Part shown: positions 1 through 64,000 of the stretch, piece by piece | Position numbering within the stretch: the stretch's first letter is position 1 | How the letters are laid out: every line of letters starts with the position of its first letter | NCBI RefSeq assembly: GCF_964204645.1 | Contig: NC_134030.1 | Span: 15,934,110 to 15,998,109, forward strand | From: Tubulanus polymorphus | Taxonomy: Eukaryota; Animalia; Nemertea | Direction of reading: 5' to 3' | Length of the DNA: 64,000 nucleotides | The notes under the pieces: model-generated | The model's database searches: none | What the model was told of the DNA's origin: nothing | Seen by the model: the letters and a program-made list of their open reading frames with translations, nothing else | Translations under genes and position numbers: made by a program

Positions 1-2234
1 TCTCATTAATTGGAAATCATCATTATTTGGGTAGTGTTGTTTTAATATTTTTAATTCATCATCAACTAATGATTTGGATAAGTTATCTAATGAACTATTT
101 AAAAATCTATATGAATCTATAAATCTTAGGCAACCAAATTGGAATGATATATAATTCTCAGATGTTTTAGCTAACATTCTAAATTTATAAGTTGGTATTT
201 TATCTTTTGATCTATTTGAATTTAATCTTTCTATTTCATTATTAATTTCTTCTATTTTATGGCATAACTGTTTGATAAATAAATGTGCATCATATCCTGA
301 TAGATTATGAAATATAACTGGTACAAAGTTAATTTTCTTAGCTTGTAAGTTACAATTCTCATGTGCAGCGCCTCTAAACTTTCCGTTCAAATGATCATGG
401 TCTCTTACTTTTTTATCTTTATAATTGAATATCTTTTCACAATAATAACATTTATCTGCAAACTCAAATGCTTCTTTATCTTCTTCTGTCATTATAATTT
501 CTATATTTGTATTCAATAATTTACTAAATCTTATTTCATATTCAATTAATAAGTCACAAAAATGATTGATAACATTTTCATTTCTATAATGATAATATTC
601 ACTTTTAATTAGTTCTGGATAATCAGATTTAATATATAACCCGAAAGCAGCAGCTGATTGATGAATCTTTTTAATTGTATTTGTTTTTGGTGGTTCATCT
701 GAAAAATCATTTTCATTAGAATTTAATTTCTTTCTTTTATATTATATTTCTTTTCTATCTTGATCAGTTAGTTCTTTATTTAATGATTCAAAATCTCCAT
801 ATATAACAAATGGTACTTTATTCTTGTAATCATATTTTTTGAATTCTAATATTTTATCTTTTTCATTTGGTAAAACTAATTTACAATAATCATGATTTTC
901 ACATAATTGTTTATGATTTAATAATGTACTTTCATTACTGAATCTATGTAAACATTTTCTACATAGATATATTTTATTATGGTGATCACTTTCTGTTCTA
1001 AAGAATAAATCTATTTGTTTAATCCACATATAATGATTCTCGTAATATAATATATTTATAACATCGTTTGAATCATAATCTTTTGATAGGTATATAGGTT
1101 CTAATGTATAATGTTTTATGTTGTTACCTTTTGTATTTGGTAATTTGATTAAAACAAATACATTTATTCTTAAATTATTATCTCTTTCTATTTTTGGGAT
1201 GTTTTTAATTCTAACAGGATACTTATCTATCTTATAATTATTTTCAAGTGGTTTATAATGAGTTAATCTACAAATATTATAAGTTGCAGGATGTAAGCAA
1301 CTAATTATTGCCCATAGAAAACATTTATCATCTTCATTTTGTACATTTATAACAGCATTAGTTTTAAATGGTAGTTTAATATAACTCGATGCTTCAATAT
1401 CTAGTTCTTTATAATATGACACATTATTTTCATAAATTGGTTTTGATTTAGTTAACTTATTATATTTTGTGTTATAAACATGTAAAGTCATAAATATTAT
1501 CTCATCAAATATTAAACCAGACCCTTCAAAATATTTCTCTTCTATTCTAGTTTTTACTTCATTATAACATTTATCTAATTTATCATCTATATGTTGTTTT
1601 GAAATAATATGTTGTGAATGAGAATTTATATTATATATTGGTTTATCTTCAGATTTTATAAACTTTACTTTAACCGATATACTAATTTTCGGATATTCAA
1701 CATCTGTAATTATTTTTATTATTTCTTTCATATTTTCTAAATGTTTTTTATTTTCTTCTAATGTTTTACCTTTATGAAATTTAAACTCGATAGCTGCTGG
1801 ACCAATATCACTTTTAAATGCTTCGGTTATCTCTATATCTTTTTTATTATCTAATGAATTAATATATTTTCTTACATCTTCCATGTATGGTCTTTTATTG
1901 TTTAATTTATTTTTTATGCTTTTAATTGTCTTCTGTTTCTTAACATTATCTTAATCAAAATAATCTTCACCTAAAATATCATTATTCTTATTTCTAATAT
2001 GACTTTTAGATTTTAAATGTTCATTATAATATCTCTGAATGATTGATTACATGTATCACATTTGTATGTTTCTTTTTCATTCTTTAATTCATCTAATTTA
2101 GTTTCTAATATATCATCTTTATATTCTAGTTTCAATTTATTCTCTAAATGTGTTTTAGTTTTATTGTGTCTTGATTTTTGGGATTTATGTATATTGATAT
2201 TACATGTTGGGCAGTAGTACTTATTTGCTTCCAT
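1..2234 (-). pseudogene. pPolB 5' portion, disrupted (copy 1)
   Basis: ORFs 2013-2234 (C2H2 finger CPTC...H...H) and 742-1884 (DDKCFLWAI, VIYGDFES) are nearly identical to ORF 27901-29634; frameshifts and stops lie between them. Confidence 0.9.
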
Positions 2235-2477
2235 TTTAATACTAAATTTTTTATTAAAATTGATTTTAGAAGTTCAATGATTTATATCATGTATTATTTC
2301 AATCACACTTTACTAACACTTTTAATGTTTAAAAATCTAACTCACACAAATATAAATATTGAAATAATGTTGTAAATATATCTATATATCTATTCTATAA
2401 GAGTTCACACTTTTATATTGAATAATCTGTCAATTTGAATGTTATTCATTTATATTTTATTCATGTATATGTGAATG

Positions 2478-2665
2478 AGTAATAGGGATAATAGGCTTTC
2501 AGGTTAAAGGTTGAAGGGGGGAGTGAGTAAAAAATGAAAATAATGATAATTTACAGTTGAATTAGGAGTGTGCGCGACTAATTCAACTGTAAATTATTGT
2601 TATTTTCATTTTTTACGAGCTCGACCGTTCGACCTTTGATCTGAAAGCCTATTATCCCTATTACT
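2478..2665. repeat. Terminal fold-back hairpin (~188 bp imperfect palindrome)
   Basis: AGTAATAGGGATAATAGGCTTTCAG...GAATTAG-GAGTGTGCGCGA-CTAATTC...CTGAAAGCCTATTATCCCTATTACT. Confidence 0.95.
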
Positions 2666-2942
2666 CACATTTGTTTTATAAATTTCTATTTAGTGACCAC
2701 GCAATACGTATTTGTATTTGTTTTATAAATTTCTATTTAGTGACCATGCAATACGTATCGACTTTTAAGTCACCACAATTTATTGGCAAGCTGGTTTAAT
2801 GAAATTAAAAGAGTGGCCAGTAGTGGAACAAAATATACTTAATAACAAACTTTGATGAAATTGAAAATATCTATATTGCATTAAATCTTAACATCGGTGC
2901 GCATTCATTGAAACTAGTAAAACACTTAGAATATAGTTAGAG

Positions 2943-3197
<255 letters not shown>

Positions 3198-5676
3198 CTA
3201 TCTTTGATTGTTATGGATAAAGAACCTTGCTCTAACAATTGCAAAATAAACAATTACTGAACTTTGGTACAAAGTAGTACATGGGGAGGGCGGGGTGGTT
3301 CAGCAAAAAAAGGTACGTACTTTAAGGGGTGGGGTATTATTCAATCATGGTACATACTTTATGCACCAAACTCAAATGGAAATAGCCGATACTAGTGTTT
3401 TATCGGCTTTTAGTGACTTGTTCAAGTGACTTGTAGTAGACTTCAACTGGGAATTCCCATACCAGTATCGATCTTACATGCACTTGGAATCAGGTATTTA
3501 TCTTTTGTTTTGATTTATTTTCTTTGCATCAATGTTACGGGGGGGTCATGGGTACCATGGTACGTACATATGAGGGAGTCGGTGAATTTGGCACAAAGGT
3601 GGTACAAGGGAGGGGGCGGTGGTGTTCAGCAACAACGGGAGATTTTGAGGAACGTAATTGCTGGACGCTCCCTGAAAACATTTCATTTTTTCCTGGTGGC
3701 TCATAAGGTCAGTTGTGAGCTAAACGGCTGTTCCTATTCGATAGGCCCTAGCCTTCAACTCAGGTTAACTGCTTCAGAATATTAATGTTACTAACATTTA
3801 TTCGAAAAAAAATGATTTCCTTGCTCTCCAATGGAATACTTAAGACAATGCCCGCTTAGACATATTTATATCAGGGATATGTGTGCACGCATTTTAAAGT
3901 GTACAGAGACTCGTACTGTCTGTAATCTTTTGTCCTCACTGATTTACATTTTGAGCCTAGGTTATCATGGACTAGCAAGATTCACCAGCAAATAGCTAAT
4001 ACTTATGCAATGACATGGAAAGAAAATATGTTAAACGCACAACTGTGGGAGACAAATTTTGGCTCAACCTGATCGGTGGTTAGATTGTGTAATAGAAGAT
4101 GCGGCACTTCCATCAACAATCTTCTTACTAGACATGGGAATATGAGATTAGTTGATATCATTTTTTTTTTCGTTGCAGCCGGCAAAATTCAATAACTTGA
4201 GGCCACTGAAAGTTCCTAGTTGCTAAACGTCTTCCCGTTGAGAAAAGGGGGAAGTGGAATGAGTATATACGATCAATATCCTCGCGAATTAGAGAGCCTA
4301 ACCTGATTGATTTAGGCCAATGGTTAAAAGATAGGGTTGATGCCGACAGCGGCCCTTTACAGTTTACATTCCTTCCAAAGGCTCTCTCAATCGTGTCTAA
4401 TGTGAATATTGATTCCCCTAGATTATCTACTTGTATGTCAGCGCATGGTGATCAAATTAAAAAATGAATATCACCATATTTCGAGGTGCCAGAAGTTTGT
4501 GGATAGGAATTTGTCCGATCGGTTTGCTCTAGTACGCTCTGTATTAATTGTCTTTATGTAGGGCATATGAAAGCTAATTGTCCTTCTAAGGGCAACTGCC
4601 ATGTTTGTAAGAGACGTCATCACACCAGTATACATCGTGATGACCAGCAACCGTCAGGTCCGTCGTCAGGTTGAGAATTGCCACATCACAGCCAGGTTAT
4701 GTCAGTTGTACATCGCCAAACAACAAAAGGTTCAGGTAACACTGTTGTTCATTTTCAGATTGTCCCTGTCATTGCCCATGGCTCCAATGGCCGCTGCATT
4801 GCCACCTTCGCGTTGTTGGACTCTGCTTGCGATGTAACACTGGTAGAATGTAATCTTTCTAAAGATTTGGGTTTGAAAGGGCAATCAGATCTCCTAAAAA
4901 TGCGTACACTTACGGCGACCGGAACGAAACTCTGTCTAACCCAGTGTGTCCCGATTCTGCTAAATTAAATCTCCCGGAGGTGTGGACAAGGCAAAGCACC
5001 TTTAGTTGTCCAGCGCAGTCATCTCAAATTTCCCAGCAGTATGATCATTTCCGGGATTTGACGCTAAGCTATATACATCCAGGTGATGTTAAAATTCTGA
5101 TCGGTGGGGACGTCCCATTTGCTCATATACAGTTAGAACAGAGGTGCCAACGCCCCAAAAATTTTTAAGTAGCACAAACCAAAATTCTAAGTATTTACGA
5201 TGATTTTTCTGTATTTTCAAAATTTGTTAAATTTCCAAAAAATAGAACCTGTATTTTTCAAGGAATAGAAGTAAAAGCCCCAAAAAACCCAGAAATCAAG
5301 ATTACATCTAGTAGTAAATTTAAAAAGAAGCAAAACCTTTGATTTAAGTGAAATTAATTGTATTCATTAAAACTAATACTGCAGTAATTGATTGTCATAA
5401 ATAAATCACGTGGCTACACTTGCTATGCCCACATATTAAAACTGAGACTTTTGATTTTGTCAAGAATACATCTGGATACACATGTTATGCATAATTAACA
5501 TCTATGAATATAGTACTTTAACCATAGAAATACTGCTGGACAGAATGATTGTCACACATTACATATCACTCAGGCTTCGATCACATTCTGTTTTGTAATT
5601 GCAAAAATAACTTTTAACACAACACAACAGAAAAATACCTAATAATTAATTATCTACTATGTGGAATAATGAAAAG

Positions 5677-7980
5677 TTAGTCCTGCTTTAATGATTTAGC
5701 AGTTGCTGATTTACACTTCTTAAGCAAATCATTGATATGGTTATTTAGATGACAGGTTCCCCCTCTTGTTTTCAGGATCACCAGCGACTCAAGAACTTTA
5801 GGAGATAGGCTGCCCCGAAAGTCTGTTTTGTTTTTCCTAATGGTGCTGAATACACGCTCACATCCAGCGTTACTAACTGGAAATAGGAGAATAGTCATCA
5901 TCATCCTTGGCAGGATCTTGAACCTATCAATAAAAAAGAGGGCATGGTGTAAGCACAATCCATTTAAAGTGAAAATAATCTGCACTTGCAGGGTTCAAAT
6001 TTCAATTTTTGCCTCTCAGGAAATTTCAGCATAGTTCAGAGTAAAGAGATGTTGACTAAACAATAGATATATTTACCTTGTAGCTCCAGTAAGGTCAACT
6101 AATTCTGTAATCATCTACCATTGTTCCTCTGCAGACCGATGTGTAGGTTCTCCATTAGGTGGTGTAATGGTAAAGAGGTTTACTGGTAGTTCGTCATCAC
6201 TCATAGTTGTGTAATCATTAGATTCGTCTTCCAGGCTGTCTATATCTAGTGACTTCTTCAAAACTGGATAGGTATTAAGAAAATACTTGATATTCGAAAA
6301 CGTCTTCACACGTCTTAGACTAATATCAGCTACCTGAATAACATTAAATCGGAACAACAGTTATCCTTAACCCTAAATTTAGCCATTTTAGTCCTGGGGC
6401 ATTCATATTTTCATAGTAACTGGACCAGAGGCTATCCAAGATCAAACTGGATCTATCCTAGGACATGTCCCCCATTATATTTATTTAACCTTTACCATTA
6501 CTTACTTCAGCATGATTCCACAATGGCTGATCTTCTGGATTGATTTTCAGTTTGATGTAAGACAGCACGCACCGATAGAATTTGACAACATCATTGTAGA
6601 ACTTTGCTCTAGTGTTAGAAGCGACTCCATTATCGAGAACGTCTTGGGCCGCAGAACCGATTACTAAATCTTTATCAGGTTTGATGTTGTAGCTACAATC
6701 GAAATCAACCTTAATAGTAATTGGCTGCTTTCTAAAAGCTGATGGTTTACATATTCGTTGCAGCAAGGTGAGCATAAGATTTCCAACAACTCTGGAGACT
6801 CGGAAAATCTGTGATGTCTCACTCTGCAGATTAGCATTAGTCGACTCCATAATCTACAAAACAAGATTTAAAAAACTGATTTATCAAAAAGTCAATGAGA
6901 ATAACAATAGTCTATATGTGAAATCTAGTTACCTCTACAGCTCTCATGAGGAAAGCCGATTAGTAGTATAGTTTTGCTGTTCTTCGGTTGAAGAATACCT
7001 GGAGTTTCTTCTTTATGGTAGTCGCTGACTCTGAGCCCATCTCATCTTTGTTATCATCAGTGACAGCATCACCACCCTGTTGATTCTGAGTCTCAGCATT
7101 AAAGAATGATTCTAATGCAGACCATTGCTCTAACAGACGTTCAAACGGCAGGGCCCATAGTTATCCAGCGAGTGGCCACATGTTTTGTTATCGCATAATT
7201 TGGTAATTCTAGATCATCTTGTAATTTGCTCACAGCTTCACCTCGTTTCGTAGACTTGCTGATGTACCAGTAAACTTTACGCAAAATATCATCAAAGTTG
7301 AATTCGTCACTCATTGATTTCAAACCTTTTGACACAGCTAGATCAAGAAGGGGGCAGATACAGCCGGCAAGGTGCACTTTAGCATGTTTTTCACGAATGA
7401 ATTTGATAGTCCCTTTGTATTTACCAGTCATGACTGAACATTTGTCGGTAAGAAAACTCAAAAACTGTGTCCATTGAATATCATTAACCTCTAGTTCTCG
7501 CTCAATTATTTCATAGATAGATTTTCCGGTATGTGAAGCATTCCATATAGGTAGAGGCAACAGGCGGGTTTTGAAGGACAAACTCTGTGATTCGAGATAC
7601 TTAACTACAATTGAGTAGTACATGTTATTCTGTAGAGCTGATCCATCTATTCCCAAAATGAACGGGTTGGCTTTGATGACACTAATGCAGTTTGTTTTTT
7701 CAACATGAGCAAGTTCTTCAACAATGGATGTTGCCTTTGTTCGAGCACATTTAAATGATTTAGCAATTTCACTGTCAGGGAACATCTTACGGCAGAGTTC
7801 ACCCATGTGGTTCGCAGCACTCAGAGCAATGTTATGCTCAACCAGGAACTCACAAATTAGTGTTTCCGCCCGGATTTCTTTATAGTCCTCCTTTTTCACA
7901 AGAAACCTATCCATTGTCTTGTTACTGGTCATTCCAGTAGCGGCAGTTTTATGCTTTGCGCTGGCAAAATGTTGTTGAAT
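5677..7980 (-). pseudogene. hAT transposase, spliced catalytic and C-terminal exons
   Basis: GIDGS, LTDKCSVMTG and TRW motifs plus the C-terminal hATC motif PVSNAGCERVFS; GT-AG introns at about 6854-6932, 6334-6505 and 5924-6076; premature stop at 7141. Confidence 0.85.
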
Positions 7981-8559
7981 TCAACAACACTATTGGCCCT
8001 TGCGGTAAATGAGCGGTTATTTGGTCGATTGACTGTCGGCAATAAGACGGTAAATCAGAGGTTTTTTTTCGGTTTAATAATGTCGGATTTTTAGCGGTTA
8101 TTAGCCGATGATTTTCCGACGAAATGGATTATCGAAGATTTTCCGACGAATTTCCGATAGACAGAGTACTAGCGGAAAATCGTCAGTTTAGTGAGTTGCC
8201 ATGATACTCACAACAGCGCAATCAGTTTCTAACGGTGTTTAAAATTCACTTCGAAAGTCAACGTAGCACCGTCAACAGCTATACATCTATTCAGCTATAT
8301 ATCATGAGATTTGTCCAATTTTTTTATATCTTACTTTATTATCTAATGGAAAGCTCCATTACATCTACATCGCACCCACTGGAGTCATGTGGGAGACTGA
8401 ATAATTGTTACATGATTGTAGCGAGAATATGCAGTTTAAAAAGAAAAAAAAAACACCTCTAGCTCCGTGTATTAGGTGTAAGAACACCTTACGACCGAGA
8501 GGGAAAGTTCTTAAATAACTGTTATCTCTTTTCATTTTAGGTTGTTCCGCTCTTTCCAA

Positions 8560-9615
<1,056 letters not shown>

Positions 9616-10422
9616 ATTTGTCCAATTATAGACAAAAATTGAATGTAAGTTACGTCATTTTCTATCACTGTTTTATTTACAGCACTACGACCATTCTGCT
9701 CGGTGTGTACCGGGTGAGCGGCACATACGAAAGAGGTACCGACGGTAGATGCGATCAACCAAAAGCGCGTTTTGTGCATGTCATACTCGCCCAATGGCAA
9801 ACAAAAATGACATTAAACAAAATAACGATGACGTACTCGCGGGCGCTTTTCATGAAGATATGCGAATTATCAGATAATATAATTTCGAAACTGAATTACA
9901 GATGGCAGCACCGACAGGACGCTAAAATATTCTTATGAAAATAGTTCCAGGTATTAATGAAAAAGTACGATGTTCAATAGGTCCACGTGTCAAATAAAGT
10001 TCTAAATTGAATTAAAATGAAATTTTCAGTTGACTTGTGTTATTCTTATTCTTACGAAAAGTCTAAGGCTAAACACAAACAATACCTTGTTTCTCCGCAG
10101 GGGCCGGGTCATTTTTGTAAAATATGCCTATAGGCCTATTTTATAATTAAACAGTTCATTTCTATAGCTGCCGGGTCTGTTAAGGTAAAATTGAACACTA
10201 TTTAAAAAATATGTATAGGGTAGATAGGCGGCCAGCACGGCCAGGTTTTAATCTCAGCAGAGGTAGGCCTATCAATTTTTTAGCCTAAAGAACCAACTCG
10301 AATCACCACCCACGGTAAGTGGAGGCTAGAGATCCTTAAAATGCGATGTGACATCAAATCCACGAATTGAACAAATAAACCACTGTAACTTATCCTATCT
10401 GTAATATTTATTTAAAAAGCAG

Positions 10423-11322
10423 GGGCCGGTTTCACAAAGCGTAATTAACCCTTAATTATGATTAAATCACTAATCATGATTAAATTATCATGATTTAATC
10501 AAGTTAGGTGTTTCACAAAACGTAATTAACTTTACTTATAATTAAGTTAATTACAAAATTTAATTCTCCTCTAGAGTGTAATTAAACCATTTAATCATCA
10601 TTAGTTTATTATTAAAAACAAAAAGCTGCAGATATTATTCATGGAATTTGGTGTTTATTAATTGACGACCGCAATTCCTGCACTTATTCAGTTTTTCAGA
10701 TTGTTTGGCTCAAATAATTTGGATTTTTTGCCTTTTGTAAAAAAGGCATGTCAATACTCTAAATTCTATTGATTTATTTTCAAACGTCCTGTGTCAGCAC
10801 GTTTGTGTCAGCACGACCACCACATACTTAGAAGTATTGAATTAATTGATTTTGTCCATACATATGATAGATTTCTGTCAGTAGAGTACATATCTATGGA
10901 GTTAGTGTTAAAAAGTGCTAATCACTGCTCGGAAATAAACCCCATTTACGAGGATTTTATTTTGCTGACTGGAGGTGAGTTTCTATTTAAAAACTTTTTT
11001 TGAGACATCTTGCTAAGTTTTTCCACTGGTTCCTGAGACCTTTCAGAGCAATCTTTAACTCCCAAAGGAGTGAATTTCTCTTTTCCTCTAAACAAGGAAG
11101 GTTGTTGATGCTTGGACAGCAAATGGCTGTCTTAAGTTCCGCCATTTTGATACAGTTAAATTGTAATTAAGTTGCCTAATTATGTAATTAGTTAATTTTG
11201 TAATTAAACCCTTTCGTGAAACCGAATTTTAATCGTAATTAACTAATCATGATTAAGGAAATTTCATCATGATTTAGGTCCTAATTATAATTAAAGTTAA
11301 TTATGCTTTGTGAAACCGGCCC
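10423..11322. mobile_element. PIF/Harbinger-type non-autonomous element
   Basis: Long TIRs GGGCCGGTTTCACAAAGC.../...GCTTTGTGAAACCGGCCC; 3-bp TSD CAG at 10420-10422 and 11323-11325. Confidence 0.85.
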
Positions 11323-12156
11323 CAGATTTCAAGATTTTAGAACTGCCCGGTGGCTATTTAACAACCAAACATTTCTCCAAAGTTTTTCAATCGTTAATTT
11401 CCGCTCGCCATTCCAGACCAATGCCAAAGACGGTGCCTCAAAGACAAATACTTACAAGAAGATATGCCAAATGCTTATTAACGCTAAACTTATGAAATGA
11501 AATTTAACGATATCGTCTTATTACGGCATCGAAACGGAGGCGATCATCCGGCCACAATCATTTTCCTCGACTTAACAACTCAACGACCAGTTCGGCGTGT
11601 TGACATGATAGACGCATAACCTGTAGAAAAAAAACGACTGTGTTACAATTTAAAGATGCAGACGAGCGGCGTTTGTGATAAAAAACACGATAGATGCTTT
11701 GGCGATGAGGGCACATTTTACTTTTCAATTTTTATAGGGCACTCTTAATGACGCGGGCGGCATTTGACTTTCTTGAGAAACTAGGTATTTGTTTACCTGG
11801 CCTAACATAGAAAAAACCAGCTGCATCGACTTTGAAAAGCCTCAACTTTCCCAAGAGCGTCTCTACCCCATAAGCCATCTATCTGATAATCCACGCAATT
11901 AACTGTTCAGGATACAATTTTCAGTTCTTTTTTATTTTCTTCTGCAGCCCATCGAGGTTTTCATCAAAGTTAAAAATAATCAAATAAAAAACGAATTTCA
12001 AATCATTTTGTTTTGTTCCAATCCATCTTAAAATGCAAACAAAAAACGCACGAAAAGGAACTACGTACGGGGTAGATGCGATCAACCAAAAGCCCATTCA
12101 AGAATATTCAATATATTCTAGTCTAGTTTTTCTAATTGTATATAGTTTCAGTTGCA

Positions 12157-12734
12157 ATGTCAACCAAAGGTGATCTGCTTTTGTGCAAAATGTCATGGCA
12201 ATATCGTGTGCCGCAGAACCCGGAAAAGGCACAAGAGAAAATTTGAAGATGTTCTAACTAACGAAAGTACAAAAGAATTAAAGGCAAGTCCTAATGGCTG
12301 GGACTCAAATAATAATAACGAAATTTAGCAAAACCGTTTACTACCTCATTAATGACCTTGAAATAAATTAACTTACCAACTCGCCCAGAAATATTCCTAT
12401 AATCTGGCTAAATGTTACGTATAGTAATAAGTTATTGCTTTATAAATCATGCTTATTTACATAGATTAGCGTGGAATGTGGTATCATCGAAAATACAGTT
12501 GAAGGTGCAGGAAATCATGCCGAATACGAATATGGTGGAAATAACAATAGAAGATTTGAAGATGATGGAGGGGATGGTGATGGAGATGATAATAGAGTGG
12601 ATGAAGATGGAGCGAATGGTGAAGATGGAGCAATTGGAGATGGAGCAGATGAGGGAGATGGACGGGATGATGATGGTGATGATAATGGTGATGATGAAGG
12701 AGGGGACGATGATGGTGATGATGATGATGGAGAG

Positions 12735-12765
<31 letters not shown>

Positions 12766-15710
12766 AGGAAGATGGTGATGGAGGGGATGATGGTGGTGAT
12801 GACGATGGAGAGGCTGATGTAGGTAACTATGGTGACCACGAGATGTTTCAACAACCTATTTATGAAGGTTCCGATATCAATCTAATACAGTATATCGGAA
12901 TTGTTACATCACTATATGCGAGAGCAACCACCGGCATATCGAAAACAGAAATGACAAGAACACTGAATATGATACACCACATTTTACCCAAACCGAATAT
13001 AACACCACGCTCTGTAAAACAGCTAGAGACGTTAGAAAAATATATATTCGGGAATATGCGTAGCGAAAAAGTGTGTACGAATGGTTGTATGATGTTTTGG
13101 AGGAACAATCGCCATCTTGAACGATGTGACAAATATGGGTCTGCTGAGACTGTATTCACGTGGATGCCACTAATCCCATATCTGAAAGGTAAACCATCTA
13201 AGATATATGATCTCTGCATAATGATTAATTCAGATTTCATCTAGGTATGAATAAAACTGGATTCTGTTTAGAAGTGTTAAAATACATCTCTTTGATCTCT
13301 CTCTAGGACAATATGAACACTTCAACATGGCGCATAGGGTCACTGAATATTTAAGACCAAATGATGGTGAAAGGCAGGTAGCTACTATTCTACATAATGG
13401 GGAGTTGTGATGACGTCATCATCAGACCGATTGCAATAGCTTACTAAAATATATCTACACATTATTTTTATAGAATATTCAACCTGCATCAAACGGAAAC
13501 ATGGCAACGTCTCTTTTCTGATGGACTGTTACAAGGAGATAGGCGATGCCTAGGATTGGCCCTAACGATGGACGGCACTAACGCATTCAGACACAAGAAA
13601 TATACAGTGTGGCCGATCATGATCAACTTTTTAAATCTAAGGTACATGTAGTGAAATTGATGTCTCCGACATACGACATATCATGTTATTAATTGATAGA
13701 AGTCTGAGGAATAATAAGAACTGGTTTTATCAATTTAAGACCACCAGCAGGGAAGGAATATGAAAATACGTTCATATATGGATTAATGCAAATGAACGAA
13801 CGAAAAAAAAAGCGTAAACGGCTCTTTAGCGCCATTAATTACTGAACTCAATGAATTATTGCAAGGCGTACCAACAATAGACGGAAGTCGTAATCTTGAA
13901 CACTTCGAATTAAAGGTAAATAATTCATATCAGAATACCCCAGTCAAAATTATTTGTCCTCGACTTGAAAAACATGTACTCTAAAAATAAATGTAGTGCA
14001 TTCGCCATAAGTATATTTTATCAATCAGGGCAAGTTGATAATGATCAGGGGTGATTACGAGAGTCACTGTTTGACATTAATGCATCAGACGGCTGGCTTT
14101 GATGGGTGCATAAAATGTTGCCATCATGGTATTCACCCACAACCGTTGAATAGAATCGGAGGCAAGAAAAAATTCTACATTTGAATACCAATTGTTATTA
14201 AGATATATTCTTAGAAACATTGCTTCTGATTTTTGTATCAGATACTTACCAGTTAATCATGTGCAGCGAATTGAAGTAGATGCACCATTAATCAGCGATG
14301 ATGGAAATTCAACAACTAGAAATATCGAGGTGCGACATCCGCCTGAAGAAAAAACCCATGGCATTATGTTGAGAAGTGCAAACAGAGTTAATAACGGTAC
14401 ATCAATCAGGAATTACCATCAACTTAAGAAAAATTTATAAAATGCGTTATTATATGTTCATTTGAAATCTTAGGAATAGTTAGGCAGGAACTCGGCTTCA
14501 AAGGGCGGCCGATTCTGTTCGATTTAGATGGAACAAATGTCAATGATATCATTGCATTGGATCCTATGCATACCATTAGTGGTATGATAAAGAAATTTAT
14601 CGAAGCATTCAATGGCAACGAAGTTAGAGATGGTGCAAGAGTAAGACAGTACGAAGAAATGCTATTGCGAAATGAACAATGTTGGGTTTGTAGCACTATT
14701 ACATTTTCTAAAATAAATTTTCATTAACTAATTTCAGCTACTTTTAATAATTAGGGATCATTCATTTGGGCCTATTGCATAAAATTTTACTTTTTCAACC
14801 CCTCCCCTTGTACACAAAATAAGCCATTTTTTCAATATACCTTAAGCATTACAGTACGCATTTACAGTTACCCCTCCCCTAGTACGTAAAATAAATAAAT
14901 TAAAATAAAATAAATAAATTATCCCTTATGATAATAATTTATTTGTTTATATAGTGCTATACTGTAAGATAATCATGGCACTTGAGTCTTAAGCTTATTT
15001 CATTAATTTTTTTTTCTTTTTCAGCTCATCTATGAAAATCTGCCACCAGCTGAATGGAACCTATCAGCCCAAGAATAAGAACTTATCAAAGAGAGATGGG
15101 CATGCATTAAGGCACCATTAGGATGTTCATTCAGAACAGAGGGAAATCCATTCGATCCTAGTAGCAACATGAAATCGTACGACTACATTGAAGTAAATAT
15201 TCAATAAAATAAATAGAATTACTTTTCCAATTAAGAGAAAAACATATTACCGTATCTTCATACTTATCATCTTCATTTTAGGGTGCAATTCATACTCCGT
15301 TAATTTTCTGTTTGCGGGGTATGCTTGGAGTGCATCAGAGAAGGACATTCTTCAACTATTGTAAACTAGTAGGAAGTAAGTGTCAATCATAGGCACAAAA
15401 TGTAACATTTGAAAATATAAAATGACTATCTTTCTGTTCTATTTCAGATATCTACAATTCAAATACAAATGCCGAATGGCAAGAACTGACCACACAGATT
15501 TCTGCAATCTTGGTTGACATAGAAAAATTTTACCCTGCTTCTTTACTCACCCTTCATGTCACCTTCATCACCACATAATTGACTCGATTAGTAGGTTTGG
15601 CACGGCTCATTCTATTCATATGTTTTCCGCCGAGTCATCCATCCATAAACTGAAACAAATGAATACTGCAAAGAAAAATGTTGAAAAGAGTTTGATGAAA
15701 AAACATAAGG
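12157..15710 (+). pseudogene. EnSpm/CACTA transposase, multi-exon, decayed
   Basis: N-terminal CFCAKC..RRTRKRH; Asp/Gly tract; CTNGCMMF..LERC; MDG..F...YTVWPIM; RGDY..GCIKC; LDPMH; MKSYD; HSIHMFSAES; many short GT-AG introns. Confidence 0.8.
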
Positions 15711-15940
15711 TAAGAGCCATCAGTTTTCAATATTTCAATAAATAAGACCAAAGATAAACATTTGTTTATGGTCTATGTCCAAAATTTCGTAGGGTACAGG
15801 TAGACGCGGCATTGGAAACTATTTTATATTATAAAAAAAATAGTTTCACAATATGAAAAAATATTCAAATAAAATTCATATGATGTCACATATCAGAGGG
15901 TGGCTGAATATTGAGTCTTGGAAACGAAACCTCTTCCAAT

Positions 15941-16375
15941 CAGGCGCGGATCAAGACTATCGCACATGCAGCACGTGCGGTAGTCGCAGTTTTCAAATGC
16001 CCTTGAAAAATATATGTTTCGGGAAAAAAGTAAATAAAAGGGCACACAATTTGTGCGTCATAAAAAAATAATTGCCTTTCTGTACAAGGCCTAAAGCGAA
16101 ATGTGGATGAAATAAATTGCCCAAAATCATAAAAGGCAATCTAAGACATTTTTTACTCAAAAAAGCACTATTCTAAAAAATAAATTATTGTCGCTCTATA
16201 AATCTAATCGAGAAAAGGCAAATTTTGACCAAATATCTAAAAAAGGCTAAAAGCGAATTGAATGTGAAGACACATTTAGTGGCATGATACGATTGCACTC
16301 AAACTCAAACTCGCTCGCTGGGCATTAATACTGGCCCTTTTCAAAGTTGGTGCCCTTTTTCACTGTGCTGTAGTC
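15941..16375. repeat. Probable non-autonomous DNA transposon (MITE) remnant
   Basis: Starts CAGGCGCGGATCAAGACTATCGCAC; degenerate inverted copy GTGCTGTAGTC near 16365-16375; internal AAAAGGC/GCCCTT repeats. Confidence 0.45.
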
Positions 16376-16380
16376 ATTCG

Positions 16381-16557
16381 AATGTCGTACTTTCCACTGT
16401 GTTCAACGGAAAAGTTTGATTGACATACCGTGCAATACGCATGATTGTTGCCGATGCGACTAGGCAGAATACACGGGTTGTTGGCCGTGTATTCAGCCTT
16501 GAATTTTTGCAGCTTACATCGCCGTTTTTCCGGAGGGCCTTCATCGTCGGAAGACAA
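16381..16557 (-). pseudogene. hAT transposase N-terminus (first half of BED-like zinc finger)
   Basis: MSSDDEGPPEKRR...HAYCTVCQSNFSVEHSGKYDI continues as QQHFASAKH at ~7975. Confidence 0.8.
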
Positions 16558-16732
16558 CGATTACATTTCACTTTCGACGTACGCCGCAATTTTACATTTT
16601 TCATAGGTGGCGCTAGCCAACGGACAGCGTCTTCCATCGTTACCGCTGCGGGTTTTGAGCGGCAATGCAAGAGGTCATCACACTGACATAGCGAAACTAA
16701 CTTAGCACGTTTATATCAAACAATAACACGTC

Positions 16733-17079
16733 AGTAATAGGGATAATAGGCTTTCAGATCAAAGGTCGAAGGGTCGAGCTCGTAAAAAAATGAAAATAAC
16801 AATAATTTACAGTTGAATTAGTCGCGCACACTCCTAATTCAACTGTAAATTATTGTTATTTTCATTTTTTACTCACGCGCCCCTTCAACCTTTAACCTGA
16901 AAGCCTATTATCCCTATTACTCTTAAAATATTCATATATATATAATATATAAACATAATTTACATGAATAACATTTAAATTGACAGATATTCAATATAAA
17001 AGTGTAAGCTCTTATAGAATAGATATGTAGATATATTTACAACATTATTTCAATATTTATATTTGCATGAGTTAGATTT
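16733..17079. repeat. Left TIR; 16733-16921 is a 189-bp hairpin
   Basis: Reverse complement of ~29832-30128, and self-complementary over its first 189 bp. Confidence 0.95.
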
Positions 17080-17523
17080 ATAGATATAGTTAAGATAAAA
17101 AAGTTTATTATATTAAATCCTAAAACAGTAAAAGAAAATTTAGATAATTGTATAAAAATAGCAATTGATACTTATAAAGGATCAAATACATTATTCATTG
17201 TAGATGATTGCGCTAATTTACATGATTCAAAAGTGAGAGAAAGTGAGTTATGTTATCTAGCTTTCTCTGGAAGACATTTCGGGATAACAACATGGGTTTT
17301 AAATAAAAAATATAATTCAATTGTTAAAGACTTTAGGGAGAATATAAGATTTCTAGTTTTATTTTATAACAAAGATAAAAAATCTATGCAACAATCATTG
17401 GAAGAAAATCAAATTATACCTACTGAATTACATGATGAATATATGAATAAATTAAAGAATAATAAAGGTTCAAAATTATTACTGAGATTACAATTTCCAT
17501 ATGAATATAAATTTATAAAATAA
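17071..17523 (+). pseudogene. A32/FtsK-like packaging ATPase, C-terminal half
   Basis: In-frame Walker B LFIVDD (17191-17208) and SGRH motif; no Walker A or start codon, and it abuts the TIR directly. Confidence 0.85.
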
Positions 17524-17877
17524 CTATTTATATACCTATGTATCTAATACGTATTTAATACGTATTAAATACATTAATACTTAAAACCCCCTTTTTTAAA
17601 ATAAATATTATTCATACAATTTTCAACCAATTTATTTTTATTTTTTTTAACTAATATATGAATAAGTTTGAAAATAATAAAGGTTATTTATTATTACTGA
17701 GGTTTCAATATAAATTTTAAAAAGAAATATAATTTAAGGTATTTTCAAATAATACGTATTAGATATGTATTAGATACGTATTAGATACCTTAATACTTAA
17801 AACCCCCATTTTTATTTACTATTATTTTATACAATTTTCAACCTTTATTACTTTTTGAGTTAAATATAATTAATATC

Positions 17878-18746
17878 TTAATCACTTTCACTATCAGACC
17901 CTAACAATCTATTCAAATGCTCTACTGAATCTACATCAATAGTTGTTTTATTTTTATACTTTTTCATCCTTTCTACCGCATCATCAATAGTTTCTTCTTT
18001 ATGTTTCATAGAATCTTTATTATCAATATCTGTAACTATATCACCATGTGGGTGCCATACGGCACCATTTTCATTATTATCTTTATTAGTGTTTGCTCCT
18101 AATATTTCATTTACAATGTTTGATTCTAATTTAATAGCATCGGTTAAATCTAATTCATCTTTATTAGGTGTTGCTAACAATAAATCTTCATATAATTCTT
18201 TACCATTTACTTTTTGATTTGAAACAAACTTTGTAACATATCTAAATGGGTGTTCTATAAATTCTTTTTTACCAACACGTTCTATAACATTAGTAGTATG
18301 TACCTTTGTATTCATATGATTATTCCAATTTGATGGAGCGTTTGAAAATTCACCTTTACAATAATCACAATAATTTCTATTTTCACTAACATTTAATATT
18401 GTTGCATTATTAGATGTAGAAGGTATAACATTATTAGATGTAGAAGGTATAACATTATTAGATGTAGAAGGTATAACATTATTAGATGTAGTAGGTATTA
18501 CATTATTAGATGTAGTAGGTATTACATTATTAGATGTAGAAGGTATTACATTATTATCAATTACATTACTTAAATTATCAACAACACCACTTATTATTAT
18601 CGATTTCTATTAGTTTAGTTTTATAAATTTTGAAAATAGGATCAAATATATAAAGCTATATTACAAGGTATTACATAATATAAACCATCATTATTTTCAT
18701 GTGTATCGATGTATGGAATATGTTTATATACTTTACCTCCTTCCAT
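17878..18746 (-). pseudogene. Viral protein with NNVIP(S/T)TS repeats and a C2H2 zinc finger
   Basis: TAAATG start at 18746, then a frameshift; CDYC...NNH..TKVH is in frame with ORF 17878-18315. Confidence 0.65.
18405..18556. repeat. 24-bp coding tandem repeat, 6 full units plus a partial unit
   Basis: Unit CATTATTAGATGTAG(A/T)AGGTAT(A/T)A. Confidence 0.95.
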
Positions 18747-18778
18747 TTATTATATAAATTTTTATTAAAGTTAAAATT

Positions 18779-20025
18779 TTAATACATAACACTATTCAAT
18801 TGAGAATTTACAATATTTAATTGCGCGTCAGATATAATATAAATGTGCATTTTAAAATTTTTGATTCCTTTATTCTTTGTCATGAATAATTGTATTCCAT
18901 CGTTAGTGTTCTGTAGTTTTTTTCCAGAACCATGTAATGAATTATCCTCTGTTGTTCTAAAATCTAACCATAATGCATATTTATTACCGGTATAATAATC
19001 AATTTGATTAATGTTACAATTTTCAGATGATTTCACTTTTTCATTCATAAAATGTTTTCTAATTTCTGGCCATTGATCAATCATTCTCATTCCTTGACAA
19101 AATATTTTATTTGCTATTCCTTCGATAGTTATTTCTACTTTTGTTATTTCAGGATTATAATAATTATCAACATTTATTGCACCATTAGTATATGTTGCAA
19201 TGGTAAAAATATTAACATACCTTTAATAGATCTTCTTGGGAAGTTAATATTCTCATTAATTATTTCATCATTTGCATTAATAGTTACAGTTTTAAATTTA
19301 TCAATATAATCATATAATAATGAAAATCCTTGATTGTATTGAGTTTGAATTATACTTGAAATATTTTCATCAGTTACTGTATCATATTCTAAACATATAT
19401 TCGATAATTTATAACTCATATCTTTATTAACGCTAGATATTACAATTTCATTAACAGGAGCAAATGTTATTTAGAATATAACATCTTCTTGAATTGCGTA
19501 TTTATATAAAGGCGCATTATTATTTATCAATTCGAAGTCTAATGGAATTTAATATTTGCTTCCATATATAATTTTTATCAATTTATCTATAGCATTAGTT
19601 AATATTGCGCTATTAGCTTCTGATCTTAATTTATTTTGGTTTTCTGATTGGATTCCTTGAAATATCATATTATTTCTATTTTCTTTAGTTAGCCATAAAT
19701 CTTTATAATGCATAAATAAATTATAATCATCTAATGAGAAAACTGTTTCTGGACCAATCTTTATAGTTAATTTTTTAATCAAATATCTTCCAACATTATC
19801 AACAACATAATTATTATTATTACCGATTACTTTTATATCGGCTGATAAATAAATACTATTTGGAACATAAAAAGTATTTTGTGTTAATCGAGGAATTCTA
19901 ACATATAAAGTTTCATCAGGATTAATATTAGAAGGGTTATGAGTAATTATATGATGTGATCTTTCTGCTTTAATAGCATTAGATATTCTATGATTCTTAG
20001 AAGGATTGATATAACTCCCACTCAT
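18779..20025 (-). pseudogene. Major capsid protein (double-jelly-roll type), disrupted
   Basis: Three ORF pieces totalling ~410 codons; THNPSNINP, NVGRYLIKKLTIKI, YKLSNICLEYD and KYALWLDFRT..LHGSG recall invertebrate Polinton-like MCPs (recognised by eye). Confidence 0.75.
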
Positions 20026-20065
20026 TTATTTAACAAAAAAATTAATTATCTATTTTTTATCATGT

Positions 20066-21721
20066 TTACTTGATATTTTTTGATATCATATTTACTAACC
20101 CAAAAATAATAGCACTTACAACTGTAATTAAAAATAAAATAATATGTTCAGCAGCAAAGTTAATAATGTTTCCTGCAGATTTCAATATAAAACCAACAAT
20201 TGATGCAATAACTCCTGGTAAAGCTGCAGCAGATTTTTTAGATAGTTCCCATAAATATTTTGCTAATTTCTTTAAACGATCTTTAACTTTATCTTGTATA
20301 GAATTATTATCTAGGGGTTTATCTGGTTTATTTGGAGTAGGAGTAGATTTCAAAGCATTTGATATAGCTAAACCAATTGATGTAAATAACATAGTTACAG
20401 CTGTTAGAATTGAAAGAATTGTTATTCCTTCTAATTTAAATAATAATTTTATTCTATCTTTCAATGATATTTTAGAATCTGGTTTTATCAACAAATCTTT
20501 AAAAATAACTTTTAATCTATTTATATTATAATCATATGATTTTAACAATAATTTAATTTCTTCTTTTTGTAATTCTAAATTATCTTTTAAATTATTAATT
20601 TCTTTTTCTAAACGTAATTCTTTTTGTCTATATTCCATTTCATCAATTACTTGACGATCAAGATCAGACTTTAATTGTTCTATTTCTTTATTTTTATCAG
20701 TTAATTCTTTTTCTAAATTGTTAATTTTAATATCTCTTATACTTTTTTCATTCGCAATTTTATCAGCCGATTCTTGCATACCTTTAATTTCTCTACGTGT
20801 TAGTTCAGGATATGCTTCTAATTCATTATCAGTTAAATCAAGTAATCCTTTTTCTAGTAAAGATTGTATTCGATTTATTCCAGTACTATTCATCTCTTCT
20901 TCTGAATCTCTTAATCTATCAATTTGTTTTTCTAATACTAATTTTAATTGACTTGAATCATTATCAATTGGTTGAGTGTCTCTTCTCGATGTTTCGGGTG
21001 TTGAAGATCTTAATTTATCTAATCGATCTCTATGATCTTCCATTTCTGGATCAACATCATTAGGATTTAAATTTGGATTTTTAAATGGTGAATATTTGTT
21101 AATATCAAATTTAGGAATTGGTTCTTCTTCATCTAGTATATCGAGTGCATTCCATATAATTCTGAGAAATTCTGTGCCACCTTTTGAATGTTCAATTGTA
21201 GATCTTGCTAACATTTTAGGTTCAAAAATATTTTCTTGACCAATTCTAGATAATTGTATTGATACAGTTTTGTTATTTAATTCAACATTATAATACCATG
21301 AATCATCTTTAAATTCTAAATTATTCATGAAAAATGGGTCATCATTTATAATTTGTTTTACAATTTCTTTATCTATTACATCTTTTGGTAATAATTCGTT
21401 AACAATTGTATATATTACTCTATTTTTCATTAATTTTAATTGAGATTTCATAAGAGGATCAGTTGTATTTACTAATCTTTTCATTAAATCCTTTTTAGAT
21501 GTTGCGGTTCTAATAACTAACCTTTCGGAAGCTGTCATATATTCTTTAAATTCTTTACGCGTTTCATAATCATAATCATCATCTTCACCTAAATTAGAAT
21601 TACGTCCTGGCTTATTACCATCATTAAAACTTGTTTCACTAAAATCAGGTGGTTGTTCATCAGTTATGCCAGGTTCATCTAAAGTATCCATTGGAAAATC
21701 TTCTCCACCTTTTACATCCAT
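20066..21721 (-). CDS. 551-aa coiled-coil protein with C-terminal hydrophobic/TM helices
   Basis: Intact ORF; heptad-rich segment at ~aa 300-400; hydrophobic segments GITILSILTAVTMLFTSIGLAI, AALPGVIASIVGFIL and IILFLITVVSAIIFGLV. Confidence 0.85.
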   Translation of the reverse strand: MDVKGGEDFPMDTLDEPGITDEQPPDFSETSFNDGNKPGRNSNLGEDDDYDYETRKEFKEYMTASERLVIRTATSKKDLMKRLVNTTDPLMKSQLKLMKNRVIYTIVNELLPKDVIDKEIVKQIINDDPFFMNNLEFKDDSWYYNVELNNKTVSIQLSRIGQENIFEPKMLARSTIEHSKGGTEFLRIIWNALDILDEEEPIPKFDINKYSPFKNPNLNPNDVDPEMEDHRDRLDKLRSSTPETSRRDTQPIDNDSSQLKLVLEKQIDRLRDSEEEMNSTGINRIQSLLEKGLLDLTDNELEAYPELTRREIKGMQESADKIANEKSIRDIKINNLEKELTDKNKEIEQLKSDLDRQVIDEMEYRQKELRLEKEINNLKDNLELQKEEIKLLLKSYDYNINRLKVIFKDLLIKPDSKISLKDRIKLLFKLEGITILSILTAVTMLFTSIGLAISNALKSTPTPNKPDKPLDNNSIQDKVKDRLKKLAKYLWELSKKSAAALPGVIASIVGFILKSAGNIINFAAEHIILFLITVVSAIIFGLVNMISKNIK

Positions 21722-21736
21722 TTACATAACAAAAAA

Positions 21737-23081
21737 TTAAAATTTAAAATATAATATTCCTCCGATTACAATTCCTATACAAGTTATAGCTAATTTAGTA
21801 TTTTCATGGGATTTATTATCATCATTTAGTTTAATTATATCATGTTGAATATTATCAGTTTTTATATCTTCTGATGTATTGTAATCTTTTATTTTAGGAT
21901 CATTATTTAATTTAATATTATTAGTTTTAGTTTCTGTTGATTGAATATGTTTTTTATTTTTTTCACCTTCCATTTATATTGGAGCAGTAATAATCTTTTT
22001 ATTTATATCATTTAATCCAAATGAATTATTTATTGTTGCAGTTTTAATTAGATTATTGTAACCAATTATGTTTCCCATCTTTAATACTAAATCATTAGAA
22101 ATAATAAATAGATTAGGGCCTATACAATAATTTAATCTAATATGTGATTTATCTAAATAATTTTGATATCTTACAATGTTTTCCGGAATCGATCTATTTT
22201 TATCATTATGAATTGAATCTTCAAATAAAACTTTGAATTGTTTCTGCGCATCGAATGAAGTGTTATCATTTACAATTATTGGGGATCTTGTTTCAACTTG
22301 AGCACCTAAAATACATATCAAATAAGTTCTAATTGATTGATTTATTCTTTGTATTCCAGCTTTAGTAAAACCGTCACTATTTTCTAAAATGAAATTAACC
22401 CAACCATTATTGTTTTGTTGTTGTATATTATTATAATATTTTGGTAATTCATTCCAATTTAGTAATTCATTCCAATTTAGTGTTCTTATATCTGAATTTG
22501 TCATTATTTTTCCAAATTCTTTAGTATATAATATTCCTAATCCACCCATTGTTCCAATTTTTGCTCTAAAATCTTTATTTGAATTAATATTAAATTTATT
22601 ACATATTTTATTAAAACTTAGAAAAATTAATATTATTATTCAATTCTTTAAAATATTTTGAACCTGGTAAAGGACATTCTAATTCATCTAATATTAATTT
22701 TATTTGAAAATATGTATGAAATCTAAAAGGTGATAACATCACTTGTAAACTTGGTTTGTTTAAATGATCATTCCAACTAATTCCACATCCTGTTGTTGCG
22801 CAATAAACAGCAAAATTTAATTGGTTCTGCCAATACTTCATATTAGATTTTAATAACCATTGTTTTGCCTCATTTAAATTTTTGAAATTAATTGTATACA
22901 CATGAAATATATTTTCCATCTTTACATGAAAATTATTACTTTCAGTAACATAAATATATAAATCAATTAATGAATTTAAAACTTCATTTCTATATGTAAT
23001 ACCTTTATTAAAATCTATTGCTGGAATATTATATTTAATTGATTTATTATATTGGAAAGCTTTTGGAAAACTATCTGCCAT
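21737..23081 (-). pseudogene. Conserved viral protein (YWQNQLNFAVYCATTGCG) with C-terminal TM anchor
   Basis: ORFs 22611-23081, 21974-22549 and 21737-21973; the last two are in frame across a single TAA; homolog at 44497-44795. Confidence 0.75.
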
Positions 23082-23097
23082 TTATATAATTAAAAAA

Positions 23098-23524
23098 TTA
23101 ATAATTTATCAATTCTTTTAATAATTTATCTTGTTCTTCAACTGTTATATGACCATTTAAACTTATTATATAATCTAGTGTATTCTTTAATTTATTAATT
23201 TCTTTTATATTAGTTTTCATTTTTTTCTTTATTACTTCTTATATTTAATTTTGAACTTATACCAGTTAAAACACTTGCACTTAATCCTAACACACCAATT
23301 GATATAGCTAAAGGTGTTAATGGACTGAATATTGCTAAAAATGTTATTACAGAACTAATTGTAACCGAACCACTTATAATCAAATAATATATAATTTTAG
23401 ATTTTAAATATTTTTTCTTTTTAACTTTTAAGTCACTTTCAAATTCTAATATTTGTTTTTCTAAATATATTTTTAATTTAGTTTTATTTATATCATGAGG
23501 AATAATATCAATATTATCATCCAT
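23098..23524 (-). pseudogene. Two-TM plus helical protein, frameshifted
   Basis: ORF 23210-23524 has two hydrophobic helices; the tail LKNTLDYIISLNGHITVEEQDKII lies in another frame; homolog at ~44810-45242. Confidence 0.7.
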
Positions 23525-23544
23525 TTATTTAGCAAAAAAAATTA

Positions 23545-23967
23545 CTAATTAGTAAACTTAAAAGCAACAAATATAACAATAACTGTTCCACCTAAAATCC
23601 AAATTATTTCATATTTCTGTTGTTCTTTACTTGGGGTATAATAATCTGATAATTTAGGTTTGTATAGATGTAATTTTTCTTTATTGGTTACCGCGTTATA
23701 TAAACTCATTGCATCATCAACTGATTGAAAATCTCTATGTGAAATCTTCTGATCATATAATTCCTTGTTAATATAATCCATATAGTTTTGCCTCTTTTCT
23801 CTATATTCTTCTGCTGCTTTATTGTATTTCTCTAATGCTAAGTTATGTCTTTTTTGTTCTGTTAATGATCCATTTTTATCAATATGTTTAAATAAATATC
23901 CACCACCAGTAAATGCTAAAGCGTTAACAATTGCCGATCCTATAATAGTTATAACCGCAGAAGCCTT
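23545..23967 (-). pseudogene. Membrane protein with hydrophobic N- and C-termini; start codon mutated (ATG>AAG)
   Basis: In-frame upstream ASAVITIIGSAIVNALAFTGGGYLF...KRHNLALEK; C-terminal TM; TAAAAG in place of TAAATG. Confidence 0.75.
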
Positions 23968-23991
23968 TTATTTAGAAAAATAATTACGCAT

Positions 23992-24213
23992 TTATATGGG
24001 AGGAATATATGTTTGTTTTTCCATATAATCAATAGTTAAATTAGATAAAGTAACTGCTAATGTTAATTTTAAGATATCATTTATATCAAATCTATCAACA
24101 TTAACACTTCCCATTTTAAATACTTTTTTCAATACCATTGAATAACCAACAGTTCCAACTGATAGTAATGCTCCATTATATAATCCAGTTATTATCCACT
24201 TATTATCACTCAT
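23992..24213 (-). CDS. Small 73-aa putative membrane protein
   Basis: Intact; hydrophobic helices; conserved homolog at 45682-45909. Confidence 0.8.
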   Translation of the reverse strand: MSDNKWIITGLYNGALLSVGTVGYSMVLKKVFKMGSVNVDRFDINDILKLTLAVTLSNLTIDYMEKQTYIPPI

Positions 24214-24554
24214 TTATTTATCAAAAAATTACTTTCATCAAAATATTTAGTTAACTTATTTATGATTAATTCAACATTTATTTCATTACTACTTTTATGA
24301 TTATCATATATTTTGGTTAATATGTTTTTAATATCATCAATAATTCCATCTTCATTTAATTCATAATATTCTAAAGGTGATTTAATTAAATCAATTACTT
24401 TTTCTATATTATAATTTTCTTTATTAATCATTGATGCATTGTTAAATGATTTACTTTTTATATCAGTAATTACATCATTTAGTTTAATTCTCATTTCTTT
24501 ACCATGTATAAAATCAAAACCAAAACATATACTCGGTCCAACAGTTATATTCAT
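24210..24554 (-). CDS. Hypothetical viral protein, 114 aa
   Basis: TAAATG start; MNITVGPSICFGFDF is also present in the decayed homolog ending at 46263. Confidence 0.7.
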   Translation of the reverse strand: MNITVGPSICFGFDFIHGKEMRIKLNDVITDIKSKSFNNASMINKENYNIEKVIDLIKSPLEYYELNEDGIIDDIKNILTKIYDNHKSSNEINVELIINKLTKYFDESNFLINK

Positions 24555-24571
24555 TTATATAGCGAAAAAAA

Positions 24572-25333
24572 TTACTCTCTACATCTTATAACTAATTCAT
24601 AAATTACAGGGAAATTATTTAAATCAATTAAGTATCCATTGTGATTTCTAATTTCTAATCTAAAATTATTAAAACGAGGAATTCATGGTTTGAAATCACA
24701 TTCTGTTAAATTATAATTTATTTGCGTTCCAAATTATTTAACATTCTTCAATGGTAAAATGTTTAATAAACCAGAATTACAAGTTATATCTTTAGTTGCT
24801 TCGAATGTTTTTGTAGGATCGATTAAATTGCAATAAATATAGAAATGTGTGTAAGGTATTAAGTTTGGTGTAACATCATCAATATTTTTAAAAGATCTAT
24901 CTGGAAGAATTCCTAACAGTTTAGCTATAGGTTTTTTTACCATAAATTTATGTTTTTCACTATTAGACAACCTTATCTTTATTCTATCAGAACTATCACT
25001 TTTTAAAAATCTAATACTAAACCCAGAACTACTACCTAATTAATGCCAGGCTTTTCTATTAATTTCTTGTGCTAATGTATCTAAATTATATAACCCCGGT
25101 TTTAAATATATATAGGACCATTCATTTTTACCTTTATCAAAAATTAAAAAGGCTCTATGTTCAATAGTTTTATTCCTTATATTATAAAAAGAATTACATA
25201 AACTTATTTTAACTAATTTTAAATCTACACAATTCTTGAATTCTCTATCTAATTGTACTAGTAAATTATGAGATTTACAATTTGTAAGTTTTCTTGAATC
25301 AACAAATATTCTGTATTCTTTTAATTCTACCAT
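24572..25333 (-). pseudogene. Minor capsid protein (penton, single jelly roll), disrupted
   Basis: IFVDSR, SLCNSFYNI, PGLYN, AKLLG, FYIYCNLID, LLNILP and LEIRNHNGYLIDLNNFPVIYELVI follow the typical penton motif order. Confidence 0.8.
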
Positions 25334-25350
25334 TTATTTTACATATTTTC

Positions 25351-25704
25351 TTATTCGAAATCTATTTCATGGTGCCCTTTTTCATTCTTACCTTTGTATA
25401 CGAAATAGAAATCTCCAGAACATAATTCTCCTAAATCTTCACTTGATAATCTATGAAATCTATCTGGTAAATATGTTCTGAATTTATGTGTATTTCCTTT
25501 TAATCCTTCATATTCTAAGTATATAACTAATTTATCTCCATAGTTATTAGTAACTGTATCAATATTTGTAATTAGATATTTCTTATGAATTGTTAATTTT
25601 ATTAACTTTTTGAATTTATAATCTACAGATTTTACATTTGTTATATCTTTAATTCTATCTAGAAATAATTTGTTGTTCTCACTGTGTGTTTGTTTACTCT
25701 CCAT
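25351..25704 (-). CDS. 117-aa viral protein, possibly OB-fold ssDNA-binding
   Basis: Intact; pattern FKKL..L...KKYLI....T.YGDKLVIYL...TYLP.RF...FVYKG; the fold is an inference. Confidence 0.6.
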   Translation of the reverse strand: MESKQTHSENNKLFLDRIKDITNVKSVDYKFKKLIKLTIHKKYLITNIDTVTNNYGDKLVIYLEYEGLKGNTHKFRTYLPDRFHRLSSEDLGELCSGDFYFVYKGKNEKGHHEIDFE

Positions 25705-25788
25705 TTATAATACATATTTTAACACGTAAGAATTCTTTTCATTATCTCGTTCTCTTTTGTTTCTTCTCTTTTAAATTTTAAGTATGAA

Positions 25789-28700
25789 CTAAGTATAAGC
25801 GACTGTATGAATTCCATCATCTAAAATATATCTTTTATCATCAAATGGGTTTAGACTTATCTTTTCAATTTCTTCAATAAACATTTCATGATCTTCAGAT
25901 CTTAAACATCTCATCTTATGTTTTCTAACTTCTTCATTGAATATACAATTGATGTAATCTTTGAAATGAATATTCTTTTCTACTACACTTTTGGTTATTC
26001 CTTTTAACTTTTTAGCTTCATGTTCTTTAGTTTTATATGAATACATTGTAGATCTAATACCTATGAATTCAATCATTTCTTCACCACCTAATTCATCTTT
26101 GAATTTACCGGGAACTTTTTTATTATCATTGCTAAACAATTCATGATCTTTAGGATAATTACTGAAATCAAAATGATGTTTTAATGTTTTTAAATCATCA
26201 GTTATGTTATTAGTTTTTATCTTTAATATGTAACTGTCGGTATCAAAATATAGTATTTCTATATGTTTTTCTCCAAAAAGTGGTTGTAATACATTATAAT
26301 AGAATTCATACATTAGTAATTTTGATAATTCTAAAACTGAAGCGCCAACATAGATTGGTTTAATAAATTTCATTGATGTTCTTCTCATCTTAACTGCAGC
26401 TAAATTTTCATCAAATATTCTGTAACCAATGAACTTAGGATATGTTTGTAAATGTCTAATTCTTTTACCATTACTAACTAACTCAATATCATTTCTATTT
26501 CTAATATATTCACAAGTCTTACCATAGAATGCATTATTCATTAACTTGAAGAAATCTTTTTCGAAATCAGTTTTAGCTTCAGTTCTCTGTTTGGTGTTAA
26601 AATCTATATATTTTTCTAACCACTTAGATTGACTGAATGAAATATATCTATGTACTTATTTTAGAACCATTCCTTGTTTTAGATAAAACTTTAACATTCT
26701 ATAATGTACTACATAATTAGATTTATCTTCCTGAGTTACCATTAACTTTTCTGTATGAATATGATTTTCAGGTTTAATTCTTTTTTGGTAATTTGATAAT
26801 TCTTCATGAGTTACAGTTTTATGTTCGGGACAGTAAGCTAGATTTCTAGATTTAAATTTAATATGTTCAGGATATTCTAAATCTACAACAAAGAAGTAAC
26901 CAGTATCTGAATCATCTGCAATATCTAGAATTCTTTTCTTCCAATCAAATTTATCATTATTTTCATTCTGTAAAACTTCACTTACTTCAAATACTCCATA
27001 AGGTTGTGGTTCCATCATTGCCCAACCATACAAATTATTTGCATCTATATATAATAACTTATATCCAGGGTTATCATTTACATTGAAATATCTATCGCCT
27101 TATACACCTGAAACTCCTCCTCTTATAGATTTTTCAAATAATAATAATTGATCTATATTTGTTAACAAATCCATTTTTATATCTGTAAATTTTAATCCAC
27201 AATCCCATGTAAAACCTGGGCTAGAATAACAATGACAAGGATCAATATTGAAATATTTTAGGTTTACATCTCTAAACCTTTCGAATATATCGGTTAATAA
27301 TAATACATCTGATTTTAAATATAAATCTACTAATTGCCCATGATTTTCTATTTTGAAATGATTCCAAATATTCAATGTTCTATTATAGACTTCATCTTTC
27401 ATTTTTTAATTCATCATAGAATTGTTCTTTCAATAATTCAGTTATGTTAAAATCATTATGTGATTTATAAAATGAATATGGAATTGCTCCTTTATATCTC
27501 ATTAATTGAAAATCATCATTATTTGGGTAGTGTTGCTTTAATATTTTCAATTCATCATCAACTAATGATTTTGATAAGTTGTCTAATGAACTATTTAAAA
27601 ATCTATATGAATCTATAAATCTTAGGCAACCAAATTGGAATGATATATAATTCTCAGATGTTTTAGCTAACATTCTAAATTTATAAGTTGGTATTTTATC
27701 TTTTGATCTATTTGAATTTAATCTTTCTATTTCGTTATTAATTTCTTCTATTTTATGACATAACTGTTTGATGAATAAATGTGCATCATATCCTGATAGA
27801 TTATGAAATATAACTGGTACAAAGTTAATTTTCTTAGCTTGTAAGTTACAATTCTCATGTGCAGCGCCTCTAAACTTTCCATTCAAATGATCATGGTCTC
27901 TTACTTTTTATCTTTATAATTAAATATCTTTTCACAATAATAACATTTATCTGCAAACGCAAATTCTTCTTTATCTTCTTCTGTCATTATAATTTCTATA
28001 TTTGTATTCAATAATTTACTAAATCTTATTTCATATTCAATTAATAAGTCACAAAAATGATTGATAACATTTTCATTTCTATAATCATAATATTCACTTT
28101 CAATTAGTTCTGGATAATCAGATTTAATATATAACCCGAAAGCAGCAGCTGATTGATGAATCTTTTTAATAGTATTTGTTTTTGGTGGTTCATCTGAAAA
28201 ATCATTTTCATTAGAATTTAATTTCTTTCTTTTATAATATATTTCTTTTCTATCTTGATCAGTTAATTCTTTATTTAATGATTCAAAATCTCCATATATT
28301 ACAAATGGTACTTTATTTTTGTAATCATATTTTTTGAATTCTAATATTTTATCTTTTTCATTTGGTAAAACTAATTTACAATAATCATGATTTTCACATA
28401 ATTGTTTATGATTTAATAATGTACTTTCATTACTGAATTTATGTAAACATTTTCTACATAGATATATTTTATTATGGTGATCACTTTCTGTTCTAAAGAA
28501 TAAATCTTTTTGTTTAATCCACATATAATGATTCTCATAATATAATATATCTATAACATCGTTGGAATCATAATCTTTTGATAGGTATAAAGGTTCTAAT
28601 GTATAATGTTTTATATTGTTACCTTTTGTATTTGGTAATTTGATTAAATCAAATACATTTGTTCTTAAATTATTATCTCTTTCTATTTTTGGGACGTTTT

Positions 28701-29733
28701 TTATTATAACAGGATACTTATCTATCTTATAATTATTTTCAAATGGTTTATAATGAGTTAATCTACAAATATTATAAGTTGCAGGATGTAAACAACTAAT
28801 TATAGCCCATAGAAAACATTTATCATCAAAATTTTGTACATTTATTACAGCATTAGTTTTAAATGGTAGTTTAATATAACTCGATGCTTCAATATCTGGT
28901 TCTTTATAATATGATACATTATTTTCATCTATTGGTTTTGATTTAGTTAACTTATTATATTTTGTGTTATAAACATGTAAAGTCATAAATATTATTTCAT
29001 CAAATATTAAACCAGATCCTTCAAAATATTTCTCTTCTATTTTAGTTTTTACTTCATTATAACATTTATCTAATTTATCATCTATATGTTGTTTATATAT
29101 AATATGTTGTGAATGAGAATTTATATTATATATTGGTTTATCTTCAGATTTTATAAACTTTACTTTAACCGATATACTAATTTTAGGATATTCAACATCA
29201 GTTATTTTTATTATTTCTTTCATATTTTCTAAATGTTTTTTATTTTCTTCTAATGTTTTTCCTTTATGAAATTTAAACTCGATAGCTGCTGGGCCAATAT
29301 CACTTTTAAATGCTTCGGTTATCTCTATATCTTTTTTATTATCTAATGAATTTATATAATTTCTTACATCTTCCATGTATGGTCTTTTATTGTTTAATTT
29401 ATTTTTTATGCTTTTAATTGTCTTCTGTTTCTTATCATTATCTTTATCAAAATAATCTTCACCTAAAATATCATTATTCTTATTTCTAATATGACTTTTA
29501 GATTTTAAATGTTCTTTAAAATATCTTTTATCACTGAATGATTGATTACATGTATCACATTTGTATATTTCTTTTTCATTCTTCAATTCATCTAATTTAG
29601 TTTCTAATATATCATCTTCATATTCTAGTTTCAATTTATTCTCTAAATGTGTTATAGTTTTATTGCATCTTGCTTTTTGGGATTAGTCTATATTGATATT
29701 ACATGTTGGGCAGTAGTACTTATTTGCTTCCAT
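25789..29733 (-). pseudogene. polB: Protein-primed-type family B DNA polymerase with N-terminal zinc fingers, an OTU-like protease and an EndoVII-like insertion; disrupted
   Basis: ExoI YGDFES, ExoII FHNLSGYD, ExoIII YLKSDV, SIRGG, motif A DANNLYG, motif B KLMNNAFYGK, motif C YFDTDS; several stops and frameshifts. Confidence 0.95.
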
Positions 29734-29831
29734 TTTAATACTAAATTTTTTTTTAAAATTGATTTTAGAAGTTCAATGATTTATATCATGTATTATTTCA
29801 ATGACACCTTACTAACACTTTTAATGTTTAA

Positions 29832-30128
29832 AAATCTAACTCATACAAATATGAATATTGAAATAATGTTGTAAATATATACTTTTATATTGAATAATCT
29901 GTCAATTTAAATGTTATTCATTTACATGATTATTTTAAGAGTAATAGGGATAATAGGCTTTCAGGTTAAAGGTTGAAGGGGCGAGTGAGTAAAAAATGAA
30001 AATAACAATAATTTACAGTTGAATTAGGAGTGTGCGCGACTAATTCAACTGTAAATTATTGTTATTTTCATTTTTTTACGAGCTCGACCCTTCGACCTTT
30101 GATCTGAAAGCCTATTATCCCTATTACT
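29832..30128. repeat. Right TIR; 29940-30128 is a 189-bp hairpin
   Basis: Inverted copy of the left TIR, and self-complementary. Confidence 0.95.
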
Positions 30129-33100
30129 CACGTCTTAAAAAAAAAAAAATTACATTTATTTTTTTACGTAACATAATTTTTCCCTCCCGTATTTTAACTT
30201 TAAAAAACGTAAGATTTTCAGAAAAACGTACTCCCGTAAATTGAGGTTCGTTTCCGTAGCAATTATGGAAAATACGTACAGGTTGGCACCTCTGTTAGAA
30301 ATTAGACAAGGCAAAAGGCCGACAGATCCTATAGCCGTCCGCACTCACTTGGGCTGGTGTATTTTAGGTCATACGGTTCAAGGGTCTCGTAATGAACCGA
30401 GGTTCTGTTTTAAAACGACAGCCATTGAGACTCATGGTACAGTTTTGTCGTTGGACAAGCAAGTTGAAAAATTTTGGGAGACCGAAACGTTCGGCGGCGT
30501 TGACCTCTTCGATGATGATAAAAAATCGTGCTCTGTAGAAGATCACCGTGGATTGGAGATCTTTGATAAATCCTGCTGTTCAGTCGACGAACACTACCAG
30601 GTTGGTATGCTTTGGCCGAACATGGATTCATCCATGCCCAATAATCGATTTCAGGCCAAAATCCGTTCCACAAATCTTAAGAAACGATTGAATAAAGACA
30701 CACAATGAATGGCTCTTTATTGCAAAACCATGAATGGCTACATAGAAAAGGGCCATGCAAGGAAAAGGAGTAATGGAGAGTTACAATCCCTTGGTAAAAG
30801 AGCATGGTTTCTTCCCCACCATGGTGTAGTTAACCCCAATAAACGCGACAAGGCCAGGGTAGTGTTTGACGCTGCAGCTCCGTACCTCGGTGTATCTTTA
30901 AATAATCAATTAATGACAGGGCCAGATTTATTAAACAGTCTGTTTGGGGTTTTGCAGCGGTTTCGTTTAGGAGTTGTTGCCATTGCAGCTGATGTGGAAG
31001 GCATGTTCCACCAAGTGAAAGTTCCGGGGGCTGATTCAAAGTCCCTTCTGTTTTTGTGGCAAGAAGATTTAACCGCTGATGGGGAGCCGGAAGTCTATAA
31101 AATGACAGTACATATTTTCGGCGCAGCGGATTCCCCATGTGTTGCTAATTATTGTTTTAAACGCTCAGCCACTTTGCTTTGCTTTTCAGTGAAGATGCCG
31201 TACAGACTATAATACGAAATTTCTATGTGGATGATATGTTAAAATCTGTATCTTTTCCATTACAGGCCATCGAACTAGCAAAGGAAGTAACAGAAATTCT
31301 GGCTCGTGGTGGTTTCCACCTCACTAAATGGATGTCAAACAACCGTGAGGTACCAGCGCAGATTTCGAAAGATGAGAGAGCCCGTCCTGAATTAGACTTA
31401 GAACTCGACGAGATGCCTGTTGAGAGAGCACTCGGCGTGAAATGGGATGTCGAAACTGATTCGTTCCTGTTCAAGCCAGCTGTTAGAGTGGGAATCCCGA
31501 CGAAGCGTCTTGTCGTTAGTACGGTTAGTTCCATTTTCGATCCGTGTGGTTTTGTGTCTCCTTTTTCAGGGCGAAGTGTCTTATACAGCAGATATGGAGA
31601 CAGAACTTCGATTGGGATACTGCATTGTATGGTGATGTTCTCACACGCTGGCTGAAATAGATAAGTGAGCTACATTTTTAGTTGACTTCAGACTAAACCG
31701 GCACCATGTAGATTTGTATGTTGGAAGCACTAAAGTAGAATTCCACATATTTTGTGATGCTTCGGAGGCTGGCTTTGCTGCTGTTGTGTATCTCCGAATG
31801 GAGCGTCCATCAGATGAATTTGTGTGTTCGTTCTTGGCGTTAAAGACGAAGGTGGCTCCTCTTGAAATGTTAACTGTTCCCAAATTGGAGCTGGAGGGAG
31901 CCGTTCTCGTTGTCATGCTGTCTAGTTCGCTTAAACATGAGTTGAAGATATTGGAATTTGAGCGCACTTGCTACTGGACTGATGCGGTTTCTGTCCTGAG
32001 GTATATAAACAACATGTCGACACGCTTGAAAACGTTCGTCGCCAATCGATTAGCGAAAATTCACCGTTCTACCAACGCTCAGCAACGGATGCATGTGCCA
32101 TCAGATCAGAATGCCGCTGATGCTGCTACAAAGGGTTTACCAGCAGCTGGGATCGATTGGACCCCATGTGGCTAAATGGCCCTCAGTTCCTTAGGTTTCA
32201 TGAGTCTGAATGGCCAGATCAGACTTTTGTTCATGGTCCAGTACTATATCCTTCAAATGTGAAAAAATGTTCTCTGTATAAAACAAGTGTTGTCGTTAGT
32301 AAAGCTGAAAATTATGTTGTGATTCTAGCATTCTTGAATTTAGTCGTATTTCGGATTGCACAGATGTCTATCGATTCTCACCATGGTTCAAGCTACGGCG
32401 GCATGTAGCCTGGCTTCTACGTGCGGTGAGAAAATTCTCATCAGTCATTCCTCGTCTGAAAGTCGACCGAGGCCGGAAAGGTCGCCTTCTATTCCTAAAT
32501 ATCTCCAAAAGAAGTCCCTTGCTCCCGTTACGTCCGTTTTATGACGGAGGTGTCCTGAGAGTCGGCGGTCGTTTGACAAACGCAGTGATACCATATGAGG
32601 CCAAGCATCAGGTTATATCGCCCTTTGGTGACCATATTACCCGCCTTATCGTTGCTGATGTACACGAATCTCTTTATCATGCTGGGCCGGAACATGCAAT
32701 TTCTGAGGTCAGGCAAAACTTTTGGCCCGTAAAGGCCCGTAGCTTGGTGCAAAGTGTAATTAGTAAGTGCTCAGTTTGTCGCCTCAGTAGAATCAACCCA
32801 TCGATCCCTATTATGGCTGATTGTCCCGTGTTGCTGGTTATACCCGTCCTTTTACTTATACAGGTATCGATTATTTTGGTCCCATGTTTGTTAAGCTTGG
32901 TAGAAGCATAGTTAAAAGATGGTGCCGTTTGTTTACGTGCCTTCTAACGAGGGCGATTCACTTGGAAGTTGCGGATAACCTGGAAACCAATGCTTTCATT
33001 TTAGTCTTGCGTAATTTCATAGGCCGAAGAGGTCCGCCATCCGAAATTTACAGCGACAACGGAACTAACTTCGTGGGCGCTGATCGCGAACTTAGCGAAG

Positions 33101-33748
33101 CATTGGAACTGCTTAATCAAGCGCAAGTCCATAATCACCTGCTCAAACGTGGCATTTTTCTCCTCTGTCAGCCCCTCATTTCGGCGGAGCTTGGGAACGG
33201 TTAGTGAAATCTTCTAAACGGGCACTGAAACATATTCTTAAAGGGCAGCTGGTTATTGATTCTGTATTACGAACTGCGTTAATAGAAACGGAGTCCGTCA
33301 TCAATAGTAGACCATTAACATACAACAGTACCGATCCGAGCGACTGCACAGCCATTACTCCAAATCATTTTTTGCACGTTGGTCCAACAACGATTAGTGC
33401 ACCTGATATATTCGAACCTAAAGATATTTGCAGTCGCAAAAGGTGGCGGCAAAGTCAGGTCATCGCCGACCATATTTGGCGTCGGTGGACACGCAAGTAT
33501 CTACCGGGTTTAGCTTTACGTAAGCAGTGGCAGTGAGACGGGCTTGGTGTCGCGGTCATTGACCCTGACGGACGTATAAGGGTGGTTAAGGTAAAAACCC
33601 AAAGTGGTTCTGTGCTTACTCGTCCAGTCAGTAAAGTGGCTGTCCTGGAGGAGTCTGTGTGTTAGATTTGGCTTGTTCTGTATACGAGATGTTGTGTTGA
33701 TAATTGTGTATTGTGTTGAAGCTCTATGTGACGTCAAAGGGGGTGGCA

Positions 33749-34149
33749 TGTTGCCCACTGTCACCAATTTTCTTTCAGGTCAAGTTTATATGACTTTAAG
33801 TTAATTTAGTTTATTATCCTTTTGGTCTTTATTTTTGCGCGCTTTATATTAGTATGTTGTTGTTAGGTAGTATTGGTAAGCTATTGGTAAGCTGTTTTTC
33901 TGCGGTTTGAATCCATATTAATCTGGTATTATGTAGTGTTGGTGAGCTGTTTCATGGGTGGTTTAATGTTCCTTTATGTTTGCTCTGTACAACTGTACCT
34001 CTGCGCATTCGCCACAGTATTCTGATAGAGGACAGACCTAGGCTCTTTACAACTCAAGAGTTTTAACCACACGCTCGTGTTCTATGTAACTGTCTGTAAG
34101 CTCGCGTTTCACACGTTTGGAAGTCTGATATAAAAGTAAAACCCTGACA
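33749..34149 (+). repeat. 3' LTR of BEL/Pao element 1
   Basis: Follows the PPT AAGGGGGTGGCA; TG...CA ends; terminal CCCTGACA is shared with the BEL-2 LTR. No partner LTR was found. Confidence 0.65.
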
Positions 34150-36132
34150 TGGGGATGCTGGTGGAATGACGAAGCTATCTACGATCTGTGTAGGTCCGGC
34201 GTGAATTTCATCGGCGGCTACAAGCGGTCAATATAAAAATGTGTAAACATAATTTCGATATTCAAATGTTTTAGATAATATATTCGATATTAGGGGTATG
34301 CAGGTCTCATGAGATAAGCAATTTATAACAGCATAGCTGTCATATAAGGCTCCGCGTACACTGATGGCATGTGTATTAGGTGACAATTCAATTCAATTCT
34401 TTATTGATCCTTATTACATATTAAATTCGCAAATTCAATAAAGTTACAAATTCTTAAATATGAAAATACAACATACAAGACACATGTGTAATTAAAACCG
34501 AATAACATAAACAAGTTATTTAAAATGACAATGTCTACTTCAACCCAGACTAAAGAGGATATCGAGTGACAGCCAACTGGGACCTGGGCCGGCTGGCTGT
34601 TGTTACGCCACACCATGCAAAGTCATGGTGAAACAGACATCAGACGAGCTCTTTCCTCAACATTGGAGGCAATGAAGTTGCAGATCAGTTTAGAGGCAAA
34701 AGTGAATGAAGTCGGTTGGGTTATCATTATTGACGATTTTCAATAAAAAAAATTAAACCACCATTTACACTCGAAGACCTATATCATCTACCCAAACGCC
34801 AAATCTCATAATTCCCCAAATTTAGAACTTCGATTTCAAATTTGCAATCCCACATAATTAGCTTATCCCAAAAATTCTACATCTTTTCGCAGGCATCAAA
34901 TAATTTATTAAAAATTAATTTTCTTGTTTCAAAATGTGACGAGGCGGGCAAATTTTATTTTAATTACCTTTTTTAAAATAAAGAAGCTGGCAGCCTGTAA
35001 AAACAATTTTCTTACTTTTTCCAGGAGACGAGGGTGATTTTCATTTTTGAAATAAATATGTCTCCTTCACTGTACATGTACTGACGTCATATGAAGCGAC
35101 ACTGATAACCCTTCAGTTTGAAAATATAATATCCTAGGATATTGACTAGGATGTAATTTCTATCGACAAAATGGCCGCACATGGAGGCTCTACAACTTTT
35201 GAGTTCCATCACCGATAACACTAAACGATGTATGTTCACTATGTGCAATAAAATCAAAGTATGTTTTTTGCGAAAAGCTTTAATAAACATTTGATCAATC
35301 CACTCCACTTCACACGGATAAATTAATGAATACCAAATAGATCAGAACCTGAGAAGACCAATTCAGTTTGTTCATTATAGTAAAGTATATAGAATATACT
35401 ATTGAATTCACAAAGATTGGCAATGTTAGCTAGGGAAAGAAGGATATCAATGGCGGATTTTGTTTCTTGAATTTAATAGCATGCTGTCGGTAAACGAAGA
35501 AATCCTACACTTCGAATCAAACTAAACGATAAGATTTATTATTTTGAAAACACAACGTTTCGGCTGTTGATTAACAGCCATCATCAGCTGGAATGATGCA
35601 GCATCATCATGCAGTCGGTATTCTAATAGTATAATGATGTTCAATGATCTTCATCATGTTGAAAATCAACATATTCATTTTAATGGTATATTCAAGCAAC
35701 ATATCACGTTAATGCATAATCGGAAAATTAAATCGAAATTCCGAGAACCACCATCTTTAAATTCTGATTGGCAGTTATGTGGTTGATGACGTAGGAAAGT
35801 GCCAAACATGGTAGTCTCCTGCGTTGATGCACGAAGTTAGGTCAACTGACAGCAATTTTCCACCCAAGTTGAAGAAATCAATATCCTTTTATCATCGGTA
35901 TATTAGCATATAATCTGGACTCTAAATCGAATCCAAAAATATTTGAAAATTTACTTCTTTACTAGCTGGCCTTAATTCAGTATTAAGAAATATGATAACA
36001 TGTAGGCAACTCTGGTCAAAAAGAATGCACCAAAAAATATTCTTATAATCCATTCAACCGAATCAAAATCCAAGATAGACAAAATCAGGAGAAGAGATCA
36101 GATAGCATGACTGTGACAGTATTCACTGCTGA

Positions 36133-36242
36133 TTATAATATTATACACACACACGAATTGTCTACACTGCTTTTACTGGATCGGCTGGTCTGAACTGATT
36201 GAGGTCGGCCATTCTGACCATCACAATCTTCATCATCTGAAT
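36133..36242 (-). CDS. Host gene terminal coding exon ending in CaaX (CIIL*)
   Basis: TTACAG acceptor; (D)SDDEDCDGQNGRPQSVQTSRSSKSSVDNSCVCIIL*; phase matches exon 57948-58086. Confidence 0.65.
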
Positions 36243-36346
36243 CTGTAAGAAGACAAAAATTACTTCATTAGGTGATACACATAAATTAAACACAATTTTT
36301 ATGTTCATTCAGAAAATTGAACTTAGAATTTTCGGAACATGGTTTT

Positions 36347-39300
36347 TGTCAGGGACAGAGCCCTCGCGATAACATAGAAGTAACTGCGAAACGGTTTTAA
36401 CAGGAATACTTTATTGAACTTCCGTTAACTGAAAATGCAAATTATATATCAGACAAACAACAAACAGATGACGTCTAATTATTCAAATATTAATCTATGT
36501 ATTACATTACTTACAACTTCGTTTGCGAACTATGCATCGAGATCCGTCCGTCAAGTAGGCTGGTGGCGTATTGCGACGAGAACAAGGTATGCGAACGAGT
36601 TTATAGCAGGAAATTCTTAGCGTAAAAAGGGGATTACAGCACAGTACACTATGACAACAATAGAGCTACGAGCTAAACCCTTAGTTGACAGATTTGATCA
36701 AACGGTTTGTGACATGGCGCCCCCTAGAAGCAATCTTGCGTCGATTCTTCGAGTAAACAAACCTTTGACGCTGGCCTCAAATAGGAGCCACGCGCACATT
36801 CAACCCGAACAGCTCTTACGTTTCCGTCTTTCCCTGGATAAATCTCGCCAATTCTACCAAGGCTCCATTTCCCACGGGGAAGGGACGAGTCTACCAAGAT
36901 CACCAAATCACCAGGTTTTAAATTTACGGCGGTATTCCCTTTCCATTTGCACCTACACGACAATTGAGGCAGGTACTCTCGCAACCAACGATGCCACATG
37001 TGATCAGCGAGAATTTGGCTTTGACGCCAACGTTTACGACTATTCAATTCTCGCTCGCTAAAAACATCAGGCGAGTTGACCTGATTAGCGCCCCCTAGTA
37101 GAAAATGGTTGGGAGTAAGGGGCGTGAAATCCGTTGGGTCCGAGCTATTGTAAGTTAGCGGACGACTATTAATTATTGCTTCAGATTCAGCTAATACCGT
37201 TCTCAAAACGGACTCATTGACCAGTTGTTCTTTCAAGATTGCTTTCAAGGCGCGTTTAGTGCTTTTAACGAGCCGCTCCCATGCTCCTCCGAAATGAGGG
37301 GCATATGGAGGCAAAAAATGCCAGCGTACATTTTTCTGTAAAAGGAAGTCATGTATCTGACTGTTGTTCCATCTTTTCAAACCAGCGGCTAATTCCCTAT
37401 CGGCCCCCACAAAGTTATCGCTATAGATATCGGTAGGTACACCGCGCCTACAAATGAACGTTCGAAGAGTCATAATAAAATCATCAGTTTCTAATGAATC
37501 TACTAGTTCTAGGTGCACAGCTCTAGTGACTAAACAAGTGAACAGACAGCCCCACCTTTTCAGCCTATGCCTACCCTGTTTGACCTGGAGAGGACCAAAG
37601 AAATCAACTCCCACGAATTGAAACGGACGAGAATACGCTGCTAACCTTGACGCAGGTAGGTCAGCCATAATAGGTACATGAGGCCTTACTTTGCGACGAT
37701 GACAATCAGGGCAACGACTTATTATTCCTTTAGCCATCAAACGAACTTTAATCGGCCAATACTGCTGCCGACATTCCGCAATTATATGTTCGGAACCACC
37801 GTGGCCCAAAATCACATGAAAGTGAGAAATGATCAACTCACTTACGTGGTGACCGTATGGTAAAACTACTTGATGTTTCGCAACATAAGGTACTGCTGCG
37901 TTTTTTATTCTACCTCCAACTCTTATTAATGTACCCTCAAAAAACGGATTTAAAGAGCGGAGACAACTGGCGCGGGGCATGGATCCGCCACGCTTCAATT
38001 CGTCAAACTCCTCAGCAAATGCATCACGTTGTGCCGTGACAAGGAGTTGTCTTTCAGCGGATCTGAGTTCCTCGCACGATAGATATTTACCAGTACATGT
38101 TCTTTTGTTAACTTCCAGGAACTGATTTTTCAACCGAGGAACAAGCGACAGAAACCGACGAACGGCTCTCAATATCCATGCAGTATGTCGCTTGAGCTCA
38201 TACCACGAGGAAAACCGTTCGATATCGACGAGACCAGTAACTAATCTGTCAGGCATACCGGACTTATCAATAACCTGAGTGTAGACGGAGAACGACTTTA
38301 CGTTTTCGTCATCATAATCGACGTTACCCGACAACGAACTCTGATCGGGCCACAAATCCTCGGATTCTTTCAAAAACTCAGGACCCACAATCCATGGATG
38401 AGAATCAACAAGATCCAAGGCATGTAAACCACGAGTGCAGTAGTCCGCAACGTTCAAGCGGGAAGGTACATAGCGCCACTGACTCACTGCAGTTGACTCG
38501 TGTATCTTCGACAACCTATTCGCTACAAACGTTTTGTAACGTATATTTCCGTTATTTATATAGCGAAGTACAGTCAATGAATCACACCAGAATACGATAT
38601 TCGAAAATGATAGGGATAGTTCATCGCAGATCCTTGAGCTGTACTGCTAGAACTGCGCCTTCCAACTCCAATTTAGGAATTGTCAAAAAAGGTTTAATTG
38701 ATGCTAGACGTGTTTTAGCGGCTAAGAAAGAATTAACCCACGACCCAGCTGACATCATGAATCTTAAATAAGCGACACAGCCAAACCCTAATTCTGAAGC
38801 ATCACAGAAAATGTGCAGCTCAAATTCAGTTACGTTAGCAGATAACTCTAAGTGATGGCGAGGTATTCTAAGAGCCCTAAGCTGACACAATTCATCCTGC
38901 CAACCCTCCCAAACGTCTAAATGCTTGCCGTCCACGTCATCGTCCCACGCAACCTTTGATCTCCATATATCTTGCATAAGGCACTTCGCCCTAAAGGTAA
39001 AGGGAGCCAAAAACCCACAGGGGTCAAAAACTGAACTAACAGCACTCAATACACCTCTTTTCGAAGGTTTCACATCCTTTTTCACTGGCGTGAAAACAAA
39101 TTCGTCACTTTGGACGTTCCATTTGAGTCCTAAAGCCCTTTCCAATGGAAGCTCATCAAGATCGAGATCTAAATTAGGACGTGCAAGCTCTTGTTTAGGA
39201 AAGTAAGATAACAGTTCACGACTATTGCTGACAAATTTCGTCAAATGAAATCCGCCTTTAGCTAAGATTTGGACCACATCCCTAGCTAGGTTAATACTAG

Positions 39301-42300
39301 TATCTAACGAAAAAAGAGCCCTCAACAAATCGTCCATAAAGAAATCGTTCAAAATCGCGTCTACGGACACTGACGAATACAATGCACAATTATCAATAGC
39401 AGAACGCTTAAGGCAATAATTCGCGACGCACGCGGAGTCTGCCGCTCCAAAAATGTGGACTAACATTTTGTATTCGCTAGGATCCCCTCCCTGAGTCATA
39501 TCCTCTTTCCACAAGAATCTTAAGGCATCCGTATCGCTCTCAGTGACTCTGACTTGATGATACATAGCCCCGACATCAGCTACCAAAGCAATAGGGCCGA
39601 ACCTGAACCTTTGAAGGACGCCAACCATATTATTTAATAAGTCAGGTCCCGTCAGTAGCTGATTATTGAGTAATACCCCCCGGTAGGTGGCTGCCGCATC
39701 AAAGATGACCCTCGTTTTACCCGGCTTATTTTGATTTCTAACAGCATGATGGGGTAAATACCATATTCTACCGCAACTTTCACATTCCCCGTCATTAATC
39801 TTTCTCGCAAATCCCTTTTCAATATAACCGTTCAAGGTTTTACTGTAATCGAAACACAATTTCGAGTCTGCAAGTAAACGACGCTCTAAGTTTCTGAAAC
39901 GTTTCAAAGCTAAGAAACGATTATCAGGCATGGATGAATTTCTATCTTTCCATAACATCCCAACCTGATAATGACTATCAATCAAACAACATGTTTCTTC
40001 TAAAATTTGCAAGGCCTTACTGTCATCAGAAGATAAGACAGGTTTTTCTGACTTCATCGACTCAACCGTCCAAAACTGTTCGACCTGTTGGTGTAATAAA
40101 TCATCACTAGAGATACTACTAGTGCACGAATTTACGGACACTGAATACGTCGCAGGATCTGCTATAGAAGGACCCATAACACACCATCCCAGAGGAGTGT
40201 TAATGCCGATCGGCTCAAAATCGTTATCACCCTCTCTAATTTCAAGTTGCAAATGCACTTTAGGGACATCGGCACCAATAAGGATCTTGATTTGATCTGA
40301 GAAAACACAAGGAATATTCAAATCCCGAAGATGTCCCATCTGATTAATAGATGCGGGTTGAGCAGGACATTTGAATGCATCAGATCTAGTCCACGCTCGG
40401 GAAATACGGACAGGCTTAGCATCCACTTCTATCCCACGTATACTCAATGACACAATTTCTGACTGAACGGTACTGCTGTAGTTTAGCGTATTCATAGTTA
40501 GAGTTTGCGGTTTTCCTTTTAAACCAAGCTCCCAAGCTAGGTCTGAATTTATGATGCTTATCTCACTCGCCGAATCGAGCAACGCAAATGTTGAAACCCG
40601 GCGACCGTTTATCCCCATGGCAAATACGGGCAATATTTGAAAGTATACTTGCTTACCTACAGAGCTCGTATTAGTTGTATTGATACTGTTACTAACTTCA
40701 GGACCTGTTTCAACTGAGTTTATCGCCGAACTAGCTACTGGTAAATTTCTGCTTGATGGCGCTTTATGAATACTAGTGTGATGACGTCAACCGCACCCTT
40801 GTTCACGACACCTGCCACTCGACGGACATCTCGAAACTCGGTGTCCTGTATACAAACAATTAAAGCATAATTTGTTATCTCTAATCACAAAAAATTGGTC
40901 ATCGATCGACTTAGCCAGGAACATTTTGCATTTAGCTATATGATGCACTTCTTTGCACAAGGGACACTGAGTGTTTAACAAATTATTAGAAAATGCAGTA
41001 TTAAGGGTCGCATGCCTAGCAGAAGCATTTTGCGTCTCAGGCTTATATGGCAATCTTACGTGAGAACTTTTATCTACTATGGCGTAAGGCCCGCATTGGG
41101 CATCGATACGCCGCTTTAACCAATCTTTCAGATCAATCAAATTAGGCTCTCTAGTCAGAGCCACATTACATACAAACTCGTTCCATTAAGCTCTTTTGTC
41201 CAAAGGTAAACGACGAGCAGATTTCTGAAAAACGTCGTTACTATATAATTCAGAGGAGTAACCAAACTGGTTCAAAGTAGTGATACAATCCCTTACATTG
41301 ACGTAAAATTCTCTGAGAGCAATTGGGTTATTGGATAAAATGATATTACCATTGGTGACTTGATTAATAAAAGCTCTGGTTATTAAAACCTTATGACCAA
41401 AAACACTTTTCAATTCTTTCAAGGCTTGCGCGTAATTCCGGCCAGTGTAGCCGAGACCTTGGATTAACTTCCTCGCATCTCCACGGACGTGCGACTGCAA
41501 CAAATCCATGCGCCTCGAATCACAGATTCCAGCCCTGTTGTGAATCTGAACGTAGAACTGCTCGATAAACCGTGGCCACAGAATCACGGATCCGTCAAAC
41601 ACCGGCAACTCAATACACGGTAAATCGCGACTTAATAATACGGTGTTCAACGTGTCAGACTGGTCGGTGATGACGACTGTCTCTTCTCCGATCACTAACG
41701 CGTCGATCCAGGCGTCCAATTGACTACACTTTTCAGGAATCTTTGGGAGGAATGGCTTCGCTTCCGGGTTAAGGTGAGCTTGGTCCTCAACCCATGAGCG
41801 AACGCACTCTGAACCGCCTTCCCCGAACTGTGTAAGTAAATTTGCCAGCAACTGCGCAGTCCCAAGGTTTTCGCGCGCGTCGGCAGTCTCCAACTCGTGC
41901 TGGCACCGTTCGATCTCTCGCGTCAACTTAGCCCGACGCTGGGTTTGACTCAAAGTCAACTTGGCTAACTCGACGTCCAATAGTGCTCCCTTCGAAGCCA
42001 CATCTGACAGCACGGATGGTCGTTGGGAGCGTTTACCGGCTGAACCTGCAACGGAACCGGCTATACTTCGCGCCTTCAATTCGTGAATCTTAGACTCGAG
42101 CTTCTCGATCATGACCATCGTGGATGCATGATATTCTTCAAACCAGGATTCTTCGGATAGTATAACTGACTCACCGGAGAGTAAAGACACATACGTGCTG
42201 TGAGAACGACCTAAATTCTCAAGCGCATTCAATAAACGATCACGCTCACAGGACAAGACGGTAGATGATTTCGCAGTCCCGAGTAACGCTTCACACGAAT

Positions 42301-42798
42301 TAATATTCTTCGTGAGCCATCCAGCATAAGCCCTCCGACTAGCTTTCAAATCCGCAATGCTCGAGGTAGGCGCTGGAGCCTTCTCATCTAGGCCCTCCAT
42401 GACGGACGAACGAAGTTTTAACTCTTTCTATGTCAGGGACAGAGCCCTCGCGATAACATAGAAGTAACTGCGAAACGGTTTTAACAGGAATACTTTATTG
42501 AACTTCCGTTAACTGAAAATGCAAATTACATATCAGACAAACAACAAACAGATGACGTCTAATTATTCAAATATTAATCTATGTATTACATTACTTACAA
42601 CTTCGTTTGCGAACTATGCATCGAGATCCGTCCGTCAAGTAGGCTGGTGGCGTATTGCGACGAGAACAAGGTATGCGAACGAGTTTATAGCAGGAAATTC
42701 GTAGCGTAAAAAGGGGATTACAGCACAGTACACTATGACAACAATAGAGCTACGAGCTAAACCCTTAGTTGACAGATTTGATCAAACGGTTTGTGACA
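36347..42798 (-). mobile_element. BEL/Pao LTR retrotransposon 2, full length
   Basis: 368-bp LTRs at 36347-36714 and 42431-42798 (2 differences seen); 5-bp TSD GTTTT; PPT AGGGGGCGCCA. Confidence 0.97.
36724..42400 (-). pseudogene. BEL/Pao gag-pol (Gag, zinc knuckles, protease, RT, RNase H, integrase)
   Basis: LLDSAS, FFMDD, IFCDASE, GVDFFGP; stops at 41186 and 40787 and a frameshift near 38600. Confidence 0.95.
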
Positions 42799-43426
42799 GT
42801 TTTCTTCTGGTTTCAACAGATTCTTTTTCTGATGGGATAAAGTAACAGCTAATTTGTAAATACACCGGTAAACTAAACATTTATTTTGAATATACCCATT
42901 GGGTGACAACAGAACAATGTGACAATATTGAACACCCCTTGTCAATTAATATTGAAACTATTGATATAGAAACTTGGCACAATCTTTGAACGTGCCATGG
43001 CTACGACTTTTTCCATGACAAAATACACACAGGTGCCAATATAAATGGAAAAGAATGTTATTTAACCATCCCTTGCTGAAGTTACATGGATAAAACCAGT
43101 GACTACGCTAGTCCTGCTTTATGGCATCGGTAATCGCAATTCATTTGAGATAATAATTCATTAGATGAGATTAAAAAAACTCTTTTACAGTAGACTCCGC
43201 TCAACTCGAATTCATTGGGACCAGAAAAAAATCAACGAGTTAAGCGGGATTCGAGTTGGGATCTATACGAAATTGGCCTAAACTGATTATGAAATTAAAT
43301 CTTAAATATAGCTGCAAAGCGGGTTTTCTGTACAGTCTTGTTCGTATTCTAATCTTGTTGGTCTTGTCTGGATACTGCGTCGACCACGATCGTGTGTATC
43401 ATGCAGACGCAGCCCCACCATGCTAT

Positions 43427-43800
43427 TGAAAATGAAGGGAATTTAAAATCCTGTTCATCGGTCAACACGGTTTTATAAATGGAAGCTGGTCTACAAACTG
43501 TCAATTAGGTCTCCTTTGAAACCATGGATGACTAGACCATATGGTTATTTGACTCTGGAAAATCGATTGTTAGGCCTCACTTAGTCTATATGGATTTCGA
43601 AAAAGCATTTGATAAGGTAAAACATCAGCGATTACTAAACAAGCTATTTGGAAACGGTATCAATGATGGGTAGCTTTAATGGCTCAGCAGATTTCTCTGC
43701 ACGAAAACAGGTGGAACTATCTAATCTTGGAAATAAGTAGCTTTAACTAGTGGAGTCACTCAAGGTAGTATCCTGAGTCGTCTTCTCTTCACTGTGCAGA
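43427..43800 (+). repeat. Decayed CR1/L2-type RT fragment (repeat copy A)
   Basis: Encodes VYMDFEKAFDKVKH..LL.KL and SGVTQGSIL; second copy at 56148-56520. Confidence 0.7.
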
Positions 43801-45681
43801 TAAGTGAGTAATCGAAAATGTACAGGATACATTCGTGTGGATGAAATCAAGATAACTCCACCCTAAAATTCCACTATTCAATGGTCAACACGCAGCTTAA
43901 ACAAACCGCCATTCAATACGCAAGTCATAATGTATATCTACGCACATCAAATCAAAACACTTGAATTACAAGGGTTGACTCACGAGAAACGATTAAACTA
44001 GCAATTTGATTGGGAAAATAACGGCACTTTAGTTAAAAAAAATGATAAACCACCTCTGACTTAGCTTAGCCCTCATATGGAACTATTTCTGACAGGTGCA
44101 CTCTGCCACTGTGATTCGCCCATTCAACGATAGAAACTTTTCCACGGTCTTACTATCGACATTTTCTAACAATTTAGGGAAATATCTAAAAAAAGAAATT
44201 TCACACTCTGCATTAATAAGATTAAAGGTCAAGTGCCCTCTTATTCCTACTTTTTGAGGTTTACTTTCCAAATGATACTTAAGTACTCAAATAATGACCT
44301 GGGATCAGCCTTATAGAAAAAAATCATGTATGTCCCTTAAATCAGTAAAATTTAATAACTCGATCATTGACCTATACAGCGTATGCGCCTTGGCCGCAGC
44401 TGCATGTCAGCGCCATATTCATGCGTCATCTTTGCCAAACAAACATACACGTGAGTAATAGGGTAAGTGTCTTTTCATACCAGAGGTCGAAAGGTCCAAC
44501 TTATACCACATCCTGTTGTTGCACAATAAACAGCAAAATTTAATTGATTCTGCCAATATTTTATATTAGATTTTATTTTATATATATTATATTCATCTCG
44601 AGTAAAAGTAACTTCATATGATGTAAATATATTTTCCATATTAGAAATAAAATAATTAGTTTCAGCTACATAAATTTCTAAATTAATTAATGAATTTAAA
44701 ACTAAATTTTCATACGAAATATTTTTATTTAAATCTATTGCAGGAATATTATATTTAATGGATTTATTATATCGGAAAGCTTTTGGAAACCCCATTTACA
44801 TAAGAAAATTAATAATTAATTAATTCTTTTAATAATTTATCTTGTTCTTCAATTGTTATGTTACCATTTAAACTAATAATATAATCTAATGTATTTTTCA
44901 ATATATTAATTTCTTTTATATTAGATTTTATTTTTTCTTTATTACTTTTTATATTTAATTTACAGCTTATATACCAGTTAAAACACTCGATGATAATCCT
45001 AGCACACCAATTGATATAGCTAAAGGTGTTAATGGTGAGAATATTGCTAGAAATGTTATTTCAGAACTAATTGTAGCTGAACCACTTATAATAAAATAAT
45101 ATATAATTTTGCTTTTTAAATATTTTTTCCTTTAAACTTTTAAATCATCAAATTCTAATATTTGTTTTTCCAAGTATAATTGTAATTTACTTTTATTTGT
45201 ATCATGAGGAATAATATCATTATTATCAACTTTATCATCCATTTATTAAAAAATTACTAATTTGTAAATTTATATGCAACAAATAAAACAATAACAGTTC
45301 CACTTAAAATCCATATTATTTCATATTTCTTCTGTTTATTACTTGGGGTATAATAATCTGACATTGTAGGTTTGTATAGATGTAATTTTTTCTTTATTTG
45401 TTACTGCGTTATATAAACTCATAGCCTCATCGATTGATCGAAAATCTCGGTGTGAAATTTTCTGATTATATAATTCTTTATTAATATAATCCATAAAATT
45501 TTGTCTATTTTCTCTATATTCTTCTGCAGCTTTATTATATTTTTCTAACGCTAAGTTATATCTTATTTGTTCTGATAATGAACCATTTTTATCAATATGC
45601 TCTAATAAATAACCACCACCTGTAAATGCTAAAGCGTTAACAATTGCCGATCCTATAATAGTTATTATTTAGTAAAAAAAA

Positions 45682-45909
45682 TTATGCATTTATAGGAGGG
45701 ATATATTTTTGTTTTTCTAAATAATCAATAGTTAAATTAGATAAAGTAACTGCTAATGTTAATTTTGAAATATCATTTATACCAAATCTATCAACATTAA
45801 TACTTCCCATTTTAAATACTTTTTTAAATATCATTGTATAACCAACTGTTCCCATTGATAGTAATGCTCCATTATATAATCCAGTTATTATCCACTTATA
45901 ATCACTCAT
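45682..45909 (-). CDS. Small membrane protein, homolog of 23992-24213
   Basis: Intact 75-aa ORF, closely similar sequence. Confidence 0.75.
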   Translation of the reverse strand: MSDYKWIITGLYNGALLSMGTVGYTMIFKKVFKMGSINVDRFGINDISKLTLAVTLSNLTIDYLEKQKYIPPINA

Positions 45910-46280
45910 TTATTTATCAAAAAAATCACCTTCAAAATATCTAGTTATCTTCGTTATAATTATTTCAACATTCATAATATCATTAGTTTCATTTTTATAT
46001 ATTTCAGTTATTATTCTTTTAATATCATCGATAATAAAATCTTCATCTTATTCATAAAATCTTAAAGAATTTCTAATTAAATCAGTAATCTTTTCTACAT
46101 TATAAGTTTCTTTATCTGTTATTTTTTCATAATCAAATGTTGTTCCATTAAAAAATGCAATATTTTAAATATGTGTAATTACATTATTAATATCAAATTT
46201 CATTTCTTACTCACATTTAAAATCAAATCCAAAACATATACTCGGTCCTACTGTTATATTCATATTCATATAACAAAAAA

Positions 46281-46904
46281 TTACTCTATACATCTTATAA
46301 CTAATTCATAAATTACAGGAAAGTTATCTTAATCAATTAAATATCCATTATGATTTCTTATTTCTAATTTAAAATGATTAAATTGTGGAATACAAGGTTG
46401 AAAATCACATTCAGCTAAATTATGATTTAGTTTAAAGTTTAGTAACAGTTTAGCTATAGGTTTTTTAACTAAAAATTGATGTTGTTCGTCATTGTCTAAC
46501 CTAATCTTTATTTTATTATTAATATCACTTTTATTAAATCTAATTCCAAACTTATCTTCACTCTTGAATTTTATAAATCTAATTGCAAATTTATGTTCAC
46601 TTCTAATTTTTAACCGTGCTCTTCTTTTAATTTCTTGAGCTAATGTTTCCAAATTATATAATCCTGGTTTTAAAAGTAAAGTAAACCATTTACTTATAAT
46701 TCTAATATGATTCATAAAAGAATTATATTCTAGAGTTTTATCCGATAAATTACAAATCGAATTACTTAAACTTATATTTACAAATTTTAAATCTACAAAA
46801 TTTCTAAATTCTCTATCTAATTGTACTAGTAAATTGTGAGATTTATAATTTGTAAGCTTTCTAGAGTCAACAAATATTCTATATTCTTTTAATTTATCTT
46901 GCAT
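46281..46904 (-). pseudogene. Penton homolog, internally deleted
   Basis: IFVDSRKL, PGLYNL and LEIRNHNGYLID, followed by a premature stop. Confidence 0.75.
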
Positions 46905-47740
46905 TTATTTTACATATTTTTTTATTCGAAATCTATATCATGACATCCTTTTTCATTCCTACCTTTGTATATGAAATAGAAATCACCAGAACACACTTCT
47001 TCTAGATCTTCACTAGATAATCTATGAAATCTATGTGGTAAATATGTTCTGAATTTATATTCATTTCCTTTTAATATTCTAAGTGAATAACTAATTTATT
47101 ACCATATCTATTAGTAATTGTTTCAATATTTGTAATTAAATATTTCTTATGTAATGTTAATTCTGTTAACTTTTTGAATTTATAATCTACAGATTTGACA
47201 TTTGTAGTATCTTTAATTCTATTCTATTCTATTTAAGTCACTGTGTATTTGTTTACTCTCCATTTATTATACATATTTTTTTATAAAAATTTCATTTATA
47301 TAATATTCATTTATATAATGTTCATACATATGAATATCATTAGAGTAAAAGGGTTAGTGTTGTTTCATATCAGAGGTTGAAAGGTTGAGTGAGTGAAAAA
47401 TAAAATGAAATTCGAGCGTGTGAGAATTTATTTTTTATTCTTTATGAGCTCGACCTTTCGACCTCTGGTATGAAAAGACACTTACCCTATTACTCATGTG
47501 TGTGAACTCAGTACACATTGCCTATATGTAAAATCAATAAAACAACACCATTCCTTCACTTTATTCACAGCTCTACTGCTGGCTATCCATTGTATGTTTC
47601 TTGTGTTATCTATTACAGTATCAACAGTATCATCAGAAAGAATTTAGGAATCTTAAACAACTTCTAAAAGGATTAAATACGCTACGAATGGTGATTATGC
47701 GGTGCAGGATTAGAGACTGGAAACTGTTGGATTATTTCAG

Positions 47741-48619
47741 ATGCACAGTGCTTATTTCATCACGGATTGTTACATCACTTACAACGTGGGAGTATTTTGT
47801 GGATCTGAGGAACAATACAACATTCTAAAAAACCACAGGATTATGTTTAGAGGAGCGACTATACAGTTTCGATCGGCTTTGGAGACTCCTACCATCGTCA
47901 GGATCGAAGGTATACCTGCGATCTGCCCTCACGAAGCGGTAGACAAAATGATTCGACCATACGGAAACATCCTTACGGGATCCTATCACCCGACGATAGG
48001 AAAAACAACATTTCAGAACGGTGAGAAACGTGTACTGGAGGTAGCTATTACATCACCTATCCCACGGAATATAACTCTTGATTCGAAACGTTATGGATTA
48101 CTTCTTGTAAGGGTCTATTACAACGGTCAGCCTGAACATTGCGTGATATGTGGACAATTTAATCACACCTGGGATGAGTGCAACATTGCATGTACTCATC
48201 CAACCCATACACCCGATCGATGCCGTCAAATCCATTTCCGACAGACCGTTTCTTTAACATTGATGAAAAAAGGAAACCCAACACCGGCTGAAGCATCTGA
48301 GAACAAAGATGAGGTGGCGACAGAAATGGCCGTTGTCACAGATGAGTCGAGAAAGAGGCCATCATCTCAAACTGAACTTTCTCAAACGCAGAAGAAGTCG
48401 CACAAGTCAAAGGCGCCTTCGGAAGACGAGAAGTCCCCGATAATCGACCAGAAGCCAGCCCAAACTGGAGACGAAGAATCGGACGATGCGAGAGAAACTG
48501 CTGCAAAGCCAACAAATTCAAGCACTGCACCACCCGCACCAGTCCGACCACAGAAAAAGAGTCAACCAAAGAGTCAACCAAAAAGTCAACCAAAACCAAA
48601 GACTAAAAGATCAAATTAA
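47741..48619 (+). CDS. LINE ORF1 (zinc-knuckle nucleic acid-binding protein)
   Basis: VYYNGQPEHCVICGQFNHTWDEC; basic disordered tail. Confidence 0.8.
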   Translation: MHSAYFITDCYITYNVGVFCGSEEQYNILKNHRIMFRGATIQFRSALETPTIVRIEGIPAICPHEAVDKMIRPYGNILTGSYHPTIGKTTFQNGEKRVLEVAITSPIPRNITLDSKRYGLLLVRVYYNGQPEHCVICGQFNHTWDECNIACTHPTHTPDRCRQIHFRQTVSLTLMKKGNPTPAEASENKDEVATEMAVVTDESRKRPSSQTELSQTQKKSHKSKAPSEDEKSPIIDQKPAQTGDEESDDARETAAKPTNSSTAPPAPVRPQKKSQPKSQPKSQPKPKTKRSN

Positions 48620-48667
48620 GGTAATGTAGAATTTTCACTAATTATGTAGGTAAAAAAAAGACATACA

Positions 48668-51600
48668 ATGGCGGATACTTTAGAATGTATTAGATTACTA
48701 TCACTTAATTGCAACGGCTTAGTTTACTCGAATGCTCGAATTGTTGGCATTTTTGAAAGACTTAAAAACTATGATATATTTTTACTTCAAGAAACTCACA
48801 TATCGAATGATTATGAAATTCAAAAAATATTTAGGCCCTTGAGGAAAGATTTTGAGATTATATCTAATATTATAAACGAAAGGAAATGAGGAGTAACCAT
48901 ATGTATTCGAAAATCTTTAGAATATACGATTTTAGATAAAACTATAGACAGACAAGGGAGATTGATATCCTTGAAAATATCCTTGTTCAGCCAAATTTAC
49001 AATATCGTTAACGTATATGCCCCAAATAAGGAACGTGATAGGAAAATTTTCCTTAGCAATATCAGTAATTATCTTAATCTCAACCCTAATGAGCTTACAA
49101 TAATAGCAGGGGACTTTAATTGTATAGAAAGTCCCATAGATCGTGATTCAACATCCATCAATTCTTCAATACGAAGTGGCTCCGAACAATTAGCCAATTT
49201 ATGTCAACAAAACAGATTAGCAGACGCTTACAGACTTAAAAACCCAAACACAACAGCTTTCTCTAGAGTAGCAAAACGCAATAACAATGTCATTAAAACA
49301 AGAATAGATCGATTCTATGTGTCAGACACTTTACAATCAGACATAGAACAGGTGAAACACGTCTATTCATTCCGATCACAAGATCAGCGAATTGACAATA
49401 AACACTTCTCAAGTCAAATGGCAAGGGATACTGGCATCTCAACAAAGAACTACTTAAAAACCCTAATTACATCAATAAGATAACAGATTTTTGGGCACAG
49501 TGGCAAAATCACAAACAGTTTTATGACTCAATTATTGAATGGTGGGAAGAGAGCAAAACTCAGATAAAACAAAGATCTATAAAATTTGCATCGGAACTCC
49601 GGAGAATTAAATACAATCTTAAGGAATCATTAGAATCTGAATTATTCATTCTCGAAAAACTTTCTGATATAGGAGTAAATACTAACCACAATCAAATTGA
49701 ATATCTCACCAAGCGTATTCGTGATTTCGAAATTGAAAAAGCAAAAAGTGCTATGATTAGATCTAAGATTGAGTGGAGAGAATTCGGAGAGAAAACAAGT
49801 ACTTTCTTTGCGAATTATGAAAAACAACGCGCTAAAAAGAATCACATCATGACTCTCAAAAATAATCTAGGTGAAATTAAAACCGGACAAAAAGACATTG
49901 AAAAAATTCAACTCAAATTCTATAAAGACTTATATAGAAAAGAAGAAACGGATTTAGAAACCCAAAATATATTCCTGACTAATTTACCTCAAATCTCCAA
50001 TCAAAAGAAACTTCAGCATGACTCCGAAATAGATATGGACGAATTAACAAATTCAGTAAAATCTTTTCAAAATAATAAGTCCCCTGGTATAGACGGACTA
50101 CCTATTGAATTTTATAGAATATTTTGGCATACTCTCCGAAATGACTTCCTACAATTAATACATGCGTGTATACAAGAAAATAGACTTTCTAAATCAATGC
50201 AAACTGGTATTATATCATAAATTCATAAGAAAAATGACAAAACAGACTTGAAAAATTGGAGACCAATCTCGTTACTATGTACAGATTACAAAATATTCAC
50301 GAAAGTTCTTGCTAACAGATTAATTAACGGCCTAACAGACATAATACACCCAGATCAGACATGTAGTGTAAAGGGACCTCGAATCCAAGACAATGGCCAT
50401 ATAATTAGAGACTTAATTGATTACGTAACGGCCTAACAGACATAATACACCCAGATCAGACATGTAGTGTAAAGGGACCTCGAATCCAAGACAATGGCCA
50501 TATAATTAGAGACTTAATTGATTACGTAACAATCGGTCAAATGAAAGCTTTCGATCGCGTTGACTGGCAATATATGTTCAAAACTTTAGAATCTTTCAGT
50601 TTTTGAGAAAATCTAATTCGATACATCAAAACTTGCTATTCAAATCCAAAATCTAGAATCAAAAGTAACGGCTTCTTAACTAAACCCTTCACTTTAGAAA
50701 GAGGCGTAAGACAGGGGTGTCCCATGAGTGCAATACTCTACATAATAGCAGCGGAACCATTAGCAATTAAAATACGCGAAAATAACAACATTAAAGGAGT
50801 GAAATTACGAGACGACACAGAAATTAAAATCAAACGATACGCAGATGACACTACACTATGTCTAACCGACTTAGAATCATTGAATCAAGCCTTTACAACT
50901 TTATTTGAACGAGCATCGGGTGCAAAAATTAATAAAGACAAAACTGAGTGTATGTGGTTAGGATCTTGGAAAACTAGAAACGATAAACCTTTAGACTTAA
51001 ATTGGAAGAAATCCATGAAGATTTATGGAATTCATTTCGGAAATGAGAATGGTGATGATTTAAAACTGGTATCCGATAAATAAAATTCAAAATGTCATAA
51101 ATCTTTGGCGCCAAATTAAATTATCTTTACACGGCAAAAAGGTCGTCATAAACTCTTTCATTTTACCTATGTTATGGTACACTTCCGAAATTTTTCCAAT
51201 CCCAGATAAATATATCAAAATCTTTGAACCAAAAATCATCAATTTCCTATGGGACAATGGAAAACGCCTTGTCGGTAGGGACATAATACACAAAAAAATC
51301 GAACACGGAGGCCTCGACATACACAGCGTCAAATACAGACAGCAAACACAGGCAATTAAGACGATAATTAACCATGTTCTAAAACCTACTCACTGGAAAC
51401 CACTAATCAACTACAACCTGCAAAAATATCTAGGCCCAGGCTGGAATATTTCAAACATGATTCACAATGAAATACCAAAAAAAAGTCATTACAAATAACT
51501 ACTACAGACATCTATTTAAATCATGGACAGTTTTTCAAAAACATCTAGTTCCAACTGAGACCATTACCAAAATTCTGCAAAAACCTATTTTTGGCAACCC

Positions 51601-52528
51601 AAAAATTAAACTCAACAGGAAAATTAATTTCACAGAATACATACATCACGGTATAACCAATGTACGACATCTATTCGATAATCGTGGCAACTACAAAGCA
51701 TTTAACGAAACACCATTAACAAATAGATTAAAACACACATGTATATACAATGCGATTCCGCAACATTGGAAACTAATTCTATCTGACCAAAATTTAGATC
51801 CTGGTGAATTACCAAAAATCTATGTGCAATTTGATAATATAGACTGTACTATAGGAAAACTTTCATCATCCCAAATTTATAGAATACTATTATTAAAAAA
51901 TCTCCATCAAATCACATCGATTGGGCAAACCAAAATTACTGAACTTTTAAATACTGATCTGAATTGGCCGGAAATTTGGAATGAAGTTTATAATAAACAT
52001 ATCGATAGATTAAGTGATATTCATTGGAAATTACTACATAATACTCTTGCAACAGCTTCAAAATTAGTACTTTGGAAAATTAAAACTGATCCAAATTGTA
52101 AAATTTGTGGATGCGCGGCAACGAATGACCATGTAGTATATTCATGCACAGAAGCACAGCAATTATATTCACGTATACAACCAATCTTTCAACGCATAAT
52201 AAACGCACCTATAAACATCACTCAAGACATCGTCTACACAGGAATTACTAAAACAATAGAAAGAGACTTCTTCAAACGCACACTCTATCTTTTGTTTCTC
52301 GCACAATCCATTTTGTACAAAAATCATTACAATCTAGAACAAGGCTCTGGCCGCATCAACACTATAATTTATTTCAAAAACTCACTAATAGATCGCCTAA
52401 ACCAAGAAATCATGCTTCAACAAAACCTTCATATTTGGAGTCTTAACAATATACTTATACATCTGGACGCAAGCGGACTGAATGCAGTAAACAGAATCAC
52501 AATCGATACCATTAGCGTAGTCTATTAA
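48668..52528 (+). pseudogene. LINE ORF2 (endonuclease-RT)
   Basis: Motifs as above; multiple stops; 101-bp tandem duplication at 50325-50530. Confidence 0.92.
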
Positions 52529-54970
52529 TTAAACCCAACGCCATTTTCTTTTATTAATTACACCAACATACCCCGATTTTGACACTTGAGGTATGTTCTG
52601 ATATGGATCGAACCGGAACGACGGTCTATCAATACGCATAGAACTGTCTGACCACTTTTGCTTTATTTCACCACATACGCATTACAGTAAGTTTACTGTT
52701 TCTGATGTTTTGACTGTAAACTCAGTCTCATTGCCGCGATAGCTGGAAAGCTGCACCTTTTTGGCTTCAGGATAGCAAGCTCAGTCTATCTGCGCGTGGT
52801 GGTGGCTGGAAAGTTGCCTCTTGACATCAGTCTCATTAAAAACTACCAAAAACCTAATTGTGACAATGTAAATAAAACCCGATGAAGACTGTATATTCGT
52901 AAGTGTACAAATATGTATTCAATATTCACGTGCCTGTGCCGCTTTCTTACTGACGGTCCATCAATGCGCATAGCACTGTCCGTTTGATTGCGACGCATCC
53001 ACATACCTAACTATGCACTGTATATTAGAAACACAAAACTGCTCCCGTCTAAAAACTTTTCCTTTTAGGAAAACTCCATTTAGCACCAGATGTGAAGTAC
53101 CGATTGCGCTCCCCTTGACGGAGAAACCCATCCTCATCGGAGCTGCACCGTCGATGTCATAAACTACACTTCGGATACCCAACGACCATACTCTCATCTG
53201 GAAAATTTGCGTTTCGAAATGTGCTTCCTTTCTATCTAGTCAACACGCGGAACAATCAACTTAGAGGACTTCTACATCAACATCTACCCGAGAAAAAAAC
53301 CACAATAAACTATCGGACTATTTACACGTAGAAAACGACCAAAAAAAAATAAAAATGGACAAAATGATCTTCACCCTTGTAATTAGCTATTTCCAAAATC
53401 TTGATGTATTAAATTAGGCAGCCAGAAAAATTCACCCCAATCAGTCACTTGCCGTTTCAGACTGCTTGGAAGATTGTTTGAACGAACCGGAACCGAATTT
53501 CCAATTATGTACTTCGATTTAAAAAAAAATTCTGTAAATTAGACCGCCGAGCAAACAACTATATCTGTACTTCGATTTCCGATTTCAAAATCAAACCCCC
53601 TGTTTCGCTCCCGGCAGGTGTGGTGGGTCTGTAAGGGACACTCAATCAAAAAATCTAAAGAAATTTACAAACCAAATAAACAACAGGGACAATCCCTATT
53701 TTAAGATCAAAAATCAAAATTAGTAACACACTTATCATTTATACACATATCACATTTAGAAAATAGGTTTTACACAATATTCTATTTAGAGGGCACTTGA
53801 CCTTTAAAGTATTCATTCGTTTGACAAATCTTCAACTCAATTCCTACCAACAAGTTATTAGTGGTGACACGAAAAATGACGTCATTGACTCACTACTATC
53901 TCATAAACTTCATGACTACGTCATGAAGGTAAAATACAAGTCGCCTCATTGAATGGGGCTCAATTTTCGATGTTTATGGCCCAACAGTGCTTTTGTAATG
54001 CTGATTCATCAAAATACGCACAGAGTATCTGTAGATTGAAGTGAGCACAATGAAATTAAACTGATTGTATCGGAAACAGCAGTAAGGTAAATAAATTGCC
54101 CATGGGCAAAGTGTGGTTTACCTTGAAAGCTAGAGGTTCTTTGGAGTAAGGGCATTGCTTGAAAAATCTTTTTAATTTGTGACTTCAAAGTTCTAGAAGT
54201 TTATATTGTATTTTATCTTTCTTAAAGAATTATTTTGTAGTCAAATAAGACCAAAGATAAATATTTGTATGAAAAAATATTCATATAAAACTCATATGAT
54301 GTCACATATCAGAGGGTGGCTGAATATTGAGTCTTAGAAACGACACCACTTCCAACGTATGGCCGCGGAAGCTAAAACACCGGGGCGTAGTATTAGATAA
54401 TTTTAAATCCTGGAATTTACCACTACAACATTCAGACATTGACTTATTCTTTAGTTTGCTGCTTAGTATTTTCAGGTCACAAGAAATTAAAATTTATCAC
54501 AAATTCTATCAAACAGAAAACACAGCGCTCATCTGCTACGACGATTATTCAGCCTGTTATCACCAAACGTGCACGCACCAAGCAGCGTTACAGCATCACC
54601 ATATAGTAGTCTGTACGAGTGTGTTTGTGTGTGCAACAGTCTAATGTTTAGCACTCCCGCGCGTGTGGAGGCCTTATGTAGTGAATGTTCGATTCACTTC
54701 AATCTCAATCAACACAATCACCGGGTATTAAAATGAAACAATACCTATGGCGATATGTGAAATAATCATGTTCTCACCAGCAATGAACATTTAAAATTCA
54801 CACATATACGGCACCTAGTCCAATGAAACATTCGCCAGTAATGGCTTTCCCATAATTATTTTAGTAGCGCCAGAATTCCCCGTATATCCCAAAAACAGCC
54901 AATCACATTCGCTCGTAGAGACATCTACCCTTCAATCGAGGTCATTGCAATTTTATACGCAAGAGCTAAG

Positions 54971-55324
54971 AATTTTCCATCCTCCCTCTGCAGGGACTCG
55001 AACCTGATGGCATCGCTACACTCAGCCACGGCACGAACCCCTGCATCAGTAGACTGGGTGCGCAGGTACATGCGCAGCTTTCCGAACGAAAACTGGCGGC
55101 ACCAATCAGATTGCTCGTTGTATAATCGTTGAGGCAAATTTCAAGGATGAACTATAAATGGGAAACCCCGGGCTAAAATAAAACGGGATTTCTGATTGGC
55201 TAAAAATCACATCATCTGAACTGCGCATGTATCTGCGCACGCGGTCGATTATGGCAGGGTTTCGTGCCGTGGCAATCTCGATGCCATCAGGTTCGAATCC
55301 CTGCCGGGGGAGGATGAGAATTTT
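54971..55324. repeat. Inverted pair of tRNA-like (B-box) units
   Basis: ~140-bp inverted arms containing GATGCCATCAGGTTCGA(A/G)TCCCTGC, TGCGCATGT and CCAAT boxes. Confidence 0.6.
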
Positions 55325-56147
55325 CCCGCCAAAGCAGTTTTTCGTCGAATTTAAACAAAGTTGACCGTGTCATCGACGGAGGTTCGTCTTGTCTTGAATC
55401 ACACGGATTATACATCTTTTAACCCAAGAACCAATGAAACAAATGCTCACATAAAAAAAACGTACCCGATTTTACATGAATTGGCTCAATGCCAACCTCA
55501 TACTGCTGACAAACAGAGTTGCCACTTATGTGAAGCTAAAAAACCCGGAAAATAAGTCGGGGGGTCTGGGGGCCCTCCCCTAGAAAATTTTTTGAAATTA
55601 GAACGCCAGGAGATGCGTTCTGGCACAATACGCGTTATAGGTCTCACTTTCATTACCGCCTATAGATCATTTTTTCAAATAGCGATTGGTTCCGTCAAAT
55701 ACACCTCATATATAAACCAGAGCCAAAAACAAACGAAGCGTCAGTCGATTTCGATCGTCGCGTCATCTTGGTTTAATTGCGTACTGCCGGGTTGTTGCCA
55801 CTACGTGGCAGCACAATACGGCTTTTTCGAACACTCTACGGAGCCGTCACGTTTTGATGTTAAGGGTCGAATCCCGAATTGATTTTATTATTTTCGCGAT
55901 GTTTTCTTTAGTGGTTATTTGACTTCTCCCGAAATGAAATTGGATTTTTTTTAAATCCGGAATTCCGGAGAAATCCGGAGAAGTGGCAACTCTGGACAAA
56001 GGTAAACCAAAAAGCCTTTGTTCTTTCGACGAAAATAGTGGGGAAACAAATTAATAAAGGTGCGAAGCAGCGATAACGGGTTTACTGCACAGCCTAGTTC
56101 GCGTCGAACACGAATGTGTGTATGCTCACGCGGCCCCATCAGGCTAT

Positions 56148-56520
56148 GAAAGTGAAGGGAATTTAGAATCCTGTTCAACGGTCAACACGGTTTTATAAAA
56201 TGAAGTTCTACAAACAGTCAATTCAGCTTACTTGTAACCATGGATGATTGGACCAGATTGTTATTTGACTCTGGAAAATCGATTGTTAGGCCTTATTTAG
56301 TCTTTATAGAGTTCGAAAAGCATTTGATTAGGCACTACATTAGCAATTACTAAACAAGCCTCTAGAAAAATGGTATCAATGATGGGTCACTTAAATGGCT
56401 CAGTTGTTTTCTCCAATCGAAAACAGGGGGCGAAATCAACAGAACTGTCTATTCTTGGAAATAAGTAGATCTAACTAGTGGAGTCACTCAATGTAGTATC
56501 CTAAGTGTTCTTCTCTTCAG
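56148..56520 (+). repeat. Decayed CR1/L2-type RT fragment (repeat copy B)
   Basis: Colinear with 43427-43800. Confidence 0.7.
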
Positions 56521-57551
56521 TCCTGATAAACTGAAATGTACACACCAAGTAAATTTCTAAAACGACCTAAACAAGTTTATCCCGTACATGGTCAGAAACA
56601 TGGAAGATAAACTTCAACCTAAAAAGGTATAATATGGATATTGGATACAAAGAAAACACAGGGGCATATTCTGTTCGATCGAACAATATACTTTTTGTTC
56701 GACTAAATAATTCAGATGTACCATCATACATGCATCTAGGTTATGGTTTTCCCTGAACGTCGTAATTTTCTTATAAGTTTTATGACTGCTACTCGCTAGA
56801 TACGACACGATGCCGACACGCTGGTAATAGCTCTCTCATTCCTTGAGAGCTAAAAAAGGCCAGCCTGGTGGAATTATAGCCCTTATTTACCCTGTTTTAT
56901 GTTAAGCATAAAGAAGGCGCTACATTATGATAAACAATAACCATTGTTATTGTTATTATAGTAGAACTGGCCTAAGTTGGACGGCTTTAAGTTGGAAAAT
57001 CGGCTAAGTCGGCAAGGTCCTGAGTTTATAAGTTGTATATCATGACATGTTCTATGATTGTAGTTAGTTTTACTGTCACTGGTTTTTTATATGGGCATCA
57101 TATAGTGGAAAAACTCGGCCTAGCGCCAGTGTTGGTTGTTCAGATAACGTAGTTATAGGCTGTATCTGGCATTATTTCAGAAAAGGGGCACATACATCGC
57201 TCAAAATCTGGGCAAAACCATATCAAAAATGTTCTAAAACGGCCTAGGCACGACTCAATTATATTTTAGAAAGGACAAGTTATATTGCCAAAGATTCAGA
57301 GAAGGCACTAGAAATAGTGAAATCCTGTAAAAACAGAACTAATTTCCAAAAATTCCAATCTATATATGATTGTTTGGTGTTTAATGCCTGAGATGCACTG
57401 ACAGGGCTTCACATTTCTCTTTGTCGTTGTAAAAGAAATTTGGAAAGGTGCCCTATCAAATGGGTGCTACCACTTTAAACTCTTCTTAAATCATGGCACG
57501 AGGCCAAGGTAGTGGTATATCATGGTCGGCTGCTTATCTTATGTACATTAA

Positions 57552-57839
57552 CCCTTTCAGTGCGTCTACACCGCAGTGCGGTGTATAAATCAGTGATGGA
57601 TTTTGCTAGTACACCGCACTGCGGTGTATTGATGTAATTAGTAATTTGTAATTATCTCTATTGAAAAATGTCAGCAAGTGTCAAACATAGTGAAATACTA
57701 GTAACTAACGATACACCGCACTGCGGTGTAGAGGCACTATAGTGGAATTCCCATTGTTCAACACACTAGGGTGGAATTTTTTAGAATTTTCAAATTTTCT
57801 CCAGCACTATAGGGTATTAATTAGTCAGCACTGAAAGGG
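57552..57839. mobile_element. piggyBac-type MITE, 288 bp
   Basis: TTAA TSDs; TIR CCCTTTCAGTGC/GCACTGAAAGGG; three internal TACACCGCA(G/C)TGCGGTGTA palindromes. Confidence 0.9.
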
Positions 57840-57947
57840 TTAAAAAGAGGTTAAAGATTAGCTAATTTGCTGTATTCAATTATTGCAAGATCCCATATAA
57901 TTAATCAATTGAATTCAATTTAATTATTGAAACCTACCAGTATTTAC

Positions 57948-58086
57948 CTGGTTCTGCAGCAATCAATCTGAAATATCTATCAGCTGTAGGATCATCTTTA
58001 GCATCCATCAAACCCTGGATTAGGTTTACTCCTATTTTCCTTTTCTTATGGTCATTGGCAACTTCTAACATTTTACGAAACCAAGC
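57948..58086 (-). CDS. Host gene internal exon
   Basis: AG/GT bounded; open frame AWFRKMLEVANDHKKRKIGVNLIQGLMDAKDDPTADRYFRLIAAEP. Confidence 0.7.
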
Positions 58087-58194
58087 CTAAGATAAAGTGA
58101 CTACATAATGAAATCATAATTTCAATGAACACTAACAACATTGTTGGTTTCACCAGCAAGTAATGATATCATAAGCTGGCAAGCAAGGACTTAC

Positions 58195-58301
58195 CAATTG
58201 TTGTGCCATTTTTCGCTCTCGCTGTTGAAGTATTTGCATTTCTGTCTGTATTTTTTCTATTTCTGGATCAATTTGCTGAAGAATGAATTGAAGTTGTTCT
58301 A
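58195..58301 (-). CDS. Host gene internal exon (coiled coil)
   Basis: EQLQFILQQIDPEIEKIQTEMQILQQRERKMAQQL|GTAAG; splices in frame to the next exon over a 108-bp intron. Confidence 0.7.
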
Positions 58302-59029
58302 CTAGATACTAGATAAACGATACATGCAAAAGAACTAGAATTTTGCAGAATTTTGCACTTGTTGCTAAAACACGTACACGTATATCGCCAAGACATCAGG
58401 CAACACCCTCCCAAACCCAGGTCCAAAATTAATATTGGTTTTTGATGAAATTTTCTATGCAGTCATTTGGTATCTCAGCAGTCATTCCCTATAAATCAAT
58501 AAATTTATACGATTTCATTGCTCTATATGAAATAGATCCATTTTCAATTTAAGATGAGTCAAACATGTTGAATAGCATTATGACCTTCATTCATCTACTA
58601 ATACATAATTAGCCTATATCTCATGTGAAATATCAACGCTCTACTTTCCAAACCATTCAGCCCCAAAGTGCACATTTCTAGAATCCAAGATTGCTACCAG
58701 TCAACCATCTTGGATGGCATCATGAGCTAGATTCAGACAGATACACAATGTAACTACCTAACATTATTAGGTGAAATATCAATGCTCTACAGTAATAGGG
58801 CAAAATGTACATTTACAGAATCAAAGATGGTGTAATGGATGGGGCCATCCGAAATCCGTATTTTAATATTATCGAGTCCAAGGACCAAATTATAGTATTC
58901 CTGTGGAACTGGAAGTAGTTCCCTCCAGTGTGACCATAAATCCGAGGCAAGGCTACAGTATTCTATCGTTCGTGTTCAATCTTTCGTAATCTGTTCCTTT
59001 AAGTATTCATTTGTGCTCTATTGTCATTT

Positions 59030-60060
59030 ATTTTTAGGGTTTTCTGTTACATCACAGAAAACCCTATTGATATTCGCATGTTTATTATTATTATTTGACA
59101 ATTGACGTCAAAACTGCAAAGGCTTTCTCATCTTACCGCTGTTTTCGATACAATCCGTTTTATTTCATTTAGCTCACTTCGATCTACAGATACTGCATGG
59201 GAATTTTGATGAATCAACGTTACAAAAGCACTGTCGGGTTGTAAACATCGAAAATTGAGCCCCATTCAATGAGGCATCATCCCGACATCATCCGCAGGCT
59301 GGTCCTCACTTCGATTATCAATTCAAGTGTAAATAAAAAAATTTATTGCCGCAAGCCTTCGCATTCAGTCGCGGTCTTCAAACCGTAATTTTAACAATTA
59401 CCCATTTTCTTCATCGGTACACTTTACCGATCCACATGATATTTACTACTCTGAATATTATAAATATCATAGGCACTATTTAGCTGTAAAGATCAATAAT
59501 CAACATGTCTTTACGTCGTCGTTCCGCGGATCCGATGCAAGTTTTCCTCGCCATAAGAATCAAATCAAGTACAAATAAATTTATTACTCCCAGTGATTTG
59601 CCCGCGGGCTTCAAACAGTTAGTTTTACAATATTCTATTTTCCTTTACCAAATTAACCGGATATTTACTACGATAAATCATTTGAGTACCGGCAAGTCGT
59701 AGGCCTAAACTAAACAGGCCGAACAGATTCAGCAGGGAAAAGCTGTAGTGTCGACGAGGTATCAAAAATAAATGAATCTATTACTACAGTGATTTGGCCC
59801 CAGGCTTCAACCATGAATCAGTATTCTATTTTTCCTACAGTACATACCGAGCTTTTCCAAATCCACGGATATTTAGTAAATACCTGTATATGACATATTA
59901 TCATCCGTCGGAGAAAAGCTGTTGTGTCGACGAGGTATCAAAATAAAAGAATATATTACTTGATTCGGCCGTGAGCTTCATTGAATTTTTCCTACAGTAG
60001 ATACCGATCTTTACCAAATACACAAGATATTTGCTAAATACAAGTATATGACATACTCTC
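59030..60060. repeat. Unclassified dispersed repeat with internal ~180-bp tandem units
   Basis: AAAGCTGT.GTGTCGACGAGGTATCAAAA recurs; 59170-59276 has an inverted copy at 53944-54050. Confidence 0.6.
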
Positions 60061-60659
60061 ATCCGTAAGCTGGACTCACGCTTATATTCGGAGAAAGTGT
60101 TCGCCGCGGGGATAGGAGATCGTTCCTCGGGTCGCTTGAAATGTTTATTGAGTTGTACGTGATCTTCAGGTCTACCGGTACTGGGCTTTACTGTATCAAA
60201 TAAACACATGTAATTGTTGTGATAATTAACGGACTCATGGATTGAACTCCAATACAAAATTAGCAAAAAAAATCCGGCAACATTGCTGCAATGTACAAAA
60301 GATTTCTTTCTTCATAATCCGAAAATGAAATCGATTTTACGAATTGAATAACCCAGAGACCTATCCCTGTTGAGTAAGGTGTAGGAATACGATGTTTAGG
60401 AGGGTTGAAATTCAATAGGCCTAAGACCAATCCGTCCGGATGTTAGGCCTACGCATATACATAGGCCTGCGTAGGCTAGAAGCCTCTACTAGGTTAAAGC
60501 TAGGTTCACTATAAAGGAGGAATCAGATTTATTAAAATGCATGTATTAGTGATTAACTGGTTCTGACTTCCAATGATCAATCACAATTATTAACTATATT
60601 TTCTTGGCAAAAGTGAAGAATTAATTCATAATGACTTAAGTTACTGCGGATCCCCAGAA

Positions 60660-61170
60660 AGATCTTTTTTTTTGTTCAAAAAACCTTTCGCTCGAAATTT
60701 TTTTCGTCGAAGCAAAAAATTTTTTTGTTCAAAACAAAAATATTTCGTTCGATTGAACCAATTCGAAAAAATCATTAGGAAAAAGTTGTTTTAGTTGGAA
60801 CAAACTTTTCGTCCATACGAAATGTTTTTCGTTCGAACAATTGTTCGATCGAACAGAATCGTTTTCATTCTCTTGTCAGAATGTTAACTTTTCCGTTGGA
60901 ACAAGCAATAACATAGCTTTTTATTCGAACAATTTTTTTTGTCAGAACAAAGAAAAGTTTTCGTTCGAACAAAAAGCATATCGTTCCATCAAACGGAATT
61001 GTTTTTATTCAAACAAGATTTTCTTGTCGGAACATAAAGTTTTTTGTTCAAACAGATTTATTGTTTGATCGAAGCGTTTTTCGATCCAAAGAGCAAAATT
61101 CTGGTGGAACTAACTCTTTTCGTTACAATTAATGAGTAATCTTTATTCGAACAAAATAATATTCGAACAC
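60660..61170. repeat. Degenerate TTCGTTCGAACAA-rich tandem array
   Basis: Short motif recurs many times; a related piece lies at ~56670. Confidence 0.65.
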
Positions 61171-61247
61171 AAAGGTATAATCTGAACGTGGGTTTTCTTT
61201 GTATCCAATATCTGTGATGGAATATGTCCATCAGTCGTTTTCTATGT

Positions 61248-64000
61248 TGTAACTGGAGGGTGCTGCCCTCTCTCTCGAAAATACAGAACAATAGGTGATT
61301 GTGTTAATATCTTTTGTCCGCCTTTTTACTGGTTTTTGGGCTCTCAGAGTCGATATTTGGAGGAAACTTCTACTGTGGAACAGGCAGAATAGGACCTCGT
61401 TACATCTGGTGGCAGCGTAGTGGGATTTGATTGTGAAAAAACCAGTTGAAATTGAGTTGAAGCGGTGAACACGTTTTTCTCCGTTTAGTCTGTGTAAATT
61501 ACTGTTACTTTTTGTGTGTACTTAACGTATTTTTTTTACCTACTTCGTAATTCCTAGTACATATTTAGTATTTTTAAGTGCCTGTTTCCCCTACATTTAT
61601 TTGCGGTCCTGTATTTTCTGTGTCATTTATATAAAAGAATAGTAATTATGTCGGATGTTGAGAATGATGTGTGTGAGCCCTTGGCCTTATCTAGGCCTAT
61701 GTCACCAACGGCCGGAGCTGCACATCATGACCTCCTGGTTAGTGGGGAGGGTAACCTCTCGTTAAAACCAAAACGTGGCCGTCCAACGAAGACAAAAGCC
61801 GAAAATTTGAAAACATCTGAGGATTCCATCCTCCAGCGACTGACTGAAGTGATGGAGAGGGTCGTGACGAGAGATGCACCCACCCCGAAAATGCACAATA
61901 TTCCGGCACCCAAGCCCTATACCATGGGACACAATTTCCGCGTTTGGCTCGAAAGGTTTGACGCGTTCGCTGACCTGGCCCAGATTAGTTCTCGCATCAA
62001 CGGGGGCGAACAGCGTAAATCACACCTGATGATGCGACTTGACCATGAGGCATACCAGGCTGTCTCGAACCTACGTCTCGACTCGAGCCTGTCGTATGAT
62101 GATTTCTGTCGGCGGCTATCATCCCGTTTCCAACAAACAAAGACTGTGGATGACTTTAAGATGTTGTTGAAAGGGAGGGACCAAAAGACAACTGAATCTG
62201 TGGAACGCTATGCCGACGAGTTAGCAGAGCTGGCAAGGAACGCATACCCTGGCATTGCCTTCGAGCTGCAGGATGAATTGGCCAAAGACCAATTCCTTAA
62301 AGGTAATAGCCTACCCGTCTCAGCGAAGCAGTCAATGTATGCGGCCCAGCCAAGTTCGTTGGCTGCAGCAGTCGCTCAAGCACGGACTCTGGAAACAGCG
62401 AGACGGTTGACTGAGGGCACGACTCATAAACAAAAAGTATCCGTTAACCAGACCCAGCTCGACTCGACTAGCTCAGCCATAACCAAACAACTCGACGAAT
62501 TGAAGTCGATGATGGGAACGCTGATGACTCGAGTAGGCCATTTGGAAGCAGTTGTCTCTGGTAATGGCAATCGTCGACAACCCGCCGATGACAAATGTTG
62601 GCGTTGCAGGGATGCAGACCACCCCAAAAACTTGTGCCCACAAGTTAAATGCTATAATTGCGGGGGGAGTGGTCACTATTCAAGTAACTGCCACCTACCT
62701 AAGGGAAACCAGGGAAACGAGAAGCGGGGTTTTCAGGGGGGCAGTGGAAACCCCATCAGGAAATAGTCCCCCCTGTACCGCTGTATATACCCCCCGCAAG
62801 ACGTAGGAAAAATCGGATGAATACGGCAAATGGTCTAACGTGCGATGCAAGTAGAGATGCACCTATTGATGGTTACCATCATACTAGCCCCACCACCGTG
62901 AGACCATCAAACCATATTCAAATGATATCGAGACCATCAAACCATATTCAAACGACACCTCAAGATGGATATGTGGTTGCTGGCCCGGCATGTGATTCTA
63001 GTGGAGATACACCTACTGATGGTCTGCATCCTACTAGAACCATCACTGTTAGACCACCACAACATACCCAAAGTATAGAAGAAAATCGACGTGACCCTTC
63101 GGAGAACAGTGAGGCTCCCAGTCCGGCTACGGAAAACACTTGTCACAAGTTGCGCGACACCAAGGTTCAAACAACAGGGACAGAACCAGCCCAGACGAGC
63201 TTAGTTACAAACATCGGAACAGTGAGGCTCCACGCCTCGGGCCTTTTCTGTGATGCCGTAGTAAATGACCATTCGAAAGCGGTGGTACTCCTGGACACTG
63301 GTGCCTCCTGCACAATCATTAGAGGTTCGGTATGGGACTCTAGCAGCCCGACTGGTGAAGCCGCTGCACTGAGGCCAATCGAAGGAATCGTGACAACGGC
63401 TACCGGTCAGCCAATGGAGTTACGTGGATTAGCTGATGTATGTCTGAGAGTTGGAACTGAAGAATTTCATGTCCCCATGATCGTCAGTGAGGATTTGGCA
63501 CAAGACTGCTTGCTTGGAAGTGATTTCTTCGAGAAATATGGCTGCAACATAGATTACCGTAATAAAGTGCTCCGCTTCGGAAGCCTCAGCGAGGTGCCTG
63601 TCCGCCAGAGCCCCAAACGCGCGAGCGCTTGCAGGGTGTTCATCAGTAAGAGCCAAATCATTCCAGCTGGATCCGAGGTGGTGGTAAATGGATACATGAA
63701 ACGGAGTTATGCTCATAATAATTCGACCTCAGGGATGATCAGCAGCTGTGGACGGAATAATTTTTGCACTGGGAAAACACTGGTGGTACCGGAGGCAAAC
63801 CAGATACCGGTTCGGCTGGCTAACTTCTCGGATGAGGCTTGTAGAGTCGACAGGGGCCAGACTATTGGTCTATTCTGCCCCCTACAGTCAGTTGACATCA
63901 TGACTATCGACGACCATGCTCAAAACCCGTCAACTCCAAAAATCCAGCTGCAGGGTGGTGACAATACTGAATTCAAGGACCTCTTGAGAGAATTGAAAAT
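61248..64000 (+). mobile_element. Gypsy/Ty3 LTR retrotransposon, 5' part
   Basis: Candidate LTR TGTAAC...GTTACA at 61248-61404 (start uncertain); PBS TGGTGGCAGCG at 61407 (tRNA-Leu-like); gag; protease LLDTGAS at ~63288-63308. Confidence 0.88.
61648..62766 (+). CDS. gag: Gypsy Gag
   Basis: FRVWLERF capsid-like region; two CCHC knuckles; AT-hook-like PKRGRP. Confidence 0.88.
   Translation: MSDVENDVCEPLALSRPMSPTAGAAHHDLLVSGEGNLSLKPKRGRPTKTKAENLKTSEDSILQRLTEVMERVVTRDAPTPKMHNIPAPKPYTMGHNFRVWLERFDAFADLAQISSRINGGEQRKSHLMMRLDHEAYQAVSNLRLDSSLSYDDFCRRLSSRFQQTKTVDDFKMLLKGRDQKTTESVERYADELAELARNAYPGIAFELQDELAKDQFLKGNSLPVSAKQSMYAAQPSSLAAAVAQARTLETARRLTEGTTHKQKVSVNQTQLDSTSSAITKQLDELKSMMGTLMTRVGHLEAVVSGNGNRRQPADDKCWRCRDADHPKNLCPQVKCYNCGGSGHYSSNCHLPKGNQGNEKRGFQGGSGNPIRK

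Follow-up and report, generated by a model that had tools for sequence, protein, structure and literature searches.

A decayed Polinton-like virus with hairpin ends and a candidate pox-type late initiator in an animal genome

Described relatives and the integrated copy

Maverick/Polinton elements (adintoviruses with a Beta-type protein-primed family B polymerase, pPolB) have AG..CT ends, 6-bp target-site duplications, terminal inverted repeats (TIRs), and a vOTU-type pPolB, and carry an A32 ATPase, a double-jelly-roll capsid protein, and an rve integrase; they reside in animal hosts, mostly as decayed copies (PMC8097293, PMC8502044; for the vOTU domain, see section 8 of PMC11161782). These features recur in the family analyzed here, the integrase in its relative L005. 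The accessible portions of PMC8097293 and PMC8502044 mention neither TAAATG starts nor hairpin TIRs, and according to 10.64898/2026.06.19.733378, no Maverick virion has been seen so far.

The Polinton-like viruses (PLVs) AHEV_PLV1/2, CBEV_PLV1, and Ca_PLV1 occur in entomopoxvirus occlusion bodies, are 12–13 kb in size and tied to a poxvirus, and one of them is integrated in an animal genome without a detectable integrase (PMC11296320). Size and integration without a detectable integrase are shared with our element, and its proposed link to a pox-like helper would add to the likeness. Compared by description, these PLVs differ in having been found together with their helper and in encoding an adenovirus-type protease, and some have a primase-helicase and a tyrosine recombinase (PMC11296320, the main text of which contains no promoter analysis).

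Mavirus and EMALE virophages and Gezel-14T (PgVV) integrate into host genomes, are AT-rich, and have a helper-type promoter across their genes, and mavirus also has pPolB and rve; all this resembles the family described here. Unlike it, they have protist hosts, mimivirus-type helpers, and other promoter motifs, and reactivation and protection have been shown for those virophages. Sputnik and mavirus use the late promoter of their helper (10.1101/2022.07.28.501842). Endogenous virophages and PLVs of Halocafeteria have palindromes in the TIRs beside the target-site duplication, for which hairpins were proposed; such terminal structures had thus been described for both PLVs and virophages (10.64898/2026.07.28.741278). 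Those pictured are 52 nt long and occur preferentially in non-pPolB elements, whereas the hairpins reported below are 151–257 nt long, reside in pPolB elements, and have conserved strand-biased mismatches. Further related literature comprises 10.64898/2026.10.13.758929, 10.1101/2024.03.23.586382, PMC11131425, and PMC10945749.

The element studied here occupies positions 16733..30128 of the window, i.e., of the whole 64,000-nt stretch of DNA analyzed. It begins with AG, ends with CT, and is flanked on each side by the 6-bp target-site duplication CACGTC (16727..16732 and 30129..30134), which bears out the Polinton-style integration proposed in the earlier note. The AT richness relative to the neighborhood was likewise confirmed: the AT content is 77%, and the GC content is 23.5% versus 36% and 42% in the flanks. 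The flanks contain Bel/Pao retrotransposons (Peptidase_A17, DUF5641, DUF1759). Such retrotransposons are essentially confined to animals, which identifies the host as an animal. The genes for pPolB, the capsid protein, and the A32 ATPase are all broken, the last by 5' truncation; this locus holds a defunct provirus of a Polinton-like DNA virus, in agreement with the decay noted earlier.

Two more copies were found in the window, both on the minus strand. One (1..2665), cut by the window edge, comprises the right end and the 5' part of pPolB and is 95% identical to the main copy. The other (44454..47494) belongs to a sister subfamily and has been reduced to 3 kb by internal deletion; it is 78–83% identical, has its own hairpin sequence, and is inserted into the target CACGTG/CATGTG.

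Gene complement of the element

The genes of the element are tightly packed and co-oriented; those described below are on the minus strand and start with TAAATG unless stated otherwise. The packaging ATPase gene (17071..17523, plus strand) lacks its 5' part; its product matched Pox_A32 (E 5.5e-06) and the ATPase of sister locus L031 (37%, aa 65–209). The Beta-type pPolB gene (25789..29733, start TAAAATG) has three stops and two frameshifts. It was assigned by homology and by a vOTU-like motif, and its product is 88% identical to P0001, an intact 1,363-aa metagenomic protein. P0001 contains exonuclease, polymerase, and vOTU-like motifs.

The major capsid protein (MCP) gene (18779..20025), identified by homology and a structure model, contains stop codons around 19550 and is frameshifted around 19200, and its product aligned in three pieces, with about 75% identity, to intact 415-aa proteins. 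A model built from the alignment of these intact MCPs is a double jelly roll (pLDDT 84). The top matches of the model in the fold search were NCLDV capsids, and the MCPs of mavirus and Sputnik took ranks 41–45 with 10–11% identity, below iridovirus and PBCV-1. The capsid profile barely matched (probability 5.6) the MCP of L059, the single comparator and a presumed Maverick-type protein. The MCP family includes 2,748 representatives at E ≤0.001 and 276 at 1e-30. No MCP relatives were found in the searched viral contigs or in phage records, and the search of GTDB yielded two short fragments. In the atlas search, one fragment had no match and the MCP matched only unnamed viral clusters.

The earlier note listed pPolB, MCP, penton, and ATPase genes; three of them are supported by homology, while the probable penton gene (24734..25333, broken near 25041) had no Pfam or PHROG match. 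Its tentative assignment follows a sequence motif.

The largest conserved gene without assigned function (21737..23081, with breaks near 22614 and 21975) is lineage-restricted and encodes a protein of about 416–450 aa with a C-terminal hydrophobic tail. Searches of Pfam, of PDB sequences, and of folds gave no match for its family of 41 proteins, in which the terminal helix alone could be aligned; this does not imply a novel fold. Several ORFs contain hydrophobic segments, and the presence of several membrane-protein genes is a difference from Maverick/Polinton elements. A 551-aa coiled-coil protein with such segments is encoded by an open frame at 20066..21721, a 104-aa membrane protein at 23210..23524, and a 140-aa membrane protein, kept in relatives, at 23545..23967, where the start codon has been lost in this copy. 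The remaining genes are an interrupted ORF that contains a 24-bp tandem repeat as well as a zinc-finger-like motif (17878..18746), a gene for a small 73-aa protein kept in relatives (23992..24213), a 114-aa ORF (24210..24554), and a conserved 117-aa ORF (25351..25704) that adjoins pPolB in relatives and matches ORFs of L004 and L006 at 62–63%.

An rve integrase is encoded by the clade member L005 (E 6.5e-09), and neither this integrase nor that of L003 had a tblastn match in the present copy. No adenain-type cysteine protease was found among the ORFs by Pfam or in this copy by tblastn. No gene for an RNA polymerase or a transcription factor was recognized in the 13.4-kb copy or in its partial clade relatives, which are at most 7 kb long.

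Terminal hairpins

Both ends of the element are hairpins of 189 nt, as the earlier note had described, at 16733..16921 (plus strand) and 29940..30128 (minus strand), and they differ from each other at one position. The left hairpin consists of a 25-bp perfect outer stem, conserved mismatches, and an inner stem of about 40 bp. It folds with -70.7 kcal/mol (z -18.0), and none of 200 shuffled sequences folded as well. Weaker TIR homology (83%) continues through a diverged inner left TIR (16922..17082) and an inner right TIR (29829..29939), so the repeats reach about 17082/29829, or about 350 bp.

Full hairpins were found at five ends in the family; in each, the inner arm tracks its own outer arm despite sequence differences between subfamilies. 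On the 3'-terminal strand, transitions between the arms produced G.T pairs 18 times and A.C pairs twice at four ends, which are related and hence not independent; one of the two A.C pairs resulted from an alignment shift. Decay of CpG sites is an unlikely cause of these mismatches, which are one-sided and common to the subfamilies. The 3'-terminal strand folds 7–11 kcal/mol better than its complement at the window ends, and the two strands of L004 fold equally. An end of L007 has the outer arm and folds with -13.8 kcal/mol; the missing full hairpin may be real or may reflect assembly collapse.

Like poxvirus telomeres, these ends are AT-rich, incompletely paired terminal hairpins. Unlike them, they pass into host DNA through open AG..CT termini, and all eight ends available (five full and three partial) are of one polarity, with no flip/flop. 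This rules out terminal inversion of the pox or AAV type for these eight ends. The vaccinia resolution site (CRS), which is itself late-promoter-like, has the structure T7-N8-TAAAT (PMC8956199). No such site facing a hairpin was found, since a T-run followed by TAAATG (the search pattern required the final G) was present only at six gene starts. Therefore, the hairpins are not equivalents of pox telomeres. They likely enable the displaced strand to fold back at its 3' end and recreate a duplex origin for protein priming; the occurrence of G.T rather than A.C pairs on the 3' strand and the absence of flip/flop fit this role. Alternatively, the hairpins may serve for self-priming.

The TAAATG start motif and transcription

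TAAATG occurs at 9 of the 10 gene starts counted in the main copy and at 23 of 333 other ATGs on the same strand (Fisher p 1.6e-9), in line with the earlier observation of TAAATG starts. The refuting condition named in the earlier note, a TAAATG frequency at starts no higher than base composition would give, therefore does not hold. The exception is pPolB, which starts with TAAAATG in both window copies. ORFs shorter than 100 aa were dropped before counting, as were those whose first ATG follows more than 25 open codons. An apparent TAAATG start at 21973 was also left out: it is a stop codon plus ATG inside a larger gene, across which the homologue aligns without interruption. A T-run lies 4–10 nt ahead of TAAATG at six window starts, a spacing close to the geometry of the vaccinia CRS (PMC8956199).

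The close relatives L004, L005, L006, L007, L010, and L067 have TAAATG at 15 of 17 starts, compared with 7 of 271 starts at 73 distant pPolB loci (p 5e-18), and at the non-TAAATG starts of the clade, TAAA(A)T is still located within 2 nt of the ATG. Throughout the clade, an A/T tract lies upstream of the motif. In the pPolB tree, made by a quick method without bootstrap, the window sequence and five of the six relatives belong to a 16-row clade (SH-aLRT 97); the L067 piece was too short to be included. The clade loci L008, L009, and L011 and the neighbor L029 were left out of the counts because they have 0, 0, 1, and 0 callable starts, respectively; the sole callable start of L011 belongs to a pPolB fragment from inside the gene and lacks TAAATG. 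At the sister loci L014 and L031, which carry the same genes, most starts are AAAATG. The motif may have originated once or more often in the clade and possibly a further time in L003, a long-branch viral contig with TAAATG at all seven starts, where it may reflect either an independent origin or kinship with the clade. The literature searched, which lay mostly outside subscription journals, contained no account of animal Polintons forming a TAAATG clade.

The base at position -3 is T in 24 of 27 clade starts (25 of 28 if 21973 is counted), whereas the distant loci have A there in 91 of 162 cases. Kozak context was thus ruled out as the cause of the motif, as T at -3 opposes the Kozak rule. 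A trans-splice acceptor was also ruled out: AG was present within 15 nt upstream in only 7 of the 32 listed TAAATG starts. Because the motif is far above chance, restricted to the clade, contrary to the Kozak rule, and present at divergent and first genes, TAAATG, as judged from sequence, behaves as a pox-type initiator confined to one clade. In vaccinia, intermediate and late genes are initiated at TAAAT, and slippage there provides their transcripts with a 5' poly(A) leader (PMC6211774; the initiator also appears in reference titles of PMC4542343).

These data suggest, with a probability of about 0.5, a virophage-like family that would depend for transcription on the pox-type RNA polymerase of a cytoplasmic helper. 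Transcription would begin within TAAAT, and slippage of the polymerase would add a 5' poly(A) leader, so that the unfavorable T at -3 would be absent from the mRNA. The pPolB, capsid, and membrane-protein genes with the motif would belong to a single post-replicative class, like the genes of mavirus and Sputnik. Replication of the genome would be protein-primed at the AG ends, with the 3' end of each displaced strand folding back into a local duplex origin, and the integrase would place copies into the germline, where they would decay. The pattern known from virophages, one helper-type promoter before most genes including the polymerase, was found here at the level of sequence. Since no polymerase gene was recognized and pPolB shares the motif with capsid genes, transcription in trans by a cytoplasmic helper would be the simplest reading. 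We infer an element that is Polinton-like at its ends and would be virophage-like in transcription.

The nature of such a helper is a more tentative matter. In the yeast cytoplasmic linear plasmids bearing pPolB, a TAAAN initiator is likewise combined with poly(A) slippage, and the polymerase is encoded by the plasmids themselves (PMC6211774), so six letters of sequence do not suffice to identify a family of viruses. That the helper is specifically pox-like is possible rather than probable. Our scan of viral contigs for the promoter pattern (19 of 64 parts) returned 120 loci, with TAAATG at 31 of 640 starts and no candidate helper. Given the motif pattern, transcription by a pox-type polymerase, in line with the inference of the earlier note, is a serious hypothesis; the scan produced no helper, and the hairpins lack pox telomere features. 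It is likewise possible rather than probable that these germline copies represent a clade not recognized before, made up of virophage-type parasites of an undiscovered invertebrate pox-like virus, with the pox post-replicative initiator at every gene and a single-orientation 3' fold-back origin at the genome ends.

The family could instead be an autonomous nuclear PLV, in which host RNA polymerase II, perhaps with an element factor, reads TAAAT and an A/T tract as a short-leader initiator without any helper. This is a tentative alternative. Integration happens in the nucleus, the integrase of L003 includes a chromodomain, several conserved ORFs still lack a functional assignment, and coral polintoviruses are expressed (10.64898/2026.06.19.733378, introduction). 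However, the product of the largest function-less conserved gene ends in a membrane-type tail and resembles no transcription factor in fold, and the Kozak-like AAAATG prevails at the sister loci, whose gene set is the same. The TATA-like word TATAAA ahead of several starts also favors a nuclear promoter, but under the start-site rules of RNA polymerase II, a TATA box abutting the ATG would place the mRNA start downstream of it, and initiation within TAAAT would leave a leader of only 0–3 nt, contrary to ribosome scanning.

The motif could also be a by-product of compaction without promoter function, arising when the stop codon and AATAAA signal of one gene merge into the ATG of the following gene, as a packed genome rich in AT would favor. 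The close packing and co-orientation of the genes at 23% GC agree with this, and 17 of 31 TAAATG starts overlap the poly(A) signal AATAAA or ATTAAA, although the other 14 do not. None of the nine TAAATG starts of the main copy is an in-frame stop-start junction. TAAATG is also present where no gene lies directly ahead, at the first gene behind the TIR and in divergently oriented pairs (L003, L004, L006, L007, and L010), so stop-start packing together with poly(A) signals can account for no more than a part of the motif. The composition is not sufficient either: TAAATG is absent at the AT-rich distant loci L041 (23% GC, 0 of 3 starts) and L084 (19% GC, 0 of 10) and is retained in L010 at 44% GC against a background of 2.2%. 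With an excess this far above chance and confined to the clade, we consider compaction improbable as the sole cause. Even less probable is a compact pox-related RNA polymerase encoded by the family or a partner element, with no giant virus involved. Yeast virus-like elements pair TAAAN and slippage with their own polymerase (PMC6211774), and a transcription gene may reside in full-length members, the clade relatives being partial; nevertheless, no polymerase subunit was found in the main copy or at any clade locus, and the element size and gene set are those of a capsid-bearing PLV.

The TAAATG starts are a real feature of the clade, and dependence on a helper is plausible. The helper reading predicts untemplated 5' A leaders at TAAAT in element mRNAs, and the motif would point to a pox-like virus yet to be found. 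A clade-restricted initiator of helper type could be used as a sequence marker to sort animal Polintons into likely helper-dependent and likely autonomous ones. If true, endogenous virophage biology would reach from protists to animal germlines. The inducible antiviral defense suggested in the earlier note gained no support, as the three window copies are broken, deleted, or cut by the edge, and host protection by reactivated copies appears quite unlikely. In DNA sequencing reads assigned to the same species, the depth over the element had a median of 606 (24 bins) versus 28–42 in the flanks, and most matched reads were 90–99% alike. Read depth alone suggests about 14–22 copies of the family at ≥85% identity.

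Element ends and target sites

The 3-kb deleted copy of the sister subfamily at 44454-47494 carries a complete right hairpin, and its left outer arm is reduced to about 43 nt. Since just these 43 nt are kept on the left, this copy suggests that the outer arm alone would suffice for integration. The target site is CACGTC for the main element (16727 and 30129), CACGTG/CATGTG for the deleted copy (44448 and 47495), and CACATT for the copy at the left edge of the window (2666). These sequences, from three insertions only, hint at a target preference for near-palindromic hexamers beginning with CAC. A gap of 126-131 bp directly inward of the right TIR (29773-29905) is present in many of the reads from this family; therefore, the subterminal length differs among copies.

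TAAATG outside the main element's gene starts

All seven starts in the distant viral contig L003 (1-9034; pPolB identity 36%, GC 38%) have TAAATG, divergent pairs among them. The integrase of this contig contains a fused chromodomain. In all three copies in the window, inward-facing TAAATG words, each with a very short ORF, are located 15-50 nt inside the right hairpins (29924, 2449, 47295, and 47310). These inward words may be due to chance.

Related proteins and repeats

The clade-related protein-primed polymerase P0016 (1,693 aa) has intein and homing-endonuclease Pfam matches within the polymerase. Capsid relatives P0146 and P0241-P0248 are recorded as hypothetical proteins of Bartonella sp. 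on contigs shorter than 2 kb and probably represent eukaryotic or viral DNA brought into bacterial assemblies. The lineage-restricted gene of about 416 aa, found at 21737-23081 and in the close relative L010 (3581-4831), yielded a confident structural model (pLDDT 80), for which the fold search matched only the tail helix. The ATPase gene is followed by a direct duplication of 200 bp (76%) at 17438-17849, and the ORF next after it contains a 24-bp tandem array (18405-18556).

Remainder of the window

The remaining sequence consists mostly of transposons (30172-33533, 36727-42427, 47714-52525, and 61558-64000), including Bel/Pao elements, confirmed by Pfam for 36727-42427, a gag-bearing LTR element, and presumably one non-LTR element. 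A 259-codon open frame at 12465-13241 contains a long Asp/Gly-rich repeat.

Follow-up and report, generated by a model that had tools for sequence, protein, structure and literature searches.

Introduction

Polintons (Mavericks, polintoviruses) are usually assumed to be transcribed by host RNA polymerase II (Pol II), and it is debated whether those of animals live autonomously as nuclear viruses or depend on large DNA viruses as virophages. Their virophage-type antiviral role has been proposed, and their helper dependence put forward, only as hypotheses in the sections of PMC8097293 consulted, while coral polintons are transcribed with no known helper, their clade not being placed relative to the one described here (PMC11131425, in part). 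The virophages Sputnik and Mavirus are established users of the late promoter of their helper (bioRxiv 10.1101/2022.07.28.501842, in part). Late promoters of vaccinia virus are described as two-part signals, with a fixed upstream T and a TAAATG over the start codon (excerpts of PMC11980589 and PMC11423596); the same excerpts give the late consensus as T-N9-TAAATG (PMC11423596, Table 1) and the poxvirus intermediate promoter as TAAAAA-N14-TAAA. The entomopoxvirus-associated Polinton-like viruses (PLVs) of Barth et al. 2024 (PMC11296320) are, like the element described here, animal Polinton-like elements, and have been proposed to be poxvirus parasites; the words promoter, motif, and TAAAT do not occur in the main text of that paper.

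Results and Discussion

A decayed Polinton with fold-back ends

The window analyzed here, a 64,000-nt stretch of the nemertean Tubulanus polymorphus (NC_134030.1), contains ten co-oriented genes that belong to a decayed Polinton/Maverick of 13.4 kb (16733–30128), with a GC content of 23% as compared to 39% in the surrounding host DNA. As in described Polintons, the element has terminal inverted repeats starting with AG, a 6-bp target duplication (from which integration into chromosomes is seen), a double-jelly-roll major capsid protein (MCP), an A32-type ATPase, and a protein-primed family B DNA polymerase (pPolB). The window's own copy is a broken, deleted relic with the following features:

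1–2665, minus strand: second element copy, right end and 5′ part of pPolB, at 95% identity; truncated at the window edge
16727–16732: target-site duplication, 6 bp, left copy (CACGTC; identical hexamer at 30129–30134)
16733–16941: left terminal inverted repeat, starting AGT and itself a fold-back palindrome of ~190 nt
17083–17520, plus strand: A32-type packaging ATPase, 3′ part (Pox_A32, E 5.5e-6; 78% to residues 58–204 of the L001 ATPase)
17520–17880: hairpin-rich spacer where the ATPase and zinc-finger genes converge (RNA fold z −4.9)
17878–18746, minus strand: broken zinc-finger-like gene; promoter of the A-rich subclass, with TAAATG at 18744–18749
18779–20025, minus strand: MCP gene, broken; T7-N6-TAAATG, 67–76% to L001 MCP
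20066–21721, minus strand: 551-aa coiled-coil/hydrophobic-tail gene; T6-N6-TAAATG
21737–23081, minus strand: homologue of the L001 442-aa gene, broken; T6-N7-TAAATG
23099–23524, minus strand: homologue of the L001 144-aa membrane-type gene, broken; T8-N6-TAAATG
23545–23967, minus strand: homologue of the L001 139-aa gene; start codon lost (TAAAAG), T at −12 retained
23992–24213, minus strand: 73-aa gene; T6-N6-TAAATG
24210–24554, minus strand: 114-aa gene; T7-N7-TAAATG
24571–25333, minus strand: putative penton-like gene, broken; AAAATATGTA subclass, TAAATG
25351–25704, minus strand: 117-aa gene; AAAATATGTA subclass, TAAATG
25789–29733, minus strand: pPolB gene, broken; start TAAAATG with T at −12
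29920–30128: right terminal inverted repeat, a fold-back palindrome (DNA fold z −23.9)
44454–47494, minus strand: 3.04-kb mini-element of the sister family, having separate ends and target duplication (CACGTG/CATGTG)

The 5′ part of the ATPase and the integrase of relatives are absent from the window copy (the homology search gave no integrase match); an rve integrase with chromodomain, as in Polintons, is present in the relatives L001 and L003. The MCP of relatives yielded a structural model matching the PBCV-1 capsid (E 1e-12). The pPolB assignment draws on a weak DNA_pol_B_2 match (E 0.0011) and 30–41% identity to a 1301-aa protein of L020, and the penton-like label is suggested by position and a beta-rich, low-confidence model; the single-sequence penton fold (pLDDT 39) was too poor for a structure search, and a PDB sequence search gave no meaningful match. 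The hairpin-rich spacer may act as a terminator, and inverted repeats 3′ of the ATPase are also found in L001, L003, and L005. The element differs from described Polintons in its fold-back terminal palindromes and in that no protease gene was found: 23 window and 25 relative ORFs gave no Pfam match for an adenain-type protease, the window copy being deleted and L001 incomplete. By comparison, all four entomopoxvirus-associated PLVs encode an adenovirus-type protease (PMC11296320). Domain searches of window and relative ORFs, together with homology searches, found no RNA polymerase (RNAP) gene in the element.

TAAATG at gene starts in the window

The original prediction that nine of the ten genes start at TAAATG held at every coordinate, where a minus-strand ATG begins directly after a TAA; at the tenth start (23967, TAAAAG), protein homology begins at 23964, confirming the homologous start position. 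The predicted T6-8-N6-7-TAAATG layout is real, with the count of five being too low, as six starts carry it (24554, 24213, 23524, 23081, 21721, and 20025); for T6-N6-7-TAAATG, 0.52 matches would be expected in the window, and eight were counted (six in the element, one in the sister family, one outside). TAAATG was strongly enriched at gene starts (9/10) over other ATGs (17/230; p = 6e-10), the control being minus-strand out-of-frame ATGs in 17801–29800, 7.4% of which have TAA in front; out-of-frame ATGs are needed because in-frame internal ATGs cannot follow TAA. Overlooked before was a T at position −12 from the ATG (T-12), which is present at all 11 non-homologous window starts including pPolB (p 1e-5). 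Retention in the sister family was borne out at all five named starts (44795, 45242, 45909, 46904, and 47263), so that the mini-element has TAAATG at 5/7 start positions; 46263 is not TAAATG, and the start of the 139-aa gene is lost. The presence of AAAATATGTA upstream of the penton-like and 117-aa genes was also confirmed, in both families, with these genes accounting for four of its eight window matches.

The motif across the MCP clade and its sister clade

In the MCP clade of the element, 62/71 curated starts, on both strands, are TAAATG, as are 43/50 under a blind first-ATG rule. T-12 accompanies 58 of these 62 starts (51/54 after removal of near-duplicates; 14/15 starts in L001), as compared to 92/271 starts of AT-rich viral controls and 18/46 in the sister clade. 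The sister clade has TAAATG at none of 36 non-integrase starts, with an A at −3 in 76%; its integrase starts show TAAATG in 7/10, without the fixed T-12, which weighs against the helper-promoter reading given below. So does L009, which lies inside the clade, yet lacks TAAATG at its two scored starts. The motif is confined to one MCP clade, with fixed spacing, on both strands, and with divergent starts included (TAAATG at 9/10, T-12 at 10/10).

AT bias combined with common descent might be expected to yield such a motif by chance in an element of 23% GC, and TAAATG does occur at 27/271 starts of the AT-rich viral controls. The counts refute this explanation, leaving it a negligible probability: the window alone gives p 6e-10, the genes within one element are not mutually homologous, and the motif survives at about 55% MCP identity and in relatives at 36–44% GC (TAAATG at 9/11 starts).

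A translational or 3′-end signal, with the TAA as an in-frame stop before the ATG for re-initiation on polycistronic RNA or AATAAA as the poly(A) signal of the upstream gene, would fit genes packed 15–40 nt apart and an AATAAA that overlaps the start in 33/62 cases. It would also fit the few relatives in which the stop codon of the upstream gene coincides with the TAA or lies directly next to it. Of the divergent starts, which have no co-oriented upstream gene, 9/10 nevertheless keep TAAATG, and 29/62 starts lack AATAAA. The codon before the ATG is TAA in 62 cases, TGA in one, and TAG in none, whereas real stops are TAA 37, TGA 7, and TAG 4. In the window, the TAA is not the upstream gene's stop at any of the ten starts, as originally claimed (gaps of 15–84 nt; at 24213 the upstream gene terminates on an overlapping TGA). 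Since both variants also leave T-12 unexplained, this explanation is largely refuted and very improbable.

Comparison with poxvirus promoters

The clade motif, T-N8-TAAATG, has an invariant T 8 nt upstream of TAAATG, and shares with the poxvirus late promoter the TAAATG over the start codon (62/71), the fixed upstream T, a T-rich surround, and a G favored after the ATG (+4 in 42/62 TAAATG starts). It differs in that the fixed T is one base closer: the vaccinia-type T-N9 (T at −13) is found at 44/62 starts as compared to 58/62 for T-N8. The proposed match to the vaccinia late promoter is therefore inexact, with a post-replicative type being the best reading, and the promoter reading survived the sequence tests (divergent starts, GC-richer relatives, sister-clade control, second fixed T). 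Unlike in poxviruses, the motif is carried by almost every gene, with integrase, ATPase, and kinase among them, and the element lacks RNAP.

The suggestion of a second temporal class stood insofar as the gene-specific A-rich subclass is real; its spacing is not of the intermediate type, and TAAATG and T-12 are kept. The A-run lies at −16 to −13, unlike TAAAAA-N14-TAAA, which has no fixed upstream T. Judging by the sequence, weak and strong promoters of one class would account for this subclass as readily as a second temporal class.

The poxvirus early terminator T5NT was considered and rejected (specific contrast 9/20 vs. 39/45, p 0.19). Coding strands are poor in T5NT (11 vs. 36), as they are in T and A runs generally, and it lies near only 8/53 stops, giving no T5NT terminator system. 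Matches to the early consensus AAAANTGAAAANNA are mostly (6/9 in the window) copies of one terminal-repeat palindrome located >300 nt from the pPolB start, a weak lead.

Which polymerase reads the motif

One unlikely alternative is that host Pol II initiates at TA(+1)AAT in the nucleus, assisted by an element factor (e.g., the zinc-finger protein), producing near-leaderless mRNAs. Initiation at T-A would follow the pyrimidine-purine rule that holds for initiators in general, the element is inserted into chromosomes and has zinc-finger genes, and G is frequent at +4, as given above. A 2-nt leader, on the other hand, translates poorly, and no Pol II element is known to us in which a T is fixed ten bases upstream of the start site. 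TATA-like TTAAAR at −42 to −18 is found at only 9/71 starts as compared to 26/46 in the sister clade. AATAAA is also dense inside genes (3.9 per kb in clade coding strands; 154 vs. 162 expected, no depletion), a test that does not separate the clades because the sister clade is likewise undepleted (32 vs. 29). Expression of coral polintons (PMC11131425, in part) would agree with Pol II transcription.

Less probable still is a non-NCLDV helper polymerase, for example one encoded by a linear element that is autonomous in the cytoplasm, as yeast pGKL2 is. Yeast pGKL elements resemble the present one in their TAAAN initiator adjoining the ATG, AT-rich compact genes, and pPolB, and their initiator shows slippage (PMC6211774, in part); their stem-loop terminators resemble the hairpin 3′ of the ATPase. 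Yeast virus-like elements also possess terminal repeats alongside pPolB; unlike the present element, pGKL2 has genes for an RNAP and a capping enzyme, and it has no capsid or integrase. Upstream of the starts described here there is a fixed T rather than the yeast upstream sequence, no RNAP-bearing element was found in the window or 29 related loci, and none of the pGKL type is known to us in animals.

We favor, as the probable reading, that T-N8-TAAATG is a post-replicative promoter read by the RNAP of a helper giant virus, making the element a virophage-like Polinton. Mavirus shares pPolB, rve integrase, and a GC content low relative to its host. The absence of an own RNAP and one motif at nearly all genes are as in virophages; Mavirus, Sputnik, and the PLVs Gezel-14T and PgVV are likewise small capsid-coding dsDNA elements without RNAP and with a giant-virus-type promoter. 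Their motifs are of the Mimiviridae (TCTA, AAAATTGA) and their hosts are protists, as compared to a pox-type motif, an MCP of a Polinton lineage, and an animal host here. The helper would be a large DNA virus with a poxvirus-type polymerase, and members of the Polinton clade would be integrating virophages. The predicted transcription start is in the A-run of TAAAT, two bases upstream of the ATG, where slippage of the polymerase would generate a 5′ poly(A) leader. The ribosome would thereby be given a leader, and the T at −3, otherwise a poor translation context under the Kozak rule, would be replaced. Slippage at TAAAT is known to yield such leaders (PMC6211774, in part). A late-type signal may be placed on all genes because a satellite meets the helper machinery only once helper factories form, and the upstream T-run or A-run may set promoter strength or timing.

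The helper need not be a poxvirus, since two non-pox giant-virus records (L214–L216), in stretches not chosen for the motif, also start 16/47 genes at TAAATG. Two IMG/VR motif scans (63 loci, the full set; at least 120 loci in the second) showed, among the loci listed, none with clade-like motif frequencies, their matches being mostly chance and including no poxvirus record, hence no direct poxvirus control. MCP relatives were found neither in IMG/VR nor in prokaryote genomes, and the L001 kinase, used as a helper probe, gave one distant IMG/VR locus with one TAAATG start. Protein relatives at ≥60% in the helper hunt were only on short contigs, and an Atlas search gave capsid clusters without names or no match.

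Implications for animal Polintons

A more specific and distinctly more tentative possibility is that this animal Polinton clade consists of integrating virophages of poxviruses, or of an undiscovered pox-like lineage of invertebrates, with chromosomal copies silent until that virus infects. Every gene, including the integrase, would then be under a pox-type late promoter, paralleling Mavirus in protists, and T-N8-TAAATG would be a fingerprint of the helper. A clade-wide, fixed-spacing pox-type promoter that is absent in the sister clade would provide sequence evidence for helper dependence in the debate on animal Polintons, and the promoter contrast between the clades may mark a switch of transcription machinery inside one Polinton lineage. 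The motif can serve as a search key for a putative helper virus of invertebrates, and makes the helper question answerable by simple reporter and 5′-end tests.

Structure of the Element and Its Neighbors

The stretch 16733–30128 ends in inverted repeats starting with AGT and is flanked by a CACGTC duplication, and its GC content is 23%, as compared to 39% in the surrounding DNA; it is a decayed Polinton/Maverick. Features found within 16733–30128 are:

pPolB gene, broken
double-jelly-roll major capsid protein (MCP) gene, broken; a model of 16 relatives matches the PBCV-1 capsid (E = 1e-12)
putative penton-like gene, broken
several small membrane-type protein genes
zinc-finger protein gene, broken
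A32 ATPase, 3′ part only

An rve-chromo integrase is carried by relatives and absent from the window copy. The window begins with a second copy of the element, and the sister family (44454–47494) is a complete mini-element of 3 kb, internally deleted and bearing ends and a target duplication of its own; all target sites read begin with CA, most with CAC. Each terminal repeat (16733–16922, 29939–30128, 2478–2665, and 47343–47494) folds back on itself as a long palindrome (DNA fold z −23.9), and in the diverged sister family the fold-back persists with a different sequence in both arms; these fold-backs could regenerate an origin on the displaced strand. The ATPase and zinc-finger genes converge, and an imperfect duplication of ~200 nt with palindromes (17438–17849) lies between them; within the zinc-finger gene, a 24-nt tandem repeat (18381–18596) encodes a repeat of eight residues. 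Flanking DNA (30200–42700, 47700–52500, 61600–64000, and 5700–8000) contains BEL/Pao retrotransposons, a LINE, a gypsy-like element, and transposase remnants, a combination that points to a probable animal host.

Start-Codon Motif in the Window

The start coordinates originally predicted between 18746 and 25704 mark the A of minus-strand ATGs, and nine of the ten read TAAATG. The tenth, 23967, reads TAAAAG as described; it is the true start position because homology to a 139-aa protein of the relative L001 begins at 23964. TAA precedes 17 of 230 out-of-frame ATGs in the same stretch, making 9/10 a clear enrichment (p = 6e-10), and at no start is it the stop codon of the upstream gene. The proposed layout of T6–8 followed by 6–7 nt is present, at six starts rather than five. 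The AAAATATGTA noted earlier lies upstream of the penton-like gene and of the 117-aa gene, and does so in both families. An eleventh start, that of pPolB (29733), reads TAAAATG, and a T at −12 is present in 11/11 window starts.

Distribution among Related Loci

One metagenome scan yielded 29 related loci. A quick MCP tree (61 rows), which included the window MCP only as its 158-aa piece, grouped the window with L001–L010 (SH-aLRT 91), next to a second group (SH-aLRT 99) made up of relatives at about 35% identity; L027 and L028 were assigned to the first group by identity. Among hand-listed starts, leaving out internal fragments and ORFs cut by contig ends, TAAATG was present at 62/71 in the first group versus 7/46 in the second, where all seven were at the integrase (0/36 at other genes). 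A blind first-ATG rule gave 43/50 (12 first-group loci) versus 7/78 (13 of 18 other loci). First-group loci with 36–44% GC presented the motif at 9/11 starts, as did 9/10 divergent starts; L009 is an exception (0/2), with a TAAATG 4 nt upstream of its MCP ATG. The motif is real and clade-wide.

Of the 62 TAAATG starts, 58 have a T at −12 and 44 a T at −13, and the composition of −16 to −13 splits by gene: A-rich for penton-like (4/4), zinc-finger (4/4), pPolB (1/1), and ATPase (3/6, others mixed) genes, and T-rich for 73-aa (5/5), 551-aa (3/3), 206-aa (3/3), and MCP (9/13) genes.

Sister-clade starts (L011–L026 and L029) present an A at −3 and, in 26/46, a TATA-like TTAAAR about 25–34 nt upstream of the ATG, a putative promoter that is shared and different; integrase starts in this clade are nonetheless TAAATG in 7/10. 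L001 also carries a deoxynucleoside kinase gene (10340–10981) with the same promoter as its other genes. Among the matches listed, MCPs at least 48% identical to the MCP query were found only on contigs <17 kb, whereas the contigs that carry many of the 33–40% relatives reach 2.7 Mb. Several Bartonella assemblies include an annotated clade member on contigs of 0.5–1.6 kb, likely contamination from a eukaryote in the sample.

Candidate Readers of the Motif

Stop–start coupling and a poly(A) signal are both contradicted by the divergent starts and codon counts. A TATA box at −5 would place the Pol II transcription start inside the ORF. A T placed at a constant distance from TAAATG has the layout of a promoter with its start at the ATG. 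Vaccinia late promoters have this form in the accessible parts of PMC11980589, PMC5294985, and PMC11423596 (Table 1), and those of PMC3061580 and PMC4542343 describe TAAATG as marking late genes of entomopoxviruses and fish poxviruses. The proposed match to the vaccinia strong late promoter therefore holds for form but not for spacing, which is T-N8 here and T-N9 as published (PMC11423596, accessible part).

No RNA polymerase gene was found in the element, and the enzyme must therefore come in trans. Given the vaccinia-like form, this lack of a polymerase, and a single motif at nearly every gene as in Sputnik and Mavirus, both of which use the late promoters of their helpers (bioRxiv 10.1101/2022.07.28.501842 and 10.1101/2025.10.09.676808, accessible parts), the best reading, and a probable one, is a helper-virus post-replicative promoter, which the helper's polymerase would read at nearly every gene. 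About half of our confidence in this reading goes to a poxvirus-like helper; reading of the signal by host Pol II is unlikely, and reading by the polymerase of a plasmid-like helper is more improbable still.

TAAATG is not exclusive to poxviruses: two giant-virus records (G001 and G002), chosen as top matches of a motif scan, start 3/7, 5/20, and 8/20 genes at TAAATG in three stretches, and AT-rich viral controls do so at 27/271 starts. Both records carry NCLDV capsid and VLTF3 genes, with capsid N-termini that we take to be iridovirus/marseillevirus-like, and lack a comparably fixed T at −12 (11/17, 64%). Their stretches (L214–L216, L121, and L125) have AA before most ATGs, with frequent TAAATG or TAAAATG starts. 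Neither the AATAAA test nor the T5NT test was informative, and IMG/VR motif scans and a kinase-relative search found no helper virus.

Protist virophages, a PLV, and transpovirons are already known, from the accessible literature, to share promoters with a helper. PLVs have been found with entomopoxviruses (PMC11296320); by term count, the main text of that paper never mentions promoters, and "promoter" has no occurrence in the accessible text of bioRxiv 10.64898/2026.10.13.758929. Open-licence literature on Polinton, Maverick, and adintovirus promoters yielded no description of TAAATG in Polintons, where the motif is apparently undescribed so far; it adds a variant to the theme of virophage promoter sharing.

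What the first reader, a model, noticed from the sequence alone, without database searches (positions are those of the whole stretch)
29940..30128. Each terminus is a 189-bp fold-back hairpin able to self-prime
The outer 189 bp of both TIRs (16733-16921 and 29940-30128; also 2478-2665) is an imperfect palindrome with ~88-bp arms and loop GAGTGTGCGCGA. On a single strand the terminal ...ATTACT-3' pairs with the inner AGTAAT, so its 3'-OH points into the genome, as in parvovirus hairpin priming. Typical Polinton TIRs pair end to end and are thought to be protein-primed; I know of no standard description of them as long self-complementary hairpins. This may be a hybrid replication mode, or a resolved form of covalently closed telomeres.
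Basis: partly seen in the sequence, partly recalled or inferred. Interest (0 to 1): 0.85.

Follow-up and report, generated by a model that had tools for sequence, protein, structure and literature searches.

The report
Polarised fold-back ends on animal Polintons
A clade of virus-like jumping genes (Polintons) in an animal genome ends in long DNA hairpins whose pairing is kept as the sequence changes and which mostly point the same way; the hairpin likely helps the element's own protein-primed polymerase restart on a freed single strand, rather than serving as the primer itself.

Summary
A 13.4-kb integrated Polinton (16733-30128, 6-bp target duplication) ends in 189-nt flush palindromes (z about -23). 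A second family in the window (151 nt) and a metagenomic relative (257 nt) have them too. Across these ends, 15 of 46 terminal pairs change on both sides. Reads of the host species show tens of copies with paired variants. A more distant relative keeps the outer-arm motif but has no fold-back.

Two features narrow the mechanism. Wobbles favour the strand whose 3' end is terminal (G:T 17, A:C 2). Orientation is fixed: a 50:50 flip/flop is not seen in integrated copies. The element keeps a terminal-protein-like domain, vOTU catalytic residues and a PRD1-P12-like SSB.

Best reading (0.45): the displaced strand's 3' end snaps back to rebuild a duplex origin for protein priming. True self-priming with one-sided resolution is the main rival (0.22).

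Terminal palindromes and a hairpin-priming model are already in a July 2026 preprint, for protist virophages and PLVs, mostly without pPolB. This scan also noted similar ends in other genomes (unchecked). Verdict: new variant.

The parts
16733..30128 (.). Element E1: integrated, decayed Polinton/Maverick (adintovirus-like), AGT...ACT ends, about 23% GC; no integrase gene found in this copy
   Evidence: an integrase from relative L012 has no tblastn hit in the window
29940..30128 (+). Right terminal palindrome, 189 nt: inner arm 29940-30027, loop 30028-30039, outer arm 30040-30128, 3' end flush
16733..16921 (-). Left terminal palindrome, same orientation relative to the element; 1 difference from the right end
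16727..16732 (+). 6-bp target-site duplication CACGTC (left copy)
30129..30134 (+). 6-bp target-site duplication CACGTC (right copy)
29829..30128 (.). Full right inverted repeat, matching 16733-17082 at 83% with indels inside of the palindrome
25789..29733 (-). pPolB gene, broken by stops and frameshifts. N-terminal part has a terminal-protein-like domain (Ser in an EGSG loop) and vOTU Cys/His; an endonuclease VII-like insert follows
25351..25704 (-). 117-aa predicted single-stranded-DNA-binding protein; best fold match is phage PRD1 P12
18779..20025 (-). Major capsid protein in pieces (weak Capsid_N hit on the first piece, E 0.0013, below the curated cut-off)
17071..17523 (+). Packaging ATPase fragment (Pox_A32, E 5.5e-6) abutting the left repeat; marks an internal deletion
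2478..2665 (+). Terminal palindrome (188 nt) of sister copy E0 (1-2665, cut by the window start, 95% identical to E1)
44454..47494 (.). Element E2: 3-kb internally deleted copy of a second family, flanks CACGTG/CATGTG; its left end keeps only about 44 nt of the outer arm
47344..47494 (+). E2 right terminal palindrome, 151 nt, different arm sequence, same arm asymmetry

Best explanation
These are the ends of a multi-copy Polinton clade whose outer 150-260 bases form a conserved hairpin, and the hairpin likely works as a local snap-back that rebuilds a double-stranded origin at the 3' end of a freed single strand, so that the element's terminal-protein polymerase would start there by protein priming. 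Shown: palindromes exactly at the ends; pairing kept through double-sided changes; wobbles biased to the 3'-terminal strand; one orientation; an outer arm with a twice-repeated GG(T/G)CGA motif and an inner arm where at least one copy reads TGA; TP-like, vOTU and SSB-like components present. Inferred steps: (1) strand-displacement synthesis, or release from the chromosome, frees a single strand. (2) Its 3' end folds onto the inner arm within about 200 bases, instead of finding the other end 13-17 kb away as in the end-to-end panhandle model (recalled). (3) TP-pPolB binds the stem and primes opposite the terminal ...ACT-3', then copies outer arm, loop and inner arm. This restores the full end in the same orientation with no nicking step. 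(4) The CGA-to-TGA change keeps the fold by G:T wobble and would stop the inner copy from acting as a false end in duplex DNA.
For: Selection on the fold: 15 of 46 terminal pairs change on both sides and 93.4% of cells pair; 0 of 500 shuffles reach this, and slid controls pair at 38-53% (5 ends, about 3 lineages). Palindrome length and centre differ (151, 189, 257 nt). In reads, 9 of 19 geometric pairs carry complementary variants on both arms and 17 of 19 keep or improve pairing (unphased). Strand: G:T 17 versus A:C 2 on the 3'-terminal strand in E0R, E2R and L011 (nominal p 0.0004, sites not fully independent). Orientation: same in 4 of 4 full window ends and L011; 29974 T>C and the 29986-29988 changes are not among the 40 rows shown, whose lowest share is 15.4%, while 50:50 flip/flop would give 22-25%. 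Protein-priming kit kept: S121 lies between helix 95-118 and strand 124-136, and C187 and H283 are invariant in 26 sequences. Top fold hits are Y-family polymerases over about 120 columns (E 0.006 and weaker), which is the TP signature in Krupovic et al. (passages). The SSB-like protein's best hit is PRD1 P12 (E 0.002). Relative L015 (pPolB 63-64% identical to L011/L013) has the same outer motif without a fold-back, so the hairpin is an add-on to an ordinary end. Precedent: Streptomyces telomeres fold their 3' overhangs yet are primed by a terminal protein (PMC4513846, passages).
Against: No free or replicating genome was observed; all data are from integrated DNA. A paired 3'-OH is a good substrate for any processed polymerase: in the Streptomyces system the fold-back 3' end was extended in vitro with Mn2+. 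The model therefore needs that reaction to lose out. TP, vOTU and SSB retention is also compatible with a hybrid cycle. The flop bound is loose (about 30% or less is not excluded) and assumes hidden rows have lower shares than shown ones. Two of 19 read pairs break pairing on the rows shown (29959, 29998). L015 is one contig and could have lost its inner arm by deletion. Fold E-values for TP and SSB are above 0.001.
Confidence: 0.45

Rival explanations
1. True hairpin self-priming with one-sided resolution. The folded 3'-OH is extended to make the second strand, a dimer junction forms, and a nick at the outer-type arm only (by the integrase or the polymerase's endonuclease VII-like insert) returns ends of one orientation, as at the left end of minute virus of mice.
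For: Flush paired 3' end in all full palindromes; wobble bias on that strand; a conserved arm asymmetry like the parvoviral bubble, whose dimer junction is resolved asymmetrically (PMC1185569, passages); endonuclease VII-like hit in three relatives' pPolB (E 0.0002-0.004, below cut-off); same model proposed for virophages and PLVs.
Against: No Rep/HUH or resolvase hit among 21 E1 ORFs, though E1 is incomplete. The endonuclease insert is also in L015, which lacks the hairpin, and in distant homologs. TP and vOTU residues are kept. Loose ends after 30128 are diverse flanks (agreement 0.34), not the element's own inner flank. The preprint links palindromes mainly to non-pPolB replicases.
Confidence: 0.22
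2. The hairpin acts when the element leaves or enters the chromosome. The end extrudes as a cruciform or folds at a replication fork, a nick after ...ACT frees the 3' end, and protein-primed copying lifts the element out. Free-genome replication is otherwise standard.
For: The hairpin base coincides with the element-host boundary; an integrase is present in a close relative (L012, rve E 6.6e-9); fixed orientation and a TP follow naturally; centre-deleted palindromes occur in reads (joints 29984-29987 to 30080-30084, 5-15 reads each).
Against: A cruciform folds both strands, so a one-strand wobble bias is less expected. L015 appears to integrate with no hairpin. No empty sites or excision products were examined.
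Confidence: 0.18
3. By-product. An end was once copied back on itself, and occasional fold-back repair or conversion between the arms keeps them alike without any function.
For: Absent in L015 and at three more distant ends (L006, L055, L067). The near-loop stretches are near perfect. An earlier scan note favoured this for another genome (unchecked).
Against: Conversion should erase mismatches, yet the inner-TGA/outer-CGA difference persists in E1, E2, L011 and (inner arm only) L013. Transition mismatches fall 17:2 on one strand. Host DNA around the elements shows little CpG depletion (observed/expected 0.86-1.02), so host methylation decay is a weak explanation.
Confidence: 0.12
4. The free genome has covalently closed hairpin telomeres (poxvirus-like) or uses symmetric hairpin transfer (AAV-like), and integrated ends are the opened form.
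For: Long, AT-rich, incompletely paired palindromes.
Against: Predicts flip and flop ends in similar numbers, which is not seen. A TP-like domain is present.
Confidence: 0.03

Closest known systems
Polintons/Mavericks (Polintoviricetes; adintovirus-type pPolB with TP and vOTU)
   Same: pPolB, capsid, packaging ATPase, AGT...ACT ends, 6-bp target duplication; integrase in a close relative; nearest viral folds are Drosophila-associated adintovirus 2 and a MELD virus polymerase.
   Different: Each inverted repeat begins with a 150-260-nt self-complementary hairpin. The main texts of the vertebrate and nematode surveys contain no 'hairpin' or 'palindrom'.
Terminal palindromes of endogenous virophages (subtypes 1, 2, 5, 6) and PLV subtype 4 in Halocafeteria seosinensis (bioRxiv 10.64898/2026.07.28.741278)
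   Same: Palindromes within the inverted repeats, next to the target duplication, in integrase-inserted elements; hairpin priming proposed.
   Different: There: protist host, 52 nt in the example given, mostly non-pPolB replicases; the section read reports no covariation, strand or orientation analysis. Here: animal-type Polinton with TP-vOTU-pPolB and SSB, 151-257 nt, covarying, strand-biased, polarised.
Streptomyces linear replicon telomeres (Tpg/Tap end patching; PMC4513846)
   Same: 3' single-stranded ends fold back through palindromes while a terminal protein is the primer. This is the best 'works like' analogy.
   Different: Several short palindromes, an internal origin and separate Tpg and Tap proteins. 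No homology is claimed or was tested.
Parvovirus terminal hairpins (MVM left end; AAV ITR)
   Same: A paired 3'-OH pointing inward; conserved arm asymmetry and one-sided resolution as at the MVM left end.
   Different: No HUH Rep found; simple stem rather than Y or T shape; dsDNA element with TP and its own polymerase; no 50:50 flip/flop.

Membership tests
Polinton/Maverick | Protein-primed family B polymerase | tested here: met
   Broken in the window; 68-86% identical to open 1363/1365-aa pPolBs of L011/L013 with palm motifs; fold hits to adintovirus polymerases
Polinton/Maverick | Retroviral-like integrase | tested here: inconclusive
   No hit in the window; present downstream of pPolB in close relative L012 (rve E 6.6e-9); the 6-bp duplication implies one acted
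Polinton/Maverick | Terminal inverted repeats with AG...CT ends and 6-bp target duplication | tested here: met
   end motif and 6-bp duplication as in PMC8097293
Polinton/Maverick | Capsid and packaging ATPase genes | tested here: met
   Pox_A32 above cut-off; Capsid_N weak (E 0.0013)
Polinton/Maverick | Ulp1/adenoviral-type maturation protease | tested here: inconclusive
   No hit among 21 ORFs; the copy is internally deleted
Polinton/Maverick | TP domain with linking Ser/Tyr and active vOTU | tested here: met
   S121 in a Gly-flanked loop between helix and strand; C187 and H283 invariant; weak Y-family polymerase fold hits. Activity not tested
Parvovirus-type rolling-hairpin replicon | HUH endonuclease (Rep/NS1) | tested here: not met
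   No such Pfam hit in 21 E1 ORFs or 7 ORFs of relatives; the deleted part of E1 is unseen
Parvovirus-type rolling-hairpin replicon | 3'-terminal hairpin with a paired 3'-OH | tested here: met
   Predicted fold
Parvovirus-type rolling-hairpin replicon | Extension of the hairpin 3'-OH in vivo; dimer junctions | not testable with these tools
   Only short reads of genomic DNA were available
Covalently closed hairpin telomeres or symmetric hairpin transfer (poxvirus, AAV; features recalled) | Flip and flop ends in similar numbers | tested here: not met
   One orientation in 5 of 5 full ends; diagnostic letters below the roughly 15% display limit against 22-25% expected
Streptomyces-type TP telomere | Tpg/Tap proteins and end patching from an internal origin | not tested
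   Analogy only; no homology search was run

The most novel reading that the evidence does not exclude
This clade runs a hybrid cycle never shown for any Polinton: a terminal protein starts the first strand, the displaced strand primes its own second strand from the 3' hairpin, and the integrase resolves the dimer junction only at the CGA-bearing arm, so replication and integration use the same nick. The same end design would have arisen repeatedly in Polintons, virophages and PLVs.
Probability: 0.22. Interest if true: 0.85.

Novelty: new variant of a known kind. Interest (0 to 1): 0.58.

Why it matters
How Polintons restart on a displaced strand, and how they leave the host chromosome, has never been shown (recalled; the model in use is the proposal cited). 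These ends supply a short, defined substrate with built-in controls: a folded end, a natural non-folding relative with the same outer motif, and a conserved wobble that separates the two arms. That makes protein priming versus hairpin priming directly testable with oligonucleotides. It also extends terminal palindromes from protist elements mostly lacking pPolB to an animal element that keeps the full protein-priming kit, which argues that the hairpin need not replace protein priming.

Tried and rejected
No whole genome is held for this window, so copies could not be surveyed at assembly level.

A search of viral contigs with the pPolB C-terminal piece found no relatives. An 18-base end motif found 2 unrelated GC-rich contigs with no palindromes.

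My first, ungapped palindrome scan missed the L011 hairpin. The gapped scan of 88 loci found it. Most of those 88 contigs do not reach an element end, so they are not a census. Other palindromes found there (L028-L030, L074, L007, L009) lie inside or away from pPolB and lack AGT/ACT ends on inspection; I set them aside as other repeats.

(four runs, 901 bases) was too crowded to bound flop ends; one search was narrowed for that. Opposite-strand joints (5 of the 15 rows shown, 8-15 reads each) can arise from mapping ties or library fold-back and are not taken as evidence.

Pfam and PDB sequence searches did not name the 117-aa protein. The Atlas lead to phi29 SSB scored only 0.85. The wide structural search was not obtained.

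Host CpG decay as the sole cause of the inner TGA was judged weak. Assembly artefact was rejected, because reads cross the loop and several families have distinct palindromes.

Literature searches found only one paper describing terminal palindromes in this virus group.

Full report
Observation. Folded as DNA, 29940-30128 gives one hairpin of -80.6 kcal/mol (z -23.8; 0 of 200 shuffles as good). 16733-16921 gives z -22.4 and 2478-2665 gives z -19.9. The terminal T pairs with the first A of the inner AGT. The element 16733-30128 is flanked by CACGTC on both sides.

What the element is. It is a decayed Polinton. It holds a pPolB in pieces (25789-29733), capsid pieces and an ATPase fragment against the left repeat. 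An integrase from a close relative finds no match in the window, so this copy is internally deleted. The nearest viral folds of the polymerase N-terminus are adintovirus proteins. A second, 3-kb deleted element (44454-47494, flanks CACGTG/CATGTG) ends in its own 151-nt palindrome.

The fold is conserved while the sequence is not. A metagenome scan with the pPolB alignment returned 80 loci (the best of 498 confirmed), and the viral scan returned 8. L011, whose pPolB is 68-86% identical to the window's pieces, begins with a 257-nt flush palindrome (z -14). L013 starts inside one and shows the inner arm. Across five full ends (about three lineages), 15 of the 46 terminal pairs change on both sides and 93.4% of cells pair. 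No shuffle of 500 reaches that, and slid registers pair at 38-53% (the tool warns that relatedness inflates such tests).

Reads agree. In raw reads of the host species (about 12% of run X6), the element's end region is about 36 times deeper than its flank, which is itself a retroelement. laid 7415 reads and showed 40 of 73 variant rows, 33 of them inside the palindrome. I passed 30 of these, leaving out one loop variant and two second alleles. They fall on 19 geometric pairs. Nine have complementary variants on both arms at similar shares (for example 30015 A>C 64% with 30052 T>G 55%). Eight more keep or improve pairing, and two break it on the rows shown. The reads are not phased, so co-occurrence on one molecule is inferred.

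The hairpin is not universal. L015 (pPolB 63-64% identical to L011/L013) has the same outer motif but no fold-back (z -1.4 to -2.7). Putative ends of L006, L055 and L067 also show no terminal palindrome (z from +1.2 to -3.6). Most other loci do not reach an end.

Two features constrain the mechanism. The first is strand. Transition mismatches between arms make G:T pairs on the strand whose 3' end is terminal in 17 cases and A:C in 2 (E0R, E2R, L011; some sites are shared by descent). The second is polarity. All four full window ends and L011 have the CGA-type arm outside and a TGA-containing arm inside. The letters that would mark a flipped end (29974 C; 29986-29988) are not among the 40 rows shown, whose lowest share is 15.4%. 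A 50:50 mixture would give 22-25%, while 30% would give 15-17% and is not excluded. This assumes hidden rows have lower shares and that flank-anchored reads are laid forward. It describes integrated copies only.

Protein priming is kept. In the modelled N-terminal ORF, S121 sits in a Gly-flanked loop between helix 95-118 and strand 124-136, and C187 and H283 are invariant in 26 sequences. Foldseek's top hits are Y-family polymerases over about 120 columns (E 0.006 and weaker). Krupovic et al. (10.1101/2024.03.18.585575; passages) place the linking residue and vOTU catalytic pair in this way and derive the TP fold from the Y-family little finger. The 117-aa ORF beside pPolB models at pLDDT 84 and matches PRD1 SSB P12 best (E 0.002). 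No HUH or resolvase family was hit. A weak endonuclease VII-like insert lies in pPolB of relatives both with and without hairpins.

Mechanism. I favour a local snap-back of the freed strand's 3' end that rebuilds a duplex origin for TP-primed initiation (0.45). It needs no extra enzyme, restores one orientation, uses only the 3'-terminal strand, and fits a hairpin-less sister with the same motif. Streptomyces telomeres are a working precedent for folded 3' ends with protein priming (PMC4513846; passages). A role in excision or integration gets 0.18, a by-product 0.12 and closed telomeres 0.03. None of these steps was observed directly.

Prior knowledge. The preprint 10.64898/2026.07.28.741278 (passages and section 7 in full) reports palindromes inside the inverted repeats next to target duplications in four virophage subtypes and one PLV subtype. 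It links them mainly to non-pPolB replicases and proposes hairpin priming. Main-text term searches found no 'hairpin' or 'palindrom' in the vertebrate Maverick survey (PMC8097293) or the nematode survey (10.1101/2023.08.22.554363). Passages of four other papers added nothing on this point. Six library searches listed no description for animal Polintons. The founding Polinton papers and Repbase were not readable here, and bioRxiv supplements are closed. Three earlier notes of this scan report hairpins at Polinton ends in other genomes (unchecked), and none matched this sequence.

Verdict. The feature is real, conserved and probably functional. It is a new variant of a recently described kind of end. 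Its value lies in the covariation, strand bias and polarity in an element that keeps protein priming. Interest 0.58.

Noticed in passing
window 16727-16732, 30129-30134, 44448-44453, 47495-47500, 2666-2671; L011:184-189: Target sites look non-random: CACGTC, CACGTG/CATGTG, CACATT, and CATAGT on the outgoing strand of L011. All begin with CA, suggesting a CANNTG-like preference (n = 4).
   Followed up: no
window 44454-44497: The left end of E2 stops after about 44 nt of the outer arm and jumps into the interior. If the deletion preceded insertion, that stretch is enough for integration.
   Followed up: partly
window 29984-30084 (reads): Some genomic copies have the centre of the palindrome deleted (joints 29986/29987 to 30082 with 1-2 letters between). 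Others have different centres, including at least one further subfamily seen only as loose ends at 29986 and 30071.
   Followed up: partly
L011:5129-5830; L012:4079-4846: Relatives carry a Cys-rich 234-256-aa ORF right after pPolB. It looks like a mobile nuclease (recalled resemblance); the L011 copy has no Pfam hit and the L012 copy was not scanned.
   Followed up: partly
L028:548-1520; L029:708-1691; L030:1771-2743: A roughly 980-bp element whose 170-190-nt inverted ends each contain a 125-136-nt palindrome, with a further hairpin inside; it lies upstream of a distant pPolB. Probably a separate small transposon.
   Followed up: no
window 30172-32175 and 36347-42730: BEL/Pao LTR retrotransposons. 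E1's right flank is a decayed Pao element; a second one has 99% identical direct repeats (36347/42431).
   Followed up: partly
window 18381-18596: 24-nt in-frame tandem repeat (about 7 copies) inside an E1 ORF of unknown function.
   Followed up: no
proteins P0001, P0002: The two closest database polymerase fragments lie on contigs of 16,883 and 16,878 nt, about the size of a whole element. Their ends could not be fetched.
   Followed up: no
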